From an uncultured Gemmatimonadota bacterium (lineage in GTDB: Bacteria; GCA-2686955): 31,595 bases of DNA. Of this stretch, positions 1 to 31,595 are shown piece after piece. Numbering within the stretch: position 1 is the stretch's first letter; every line of letters begins with the position of its first letter. The position numbers were made by a program, and so were the translations under genes. The notes under the pieces were generated by a model, which had not been told where the DNA came from, made no database searches, and saw only the letters and a list, made by a program, of their open reading frames with translations. The stretch spans positions 1-31,595 of the forward strand of contig CAZFNT010000001.1 of NCBI GenBank assembly GCA_964520315.1. Direction: 5' to 3'.

Positions 1-32
1 GTCAGGGCCTCGAGGACGAAGAGTACTCTCAC
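1..32 (-). CDS. 5' end of a probable glycosyltransferase (GT4-like N-terminus), running off the window edge
   Basis: A GTG at 32-30 overlaps the TGA of the deacetylase (GTGA coupling) and reads MRVLFVLEAL, which resembles the first beta-strand of GT-B glycosyltransferases. Only 10 codons are visible. Confidence 0.35.
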   Translation of the reverse strand, partial: MRVLFVLEAL

Positions 33-1411
33 CGTGGCCGGTCGCGTGGCGGCGACACACGCATGACGAGATCACGAATGCGATTCGCGACAAACGCCGG
101 AAGGTAGTAGAGATAGTTGCCACGAAAGAGCGCCAGATTCGCTCGCAAGAGCCACAGATCACCCCTTCTCCAAGGTCGACCGAGCATCGCCTCTCCGGCC
201 GGGATGCGGCTGAATCCGCGAGCGTCGTCCCCCGGTTCATTCTGGTGGATGCCGCTCGTGGTCGCCTCGTACCCCGCCTCGCCGATGGCGATCGCCTCGA
301 TCTTCTCGTTGAATCGGTCGTATGGCCACGCGAGGAAACGCACCTGTCGGCCGATCCCACGCGAGAGGCGCACGCGGCTTCCAACGAGCTCTTCGCGTAC
401 CCGTTCCCGCCACTCGTCGTCGGTCTCGAATCGCCCCGTCGCCCCATCATGCTCGAAGCGGTACTCCTCTACTACCTTCTCCAGCTCTTCCCGCCAGCCG
501 ATTCGCCGGAAGAAGGGCTTCCCGCCACCTTCCCGCACCCTGGCCATCAAGCGCTCTTCTATCTCTCCATCAGGCTTGAAGCAGGGTCCTTCGAGTGCGG
601 AACCGCTCTCGTAGATCGGCCTGCCATAACCGATCTCCTCCGGACGCCGTCGAAACCAGCGCGGCTTCTCTTTGGGAAAAAGGCGCCATGCGAGCCAAGG
701 AGATCGCAACCCAGGTCTATGGAAGTCAACCACTCGATCGGCGCGTGGAAGCAGATCGTGCGAGGCAGCATGGGATTCGATCTCGACGAGCCCCGACTCG
801 ACCATCTCTCGGATTTCAGGCCAACCCAAGTAGGCTCCGTGGCTCTGATCATCGGCGCTAGGCCGCTTGCGAAGAGTGCGTGTGTCTTCCACGAAATCGG
901 CGGCGACGAAAATGGTCGCTTTGGCGTTGTAGCGACGGAGCAGAGGGAAAGCGTGAAAGTAGTTGTCTAGATAACCGTCGTCGAAAGTGATGACGAGCGG
1001 TCTTCCGTGCAGTTGCTCCTCGCCCGTGAGATGCCCGCGCAGCTCAGACAGAGTGTGGGTCGTGTACCCCTCTTCTTGGAAGAGCTGCAGATGAGCGGAG
1101 AAGATCTCCGGGCGGACCGATAGACCGGGAGCCGGCACGAGGTCGAACTCGGGCGCCACGCTGTGGTACATCAAGACCGGGACCTTCACGGCGTCGGTCT
1201 GCACCATGACCGCACGGGTAACCCGATCGAGCAAGAGCGTTGCGAATGCACCGAGGCCGAGCGCGATCCACCAAGAGATGTCTCCCATCCACGCGCCCAC
1301 CAGGCACGAGAGCACGAAGAGCGCCCACACCGTTCCGATGCCTGAGTACTGCAACCACTTGAGCTGCCGCATGTGCTGGCGGCTGGGCCGGGGGGATCTC
1401 TGAGGCGTCAC
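29..1411 (-). CDS. Polysaccharide deacetylase (NodB/CE4 family) with N-terminal membrane segments
   Basis: Motifs VPVLMYH, VITFDDGY, ESHAASH and LAWPY are present, with a hydrophobic N-terminus. The start is either GTG 1411 or ATG 1372. Confidence 0.85.
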   Translation of the reverse strand: MTPQRSPRPSRQHMRQLKWLQYSGIGTVWALFVLSCLVGAWMGDISWWIALGLGAFATLLLDRVTRAVMVQTDAVKVPVLMYHSVAPEFDLVPAPGLSVRPEIFSAHLQLFQEEGYTTHTLSELRGHLTGEEQLHGRPLVITFDDGYLDNYFHAFPLLRRYNAKATIFVAADFVEDTRTLRKRPSADDQSHGAYLGWPEIREMVESGLVEIESHAASHDLLPRADRVVDFHRPGLRSPWLAWRLFPKEKPRWFRRRPEEIGYGRPIYESGSALEGPCFKPDGEIEERLMARVREGGGKPFFRRIGWREELEKVVEEYRFEHDGATGRFETDDEWRERVREELVGSRVRLSRGIGRQVRFLAWPYDRFNEKIEAIAIGEAGYEATTSGIHQNEPGDDARGFSRIPAGEAMLGRPWRRGDLWLLRANLALFRGNYLYYLPAFVANRIRDLVMRVSPPRDRPR

Positions 1412-1420
1412 CGGCTCGTT

Positions 1421-2131
1421 CTAGTACGCCGAGCGTCGCCGAAGGACGGCCGGAATCGTGGCGGCCACGATCCGGAGGTCGGTCCCGAGATCGCGGATAG
1501 CGATATAGCGCAGATCGTGTGCAACCCTCGCGTCGAATCCCTCCTCGCGATCAGGGGCGACCTGCCATGCCCCGGTGACCCCGGGCGGAACTCGTAGCCG
1601 CGCCCGCTGCCACGGCGCGTAGCTGCTGGCGGGGAATGAAGTGGGTCGCGGGCCGACGACCTTCATGTCGCCCCTGAGCACATTGACGAAGTTCGGAAGC
1701 TCATCGATGGCGAAGCGCCGGAGAACCCCTCCGACGCGAGTGATGCGCGGATCGCCCGGCACCTTGAAATCGGGCCAGGCCACAAGGCTCAGATGCGCGA
1801 GCGCCGTCTTCGCGCTCTCCGCCTCAGGGACCATCGTTCTGAACTTCCACATCTTGAAACGCCGACCACCCAGGCCGGTTCTCCACTGCCGGAAGATGAT
1901 CGGTGCACTCGGGGTCTCGATCTTGATCGCTACCGCGATGGCCAACAGAAGAGGCGCGCAAGCGATCAGGACCGCCGCGGCGAAGATTCGGTTCGGCCAC
2001 AGCGATCGGCCGTCCAGGCGATGGGACGGAGAATTCCACCCGCGCGCGACCGACACCACCCGCGGACCGTCGCCGATCTCTTCGGTGAGGGGATGTCGAG
2101 TCTCGTCCGAGCGCAGAACCGAGAATTGCAT
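1421..2131 (-). CDS. Bacterial sugar transferase (polyprenyl-phosphate sugar phosphotransferase, WcaJ/WbaP C-terminal-domain type)
   Basis: Motifs FKMWKFRTM, DPRITRVG, IDELPNFVNVLRGDM.VVGPRP and PGVTGAWQV. The ATG at 2131 is preceded by AGGA. Confidence 0.9.
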   Translation of the reverse strand: MQFSVLRSDETRHPLTEEIGDGPRVVSVARGWNSPSHRLDGRSLWPNRIFAAAVLIACAPLLLAIAVAIKIETPSAPIIFRQWRTGLGGRRFKMWKFRTMVPEAESAKTALAHLSLVAWPDFKVPGDPRITRVGGVLRRFAIDELPNFVNVLRGDMKVVGPRPTSFPASSYAPWQRARLRVPPGVTGAWQVAPDREEGFDARVAHDLRYIAIRDLGTDLRIVAATIPAVLRRRSAY

Positions 2132-2155
2132 GCCCAATCCTAACGATGTCCGAGG

Positions 2156-3241
2156 CTATCCGCACCTCCGCTCGAACTCTCGCATGAAAGCGACCAACGC
2201 CTCGACCCCTGAGCGCGGCATCGCATTGTAGATCGACGCCCGAATTCCGCCCACCGATCGATGGCCCTTGAGGTTGGTCATGCCCTCGGCGGATGATTCG
2301 GCGATGAAGCGCCCCTCCAGCTCTTCGGTCGGCAGACGGAAGGGGATGTTCATCAGCGAGCGGCTCCCTTTCTCCACGGTTCCCCTGTAGAAAGCCCCCC
2401 GGTCGAGGATGTCGTAGACGAGGCGGGCCTTCTCTTCGTTGGCCCGGTGCATCGGCTCCAGTCCGCCCTGACTCGCCACCCAGCGGGCAACGAGGCCCAC
2501 TATGTAGATCGCCCAGCAGGCCGGAGTGTTGTAGAGCGACCTCTTCTCCGCATGGGTGCTGTACCGCAACATCGACCCGATCTCTTTTGGGGCTCTGTCC
2601 AGCAGGTCCTTCCTTATGATCACCAGCGACACTCCCGCCGGGCCCAAGTTCTTCTGCGCCCCGGCGTAGATCAATCCGAATCGGGTCATATCGATCGGTT
2701 TCGACAAGATGTCCGATGACACGTCGGCTACCAGCGGAACCGAGCCGGTTTCCGGGATGTAGCTCCACCCGGTCCCATAAATAGTGTTGTTGGTCGTGAT
2801 GTGGACGTAGTCTGCCGATGCGTCGAAATCGAGCTCGTCTTGGCGAGGGATCCTGACGTAGTCTTCCTCCCTGGAGGTGCCCGAGACACGAATTTCTCCA
2901 ATCTTGCGGGCTTCCGCGATCGCCTTCGTCGACCAAGCGCCGGTATCGACATAGTCGGCCCTGCGCGCTGGGAGCATCAGATTCATCGGCACCATCGAGA
3001 ACTGGAGGCTAGCGCCCCCCTGCAGGAAAAGAACGTCGTGATCGTCTCCCGCTCCCAGCAGCCGCCGAAGTGTTGCGACGGTTCCCCTGTGAATCTCGTC
3101 GTAGGCCGGTGAACGATGGCTCATTTCCATCACACTCATTCCCGTTCCTCGGTAGTCAACGAGATCTCGCTGGGCCTCCTCGAGAACGGGGAGTGGCAAG
3201 GTTGCCGGGCCGGCGCTGAAATTGATGGCTCGTTTTGTCAT
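2156..3241 (-). CDS. serC: Phosphoserine aminotransferase
   Basis: Motifs NFSAGPA, MEMSHRS, QGGASLQF, GAQKNLGPAG (PLP lysine), YNTP and GHRSVGGIRASIYNAM. The ATG at 3241 has a GGAG RBS. Confidence 0.95.
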   Translation of the reverse strand: MTKRAINFSAGPATLPLPVLEEAQRDLVDYRGTGMSVMEMSHRSPAYDEIHRGTVATLRRLLGAGDDHDVLFLQGGASLQFSMVPMNLMLPARRADYVDTGAWSTKAIAEARKIGEIRVSGTSREEDYVRIPRQDELDFDASADYVHITTNNTIYGTGWSYIPETGSVPLVADVSSDILSKPIDMTRFGLIYAGAQKNLGPAGVSLVIIRKDLLDRAPKEIGSMLRYSTHAEKRSLYNTPACWAIYIVGLVARWVASQGGLEPMHRANEEKARLVYDILDRGAFYRGTVEKGSRSLMNIPFRLPTEELEGRFIAESSAEGMTNLKGHRSVGGIRASIYNAMPRSGVEALVAFMREFERRCG

Positions 3242-3260
3242 TGCTTGCTTCTCCAGTCGC

Positions 3261-4469
3261 TCAGTGGTCGAGCGTGTTGACATCGGCCGCGAGCACATGC
3301 TCATTCGCACCGATCTCACTCAAGGTCTCGGCTCCGGGGTCCCGATCGAGCTCGATACGCGCGACCGCCGACTCGCCCCCCAAGAAGACGACGTTTTCCA
3401 TCTGCTGAACATTGATCCGTGCGGCGCGGAGGCGATCTAGCACACCGGCCAGAACGCCGACTCGATCGCGATGACGAACCACGATCAAGTGTGAAGCCGC
3501 GCTATGGCTCGCCAGGTTCACGCAGTTGGGAACGTCGCTATCTTCCATCATGGCCCGCACGATCCGCACCGCCTCGGCGGCGACAGCGTCCTGGGCCTGA
3601 GTCGTGGACGCCCCAATGTGGTGGCTCCCCTGCACGCCGGAGAGACGAAAGAGAGAAGAGTCGATCGCGCCGGACTTGGCGGACGGCTCTCCCTCGAAGA
3701 CGTCGAGCGCGACTCGCAGGCGCCCCGACCGAAGATGACCTTCCAGCGCGCGCTGATCCAGAAGCTCGGCGCGCGCCGTGTTGATGACGAGGGCTCCTGG
3801 TGAGAGCGCGCCCAGAATCCTCTCATCGATCAGGCCGCGCGTCTCGTCGTTCAGTGCGAGATGGATGCTCATTACGTCGCAGCGCCTGGCGACCTCTTCG
3901 GGCGAATCCGCCCGCTCCACCCCGCACTTCTCAGCTCTCTCCGGCGTCAGGGACCGACTCCAGGCCACGACCTTCATTCCGAAAGCTTTGGCGCGAGGGA
4001 TCATCTCGCTGCCGATATTGCCGAGTCCGACAAGGCCGAGGGTCTTGCCTTTGATCCCCGCGGCCTTCGCGAACTCCTTCTTGTTCCAGCGCCCTTCGCG
4101 GAGCTCTAGCGCACCATCGACCAATCGCCGATCGATCGACAGCAGGTGTGCGAAGGCGAGCTCGGCGACCGCGGCCGCGTTTTTCCCGGGGCAGTTCGCC
4201 ACGTAGATCCCTCGGGCGGAGGCAGCGGCGACATCGATGGTGTTGAATCCCGCGCCCGCGCGGACGATCAGACTGAGCTTCGACGCTCCGTCCAAATGAG
4301 CCTCCTCCACGCGCGTGCTGCGCACGATGAGCACGTCGGGGTCCTCGCCCGCCAACGCTTCCTTCAGAGGATCACCGCTGAGCTCCGGATCGCAGGTTAC
4401 GTCGCAGCCGAGCGAGCGTAGCGCCTCGAGTCCGGTCTCGGGAAACTTGTCCGCCAAAAGGATCCTCAT
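3261..4469 (-). CDS. serA: D-3-phosphoglycerate dehydrogenase with C-terminal ACT domain
   Basis: Motifs VRSTRV, RAGAG.NTID, GLVGLGNIG, INTAR, ALDVF and HIGAST, followed by an ACT-like tail (HRDRVGVLAGV). It lies adjacent to serC. Confidence 0.9.
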   Translation of the reverse strand: MRILLADKFPETGLEALRSLGCDVTCDPELSGDPLKEALAGEDPDVLIVRSTRVEEAHLDGASKLSLIVRAGAGFNTIDVAAASARGIYVANCPGKNAAAVAELAFAHLLSIDRRLVDGALELREGRWNKKEFAKAAGIKGKTLGLVGLGNIGSEMIPRAKAFGMKVVAWSRSLTPERAEKCGVERADSPEEVARRCDVMSIHLALNDETRGLIDERILGALSPGALVINTARAELLDQRALEGHLRSGRLRVALDVFEGEPSAKSGAIDSSLFRLSGVQGSHHIGASTTQAQDAVAAEAVRIVRAMMEDSDVPNCVNLASHSAASHLIVVRHRDRVGVLAGVLDRLRAARINVQQMENVVFLGGESAVARIELDRDPGAETLSEIGANEHVLAADVNTLDH

Positions 4470-4508
4470 GTTCGTCCTTCCAGGCCGTCGCGGCCGGGGG
4501 GTTGCATC

Positions 4509-5726
4509 TCAGAAAGGGTGGACGATCAAGCCCGATCGGAGCTTGGGCTCGAACCAAGTCGATTTCGGGGGAAGGACCCTGCCCGCGTCGGCGACCGCCA
4601 TCAGTTGTTCAACGCTGAGGGGATGGAGCGAGAATGCTATCCCCGACCCACGACGGTCCACTCTTCTTTGAAGCTCGGTCGTGCCTCTGATCCCTCCCAC
4701 GAAGTCGATCCGGTCTGATGTTCGAGGGTCGCAGATGTCGAGTAGCGGTCCCAACACGGTGGATTGAAGGATCGCGGCATCGAGTGAGTCCACCGCATCG
4801 GGGTCCATCAACGCGGACTCCGGTGCCCGCAGACCGTACCAACGACCCTCCAAATAGACGGAGAAGCACCCCCGGCGGGGCGGGATGGGTTCGGCGCCTT
4901 CAGCGATCTCGAACACAGCCGCGATCTTCGTTAGGAGTTCGCCGGGAGTGTGCTTGGCCAGATCGTGGACGACGCGATTGTAGGCCAGGATTCGGAGCTG
5001 TTCGGCCGGGAAGAGAACGGCGAGGAATCGGTCGCACTCGCGATCGCTCCCATCCGCACTGTCGACCCCGCGAAGGCGACTCGCGGAGGCCGCCCGATGG
5101 TGGCCGTCGGCGACATAGAGGGAGGGAACCAGATCGAATGCCCGCTCGAAAGGCTCGGCATCGACGACGCGCCAGACCGTGTGGCCGATGCGGTCGGGTG
5201 CCACGAAGTCATAGATCGGCTCGGTGGACTCGATCACATCTTTCACCAGGCGATCGATAGCATGCTCACCGCGGTATGTGAGGAATACCGGCCCGGCGTG
5301 CGCGCTCAGAGAGAGCAGGTGCCGAGTGCGATCGTTCTCTTTCTCCGGCCGTGTCGTCTCATGTTTCTTGATCGTGTTGTTGTCGTACTCGTCGACCGAG
5401 CAACAGCCGACGACTCCGACTTGGCTGTGCGAGCCCATCTCCTGACGATAGACATAGAGTGCACGTTCCTCGTCTTGAACCAGTGCTCCCGCGGCGACCA
5501 GCCGATCCAGGCTCGTGCGCGCTTGCGCGTATACCGATTCGTCGTACGGATCCGTTCCCTCCGGGAGACATATCTCGGGGCGAACGACGTGAAGGAAGCT
5601 CAGCTCGTTGCCGGCGGCCAGGGCGCGGGCCTCCCCTGTATCGACGACATCGTACGGAACGCTCGCCACGGCGGCCGCGTGCTCGGGATCGGGGCGAAGG
5701 GCTGAGAGGGCGCGTAGCGTGGCCAT
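4509..5726 (-). CDS. DUF1015 family protein
   Basis: Motifs SVPYDVV, KKHE.TRPEKE.DR, YVADGHHRAASA and PPKSTWFEPKLRSGL. The ATG at 5726 has an AGGAG RBS, and this family is commonly found beside serA/serC. Confidence 0.9.
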   Translation of the reverse strand: MATLRALSALRPDPEHAAAVASVPYDVVDTGEARALAAGNELSFLHVVRPEICLPEGTDPYDESVYAQARTSLDRLVAAGALVQDEERALYVYRQEMGSHSQVGVVGCCSVDEYDNNTIKKHETTRPEKENDRTRHLLSLSAHAGPVFLTYRGEHAIDRLVKDVIESTEPIYDFVAPDRIGHTVWRVVDAEPFERAFDLVPSLYVADGHHRAASASRLRGVDSADGSDRECDRFLAVLFPAEQLRILAYNRVVHDLAKHTPGELLTKIAAVFEIAEGAEPIPPRRGCFSVYLEGRWYGLRAPESALMDPDAVDSLDAAILQSTVLGPLLDICDPRTSDRIDFVGGIRGTTELQRRVDRRGSGIAFSLHPLSVEQLMAVADAGRVLPPKSTWFEPKLRSGLIVHPF

Positions 5727-5813
5727 GAGTGAATACTCCTGTCGTCGCGACAAAGTGGGCTGGAGGATGGTCTTTGAGGATCGCATCTCCCAGTCGGACT
5801 CAAGTCGACCGTA

Positions 5814-5852
5814 CACAACAAAGGGCCCGCGAAGAAACAACTTCGCGAGCCC
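5814..5852 (-). terminator. Probable intrinsic terminator after the lipoprotein gene
   Basis: On the minus strand it reads GGGCTCGCGAAG-ttgttt-CTTCGCGGGCCC (12 bp stem with one G-U pair), followed by TTGTTGTGT, about 20 nt after the stop at 5874. Confidence 0.65.
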
Positions 5853-5873
5853 ATTGCTCCGAACTACTACGAA

Positions 5874-6683
5874 TTACGGCTCGACGTGGTAGGGCATCCC
5901 CCAAGCCGCCGCGGAGTACGGCGCCGTTTCGTCGGTGATCGCTTCGTGATCGAAGAGATCGACGTATGTGAAGTAGAGCCCTGCTTCGTCTGGCGCGTTG
6001 TAGACCTTTCGCACCTCGGTCGCGTTGATCGGATCGAGCAGTTTCTGTGAGAGCGGTTTCACGTCGGCGGTGAGCTGGTGGATCACGCCGATCACGTCGG
6101 AGTCGTTCGCCTGGACCGTGACCGTGATCTCCTCACCGGGTGCAAAGGTCAGGATCTCGACATCGTGGAGCTCCGCCAGATCGTCGAAGACAACCGTGTT
6201 CTCGCTCCAACTCACGGTCACTTGCACGATCTCGGTCTCCCCGTCTTCCGATCTGCCTTCGTAAACCGACACCTGATCCAAGTTCCATTTGCCGCCGGCA
6301 TTCTCTCTGGCCACGACATTGCGCGACGCGACGTCGTTCGGAATCCGCTTGCTGTAAGTCGATCCATCCTCGAGGACGACTTCGAGCTCTCCCGAAGCAC
6401 TCCGCAACACCTCGGCATCGGCGCGATCTCCCTCTCTTTGAATGGAGTAGTCGGTAGACACATCGTCGTAGCTTCGCCCGAACGACGCGATGCCCTCGGT
6501 GGAGATCGCCAGATCCGGGCTCTGGTCCGCATCCCAGCTCAGCGCTATGCCGGACGCCCCATCGTCGCTGATGGCGTCGCGGATCCGGTCGTCGATGGAG
6601 TCGCCCAGCAGGCCTTCTCCGCATCCTCCAAGAGTCAGGCCCGCAGCCAAGGTCGTGCTCAGTGCTCCGATAGCTCGTTTCAT
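5874..6683 (-). CDS. Hypothetical lipoprotein
   Basis: The ATG at 6683 has an AGAGGAAG RBS. The N-terminus MKRAIGALSTTLAAGLTLGGC has a basic start, hydrophobic core and lipobox Cys. The mature part is acidic and I do not recognise a family. Confidence 0.7.
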   Translation of the reverse strand: MKRAIGALSTTLAAGLTLGGCGEGLLGDSIDDRIRDAISDDGASGIALSWDADQSPDLAISTEGIASFGRSYDDVSTDYSIQREGDRADAEVLRSASGELEVVLEDGSTYSKRIPNDVASRNVVARENAGGKWNLDQVSVYEGRSEDGETEIVQVTVSWSENTVVFDDLAELHDVEILTFAPGEEITVTVQANDSDVIGVIHQLTADVKPLSQKLLDPINATEVRKVYNAPDEAGLYFTYVDLFDHEAITDETAPYSAAAWGMPYHVEP

Positions 6684-6983
6684 GTTCTTCCTCTTTTCGA
6701 TCATGCGGCTCGCGCAATCGTCGATCGCCGGCTGATTGGCGATGACGGGAACCGCGCATTGGTGTGATGCCGACATAGGCCGACCAAGGGCCCACGCAAT
6801 GCAGGGAGCGTGCCAACGCGGTACTCGTTGATACGCAACAGATAGAGGCCCGCATCCTTGCCCTTCTGCCCTTGCAGGGGGACGCCGGCGTCCACTTATT
6901 GGGTTCGCCCTCTCCCCGATCGACCGAGCACCGACTAAAGAAGGGGTTGACTTGCGGAGCGGCTCTGCTTAGCACGCGGATCA

Positions 6984-7010
6984 TTGATCGTAATCATTGA
7001 TCCTGATCAA
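6984..7010. promoter_or_regulatory. Two tandem FNR/Anr-type (TTGAT-N4-ATCAA) boxes
   Basis: TTGAT-cgta-ATCAT at 6984-6997 (one mismatch) and a perfect TTGAT-cctg-ATCAA at 6997-7010, 58 nt upstream of the oxidase subunit II start. Confidence 0.65.
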
Positions 7011-7067
7011 TCACCTCGGCTCGCCGGTGATCAGCAAATGGCTCGAAACGAGCCACCGGAAGGTCAG

Positions 7068-7555
7068 ATGCTCGACTTCTTGCCTGAGAACATCTCCAGC
7101 TTCGGCGGAGAGATCGATGGAGTGATCAGCTACATCTGGCGGATCATTCTCGCCTGGCTCGTCGCCACCGAGGCGGTCTTGGTCTATCTGTGGTCCGCTA
7201 TCGCCGGCGTGGGGGGAAGCGCGCGGCACGGCTTCCGGCGAATACGTGGCGAGCCAACGCGTGGGTGCTGGTTCCCGCCCTGCTTGTAACGATCTGTGAC
7301 ATCGGCATCGAGGCCCGGAGCGCTTCAGTCTGGGATGAAGTGAAGCTGGAGCTACCGGAACCCGATCTGCTCATACGGGTGACCGGCCGGCAGTTTGTCT
7401 GGACGCTCACCTATGCCGGCCCCGATGGCGAGCTCGATACGGGAGACGACATCGAGGCGATCACCGATCTTCACGTTCCGCGGGATCGTGTTGTTCGCTT
7501 TCAGCTCGAGTCCACCGACGGGCAGTACGAAATCGCTTGCGCGGAGCTCTGTGGT
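7068..7555 (+). pseudogene. coxB: Cytochrome c oxidase subunit II pseudogene (frameshifted, internally deleted, 3'-truncated)
   Basis: MLDFLPENISSFGGEID...LVYL shifts frame near 7190 into VRYRRR...VTGRQFVW..TY.GPDG..DT.DD...LHVP..RVVRFQLESTD. It then jumps directly to GQYEIACAELCG, so the VxHSF CuA segment and the downstream H/M ligands are missing. Confidence 0.85.
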
Positions 7556-7985
7556 GCACTTCGCCGGTACTTTCATCTTCTTCAATTTGACCTTCATTCC
7601 GCAATTCGCGCTGGGCATGATGGGGCACCATAGGCGGATCGCCAACCCCCAGACTTTCGAGTTTCTGCGGGACGGACAGGGCCTGCAAGTTCTCTCGACT
7701 ATAGGTGTCATCGGTTTGCTGGTTTCGCAGGTGCCATTCGTATACAACTTCTTTGTCAGCATGGCCCGAGGAAAGCCGGCCGGTAGGAATCCCTGGCAGG
7801 CGACAACGTTGGAATGGGCGACGGCATCTCCGCCGCCCCATGGAAACTTCGACGAACCGCAGATCGCCTACCGCGGCCCTTACGTCTACAGTCCCCCAGG
7901 CGATGGACCCGATTGGGTTCCGCAATTCGAGCCCCCCGTAGAAGCGCCGGAGTCCGGCGCCGCACCCTTCGAATCAGTGAGCTGA
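7554..7985 (+). pseudogene. coxA: 3' fragment of cytochrome c oxidase subunit I
   Basis: Reads VHFAGTFIFFNLTFIPQFALGMMGHHRRIA...GRNPWQATTLEWATASPPPHGNF, i.e. the last helices and C-tail only. It has no start codon of its own and none of the heme/CuB histidine motifs. Confidence 0.85.
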
Positions 7986-7988
7986 AAC

Positions 7989-8207
7989 GTGTCCACTCCA
8001 GCGATCATCGAGAGACCGGCCGTTGCCGCCACGGACTTGCCGAACTCGCGTTTGGCGATCTGGTGGTTCCTCGCTTCCGAAGTGGCCATCTTCGGGGGAC
8101 TCATCGTCACCTACGTGCTTGTGCGCATACACCATCCGGAATGGGGGGAGTACGCCTCGCACATGATCAATGCGGCGGGCGCGATAAACACGATGGTGTT
8201 GACATGA
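7989..8207 (+). pseudogene. coxC: 5' fragment of cytochrome c oxidase subunit III
   Basis: Reads RLAIWWFLASEVAIFGGLIVTY...AINTMVLT and stops after 72 codons at the junction with an unrelated fragment. Confidence 0.8.
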
Positions 8208-8506
8208 TCATCGTATCGGCGATTCCGGCCACGCCGGCTCTCGACATTCTCGCCCCCGATCTCAGCGGTACACATCGCGAAAACGTATTCGCGATGGAAT
8301 CGGTCCCTGCCCGCCTGATCCGCACTTTTCAGTCGATCGACAAACCGATAGTCGGAGCAGTTGATTCGGGACGCCTCTACGATCCGAGCGTGCTCATGCT
8401 TCAGCGCAACGGCATCCCCGTCTACCGAAAAATCGACCGTGCCAGTCGGGCATTGGCCGCTCTATGGTGGGTCCGCGGTTCGCGAGAATCGGGGCTGAAA
8501 AGCTGA
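8192..8506 (+). pseudogene. 3' fragment of an acyl-CoA ligase (ADP-forming, CoA-binding) family gene
   Basis: DGVDMIIVSAIPATPAL...DKPIVGAVDSGRLYDP...NGIPVYRKIDRASRAL resembles the C-terminal ligase subdomain (GIPVY/F...RA..AL). No 5' part is present. Confidence 0.55.
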
Positions 8507-10284
8507 GAACGTCGCTCGACAGGCAGCGTGATCTTGCGAAAGTTCGCCAGTATATATCCGTCCGGATCCGGCTCGAGCGCCGTAACCGTGCCGTCTACGT
8601 CGAAGAGGAATTGTTGCACCGTAGCACTGTCAACGACCGTCGTGAACAGGTCCGGAGAGCCGGAACGATCGAGGCGCAGAGTGATCGGCATGCGGTAAGG
8701 ATTGACTCCGTTCTGCGTCTGCCTGATCTCCAACTCCACCCGCGTCGAGTCGCCCGGCAAAGCCGTCAGATCGACGATATAGTCGTAGCTGGGTCGTCCT
8801 GGCTCGTAGAGCCACGGATCGAAGAACCAGTCCAGATTCTCGCCAGCGACCGTCGCAGACAGTTCGGTGAACTGCGCGGTGACGGCGGAATCGTGAGCAT
8901 AGGTCTCGCCCCAGCTCCGCAAGATCTCGACAGTCGTCTCTCGCCCCACGATCCCTCGCAGCATATGTAGCACCCACGCCCCCTTGTCATAAACCGTGCT
9001 GTTGAAAGTGTAGTCAGGTGCGTAGATCGAGCCGGCGAACGAAGGCCGCGCCGTTGCCTGCATATAGTCCAAGTAGGCGCTTTCACCCTGCAAACCTTCG
9101 ACCCAGATTGCCTCGCCCCAGGTCGCGAACCCCTCGTTCAGCCAGATATCGGCCCAAGTACCACAGGTAACGAGATCGCCCCACCACTGATGCGCGAGCT
9201 CATGCGCGACGATCCAGTCGAAGTAATGCGTGCCCGTGTAGAGGCCCGATCCGTAACTCGTCAGCGTCGCGTGCTCCATTGCTCCGCCCCATGGAAACTC
9301 GGCATGACCGTATTTCTCTTGCGCGTAGGGATAGTCGCCCCACTCCGCCTCGAAGATCGCCAACATGCCCGGAATCACTGTCACGTCCTCGGTCGCTTCC
9401 GCGACGGTTTCCGGCCAAGTGTAGTAGGTCAGCGGCAAGGTCCCACCGGCCAAAAGCTCGTAGGAATCTTCGATCAGCACGAAATCGGTAGCCGTGATCG
9501 CCACGAGATATGAAGGGATCTGGTAGCCGATCGACCAACTGTGCGTGGCGCTTCCGTCGCCGTTGTCGATGATCGATTGCAGCAGACCGTTCGATCCGAC
9601 CGTGAAAAGAGTATCCATAGTGATAGAGATATCGGCGGTCGCCTTGTCGTCGGGACGGTCTTTGCATGGCCACCATGCTCGCGCCTCTTCGGCCTCTGAA
9701 AGTGTCCAGACCACGGGGGGGGTGCGATCCCAGTAGATGCCGAATCCGCCGAATCCTTCGGGGATCGGTGTTCCGTGGTAATGAACAGCGATCGTGGCAA
9801 CCTCGCCAGCGTGAAGGGGCGGGTCGAGGGCAAGGGCGAGGCGATCGCCCGCATGATCGAAGGGTTGAGCACCAAAACCGGTTCTGTCCACCCCGCTCAC
9901 GCTCATGTTGTCGGCGAGATCGAGCTCGATCTCATAAACCGTGGGGCCGACCGGCTCGAAGCTCAGCTCGACCGTGCCATCGATGACTCGATCCGCATTC
10001 CAAGGATCAATGTCGATGTCGAGGACATAATGCAGCACGTCGTAGCTCTCCTGCGAAGGATCGGGCGGCGGGCTCAGGATCGGAAGCTCGGGACGAGGGG
10101 CGAGCGGCACGGATGCGGCGCGGCGAGCATGCGCGGCGCGGACAACGCGGTGGTTGTGGCGGATACGGCGTGCCCACTCGGTGTCGGCGGGGCGACGCGG
10201 CGCGTTCCCATCGACGTAGGCCGCGGCGGAAGGGGTCGCGATCACCGAACCGAGCAGGAGCGCGAAAAAGCTAGGAGAACGCAC
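8422..10284 (-). CDS. Secreted M1 family zinc aminopeptidase (C-terminus possibly truncated)
   Basis: Motifs GGAMEH, HELAHQWWGD-X-WLNEGFA (HEXXH-X18-E) and YDKGAWVLHMLR. A signal-peptide-like start at GTG 10284 follows GGAG. Confidence 0.9.
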   Translation of the reverse strand: MRSPSFFALLLGSVIATPSAAAYVDGNAPRRPADTEWARRIRHNHRVVRAAHARRAASVPLAPRPELPILSPPPDPSQESYDVLHYVLDIDIDPWNADRVIDGTVELSFEPVGPTVYEIELDLADNMSVSGVDRTGFGAQPFDHAGDRLALALDPPLHAGEVATIAVHYHGTPIPEGFGGFGIYWDRTPPVVWTLSEAEEARAWWPCKDRPDDKATADISITMDTLFTVGSNGLLQSIIDNGDGSATHSWSIGYQIPSYLVAITATDFVLIEDSYELLAGGTLPLTYYTWPETVAEATEDVTVIPGMLAIFEAEWGDYPYAQEKYGHAEFPWGGAMEHATLTSYGSGLYTGTHYFDWIVAHELAHQWWGDLVTCGTWADIWLNEGFATWGEAIWVEGLQGESAYLDYMQATARPSFAGSIYAPDYTFNSTVYDKGAWVLHMLRGIVGRETTVEILRSWGETYAHDSAVTAQFTELSATVAGENLDWFFDPWLYEPGRPSYDYIVDLTALPGDSTRVELEIRQTQNGVNPYRMPITLRLDRSGSPDLFTTVVDSATVQQFLFDVDGTVTALEPDPDGYILANFRKITLPVERRSQLFSPDSREPRTHHRAANARLARSIFR

Positions 10285-10787
10285 GTGTGACTCCGGGGCG
10301 TGGGGGATCGAGGCCGACGGCACCAGAGTTACATCGTTTCGATCGGGGCTCAAGAGGGCTCCGGCGCCCGGACACAGAAATGAAACCACCGGGGACAGCA
10401 CACTGGCAAGCGGACCTCCGTCTTTCAGAGCCAGGCAAACCCCGCCGCTCCGCTCGGGCCGAACTTTCCGCACTTTTTGCGCTAGAAGCGACCGTGCTGG
10501 GCGCGTCTCACATCAGCTGTACGCGAAGACTAACCAGATATGAAATCCGGCACTGGCGTAGGAGTGACCGCGCGCGCCCGGATCAGGTAGGCCGCGACCG
10601 CCCCCAGCACCAGGACCGAGCCTCGCTCAATGGGGAGATTCACCGGGCTTGGTCCAAGTACGACTGGTAGGTCTCCCGGAACGTCTTTCGCAGCGATTTC
10701 GAGCAATCGGTGGACCAAAACGGTCTTGCCGGTGCGCGCTTCCCGTCGAGGGGGTGGACCGGGTCGACGCGTGGGTGCGCTCCCTTT

Positions 10788-10816
10788 TTGACAACCCGCT
10801 CGGGCGCTGCTATATG
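10788..10816 (+). promoter_or_regulatory. Sigma70-type promoter for the phoH operon
   Basis: TTGACA (10788-10793), a 17 bp spacer, then TATATG (10811-10816) preceded by TGn (extended -10). Confidence 0.7.
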
Positions 10817-10948
10817 TACCCGTATAGAATAGAAGGCGGATCTGCAGAGCCGCAAGAGGGGGGGCATTGAAGAATGAGAATCGACGAGAACGACATGGGA
10901 TCCAAGAGAACTCCAGAAGAGAGCCAACCCTGACCCCGGACTACTTCA

Positions 10949-11995
10949 GTGGGTAGGAACCAGAACGCGCCGGAGCTGAAAGACGCCGCCGACTCGACGC
11001 CGCGAATCGCGCGCATACGGTTGGACTCGGTGCCGCCGATCGAGCTGCTCGGTAGCCGCGACATCTACCTGAAGCAAATCGACGCGGAGTTCGAGGCCAA
11101 TATCTCAGCGCGGGGCAACGAGATACTGGTTCAGGGCGAGGGTGACGAGGTGGCCGAGGTCCACGCCGTGGTAGAGCACCTCGTTGAGCTGATCTCGGCC
11201 GGAACTCCCCTTTCGCGCCAGCGGGTGCGCTATGCGATCGAGATGATCCGCGACCGCCGGACGCCCGAGCTTTCGAGGCTGGTCGACGGGTCGGAACCCC
11301 TGCGCCCCACGGCGGGCACGCGCACCGTCGTCCCAAAGACGGTCACGCAGCAGGCCTACGTCGAGGCGATCCGCTCCCATGATGTCTCGCTGGCTATTGG
11401 CCCAGCCGGCACGGGAAAGACCTATTTGGCAGTGGCTTGCGCGGTCGAGGCCTTGACGCGCGGCGAGGTGGAGCGGATCATTCTGACCCGGCCGGCGGTC
11501 GAGGCCGGTGAGTCGCTGGGCTACCTGCCGGGCGATCTTCGAGACAAGGTCGATCCCTATCTGCGCCCTCTCTACGATGCGCTGGGCGACATGATGCAGC
11601 CCGATCGGGTCAATCGTCTTATGGAGAACGGAACGATCGAGGTGGTTCCCCTGGCCTATATGAGGGGGCGGACCTTGAATCGCTGCTTCATCATCCTCGA
11701 TGAGGGACAGAACGCCACGCGGTTGCAGATCAAGATGTTCCTGACGCGCCTGGGCAATCGGGCGAAGGCGGTGCTCACCGGCGACGTGACTCAGGTCGAC
11801 CTCGACGATCGAAGCAAGTCGGGCTTGATTCACGCGCGCAAGATCCTCTCCGATATACCAGGTATAGCCGTAGTGGAGTTCGGTGAATCCGATGTGGTTC
11901 GCCACGCGCTGGTGCGCAAGATCCTCGTGGCCTACGATCGTGATGGACAAAGCGAGAACGCCGAGTTCTCGGGGCTGACCGAGTTCGATGACTGA
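10949..11995 (+). CDS. phoH: PhoH family ATPase
   Basis: Motifs [48 protein letters not shown] and GDVTQVDL. Confidence 0.95.
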
Positions 11996-12025
11996 GAGAT
12001 CTGGACCGGGGATGAGATTCACCGC

Positions 12026-14305
12026 ATGACAAGCCGCTCGAAACCGCCAAGACCCCGGCGGCGGGCGAGAGGTGCCGTGCGCGCCGATTCGCCCGTCGCA
12101 ACGCGGACTGTTTGGGCGTCCTTTGGAATCGCCCTTGTCGTCGTTGCCCTGTTGGTGGCGGCCCATCCTCACACCGGAGCCGTTCAGGTACACCCGCTCT
12201 TCGCCGCGGGCGAGGTTTCCGATCGAGAAGTGATCGCTACCCTGGACTTCGTTGTCGAACGGGACGCTCAGACAATGGCCGCCGAGCGCCGGGCCGCGAG
12301 ATCGGCCGCGCCGGTTGTTCTGGTGCACCGAGAGAGCGTCGAGATCGAACGTCGCGCTGTTCTCGATGCCTTCTACGACGATCTCGACGGTGGGCAATCC
12401 GATGCTTTGGAGCTCTCTCGCAGGTGGAGCTTCGGGCTCTCGGGCGAGGAGCTCGCGAGATTCTCCGGCCCGTCTTCCAGCGCCAAACGCCTGCGCCGGC
12501 AAGTGGATCGACTCGTCGAGAGGCTCTTCGATCATGGCGTTGCCGATGCGCATTTCGATCGGGCCGATCGCCCGGCGGTGATTCAGCGCGCCGGCAGAGA
12601 GATGGCGGTCGATGGGGCCGAGGTGATCCGCGCGGATCGGTGGGTCAACGAGGTCGCCAATTGGGTCGCTCAGCTGACATCCGATCCGGATGAGCAGCAC
12701 CTGGTCGCCACGTTGGTCAGTGCGATCGTCGAGCCGAATCTGATCTTGGACGAGGAGGAATCGGGTCGGCGGGCTCGCGCGGCGGAGGCAGAGATCTCGA
12801 GGACCATAGCCGGGGTGCGGCGGGGCGAGAGGATCGTGCGGGCTCACGAAGTCGTGACATCTTTGCAGGCAAAGAAGCTGATCGCCTTTCGCAACGCGAC
12901 CACGGGACCATCGGCGTCGGCGGCACTACTGGACCGACTGCATGGGATCTTGGTTCACGCCGGGGTGTTCGCTCTGCTCATCTCATGCGTCGGGGCGTAT
13001 GTTTGGCGCTATCGGCCCGATATCGCGGAAGATCTGAAGAAGGAGATCCTGGTAGGAATACTGATTCTCATCGCTGCGCTGCCATCCGCCACCGTAGTCG
13101 CCGCGGGATTCCTCGAAGATGTGGCGGCACCCGTGATGATCGGCGCGGTGTTGGCGACTATTCTCTTGGATGCGCACGTGGCGATTGTGCTGGCGGTGGT
13201 CACGGTTTTCGTGGTCGCGTCGTACAGCGCGGGCTCGGCGCTTTTCTCTCTGACGGCGCTCATCGTCTCTCTCGCGACGATATTCGCTCTCGAGAATATT
13301 CGTAAGCGATCCTCTTACTATCGATCCATACTCGCCGTTATCGGTGTCGGCGTCGTGACGGTCGTTTTCGCGGATCAGGTGTACGGAGTGGCTCTGGAGC
13401 GGACTTTCGAGCGTGTCATCGGCCAGAGCGGGGCGATTCTGATCTCTTTCATGGTCTCGCTCTTCCTGCTGCCGGCGTTCGAACGCTTCTTCGGGCTGAC
13501 AACCGATTTGACGCTGAATGAATACTCCGATCTCAACCACCCCCTTCTGAGACAGCTCGCTGTTCGCGCGCCGGGCTCGTTCCATCACTCGATGATGATG
13601 GCCAATCTGGCCGAGGCGGCCGCGACGAGCATCGACGCGAACCCGCTGCTTGCCCGAGTCGGGGCTTACTATCACGATGTCGGAAAGATGTCGAAATCGG
13701 AGTACTTCATCGAGAATCAGTTTGGATCTGTGAACAAACACGATCAGCTCGCCCCCTCGATGTCGGTCTTGGTGATACAGAACCACATCAAAGAGGGCAT
13801 CGAGATGGCGAAGCAGAATAGGCTGCCACAGGCGATTATCGACTTCATCCCGGAGCACCACGGAACGAGTGTCATCTCCTATTTTTACAACAAGGCGGTT
13901 TCCGCGACATCTCTCGGTGAGGTTCGCATGGACGACTACCGTTATCCTGGCCCCAAGCCCCACAGCCGCGAAACCGCGATCGTGATGATCGCCGACACGG
14001 TCGAGGCGGCGTCTCGCTCTCTCGACGACCCGACTCCGCTGAAGCTGGGGCAGATGGTCCAGAAAAGCATCCGCGACAAGTTCTTGAATGGGCAGCTCGA
14101 CAACTCCGGTCTCACACTCGATGACTTGCGGCGGATCGGTGAGGCCTTCTCACCGATTCTCAACGGCGCATTCCATCAGAGAGTCGCCTACCCCGAGACC
14201 GAAGAGCAGAGGATGAAGGAACCGAGCCGCGCGCCTTCGAAGCGTGGCCAGGACCGCCGCGGCGGCGAGGACGACTCCGATATGGCGGAGCGAGGCGTGT
14301 CTTGA
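12026..14305 (+). CDS. 7TM-HD family phosphohydrolase (PgpH/YqfF-like)
   Basis: An N-terminal TM and extracytoplasmic region, a multi-TM block, then an HD domain (APGSFHHS, AYYHDVGK, EHHGT, YPGPKP, IADTVEAASR). It sits in the conserved phoH-HD-ybeY context. Confidence 0.9.
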   Translation: MTSRSKPPRPRRRARGAVRADSPVATRTVWASFGIALVVVALLVAAHPHTGAVQVHPLFAAGEVSDREVIATLDFVVERDAQTMAAERRAARSAAPVVLVHRESVEIERRAVLDAFYDDLDGGQSDALELSRRWSFGLSGEELARFSGPSSSAKRLRRQVDRLVERLFDHGVADAHFDRADRPAVIQRAGREMAVDGAEVIRADRWVNEVANWVAQLTSDPDEQHLVATLVSAIVEPNLILDEEESGRRARAAEAEISRTIAGVRRGERIVRAHEVVTSLQAKKLIAFRNATTGPSASAALLDRLHGILVHAGVFALLISCVGAYVWRYRPDIAEDLKKEILVGILILIAALPSATVVAAGFLEDVAAPVMIGAVLATILLDAHVAIVLAVVTVFVVASYSAGSALFSLTALIVSLATIFALENIRKRSSYYRSILAVIGVGVVTVVFADQVYGVALERTFERVIGQSGAILISFMVSLFLLPAFERFFGLTTDLTLNEYSDLNHPLLRQLAVRAPGSFHHSMMMANLAEAAATSIDANPLLARVGAYYHDVGKMSKSEYFIENQFGSVNKHDQLAPSMSVLVIQNHIKEGIEMAKQNRLPQAIIDFIPEHHGTSVISYFYNKAVSATSLGEVRMDDYRYPGPKPHSRETAIVMIADTVEAASRSLDDPTPLKLGQMVQKSIRDKFLNGQLDNSGLTLDDLRRIGEAFSPILNGAFHQRVAYPETEEQRMKEPSRAPSKRGQDRRGGEDDSDMAERGVS

Positions 14306-14754
14306 TGGCGATCCACTTGGCCTCAGATGCAAGTGTAAGCGGCGATGAGATCGACACGCGAGATGTGGAGCGCGCTCTGGATCTCGTGATTTCGGGTGAG
14401 AAGGGGGATTGCGAGTTCACGATCGATGTCGTTCTCGGAAGCGACGACCTGCTCACCCGCCTCAACGACACCTATCGCGGAAAGAAAGGCACGACAGACG
14501 TTCTTTCATTCCCCTTGATGAACGGAGCGCGTGCCCCGGACGATACGTTGCTGGGTGAAATATACGTATCGTTGCACAGGGCCGCCGAGCAGGCTCGAAA
14601 TGCCGGCACATCGCTCGATGCGGAGCTCGCGCGCCTGGTGATTCACGGCGCGCTGCATTTGCTCGGCTACGACCATATGCGAAGCGAAGATGCTCTGATC
14701 ATGGAGCCGCTGGAGAGCCGCTACCGGGACGTTTGGAGGAACGGGGCACAGTGA
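14305..14754 (+). CDS. ybeY: rRNA maturation RNase YbeY
   Basis: Motifs YRGKKGTTDVLSFP, LGEIYVS and HGALHLLGYDH (H-X3-H-X5-H). The ATG overlaps the upstream TGA. Confidence 0.93.
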   Translation: MAIHLASDASVSGDEIDTRDVERALDLVISGEKGDCEFTIDVVLGSDDLLTRLNDTYRGKKGTTDVLSFPLMNGARAPDDTLLGEIYVSLHRAAEQARNAGTSLDAELARLVIHGALHLLGYDHMRSEDALIMEPLESRYRDVWRNGAQ

Positions 14755-16055
14755 CGGAGATTGCTTCACTTCTGTTCAGCGCATGCGCGGTTGTCGTTCT
14801 GCTCGGGCTGAGCGCGATCTTCAGTGGATCCGAGACAGCGATCATCTCTTTGTCGTCTTCCGATGTGGATCGTCTTCCCGACGGGGAAGGAGCGCGCGGT
14901 AGGGCGGTAGCGGAGTTGCGACGCGACCCCACCCGCTTTCTGGTGGGCGTGCTTCTGGGCAACACACTGGTCAACGTGGCGGCCTCGTCGGTTGCCGTTG
15001 GGCTTGCTTTGGCGGCCTGTGAGCTGGGCGATTTGCCTCTGTGGGTCGGTGTCGTGACTACGGTCGTCATGATGCCGCTTGTGTTGCTAGTAGTCGGTGA
15101 AGTCACCCCGAAATCGATGGCGTTCTCGAACGCGCGCCGCTTCGCCCTGAAGACCGCCTTCTTTGTTCACGCCTTTTTCCGGATCTGCTCGCCGCTGATC
15201 GGGGTACTCCATCGACTGACCAGGCTCGGGAGGCTGATCGGCGGCCCCAGCGCGATGTCGTCGCCGGAAGAGATCCGCACGCTTCTCAAGGTCAGCGACG
15301 AAGAAGGGCTCATCGATTCCGACGAGCGTGAGCTGATCGACTCGGCGGTCGAGCTTTCGGAGACTCTCACTCGAGAGATCATGGTTCCCCGCCCCGACAT
15401 GAAGGCGCTCGATGTGAGCGCTTCCCACGCCGAAGCGCTCGACATGATAGACGACTTTCGCCTCTCTCGCCTGCCGGTATATCGAGATAGCGTTGATCAG
15501 ATCATCGGTGTATTGCACGCCAAGGACTTGCTTCAGTTCATTCACAAGGAAGAGGAGTTCGTGCTCGAGGGGGCGATCCGTCGAGCCCATTTTGTGCCGG
15601 AGGCGATGAGCATCATCGACCTGCTGCAAGCCATGAAGGGCTGGAGCTCGCAGATGGCCGTCGTCGTGGATGAGTACGGAGGTACATCGGGGTTGGTCAC
15701 GCTCGAAGACATAGTGGAGGAGCTCGTAGGCGAGATCTGGGACGAACACGACGAAGAAGAGACGCTGCACGAGCGACTCGGCGACGGAACGATCATTGCC
15801 GATGGGCGGATGAGCGTGAACGATCTCTCGGAGCTGGTGGGTGTCGACCTCGAGGGAGAAACCTACGACACTGTCGGAGGGTTGATTCTCGATCGGATCG
15901 GGGACATTCCCAAAGCCGGGCGAATTCTGAACGAGCGAGGCATCACACTCTCGGTAGAGAAGGTGGTGCGGAACCGGATCAGGCGGGTACGAGTCACAGT
16001 GCCCGAGAGCGGCGACGTCGTCGATTCACGGAAGACCGAAGGGGGTGCACCGTGA
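14751..16055 (+). CDS. CNNM/DUF21-CBS-CorC_HlyC family transporter (hemolysin family), copy 1
   Basis: Motifs FSGSETA, LLGNTLVN, GEVTPK, REIMVPR, SRLPVY, VVDEYGGTSGLVTLEDIVEELVGEI and a CorC tail. The GTG at 14751 overlaps the ybeY stop. Confidence 0.9.
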   Translation: MTEIASLLFSACAVVVLLGLSAIFSGSETAIISLSSSDVDRLPDGEGARGRAVAELRRDPTRFLVGVLLGNTLVNVAASSVAVGLALAACELGDLPLWVGVVTTVVMMPLVLLVVGEVTPKSMAFSNARRFALKTAFFVHAFFRICSPLIGVLHRLTRLGRLIGGPSAMSSPEEIRTLLKVSDEEGLIDSDERELIDSAVELSETLTREIMVPRPDMKALDVSASHAEALDMIDDFRLSRLPVYRDSVDQIIGVLHAKDLLQFIHKEEEFVLEGAIRRAHFVPEAMSIIDLLQAMKGWSSQMAVVVDEYGGTSGLVTLEDIVEELVGEIWDEHDEEETLHERLGDGTIIADGRMSVNDLSELVGVDLEGETYDTVGGLILDRIGDIPKAGRILNERGITLSVEKVVRNRIRRVRVTVPESGDVVDSRKTEGGAP

Positions 16056-17305
16056 TCGTGGCGGCGTTGATCGCGCTGGCTTTCGCGTGCTCGTTCTTCT
16101 TTGCCGGCACCGAGACGGCGTTCACCACGCTCAACCGGCTGCGGATCCGGACATGGTCCGAGGGGCAAGGACATCGCGCCGAAGCCGCTCGGTCGGTCGA
16201 GGTATTCACGGCCGAGCCCGATCGTTTCCTTACGACGACTCTGGTCGGCAACAACATCGCGATCGTTGCGGCGACCGCGCTCGTGGGCTTTCTTCTGGAG
16301 CGGAAGCTCGCGGGCGGAGAGCTCGATGGCGTGATCGACGCGCTGAACGTGCTCCTTGTGACTCCTGCGTTGCTTGTCTTCGCGGAGATCATCCCCAAGT
16401 CGCTGGCTCGACGTTACCCGAACCGCACCGCGCTGATCGCGATCAGGCCCCTGCGCGCCGCCCACTGGGTGCTGCGGCCGATTGCCTGGATCGTGGGGCG
16501 CATCTCTGGGCGCGTTCAGAGCACCTTTCGCCTTCCGAGCGGAACGGCGCGTTTCGCGCTGCGGCGCGAAGATGTGCTCGATCTCTTGCGAGGCCCGGAA
16601 GAGGATGGGGCACCCGACGAAGAAGACAAGATCATCTCGGGGATCCTCGATTTCGGCAGCACGACGGTGCGAGAAGCCTGGACGCCGCGAACGCGAATGG
16701 TCTGCCTCGACGTCGATTCGGCGGAGGAGGAGATCCTGGAAGTGATCTCAAGCGGCCGATTCTCGCGCATTCCGGTCTTCAAAGACGACGTCGACCATAT
16801 GATCGGAGTAGTGCACGCGCGCGACATCTTGCTCGCTTCGAGAAAAGGCCCGATTCGACTGGAATCCCATCTGCGTTCCGTTCTCTACGTCCCTGAGCAG
16901 AAGAAGGCGGACGAGCTGCTCGAAGAGCTAAGAGGGCGAAAGGAGCATCTCGCCGTGGTCCTCGACGAGCACGGGGGCACCGAGGGGATCGTGACACTCG
17001 AAGATCTGCTGGAGCTCCTGGTCGGCGACATTCGAGACGAGCACGATGCGCCCGACGATCTTCTGCGCCCGATCGATGAGCGGGCGTGGACCGCGAGCGG
17101 CCAGATCGAACTCGATGATCTGGAAGATCGAGTCGGACTCGAGCTTCCGGAAGGGCAGTACGAGACCCTCGGCGGCTACGTCATCGACACGATGGGCCGC
17201 ATACCTCGCAAGGGTGAGGTCGTGCTGGCGCCGGGCGCGCGAATCACCGTGCTCAAGGCTTCGGATCGGGCGGTTCAGTTGCTGAGGGTCGATCTGCTGG
17301 ATTGA
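16052..17305 (+). CDS. CNNM/DUF21-CBS-CorC_HlyC family transporter, copy 2
   Basis: Motifs FFAGTETA, LVGNNIA, FAEIIPK, RFSRIPVF and LDEHGGTEGIVTLEDLLELLVGDIRDE. GTGA overlap with copy 1. Confidence 0.9.
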   Translation: MIVAALIALAFACSFFFAGTETAFTTLNRLRIRTWSEGQGHRAEAARSVEVFTAEPDRFLTTTLVGNNIAIVAATALVGFLLERKLAGGELDGVIDALNVLLVTPALLVFAEIIPKSLARRYPNRTALIAIRPLRAAHWVLRPIAWIVGRISGRVQSTFRLPSGTARFALRREDVLDLLRGPEEDGAPDEEDKIISGILDFGSTTVREAWTPRTRMVCLDVDSAEEEILEVISSGRFSRIPVFKDDVDHMIGVVHARDILLASRKGPIRLESHLRSVLYVPEQKKADELLEELRGRKEHLAVVLDEHGGTEGIVTLEDLLELLVGDIRDEHDAPDDLLRPIDERAWTASGQIELDDLEDRVGLELPEGQYETLGGYVIDTMGRIPRKGEVVLAPGARITVLKASDRAVQLLRVDLLD

Positions 17306-17564
17306 GCGAAGCCCTCAACGGAAATCGTTCCGGATGCTCGATGCACTCCAAACTCAGATCGATGTCGAGATCGGGCCAGTAGTAGTGGCCCTTCGTCGGC
17401 TCTTCGACGTTGAGGATTCTCCCGACCGGTTCCTCTTTGAACCGCGGGAAGTCGCTGTACGGTACAAAGAGCTCCTTCTCGGACGTGAGCAGCCAGATGC
17501 TATGCGCGGAGATATTCGTGACCTCAAGATCCGAAATGCTGCCGCCACGCGCGGAGGATCTCAT
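17253..17564 (-). CDS. DUF2442 family protein (putative antitoxin); reads through into the antisense strand of the upstream CNNM gene
   Basis: Motifs EVTNIS.H.IWLL, ELFVPYSDFP.F, HYYWPDLDIDLS and IEHPERFPL. Confidence 0.75.
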   Translation of the reverse strand: MRSSARGGSISDLEVTNISAHSIWLLTSEKELFVPYSDFPRFKEEPVGRILNVEEPTKGHYYWPDLDIDLSLECIEHPERFPLRASLNPADRPSATEPPDPKP

Positions 17565-17706
17565 CTTCGTGTTCCTCTATCAGAACTTCGCCTCTCCGTC
17601 GCTCCGTCGCTCCGTCGCTGCAATGGACGTGAATATGTAGTCTCGCCTCTTCTCGGGAGAAGAAGAAGAACCGGAAGCCTCTTTTTCGAAACACTGTTGG
17701 ACTCAT
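17524..17706 (-). pseudogene. DUF4160 family protein (putative toxin), disrupted by a repeat expansion and an internal deletion
   Basis: Reads MSPTVFRKRGFRFFFFSREEARLHIHVHCSDG...LIEEHEDEILRAWRQHFGS after a strong RBS. The conserved GEAKF(W) segment is present only out of frame and the following helix is missing. Confidence 0.75.
17594..17619. repeat. 8-bp tandem repeat (CTCCGTCG x3 plus CT)
   Basis: Read directly: ctccgtcg at 17594, 17602 and 17610, inside the DUF4160 ORF. Confidence 0.9.
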
Positions 17707-17818
17707 CTTCTCCTCTTCCTCCAAAGTCTATCACGCATTCGCGATGGCGAGAGGGAGCGCCGCAGAGCGTCGGCACCGAACACCACCACGGCGAACATCC
17801 AGCGTAAGCTCTCACCCC

Positions 17819-19183
17819 ATGGACCGCCGCACCCCGAGCCTGCCCTTGCGCGACGAGATCATCGATCTCCTCAACCTCGGCGACAAGCCGGCGCTCAGAG
17901 AGGCGATTGCGGCACTGCACGCGGAAGACGTGGCCGAATTGGTGGAGTCGCTCGGGCCCGAGATCGGGTCGCGGCTCCTGGCGGCCATGGAAAGCGAGGG
18001 CGCCGGAGAAGCGCTGGCCGAGATGCCGGACCATGCGCGTGAGCATGTGCTCGAGGAGATGAGCTTCGAGGCGATCGCCGACGCGGTCGACACCCTTCCC
18101 GCCGACGACGCGGCCGATGTCATCGGGGACCTCCGCGGCGACCAACGCATGCAGGTTTTGGGCGATCTCGACGTCCAGGAGCCGAAGACCGTCGCCGAGC
18201 TCCTCTCCTACCCAGAGGATTCCGCCGGGGGAATCATGACTCCCGAAGTGTTGGCCGTGCCAGCGGACAGCTCCGCGGCGGACGTGATCGAGCACCTGAG
18301 GGGGGCTCCGACGGCCCACGACGATGTGTTTACGGTGTACGTCGTGGACGGGGGCGGGCGACTCGCCGGCAGGCTGCCGCTACAGAATCTCGTAACCGCC
18401 TCCCTGGTGACCCCCATCGAAGAGCTGATGGAGCAACCGGTCGTCTCTTGCCCCGTGAACGAAGACCAGGAGCAGGTCGCCCAGATCATGGCCAAGTACA
18501 ACCTGGTCACGGTTCCGATCGTCGACGACTCCGAACGGCTTGTGGGGCGTGTGACTTTCGACGATGTGATCGACGTCATCGCCGAAGAGGCGACCGAGGA
18601 CATCTTACGGATGGCCGGCTCGGATGAGCGTGAGGTCGCGGAACGTTCGGCGCTCCGGATCGCGCGCGTGCGTCTTCCCTGGGTCGTGGTCGGACTCTTC
18701 GGAGGGCTGCTCTCCGGAGTGCTGATGTCTCGCTTCGAGTCGGTTCTTCAGCAGGTGCTCGGTCTTGCCTTCTTCGTGCCCGCCGTGGCCGCGTTGGGCG
18801 GCAACGTTGGGATCCAGTCGTCTACGATCGTGATCCGAGGCATGACTGTGGGGGACTACACCTTCACCGGTGTGTGGACTCCGATTCTGCGCGAGATAAG
18901 AGTGGGCCTGGTCGTCGGTGCCGTATGCGGTGTCGTCGCGGCAGGCTTCGCCCACGCATGGCTCGGCGACCCCGGAATCGGGCTGATCGTGGGACTGGCG
19001 ATGTGGGGGACGGCGCTCTGCGCCGCGATCGTGGGGGCCGGGCTGCCCTTCCTTCTCGCGCGCTTCGACGTCGATCCAGCCGTGGCGACCGGTCCCTTCA
19101 TCACTACCACGAACGATGTGTTGGGCGTGCTGCTCTACTTCTTGCTGGCGGCCGCCCTTTTTGGGCTGATCGGCCGGCCATGA
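17819..19183 (+). CDS. mgtE: Magnesium transporter MgtE
   Basis: An MgtE N-domain, YPEDSAGGIMT, a CBS pair, RLPWVVVGL, ALGGNVGIQSS and DPAVATGPFITTTND. Confidence 0.95.
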   Translation: MDRRTPSLPLRDEIIDLLNLGDKPALREAIAALHAEDVAELVESLGPEIGSRLLAAMESEGAGEALAEMPDHAREHVLEEMSFEAIADAVDTLPADDAADVIGDLRGDQRMQVLGDLDVQEPKTVAELLSYPEDSAGGIMTPEVLAVPADSSAADVIEHLRGAPTAHDDVFTVYVVDGGGRLAGRLPLQNLVTASLVTPIEELMEQPVVSCPVNEDQEQVAQIMAKYNLVTVPIVDDSERLVGRVTFDDVIDVIAEEATEDILRMAGSDEREVAERSALRIARVRLPWVVVGLFGGLLSGVLMSRFESVLQQVLGLAFFVPAVAALGGNVGIQSSTIVIRGMTVGDYTFTGVWTPILREIRVGLVVGAVCGVVAAGFAHAWLGDPGIGLIVGLAMWGTALCAAIVGAGLPFLLARFDVDPAVATGPFITTTNDVLGVLLYFLLAAALFGLIGRP

Positions 19184-19950
19184 GCTCGCGTCTCCTCGAG
19201 CTGGAAGGGATCGTCTGCGGCCGTCGCCCCTCGGGAGAGACGAGTCTTCTAGTGACGATCCTGACCGAGAACCGGGGCAAGCTCACCGTCTATTCTCGCG
19301 GCGCCCTCCGCGACCACAGGCGAGTCGGCGGCGCCCTCGACACCTGCTCGCGCACCGCCTGGAGCTTGCGCCCGCGCGGCGGCGGCGATGGCGGCATTCC
19401 CCTCGTACACCAAGCCGACCTGATCGACGCTCACCGATCGCTTCGACTCGACCTGGGGCGCTTGCTCCGAGCCCTCTTCATGATCGAAGTGGTTAGGCTC
19501 CACTACGGCGAGGGCGGGGCGCTCTACGAGCATCTGGCGGCGGGATTGGCCGCCGTCGACAGGCGAGCGCGCACAGGCAGGGGTTTTCTGTGGTGGTTCG
19601 TCTCGAGACTTCTGGAGCTCTCCGGTCACGCGCCGGAGCTCGCGCGTTGCGTCATTTGTGAGAGAGGAGAGGAGATCGTGAGCCTCGATCCTGCCGCGGG
19701 GGGAGCGGTCTGCAGGGCGTGCGCTCCCGGCCGCGCCCGGACCTTTGCTCTCGGGCAACAGGGCCAGGCGGTTCTGCGGGGTCTGGCCTCCGCTGGCGGC
19801 GTCGATCCGAGCGTCACGCAGGGCATTTCCAAGAAAGCGTCTCGCGAGATCGCCTCGGTTCTGAGGGCGTGGATCGAATGGCCGGTGGGGGGCGACGTTC
19901 CTCTGCCCGCCCTCGATGCCTTGCAGCAATTGGGATCCGCCTCGAGATGA
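19180..19950 (+). CDS. recO: DNA repair protein RecO
   Basis: N-terminal GETSLLVTILTENRGKL..YSRGA and a C-terminal zinc finger CVIC...GGAVCRAC. ATGA overlap with mgtE. Confidence 0.85.
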   Translation: MSSRLLELEGIVCGRRPSGETSLLVTILTENRGKLTVYSRGALRDHRRVGGALDTCSRTAWSLRPRGGGDGGIPLVHQADLIDAHRSLRLDLGRLLRALFMIEVVRLHYGEGGALYEHLAAGLAAVDRRARTGRGFLWWFVSRLLELSGHAPELARCVICERGEEIVSLDPAAGGAVCRACAPGRARTFALGQQGQAVLRGLASAGGVDPSVTQGISKKASREIASVLRAWIEWPVGGDVPLPALDALQQLGSASR

Positions 19951-22013
19951 TGGCGACGCTCTTGCTCGCGTCAATCGTCGCCGTGCAGCCGATCGTCCGC
20001 CGCGGCGGCACGGTGCCCGCGACCGCGACCGAGTGCAACCCCTGCGAGGCGAGTTGGGATGTCGATCTTCTCGGCACCACCCTCTCGAACGGTCCCGACC
20101 CGGGCGGCAGCCCCGTCGACAGTGTCCAGTGGGCGCTCGATCCGCTGCACGATGACGCGGTGGTGAGGCGGCTCGCTCTGGGCTTCGAGATGCCCTTCTA
20201 CTACGATCGCTACGACAGCGTGGCCGTTGGCGTGAACGGCTTTCTGAGCTTTCTCGGCAACGATCTGCCCTCGATCGCGGGTGATCGGCCGGCTCCGTTG
20301 CCCTGCCCGGTGCAACCCCATGCCGGCATTGCGCCTCTTTGGGCCGATCTAGCTCTGGGGAGCAGCGGCGCTATCTACTTCCGCGCCACCCCCGATTCGG
20401 CGGTCGCCGAGTGGCGTGGGCTGGAAGACGAGGTTGGAGCCGGGCCGTACACCTTTCAGGTCCGCATCTTCCCGAGCGGAGAGATCCGGCTGATCTGGAT
20501 GGAGCTTCCAGCGCAGCTCGCCGAGCACGTGGTCGGAATTGCGGATGCCCGCGGCATCGACGGCCTGAGTGTCTCCACCCCGCCGGTCGCGGGCGACGCA
20601 CTCACCATGACGCGCCCCGGCGATCTGGATGGGCTCGCGGTGCTCGAGATCGTATCCCCCAAGCACTCCATGCCCATCGGCGCGTCGGATCGCCCGCTGA
20701 TCCTGGTCGCGAATCCAGGCGATGACGCAATCGAAGGCGATCTGCAAGTCACCGTGACGCGCGTCGAGGATTCCCAAGTCGTCGCCACCCTCGTTCCCGA
20801 TCCCGCGGTCGTTTCCTTCCCCGCCGGCTCGCAGACCGAGGTTCGCATGGAGTCGTGGACGCCGATCCGCGCGGCGCGTCATCGAATCGATGCGGTCGTG
20901 ACGCCTGGGCTCGCCCTGAGCGAGCTCGATGACGAGGTTCTGGCGGCAACCGAGCGCGACACGAATGCGGTTCTCGGGGGATTCAAGGCGAGTGAGCTCG
21001 CCGACGCGTACGCGCTCTACGATCCCGGCGAATGGGCGGTGCGTTTCCTCGCCGACACCCTGGCCGGGGCCGAGGCATCGCTCGTGCGAGTGTCGTTCTG
21101 GGAGGGGTGGCCCGACACCGAGGCGCAGGAGTTCGAGGTCGAGATCTTCGGCACCGGATCGGGTGGCGGACCGGCCGACGAGGGGGAGCACAAGGCCGTG
21201 AGCGCTTCGGGAGCAGCAGGTTTCGTCGACGTCCCCCTGCCTCTTGGCGTCGAGCTCAGCGATACGCTTTTCGTCATCATCCGCCAGCTTCTGCCCTTCC
21301 CCGATTGCGACGCCATCTCAGCCGATGCGAGCCAGGATGTCACGCTCTATCCGCGTCATTGGGTGCGCGACTGCGGCAGCGATCAGTGGGAGAAGCTCGA
21401 GGCGCCCGGTCTTGGCGGCGATCTCTTCGTGGAGCTCTATGTCAGCGGCCCGGTGGGGATCTTGGGAGGCGCGCCGCCCGCTCCGAGATGGAGAGTGATC
21501 GACGGAAGTCGAATACAGGTTTCTTGGGAATATACCGAGGGTGCTCGGGCGTACCGTCTCTTGCGTGCCCAACCGCCATCGGCGGCCTGGGCCGTCGTAG
21601 CGGAGCTGTCGGCTCGAGAGAGGTCGTTTTCCGATCTCCCACCGCGTCATGCCGGTTTGGTTCGATATGCTGTCGCGGCCCTGGACGAACACGGGCTCGC
21701 CCGAATCTCCCCTTCGATCGACGTCGTTCTCGGCCGCGGCCGGTTGCTCGATCCGACTCCCGTGCCGGCCAATCCGCGCGTCGAGATCGGGGTCGAGCTG
21801 CCCTTGGGGGCCGCCGCCGCGGCGATCCGTGTGTACGATGTCGCGGGCCGTCTCGTGCGAATGCTGCACGAGGGCGCGCTACGCCCCGGTGTGCATCGCT
21901 TCGTATGGCAAGGTGATAACGAGCGCGGCGGAAACGCTCCCTCGGGCGTCTACCTCGTGCGCCTCGATGCCGATGGAGGGGTCGATACGCGACGGGTCGT
22001 GCTGCTGCGCTGA
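19947..22013 (+). CDS. Secreted multidomain protein with a nidogen/NIDO-like N-terminal region and a C-terminal FlgD-Ig (sorting-domain-like) tail
   Basis: A signal-like start MMATLLLASIVAV, then GFEMPFYY..YDSVAVGVNGFLSF and IAPLWADL. The tail reads IRVYDVAGRLVR.L...VWQGDNERG...PSGVYLVRL...RRVVLLR. Confidence 0.75.
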   Translation: MMATLLLASIVAVQPIVRRGGTVPATATECNPCEASWDVDLLGTTLSNGPDPGGSPVDSVQWALDPLHDDAVVRRLALGFEMPFYYDRYDSVAVGVNGFLSFLGNDLPSIAGDRPAPLPCPVQPHAGIAPLWADLALGSSGAIYFRATPDSAVAEWRGLEDEVGAGPYTFQVRIFPSGEIRLIWMELPAQLAEHVVGIADARGIDGLSVSTPPVAGDALTMTRPGDLDGLAVLEIVSPKHSMPIGASDRPLILVANPGDDAIEGDLQVTVTRVEDSQVVATLVPDPAVVSFPAGSQTEVRMESWTPIRAARHRIDAVVTPGLALSELDDEVLAATERDTNAVLGGFKASELADAYALYDPGEWAVRFLADTLAGAEASLVRVSFWEGWPDTEAQEFEVEIFGTGSGGGPADEGEHKAVSASGAAGFVDVPLPLGVELSDTLFVIIRQLLPFPDCDAISADASQDVTLYPRHWVRDCGSDQWEKLEAPGLGGDLFVELYVSGPVGILGGAPPAPRWRVIDGSRIQVSWEYTEGARAYRLLRAQPPSAAWAVVAELSARERSFSDLPPRHAGLVRYAVAALDEHGLARISPSIDVVLGRGRLLDPTPVPANPRVEIGVELPLGAAAAAIRVYDVAGRLVRMLHEGALRPGVHRFVWQGDNERGGNAPSGVYLVRLDADGGVDTRRVVLLR

Positions 22014-22469
22014 CCGAGCAAGAGGGCGAATTCGGTCGTGAAGTAGATGCCAAAACGATCGTCGATGAACACGATCAACTTCTGTGCATTTTCCCGCGCA
22101 AGCTTGCGCAAGTAATCACCTTGGGTGATGGATCTCCCCGCGTCCTCTTCTCGCTGGTCGTGTTCGAGTCGGAAGTCCGAGCCGTGGCACATACGCCCAG
22201 GCGAGTTGGAATCCACTGAAGTACTCGGTGATCGTGCTCGGGCATTCTCTGGGCCGCACCTTCTTCTTCCGGCCCGTTCGACCCGCGCCCTTGGCGCTCT
22301 CTCCACACCCGACGAGTGTGCCGTCGATCAGAACACCGATCTCATCCGGGATCTGTGGGCCATGGCGTCGTCCGCACATGGCGAGGTGGGGGTTGGGGCG
22401 ACGGAGACGGCGGTCCGTGCGGCAGCGGTTGCAGCAATGACACTCCAGAGAGGCCGGCCCTATCGCGCG

Positions 22470-23243
22470 TCAATCATCGCTCAGCAAACCCTCGATCAGC
22501 TCGATAGCCTCCACGGCTTGCCCCTGGAAGTGGTTGTTGGCGTACACGAATACGTTCTCGGTCTCTTCGAGCATGCGGCGAATGCGCGGCACCCATTCCT
22601 TGAGCTCGTCGGCCTGGTATCGGTAGTCGTAGCGCTGCCAGGCATGGTCGTGCCGCCACCAACGCTCCGTGTTCCGCCCGTGCAGTCGCAGATAGCCCGG
22701 ATTCGCCGTCACGACCGCCTCGCGCGGCGGCAAGCCACGGAGTGCCGGCAGATCCACACTTGCCAGAGCTACGCCGCGCCGCCGCAGTCCTTCAGTCAGC
22801 GAAGGTCGCACCCACGAGTCATGACGCACTTCGACGACGGCCTCGCGTGCGTCAAAAGCCTCTAGCGAGCGAGAGAGATAGCGCCGGTTGGCCGGCGTAT
22901 AGTGAAACGAGAAGGGGAATTGAAGCAGCACCGGGCCGGGGCCGAGTGGAGAGATCGCGTCGAAAAAATCACGGAGAATCGGCAAGGGATCTTCGCGCCT
23001 GGCGTGCGTCACATCTCCAGGAGCCTTGACGCTGAAGACGAACTCGTCGCCGACTTTCGATCGCATCGCTGCATAAGACGATTTCGATCCCACGCGGTAG
23101 TAGGTGGAGTTGATCTCGACTGTGTCGAAGCGCCGAGCGTAGAAAGAGAGCCACTCCGCTTGTGGGATCTCACGCGGATAGACGGGCCCGACCCAGTCCT
23201 TGTAGGCGTAGCCGGACGTTCCGAGGTGTAGTCCGGTCCTCAT
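22470..23243 (-). CDS. DUF72 (YecE/YunF-like) protein
   Basis: Motifs GTSGYAYKDW.G..YP, FDTVEINSTYY, FVFSVKA, LLQFPFSF, VEVRH.SW, YLRLHGRN and YDYRY...EL.EW. ATG at 23243. Confidence 0.92.
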   Translation of the reverse strand: MRTGLHLGTSGYAYKDWVGPVYPREIPQAEWLSFYARRFDTVEINSTYYRVGSKSSYAAMRSKVGDEFVFSVKAPGDVTHARREDPLPILRDFFDAISPLGPGPVLLQFPFSFHYTPANRRYLSRSLEAFDAREAVVEVRHDSWVRPSLTEGLRRRGVALASVDLPALRGLPPREAVVTANPGYLRLHGRNTERWWRHDHAWQRYDYRYQADELKEWVPRIRRMLEETENVFVYANNHFQGQAVEAIELIEGLLSDD

Positions 23244-23271
23244 GTCTACTCTCGCGCTCGGGTCTGCTGCT

Positions 23272-23391
23272 TCAGTGCTCCCGTGGTGCGCCGATCGGCG
23301 CTTCCGAGCGGCGCGTGACGATGATCGGCGTGCGGTCTCGTTGGGCCGCGCGAATCTTGGCCTTGAATTCCGAGATTCCGATCGTCCTCGT
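23272..23391 (-). pseudogene. Phd/YefM (prevent-host-death) antitoxin remnant
   Basis: Reads (ACG)RTIGISEFKAKIRAAQRDRTPIIVTRR, which matches the Phd N-terminal pattern xxISEFKAK...PIIVTRRG. An in-frame TAG lies just upstream, ACG sits where the start codon is expected, and no toxin gene follows. Confidence 0.55.
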
Positions 23392-23512
23392 GGTCTCAGT
23401 CTAGCTGCTGAGGGTCCGCGCGAGAATAGTCTGCTCGTTTGGCATCCCGTCAGCACCACATCTCTGGCGGATCGCCGATTTCCGAAAATCTCGAAATGGC
23501 CAGCTACTCCTG

Positions 23513-23699
23513 TGGTTTCGAGGATTGTTGCGCTAGGTGGGGCGCGTTGGAACCCGGCTCTTCGCCGGCACGCAGGGCGGGAACTTCGAGGGTGCGGAGC
23601 CACTGGGCATGCCTGGCTGGGAAAGACGGTTGGCTGCAGTCAGTGCGCAGTCCTCCTATGTCGAGAAGTCAGGTCGGGTTCTGTATCTCGAATTGCCAT
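23513..23699 (-). ncRNA. Candidate structured RNA of about 187 nt (6S-like)
   Basis: Nested pairings seen by eye: TTCGAG/CTCGAA, GAACCCG/CGGGTTC, GAGG/CCTC, TGCG/CGCA and CACTG/CAGTG around an asymmetric central bubble. A promoter-like element lies just upstream. Not checked against covariance models. Confidence 0.35.
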
Positions 23700-23705
23700 G
23701 GCCCT

Positions 23706-23735
23706 ATGGTACCCTTGGCGATTCTCCTCCCACAA
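23706..23735 (-). promoter_or_regulatory. Possible sigma70-type promoter (minus strand)
   Basis: TTGTGG, an 18 bp spacer, then TACCAT. This would start transcription near 23699. Confidence 0.3.
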
Positions 23736-23749
23736 AGAGACCGAAAACG

Positions 23750-24805
23750 TTGAGCTCCAAAGAAAAAAAATGCCCTCCCAGAGCCGTCGCCCTGCTATCG
23801 GGCGGGCTCGACTCGACCTTGGCCCTTCGCATGATGAAGGACCAAGGGATCGAAGTGCATGCGGTGAACTTCTACACCGGCTTCTGCGTGGTCGAATCGA
23901 AGCGGGGCCAGGGGCGGAAGAACAGCAAGGGGGAGCCGTATCGAAACGAGGCTCTGCGCGCCGCGGCCGACGTGGGGGTCGAGGTCGAGCTCGTCGACAT
24001 ATCGAAAGAGTATATGGAGATGGTCGTAAACCCCCGCTTCGGCTACGGGGCCAACGCCAATCCGTGCATCGATTGTCGCATCTTCATGCTGAAGAAGGCG
24101 CGAGAGATCATGGAAGAGGTCGGGGCGGACTTCATCGTAACGGGCGAGGTGTTGGGACAGAGGCCGATGTCGCAACGGCGGCACCCTATGGAAGTGATCG
24201 AGACGGCAGCGGGGCTCCAAGGCAAGATCGTTCGCCCGCTCACGGCGCGCTCGTGCGCTCCATCCGATGCCGAAAAAGAGGCGCTGGTCGACCGAGAGAG
24301 GCTTGGTCGGATCACCGGCCGCTCGCGCAAGCCGCAGATGCAGCTCGCGCGTGAGCTTGGCATCGAGGATTACCCCTCGCCCGCGGGGGGGTGTTGCTAC
24401 CTCGCGGACGAGGCCTATGCGAGGAAGTTCTACGATTATCTCGACCATCTGGACGAGCGCCATTTGACGGCACGCGACGCGATCGTTTTGGCCACTGGGC
24501 GCCATTTTCGAATCGGGGAGCGGGCCAAGGTGATCGTCGGTCGCGACGAAGAGGAGAACCGGGTGCTCGAGACACATATCGAATCGGAGACCAAGCTCTT
24601 CGCGCGGGATTTCCGCGGACCCCTCACTTTGCTCCAAGGCGAGGCGACCGAGGGCAATTTGAGTGTCGCTGCCTCGCTCGCGGCGCGCTACGGCGACGGC
24701 AAGCGGAAGCCCGCGGTGTGTATCGGTGTCGAAATGCACGGCGCGGAGCGCACGCTGACCGCCGCACCGTGCTCCGATGAGGATCTGGATCGTTGGAGAA
24801 TCTGA
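23750..24805 (+). CDS. PP-loop tRNA sulfurtransferase-like protein (ThiI/MnmA-related, no THUMP domain, DUF814/NFACT-R-like C-terminus)
   Basis: Motifs LLSGGLDS (PP-loop), NPCIDCRIFML, TGEVLGQRPMSQ, PAGGCC and GRHFR...VIVGRDEEEN. The start is uncertain (TTG 23750). Confidence 0.8.
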   Translation: MSSKEKKCPPRAVALLSGGLDSTLALRMMKDQGIEVHAVNFYTGFCVVESKRGQGRKNSKGEPYRNEALRAAADVGVEVELVDISKEYMEMVVNPRFGYGANANPCIDCRIFMLKKAREIMEEVGADFIVTGEVLGQRPMSQRRHPMEVIETAAGLQGKIVRPLTARSCAPSDAEKEALVDRERLGRITGRSRKPQMQLARELGIEDYPSPAGGCCYLADEAYARKFYDYLDHLDERHLTARDAIVLATGRHFRIGERAKVIVGRDEEENRVLETHIESETKLFARDFRGPLTLLQGEATEGNLSVAASLAARYGDGKRKPAVCIGVEMHGAERTLTAAPCSDEDLDRWRI

Positions 24806-25041
24806 ATCTCGATGCCCCGACCGTCGACACTCTCGGCGAGCTCTGCCCGGTGCCGATCATCGAGATCGCCAAGGCGATCAAGGCGGCTGCGCCGGGTGAG
24901 CTGGTGCGGCTCTTGGCCGACGATCCCGGGGCCGAGAGAGATCTGATCGACTGGACGAAGGCCACGCGACACGAAATCGTCGAGCTGCGTCACGGTACAG
25001 GCGATCGGCTCGACGTGCTCGTGCGCCGCCGGCGCGATTAG
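24793..25041 (+). CDS. Sulfurtransferase TusA family sulfur carrier
   Basis: Motifs VDTLGELCPVPII (CPxP) and LADDPGA..D...W. The start is uncertain (TTG). Confidence 0.85.
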   Translation: MENLNLDAPTVDTLGELCPVPIIEIAKAIKAAAPGELVRLLADDPGAERDLIDWTKATRHEIVELRHGTGDRLDVLVRRRRD

Positions 25042-25044
25042 GAA

Positions 25045-25524
25045 GTGCAGACCTTGTCGGGACGAAGTTTCAAACTGATCGCCCGGAACCGAAAAGCCCG
25101 GCACGACTACGAGATACTGGAGACCTTCGAAGCCGGCATCGCACTGCTGGGCAGCGAGATCAAGTCGTTGCGCGCCGGAAAGGTCAGCCTTCGGGAAGGG
25201 TACGTGCGCGTCGATGAGAGCCAGGCGTGGTTGGTCGGAGTGCATGTCAGTCCCTATGAAGAGGCCTCTCGTTTCAACCACGACCCTTTGAGAGCTCGAA
25301 AACTGCTCCTTCACCGCCGGGAGATCGAGAATCTCCGTGCCAAGATCGAAGAAAAAGGGCTCACGGTCGTGCCGCTCGCCGTATACATCAAGGGCGGTTG
25401 GGCGAAGGTCGAGATCGGCTTGGCGCGCGGCAAGAAGCACCACGATCGACGGCATGAAGAGCGCCGACGGCAAGAGGAACGCGACGCGGCGAGCGAGGCG
25501 GCGAGGATGAAAGGACGGTCGTGA
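25045..25524 (+). CDS. smpB: SsrA-binding protein
   Basis: Motifs IARNRKARHDY, EAGIALLGSEIKSLRAG, RKLLLHRREI and VEIGLARGKK.HDRR. Confidence 0.97.
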   Translation: MQTLSGRSFKLIARNRKARHDYEILETFEAGIALLGSEIKSLRAGKVSLREGYVRVDESQAWLVGVHVSPYEEASRFNHDPLRARKLLLHRREIENLRAKIEEKGLTVVPLAVYIKGGWAKVEIGLARGKKHHDRRHEERRRQEERDAASEAARMKGRS

Positions 25525-26663
25525 CGGTGCGGATGCTCTTTGCGGTATTGGGGAGCTTGCTCGTGTTCCAGGCACGGGGGGCTAGCGTTGCGCTGGTCCA
25601 GCCGATGGTCGCCGATTCCCTGCGCTTGCTCCACCAGCTTCCCACGGCGCGGGTGGGTGGCATCGAGCTGGTGCGGGTTTCCGATCTGGCACGGATCGCC
25701 GGCGCCACGCGTTACTGGCGTGCCGACGTGCGCAAGGTTGTGCTCAGGAAGGGCACCCACAAGCTGCGCGTCGCGATGGACAACCGATATGCGGTTCTCG
25801 ATGGCAAGGCGATGAACCTTCGCGCCCCCGCCCACGGCGTCGATGGGGAGCCGGGGATTCCGCTCGTGGCGGTGGTTGGGGTCCTTTCGGCACTCACTGA
25901 TGACCGCTTCGTCTGGAATGGGGACCGGCGTGAGATAGAGGTGCCGACCTCGATCGCTCACGCGCTACGCCCACCGCCCGACGATCCCGTGTCGCCAGCC
26001 AATCCGCCCGACGGATTCGCCGCGACGATCCGCCCGATTCGGCTCGTTGTGCTAGACGCTGGCCATGGTGGGCGCGATTCCGGATCGGTCGGTCGCAAGG
26101 GTGTGCGTGAGGCGACCGTGACGCTGGACATCGCGCGTCGCACCGCGAAGCTGCTGCGGGGAAGAGAGATCGAGGTCGTCTTGACCCGCGATGGAGATCG
26201 GACGCGAACGACGGTCGAGCGGGCGCAGATCGCCAACGGCGTCGGAGCGGATCTCCTCGTTTCGATCCACGCCAACTCATCGTTGGCGGCCGACGCGGAG
26301 GGGTTCGAGATCTACTGCCTCGGAGGGGGGCGGATCACAGAGACGAAATCGAGCGCCACCATCGAGTTTGTGTCGTGGGATGATGCGCAGGCGGTACACG
26401 TCGCGCGCTCCCGCGACGTCGCCAGGGCGGTGCAGCTTTCGCTAGCGCGCGAGCTGGGGCTGCGCAACCGCGGGGTCAATCACGCGCCGCTGCCGCTCTT
26501 GCGCTGCGCGAATCTGCCGGCCATCGAGGTCGACGTCGGTTTCCTTTCACATCCTTCCGACGAAGCGCTCCTGGGCACCGCGGCCTTTCGGGAGCAGGTC
26601 GCCCGTGCCATTGTCGCCGGTATCGGTCATTATGGCGCCGCGGACCAGGAGGCGATCCGATGA
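25521..26663 (+). CDS. N-acetylmuramoyl-L-alanine amidase (Amidase_3) with N-terminal domain
   Basis: Motifs VVLDAGHGGRDSG, RE..VTLDIA, ERAQIAN, LLVSIHANS and PAIEVDVGFLS, with a signal-like N-terminus. Confidence 0.85.
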   Translation: MTVRMLFAVLGSLLVFQARGASVALVQPMVADSLRLLHQLPTARVGGIELVRVSDLARIAGATRYWRADVRKVVLRKGTHKLRVAMDNRYAVLDGKAMNLRAPAHGVDGEPGIPLVAVVGVLSALTDDRFVWNGDRREIEVPTSIAHALRPPPDDPVSPANPPDGFAATIRPIRLVVLDAGHGGRDSGSVGRKGVREATVTLDIARRTAKLLRGREIEVVLTRDGDRTRTTVERAQIANGVGADLLVSIHANSSLAADAEGFEIYCLGGGRITETKSSATIEFVSWDDAQAVHVARSRDVARAVQLSLARELGLRNRGVNHAPLPLLRCANLPAIEVDVGFLSHPSDEALLGTAAFREQVARAIVAGIGHYGAADQEAIR

Positions 26664-27274
26664 CCCGTGATCTCGATGCCGAAGGAAGGTCCAGATGGAT
26701 CGCTCCCTTTGTTCTGGTCGTCGTTGGCCTGGCCCTGCCGACGGGCTACCTCGCCTGGCGGGGCTTGCTGCCGGGAACGCGTGAGGCCGCTTCAGAGGCT
26801 CACGGCGCGGGCGATCCGGCGGCCGAGACCGGAGAGATGATGGAAGAGCTGCGACCGGTCGGCTCGGTGGTGCTCTATTTCTCGGATCGATCAGGAGAAG
26901 GGCTCGTGGCGGAGATGCGCGATGTAGCCGGCACGGACGATCGGGGCTCCAGGGCGGCATCGATCGTTCGGGAGCTGGCGGCGGGATCACGCTCCGGTCT
27001 CGCCCGGACCGTGCCCGTGGATGTCGACGTCCTTCACGTCTTCGTCGACGACGTCGGGGTCGTATATCTCGACCTCAGCGCCGATTTGGTCGAGGGGCAC
27101 ACCGGCGGCACACGGGGCGAGATTCTGACCCTTCGCTCGATCGCCCGGTCGATATCGGCGAACGACCCTAGCGTGACCGGCGTCCGTTTGTTGGTGGAGG
27201 GCAGGGAGTTGGACTCGATCCAGGGGCACGTCGATCTGTCGCGAGAGCTTCGAATCGGCGTCGAGAGCGGTTGA
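26660..27274 (+). CDS. GerMN domain protein
   Basis: One N-terminal TM, then LYFSD..GEGLV.E.R, VYLDLS, E.LTLRSIARS and VRLLVEG.E..S..GHVDLS. It lies in the typical amidase-GerMN-murI context. Confidence 0.85.
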   Translation: MTRDLDAEGRSRWIAPFVLVVVGLALPTGYLAWRGLLPGTREAASEAHGAGDPAAETGEMMEELRPVGSVVLYFSDRSGEGLVAEMRDVAGTDDRGSRAASIVRELAAGSRSGLARTVPVDVDVLHVFVDDVGVVYLDLSADLVEGHTGGTRGEILTLRSIARSISANDPSVTGVRLLVEGRELDSIQGHVDLSRELRIGVESG

Positions 27275-27275
27275 G

Positions 27276-28088
27276 ATGAGCACGATCGGGGTTTTCGATT
27301 CCGGCGTCGGGGGGCTGACCGTTGCGCGCGCTATCATGGCACTGCTCCCTCGCAGGCGAGTCATCTACCTGGGCGACACCGCTCGCGTCCCCTACGGCCC
27401 GAAGTCCCCCAGAACGATCCGGCGATTCAGCAAAGAGAACGGGGACTTCCTGGCCGAGAAGGGGATCGACGCTCTCGTGGTCGCGTGCAACACCGCGTCG
27501 GCGCTCGCCATCGAGGAGCTCCGTTCCCGACATCCCTTCCCGGTGATCGGGGTCTTGGAGCCGGGGGTGCGAGAGGGGCTGCGGGCAGCGGAGGGGAACC
27601 CGCTCGGCGTGATCGGCACCGTGGGAACGATCAAGAGCGATGCGTACCGGCTCGCGGCGGCTCGCATCGATCCGAGCGCGATCGTCGAATGCCGGGCCTG
27701 CCCACTCTTCGTGCCCCTAGCTGAAGAGGGGATGGTCGATCATGCCGCCACCGAGTTGATCGCGCGCGACTACCTGGCGCCGCTCGCCACCGCCGGGATC
27801 CGCGCGCTCGTTCTGGGCTGCACGCACTATCCGCTGCTCGCCCCTGTAATCCAGCGGGTGGTCGGCGCCGATGTCACTCTCGTCGATTCGGCCGACGCGG
27901 TTGCCCTGGAGCTGGTCGCGCGCTTGCCCCAGCCCTTGCCGGGCACTGGCGATACGGTGTCCCAGCAATCCGATCGTTTCTTCGTAACCGACACCGCCAC
28001 GCGCTTCAGCGAGGTAGGTGCCCGTTTTCTTGGAGCCGAGCTGCCAGAGGTGGAGCTGGCCGATCTGGCGGATCCTGGTTCTTATTGA
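27276..28088 (+). CDS. murI: Glutamate racemase
   Basis: Motifs IGVFDSGVGGLTV, YLGDTARVPYG, VVACNTAS and LGCTHYP. Confidence 0.96.
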   Translation: MSTIGVFDSGVGGLTVARAIMALLPRRRVIYLGDTARVPYGPKSPRTIRRFSKENGDFLAEKGIDALVVACNTASALAIEELRSRHPFPVIGVLEPGVREGLRAAEGNPLGVIGTVGTIKSDAYRLAAARIDPSAIVECRACPLFVPLAEEGMVDHAATELIARDYLAPLATAGIRALVLGCTHYPLLAPVIQRVVGADVTLVDSADAVALELVARLPQPLPGTGDTVSQQSDRFFVTDTATRFSEVGARFLGAELPEVELADLADPGSY

Positions 28089-28109
28089 GTGAATCGCGCA
28101 GGAGAACCA

Positions 28110-28841
28110 ATGGAACAAGCCTCGACCCGTCTCGATGGACGCAACTTCGATCAACTGCGGCCCCTTCGATTCACGCCCGATTTCATCGATCATGCCGAGG
28201 GATCGGTTCTGGTCGAGATGGGGCGTACGCGTGTTCTGTGCACCGCGACCATCGACAACAAGGTCCCGCCTTGGATGCGTAACGGCGACAGCGGCTGGCT
28301 CACGGCCGAGTACTCGATGCTGCCGCGGGCCGGCAAGGAGCGGACGCCGCGGGAATCGGTTCGGGGGCGGATCAAGGGGCGGACGCATGAGATTCAAAGG
28401 CTGATCGGGCGGAGCATCCGTGCCGCGATCGATCTGAAGAAGCTGAAGGGGAAGACGATCTGCCTCGACTGCGATGTATTGCAGGCCGACGGCGGCACGC
28501 GCACGGCCGCCGTGACCGGCGCGTGGGTGGCGACGGCTCTCGCCATGAAAGGGCTCACGGGCGACTCCGAGAGCTGGCGGGGGATCGTCCGCCACCCGGT
28601 GGCCGCTGTGAGCGTTGGACTGGTCGAAGGGCAGGTGCTACTGGATCTTTGCTACGAAGAGGATGTGCGTGCGGACGTGGACATGAACGTGGTGATGACC
28701 GCCGACGGCAGATTCGTCGAGGTCCAGGGGACGGCGGAGGGCGTTCCCTTCGATCGGGCAGCCCACGATCGCCTTTTGGACTGCGCGGCGGCCGGGATCG
28801 AGGAGCTGATCGGTCTACAGCTCGAGGTTGTGGATCGATGA
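28110..28841 (+). CDS. rph: Ribonuclease PH
   Basis: Motifs [41 protein letters not shown] and QADGGTRTA. The ATG at 28110 follows GGAG. Confidence 0.97.
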
Positions 28842-29470
28842 AGGGGCGCGGCACGACGCTGGTGATCGCTTCGCGCAACCGCGACAAGATACGGGAGTTG
28901 GCGAATCTGCTCAAGAATCTGCCATTGGTCGTTCGGGCGGCAGAGGAGTTTCCGGAAGTGCCGAAGGTCATCGAGGAGACGGCGCCCGATCTGCGCGGCA
29001 ACGCGCTGCTCAAGGCCCGCGCGGTGGCCAAGGCGAGCGGACGATGGGCTCTGGCCGACGACACGGGGCTCGAGGTCGATGCGCTCGACGGTGCGCCCGG
29101 TGTGGAGACCGCCAGGTTCGCCGGGCCGGACGCCAGCTATGCGGACAATGTAGCGCTCCTCCTCGAACGGATGGCCGGCGCGGCGGGGCAGCGCGGAGCG
29201 CGATTCCGCACCGTGGTGGCCCTCTGCGATCCCGACGGCGAAACCACGACGGTCGAGGGGGTGTGCGAGGGAGAGATCCGCACGAAACCAGCGGGCGAAG
29301 CGGGATTCGGCTACGATCCGGTCTTTGCTCCGAAGGAGGGGAAGGGGAGGACCTTCGCGCAGATGTCGATGGCCGCCAAGGGTGCGATAAGCCATCGCGG
29401 CCGAGCCATAGTGGCGGCGCTCTCGGAGATCGAAAGACGAATCTTGGGGGTCGCGAAGCCGGAATGCTGA
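28838..29470 (+). CDS. rdgB: Non-canonical purine NTP pyrophosphatase (RdgB/Ham1)
   Basis: Motifs [41 protein letters not shown] and ISHRGRA. ATGA overlap with rph. Confidence 0.95.
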
Positions 29471-29477
29471 GACGGGC

Positions 29478-29506
29478 TTGCATTCCCGCCCCCCAGCTCA
29501 CAAGAT
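29478..29506 (+). promoter_or_regulatory. Possible promoter for the tRNA pair
   Basis: TTGCAT, a 17 bp spacer, then CAAGAT, about 30 nt upstream of tRNA-Pro. Confidence 0.35.
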
Positions 29507-29537
29507 GCTAGGGGTCGATCCGACCACGGGTTTCGGT

Positions 29538-29612
29538 CGGGGCGTGGCGCAGTGGAAGCGCACCTGCTTTGGGAGCAGGGGGTCGCGAGTTCAAGTCTCG
29601 CCGCCCCGACCA
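29538..29612 (+). tRNA. tRNA-Pro (TGG)
   Basis: Acceptor stem CGGGGCG/CGCCCCG, D-stem GCGC/GCGC, anticodon stem CCTGC/GCAGG with loop TTTGGGA, T-arm GCGAG-TTCAAGT-CTCGC, and an encoded CCA. Confidence 0.95.
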
Positions 29613-29637
29613 GCCCGCGGGTCGATCGAGCCGTTAT

Positions 29638-29713
29638 GCCGGAGTAGTTCAATGGATAGAACGGCGGCCTTCTAAGCCGCATGCTGGGGGTTCGATTCCC
29701 CCCTCCGGTACCA
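29638..29713 (+). tRNA. tRNA-Arg (TCT)
   Basis: Acceptor stem GCCGGAG/CTCCGGT, D-stem GTTC/GAAC, anticodon stem GCGGC/GCCGC with loop CTTCTAA, T-arm GGGGG-TTCGATT-CCCCC, and an encoded CCA. Confidence 0.95.
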
Positions 29714-29720
29714 TATGCAC

Positions 29721-29760
29721 GAGGGCCGCCAATTCGATTTCGGCGGCCCTCGGTGGTTTT
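29721..29760. terminator. Hairpin terminator between the tRNAs and the convergent ferredoxin gene
   Basis: GAGGGCCGCC-11 nt-GGCGGCCCTC (perfect 10 bp stem), followed by GGTGGTTTT. Confidence 0.65.
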
Positions 29761-29774
29761 CCGGCTCCGATCGG

Positions 29775-30119
29775 TCAGTCGGCCACTCGGGCTCCCGCCT
29801 CTTCGCCTTCCGCCAATTGATGGACGTCGTTGCGGAAGCGTGAGGTCGACTCGTCCAGATCGTCAAAGTCTTCGTTCGGGTGGATCTCCTTCGCGCGGTC
29901 GAAAAGCATCGATTCGCTCTCGATCTTGTTCGGATCTGGGATGCAGCAATCCACGGGACAACTGGCCTGGCAGGCCTCTTCGTCGTGGAAGCCGACGCAC
30001 TCGGTGCACAGGCTCGCATCGATCACATAGATGTCATCGGCCTCTGTGATGGCCTCATTCGGGCACTCCGGCTCGCACGCGCCGCAAGAGATGCACTCGT
30101 CGGTGATATAGGTCGCCAT
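29775..30119 (-). CDS. 2x[4Fe-4S] ferredoxin, YfhL type
   Basis: Motifs CISCGACEPECP and CTECVGFHDEEACQASCPVDCC. Confidence 0.92.
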   Translation of the reverse strand: MATYITDECISCGACEPECPNEAITEADDIYVIDASLCTECVGFHDEEACQASCPVDCCIPDPNKIESESMLFDRAKEIHPNEDFDDLDESTSRFRNDVHQLAEGEEAGARVAD

Positions 30120-30280
30120 TTCGACAGGTCTCCGTCAATGTAAGAGCTAAGCCATTTCTTCCCGCGCTGGCGGGGCTAGAAACGTGGCCGGAGGTTCGAG
30201 CCGGCCACCAAGTCCTTGAGCCCTGTTTTCATAGCATTGTCGGAGTGCTCAAGGCAACAAGATCCAGGTTCCTCCCCGTA

Positions 30281-30309
30281 TTGACCGGGGAAGGTCGCGC
30301 AACTAGCCT
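30281..30309 (+). promoter_or_regulatory. Possible sigma70-type promoter
   Basis: TTGACC, a 17 bp spacer, then TAGCCT, about 45 nt upstream of the ORF at 30355. Confidence 0.45.
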
Positions 30310-30354
30310 CGATTGTCGTCATTTCACCCGCAATGCGCCGGAGGAGACCGGTAG

Positions 30355-31575
30355 ATGAGACCGCCAGGCGACCCGGAGAGGGCGCGGAAACGCTCGGCCA
30401 GAATCGGAGCCAGGCTGACCTACGTAGATCCCGAGGGCAGGATTCGAGTCTTCACTCCCGATCGCTCCAACCGCATGCTCGCGCTGCCTGGGCGCCCGCC
30501 AGGACTGCCGGTGATGGACGGTGTCGAGACGCCGAAGTGGCCGAGTTGGAGTTCAACCGGTGAGTGGATCGCCGCGGCCGGCGCCACGGACGACGGGAAG
30601 ACCGGCGGGGTCTTTGTGTTCGACGCGCACAGATCGCGCCGCTCCCGCTGGATCCCGCTCCAGTCCGCACCTATGTACAGCTGCTGGTTGCCGGGTCATA
30701 AGGCGATCGGCGCTCTGCTCTCGGAGAAGGACCGACTGCATCTCTTCGCACTCGATGCGACCCGGCGTGTCGTCGCCCCGCGGAGCATCGCGAAGGGGAT
30801 GCCCCTGTTTTTTCACGCGCGCCCCGACGGGACGGAGATCGCGATCCATACCACCGAAGTGGCCGCGGGGCCGGGGCGTCAAGTGCGGCTCTGGGACACG
30901 CGAGAGGTTCCCGAGAGCTCACTGGTGCTCACGCAACGGGCCGGTCGCCTGAGAAGCCCGGCCTTCTCGCCCCACGGCGCGCTCCTGGCCTACGGCGAGA
31001 GGTCGGAGAGGGGCCGCGATTACACCGACCTGTGCGTCGTCGATCTGAAGGGGAAGAAGGTGCGTCCGCCCATCGCCTTCAAAGGGCAGGGCGCGGCTTC
31101 GTTCTCGCGCGACGGGCGTCATCTCGCGCTCTTGGCCGGCGAGGTCGGCAACATCCCCCTCTTCGGTCAGGCGGCGATCGTCTCCGCCTGGGGCGGCGAG
31201 CCCTCGCCTCTGCACGAAGGGCCGATAGGCAACATCGAATGGGTGGACGATTCCCGGCTCATAGCAATCGTGGCGGGGGAATCCGGAGTCCATTGGGTGC
31301 TCTTTGATCGCCGGAGCGGCTCCTCGGTTCGGATTTCGCCACCGCTCAGCCCGACCCGCGACGCGCTCTTCTACGCTCATTTCTTCGATCAGTTCTCGCG
31401 GACCCACCCGCTCGTCTCCGCCAACGGACGATACGCAGCCTATGCCGCCCAGTACGGCGGGGACCGGGCTACCGTCGAACCCCACATCTTTCTGCTCGAT
31501 CTCGAGAGCCCCTGCGCACCAGAGATCGTCGGTCCCGGCATGATGCCGGCGTGGGAGCTGCCTTCCGCGCCCTGA
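30355..31575 (+). CDS. Hypothetical TolB/PD40-like beta-propeller protein
   Basis: Repeated propeller-like units (WPSWSSTGEWIA, SPAFSPHGALLAY, ASFSRDGRHLAL, VSANGRYAAY, PAW). No obvious signal peptide. Confidence 0.7.
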   Translation: MRPPGDPERARKRSARIGARLTYVDPEGRIRVFTPDRSNRMLALPGRPPGLPVMDGVETPKWPSWSSTGEWIAAAGATDDGKTGGVFVFDAHRSRRSRWIPLQSAPMYSCWLPGHKAIGALLSEKDRLHLFALDATRRVVAPRSIAKGMPLFFHARPDGTEIAIHTTEVAAGPGRQVRLWDTREVPESSLVLTQRAGRLRSPAFSPHGALLAYGERSERGRDYTDLCVVDLKGKKVRPPIAFKGQGAASFSRDGRHLALLAGEVGNIPLFGQAAIVSAWGGEPSPLHEGPIGNIEWVDDSRLIAIVAGESGVHWVLFDRRSGSSVRISPPLSPTRDALFYAHFFDQFSRTHPLVSANGRYAAYAAQYGGDRATVEPHIFLLDLESPCAPEIVGPGMMPAWELPSAP

Positions 31576-31595
31576 TCAGCCGGCTTCCACCAGAC

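Follow-up and report, generated by a model that had tools for sequence, protein, structure and literature searches.

Four dead gene stubs as the probable scar of a recently deleted aa3-like oxidase locus in a marine Gemmatimonadota species

What is left behind when a bacterium loses its cytochrome c oxidase locus, and can such a remnant be told from an assembly error, from a strain variant or from a new gene? This question is raised by positions 7068-8506 of a 31,595-nucleotide stretch of DNA (hereafter the window) from an uncultured Gemmatimonadota bacterium. The window is contig C1 (CAZFNT010000001.1) of a metagenome-assembled genome (MAG) of 4.68 Mb in 828 contigs, which is 84.9% complete (GCA_964520315.1). 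An initial annotation, made from the letters alone, had read the segment as a collapsed oxidase operon in which pieces of coxB, coxA, coxC and an acyl-CoA ligase gene are fused to each other. Here, we compared it with two other genomes, the MAG Gemmatimonadetes bacterium ARS67 from the same genus (G001; NYZA01000120.1, contig C120) and the more distant uncultured Gemmatimonadota bacterium binchicken_co65_262 from the same family (G003; CAZBBK010000037.1). Very probably, the segment is a recent, non-functional scar of a deleted aa3-like oxidase locus in a marine Gemmatimonadota species. About 9.2 kb are gone and four dead gene stubs in 1.45 kb are left. The scar is genuine and unusually legible, yet it reflects ordinary gene loss and is another case of a known kind of genomic fossil rather than a new system. 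The features of the segment and its surroundings are as follows, with positions given in the window and identities referring to amino acids.

6947..7010, plus strand: putative control region upstream of coxB, orphaned by the loss of the operon but itself intact in the window; the block is conserved in ARS67 and G003
6947-6952, plus strand: TTGACT, a -35-like hexamer in the upstream region
6984-6997, plus strand: TTGAT-CGTA-ATCAT, first of two tandem FNR/CRP-type boxes
6997-7010, plus strand: TTGAT-CCTG-ATCAA, second of the two tandem FNR/CRP-type boxes, perfect
7068..7190, plus strand: coxB stub in its original frame, codons 1-41 (MLDFLPEN...VLVYL), 98% identical to ARS67 CoxB 6-49
7191..7192, plus strand: frameshift by a net 1-nt deletion, TG here against CTC in ARS67
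7193..7519, plus strand: middle part of coxB (VRYRRR...RFQLESTD) in the shifted frame, identified by alignment to CoxB of ARS67 and G003
7514..7520, plus strand: junction 1, 93 nt lost, homology ACCGACG (GCCGATG at the left and GCCGACG at the right side in ARS67)
7520..7552, plus strand: coxB island of 33 nt (GQYEIACAELC), corresponding in order and orientation to ARS67 L011 around 6247-6280
7553..7558, plus strand: junction 2, 1386 nt lost, homology GGTGCA
7554..7985, plus strand: coxA stub, last 143 codons and stop, 86% identical to ARS67 CoxA 426-568
7989..8201, plus strand: coxC stub, first 71 codons, 81% identical to ARS67 CoxC 1-75
8195..8201, plus strand: junction 3, 7701 nt lost, GGTGTTG
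8204..8506, plus strand: stub of an ADP-forming (NDP-forming) acetyl/acyl-CoA synthetase gene, last ~100 codons and stop, 94% identical to ARS67 651-748 of 753
8422-10473, minus strand: convergent M1 peptidase gene, whose 3' end overlaps the end of the ligase stub

The stubs are too short for family models: a direct Pfam scan of the five stub translations matched COX1 alone, with 28.7 bits and thus below the cut-off, and Pfam COX2 was not detected on the coxB stub. Hence, the stubs were assigned through their 69-98% amino acid identity to intact ARS67 genes. Searching the window's genome by tblastn with the ARS67 proteins returned coxB at 2e-69, coxA at 8e-77, coxC at 2e-34 and the acyl-CoA synthetase at 3e-51. 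The four identities proposed from the letters (coxB, coxA tail, coxC head and ligase tail) held in this comparison, and the stubs could be placed with the COX2, COX1, COX3 and acyl-CoA ligase families via ARS67 orthologues that pass the Pfam cut-offs. The coxB part at 7193-7519 spans the second transmembrane helix and reaches halfway through the cupredoxin domain. The coxA stub (VHFAGTF...) covers helices XI-XII and the C-terminal tail and matches Pfam COX1 positions 377-434; this tail is 86% identical to a 635-aa open frame in ARS67 and 75% identical to one in G003. The frame of the coxC stub ends at a TGA at 8205-8207.

In ARS67, the intact locus (C120 5678-16321) has the order coxB-coxA-coxC-coxD-COX3-like gene-cytochrome c gene-Crp/Fnr gene-ctaA-ctaB-DUF420 gene-acyl-CoA synthetase gene. 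Its CoxB matches Pfam COX2 with 58.7 bits (TIGR02866 with 145.0 bits, below the cut-off of 147.7), CoxA matches Pfam COX1 with 449 bits (TIGR02891 with 592 bits, below the equivalog cut-off of 670.75) and CoxC matches Pfam COX3 with 83 bits. The coxD product is recognised as COX4_pro, the ctaA product as COX15-CtaA and the ctaB product by TIGR01473 (251 bits). A second COX3-like gene, a c-type cytochrome gene and the gene of a Crp/Fnr-family regulator lie after coxD, and the gene of a DUF420 protein is found between ctaB and the acyl-CoA synthetase gene, which codes for an ADP-forming enzyme of 753 aa with ATP-grasp_5, CoA_binding_2 and Succ_CoA_lig domains and a TIGR02717 match. The same cox-cta gene set occurs in G003; since both relatives carry it, its presence is ancestral for the family. 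Going by the textbook consensus and by the Crp/Fnr gene in the operon, the tandem boxes upstream of coxB are putative FNR/CRP regulatory sites. A scan of metagenome contigs for closer relatives yielded none above 72% amino acid identity.

BLASTN of the window against ARS67 contig C120 returned three colinear segments of about 82% nucleotide identity: window 1383-7518 corresponds to 1-6153, 7553-8201 to 7667-8315 and 8195-10200 to 16010-18015. Colinearity with ARS67 runs on to its position 37.8 kb (about 38 kb in total) with only small intergenic differences, and the rest of the 30-kb window showed no further large deletion against ARS67. Large gaps thus occur only inside the cox locus, to which the cluster of lesions is specific. 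The frameshift near 7190 and the junctions near 7519, 7555 and 8200 were all found where the initial annotation had placed them. Alignment to the intact operon of the relative, which it had proposed for sizing the deletions, gave losses of 1, 93, 1386 and 7701 nt, adding up to 9,181 nt, with ARS67 serving as an 82%-identical stand-in and not as the true ancestor. All three larger deletions have sizes that are multiples of 3; as junction 1 is the only one to join frames, we regard this as chance (1 in 27).

At the frameshift, coxB reads CTG TG (7188-7192) where ARS67 has CTG CTC, and the offset between both sequences shifts by 1 across the flanks. The reading frame resumes at 7193, while the original coxB frame hits a stop at 7287-7289, so that no single uninterrupted reading frame for subunit II is left. 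A programmed frameshift in coxB was considered and rejected, as the gene downstream is destroyed in any event. The loss at junction 1 is in frame and comprises 31 codons (VLHSFW...EATAD in ARS67) including the first CuA histidine; after RFQLESTD, the coxB frame goes on as GQYEIACAELCG. Junction 2 took the 3' end of coxB (SHTAM, with the CuA histidine and methionine) together with coxA codons 1-425, and the glycine codon that closes the coxB island (7553-7555) lies inside its homology. At junction 3, where the BLAST segments overlap, GGTGTTG is a hybrid of GGTCTTG on the coxC side and GGTGTCG on the ligase side. The deletion at this site took the 3' part of coxC, coxD, the COX3-like gene, the cytochrome c gene, the Crp/Fnr gene, ctaA, ctaB, the DUF420 gene and ~650 codons of the ligase; here the initial annotation had the junction right, but far more genes were lost than it could see.

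Can any part of the oxidase still work? A functional subunit II depends on a complete CuA site, to which histidine, two cysteines, a second histidine and methionine contribute side chains and glutamate a backbone carbonyl within the cupredoxin domain. ARS67 CoxB carries the corresponding pattern H...CxExCx3Hx2M. In the window, the C-A-E-L-C pair alone survives: the island between junctions 1 and 2 keeps the two cysteines as its only CuA ligands, and three of the five side-chain ligands are gone. Functional subunit I needs six histidines in helices II, VI, VII and X for haem a, haem a3 and CuB. The respective motifs of ARS67 CoxA lie at 73, 254, 302 and 382-393, whereas the window retains only 426-568. 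The motif positions in ARS67 CoxB and CoxA hence bear out the loss of CuA and haem/CuB ligands claimed beforehand. Most of subunit III, both genes of haem A synthesis and the regulator are lost as well. A second copy of coxA, coxB, coxC, coxD, ctaA, the Crp/Fnr gene, the DUF420 gene or the ligase gene was not found in the assembled genome, which also holds no ctaB above the cut-off.

When did this happen? The age of the loss was assessed from dN/dS values of the window against ARS67 (Nei-Gojobori), which amounted to 0.07 for the coxB 5' stub, 0.08 for the coxB middle part, 0.06 for the coxA tail, 0.14 for the coxC head and 0.04-0.08 for the ligase tail. Six intact flanking genes gave 0.08-0.21 and out-of-frame control ORFs 1.3-2.2. 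The dS of the stubs was 0.7-1.06, except for the coxB 5' stub of 40 codons (0.17). With G003 as outgroup, 13 lineage-specific amino acid changes were counted for the window and 7 for ARS67 in 364 columns, a difference that is not significant. As the stubs resemble their intact neighbours in dN/dS, the loss is recent; together with the outgroup counts, this means that purifying selection acted on the stubs during practically all of the time that has passed since the two species split. As a rough bound, neutral decay would amount to at most ~0.02 substitutions per site, a few percent of the lineage branch if roughly half of the pooled dS (~0.8) is assigned to it. The recency that had been suspected from well-preserved motifs is thus supported by both the stub dN/dS of 0.04-0.14 and the outgroup comparison. 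Compared with the split from the sister species, the loss happened very recently, and it is carried by a population present in several seawater metagenomes.

But is the scar present in the organism at all? The MAG is fragmented into 828 contigs and coverage is low, which might favour a mis-assembly, a binning error or an MDA chimera in an organism whose operon is intact. Words of the stretch were found in ten public runs from six studies, all of them marine or seawater metagenomes except for one hydrothermal-vent run with a small share. For four of the marine or seawater runs, the per-run Logan contigs were compared over 6000-9500, and a position was taken as bridged when at least 31 nt were covered on both sides. 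Run X1, from which the MAG itself may derive, has a coverage of ~6x and contains one contig of 4169 nt over all of 6000-9500 with 0 differences. In X4, another sample, contigs at 7070-7230, 7395-7577 and 7584-8306 likewise have 0 differences and bridge the frameshift and junctions 1 and 3; the contig at 7395-7577 extends 19-24 nt past junction 2. In X3, from another study (2025), contigs at 6911-7539 and 8167-8455 cover the frameshift and junctions 1 and 3 with 0 differences, falling short of the 31-nt rule with 20 nt beyond junction 1 and 28 nt left of junction 3. The contigs of X3 and X4 therefore place the scar in environmental DNA of more than one sample and year. Only in X1 is junction 2 covered by at least 31 nt on both sides; a 67-nt query over it had all 3 sampled words in four runs of study P1, which are too few words to count. 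No contig diverging from the window and no loose end was seen at any junction in the four runs. The test by reads across the junctions, which the initial annotation had called for, thus turned out favourable, with Logan contigs crossing the frameshift and junctions 1 and 3 and less independent support for junction 2. Moreover, homologies of 3-7 nt are far below the assembler's k-mer (k=31) and therefore cannot cause mis-joins in the graph, and the MAG holds no intact fragment of the deleted genes elsewhere. An assembly artefact is unlikely; with the frameshift and junctions 1 and 3 reproduced exactly in at least three samples from two studies, we regard an intact operon hidden behind such an artefact as highly improbable. 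It is a different matter whether all cells carry the scar. Cells with an intact operon might coexist with those sampled, in which case the scar would be accessory-gene variation, and the lineage would not have given up aa3-type respiration. A recent loss would fit an allele that selection has yet to test, contigs drop rare variants so that an intact allele of low frequency would be missed, and the nearest relative in the scan, at 72% amino acid identity, is too far away to judge fixation. Still, wherever a sample contains the locus, what was assembled is the scar allele, in studies from 2021 and 2025, and no branch ends were seen at the junctions, for which reasons we consider such a polymorphism unlikely. 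Hardly worth entertaining, in our view, is the idea that a new functional protein is made from the fused stubs, such as the product of the 147-aa ORF at 7190-7633 or of the 196-aa ORF at 7395-7985. It could draw on the open frames of 147, 196 and 230 aa and on the intact upstream promoter region, but junction 1 alone is in frame, past junctions 2 and 3 the ORFs enter the wrong frame of the next gene, and past function fully explains the conservation of the stubs. A comparison of the chimeric ORFs 7190-7630 and 7814-8503 with recorded genes gave no match, which is uninformative as near-identical records possibly lie outside the search.

Taking the segment as a scar of gene loss, how might it have arisen? 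Both the mechanism and the number of events are what we infer from the junctions. The ancestor would have carried a cox-cta locus under the control of FNR/CRP boxes together with the ADP-forming acyl-CoA synthetase gene, as ARS67 still does. The present arrangement would then have come about by the loss of 1 nt and by three forward deletions (93, 1386 and 7701 nt) joined at imperfect homologies of 3-7 nt, with illegitimate recombination or replication slippage as the likely route. The initial annotation had considered short homologies possible, and they were found at all three junctions: read on ARS67, which at 82% identity takes the place of the ancestral sequence, the exact microhomologies measure 5, 3 and 3 nt at junctions 1, 2 and 3. 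When 100,000 junctions were drawn at random in the same DNA, 0.7% of them had at least 5 nt and 6% had at least 3 nt. The signature is therefore suggestive, being convincing for the three junctions jointly and for junction 1, whereas junctions 2 and 3 are weak when taken singly. Deletion mediated by an insertion sequence or a repeat was also considered, and rejected because the junctions are without a copy of the genome's dispersed repeat. The claim that several kilobases were removed across three junctions is borne out; the losses may have been separate events, as the initial annotation had it, or one compound event. Serial forward template switching (slippage, FoSTeS/MMBIR-like) might have produced all three deletions in a single compound event, by skipping 93 nt, copying 33 nt, skipping 1386 nt, copying 649 nt and skipping 7701 nt. 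All retained pieces lie in their original order and orientation, a tiny island of 33 nt sits between two junctions, every junction has a short homology, and the stubs lack measurable neutral decay that would space events in time. Three independent deletions in quick succession under the usual deletion bias of bacteria fit these observations equally well, however, and the 1-nt frameshift is a lesion of its own either way, so that we hold the compound event to be possible but would not bet on it. More doubtful still is the further step that a single template-switch event ended both aa3 respiration and haem A synthesis in a free-living, pelagic species that then persisted for years in seawater on nitrate respiration (NarG) and an uncharacterised cbb3/NOR-like enzyme. 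If true, the single-event reading would provide a natural case, with a date to it, in which canonical aerobic respiration was given up abruptly.

What does the species respire without the locus? With it, the genus's only canonical oxygen reductase and the haem A pathway are gone, and aa3-type respiration is lost. Searches for COX2, cytochrome bd subunit I (Cyt_bd_oxida_I) and FixO/CcoO found none of them in the 84.9%-complete genome; with 828 contigs at this completeness, other oxidases count as not found while their absence is not proven. The genome does encode NarG, in two parts at the ends of two contigs, and cytochrome b, likewise at the end of a contig; on contig C350, it also has a haem-copper family protein of 465 aa with a dihaem cytochrome c gene just before it. 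An orthologue of this protein occurs in ARS67, whose haem-copper enzymes comprise only these two, the aa3-like oxidase and the orthologue. The clade of the C350 protein is widespread and uncharacterised in Acidobacteriota, Planctomycetota and Gemmatimonadota, and pipelines label its members 'cbb3-type subunit I' or 'nitric oxide reductase subunit B'. A phmmer search of the C350 protein against the PDB gave no match, and a profile of the clade matched C-type oxidases and cNOR among solved structures no better than weakly (E 1e-4 to 0.4). By sequence, the C350 protein appears to be a deep-branching, cbb3/NOR-like haem-copper protein, which might act on O2 or on NO. A search with PF18764 (NosZ propeller) found no match in any control genome and is hence silent on NosZ. 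We infer that the species may rely on nitrate respiration, on the uncharacterised cbb3/NOR-like enzyme or on both; loss of all oxygen respiration is plausible, not proven, and continued respiration of O2 would hinge on this enzyme and on what the unassembled 15% encodes. The proposal of a lineage abandoning aerobic respiration thus stands as far as the aa3 oxidase is concerned, and the suggested search of the MAG for another terminal oxidase yielded no canonical one; a cbb3/NOR-like protein and cytochrome b remain, and the wider claim is no more than plausible. Cytochrome c oxidase has been reported in Gemmatimonadota of all environments, while marine-water MAGs of the phylum were reported to be without cytochrome bd (PMC10581226). 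Against this pattern, a marine species that has freshly lost its only A-type oxidase, ctaA and ctaB makes a useful natural contrast with its sister species. The scar-bearing species could thus help to ask what marine Gemmatimonadota respire and whether the cbb3/NOR-like protein reduces O2 or NO.

For annotators, the scar is a warning that these four ORF stubs are not genes. Beyond that, it offers a clean, well-dated example of gene loss, of modest interest for its multi-junction build and for the contrast with the sister species. Like the loci of ARS67 and binchicken_co65_262, it keeps its chromosomal position, the flanks (DUF1015 protein, lipoprotein-like ORF and M1 peptidase) and the upstream FNR-type boxes; unlike the ARS67 locus, it is without 9,181 nt, and no subunit or assembly gene is intact. 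The ancestral genes belong to the A-type (aa3) haem-copper oxidases (CoxB/CoxA/CoxC with CtaA/CtaB), a type exemplified by the aa3 cytochrome c oxidase of Paracoccus denitrificans, but the copy in the window fails to be a functional A-type oxidase in every respect. It shares its short, legible stub at a syntenic site and its junctions at chance short homologies with the deletion-biased decay of bacterial pseudogenes, reportedly described by Mira, Ochman and Moran in 2001. What sets the scar apart is that three junctions and a frameshift lie within 1.1 kb and that four genes are represented, and further that haem A synthesis, a regulator and an acyl-CoA synthetase were lost collaterally, along with what was apparently the genome's only canonical oxygen reductase.

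Relative to the intact cox-cta locus of ARS67 (G001), a metagenome-assembled genome of the same genus, the three deletions within window 7514-8201 comprise 93, 1386 and 7701 nt, respectively. Each of these sizes is divisible by three; since only the 93-nt deletion joins two parts of one frame, this regularity is probably a coincidence. At the downstream end of the scar, the last 85 nt of the acyl-CoA synthetase ('ligase') stub (window 8422-8506) are overlapped by the 3' end of a peptidase gene, an arrangement also found in ARS67:

Window 8422-10473, minus strand: M1-family peptidase gene, convergent to the ligase stub

This overlap may explain the survival of the ligase gene's end, which perhaps could not be deleted because the peptidase gene extends into it.

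Upstream of the dead coxB, window 6984-7010 harbours two FNR/CRP-type boxes in tandem, one of which is a perfect TTGAT-N4-ATCAA. Both boxes are also kept upstream of coxB in ARS67 and in the same-family relative G003. The Crp/Fnr-family regulator gene of the operon was lost with the operon deletion.

Turning to respiratory genes elsewhere in the genome, we found the following features on other contigs:

C67, 6-2657, and C320, 4388-5314: respiratory nitrate reductase NarG, in two parts at contig ends
C350 (L001), 665-1441: dihaem cytochrome c
C350 (L001), 1411-2808: haem-copper family protein of 465 aa

NarG is unbroken in ARS67 and G003, and its presence in all three genomes makes the family appear to be nitrate-respiring. 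The C350 haem-copper protein (PF00115, 49.7 bits) is a deep-branching family member with an orthologue in ARS67 (C93, 17633-18862). In an alignment of 18 members, H71, H262, H263, H266, H342 and H350 are invariant. The EGH-motif histidine (residue 188), which may correspond to the usual helix-VI CuB ligand, varies. This lack of conservation suggests an unusual active site, and reduction of O2 or of NO are candidate activities.

Beyond the scar, the window exceeds ARS67 by 250-450 nt in each of four intergenic stretches:

Window 10201-10781
Window 17309-17796
Window 22014-22465, pieces of which also occur on several contigs
Window 23226-23704, with a repeat copy at about 23537-23657

The latter copy belongs to a dispersed repeat of 90-140 nt, which occurs over 80 times on the genome's remaining contigs at 72-87% identity. 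The repeat resembles a MITE/REP-like element and seems to have expanded in this species.

In the CoxA of this family (coding stretch at window 7554-7982 and at ARS67 C120, 7668-8096), the loop that follows helix XI reads GHHRR, a variant shared by the window, ARS67 and G003; A-type oxidases usually carry GMPRR in this loop.
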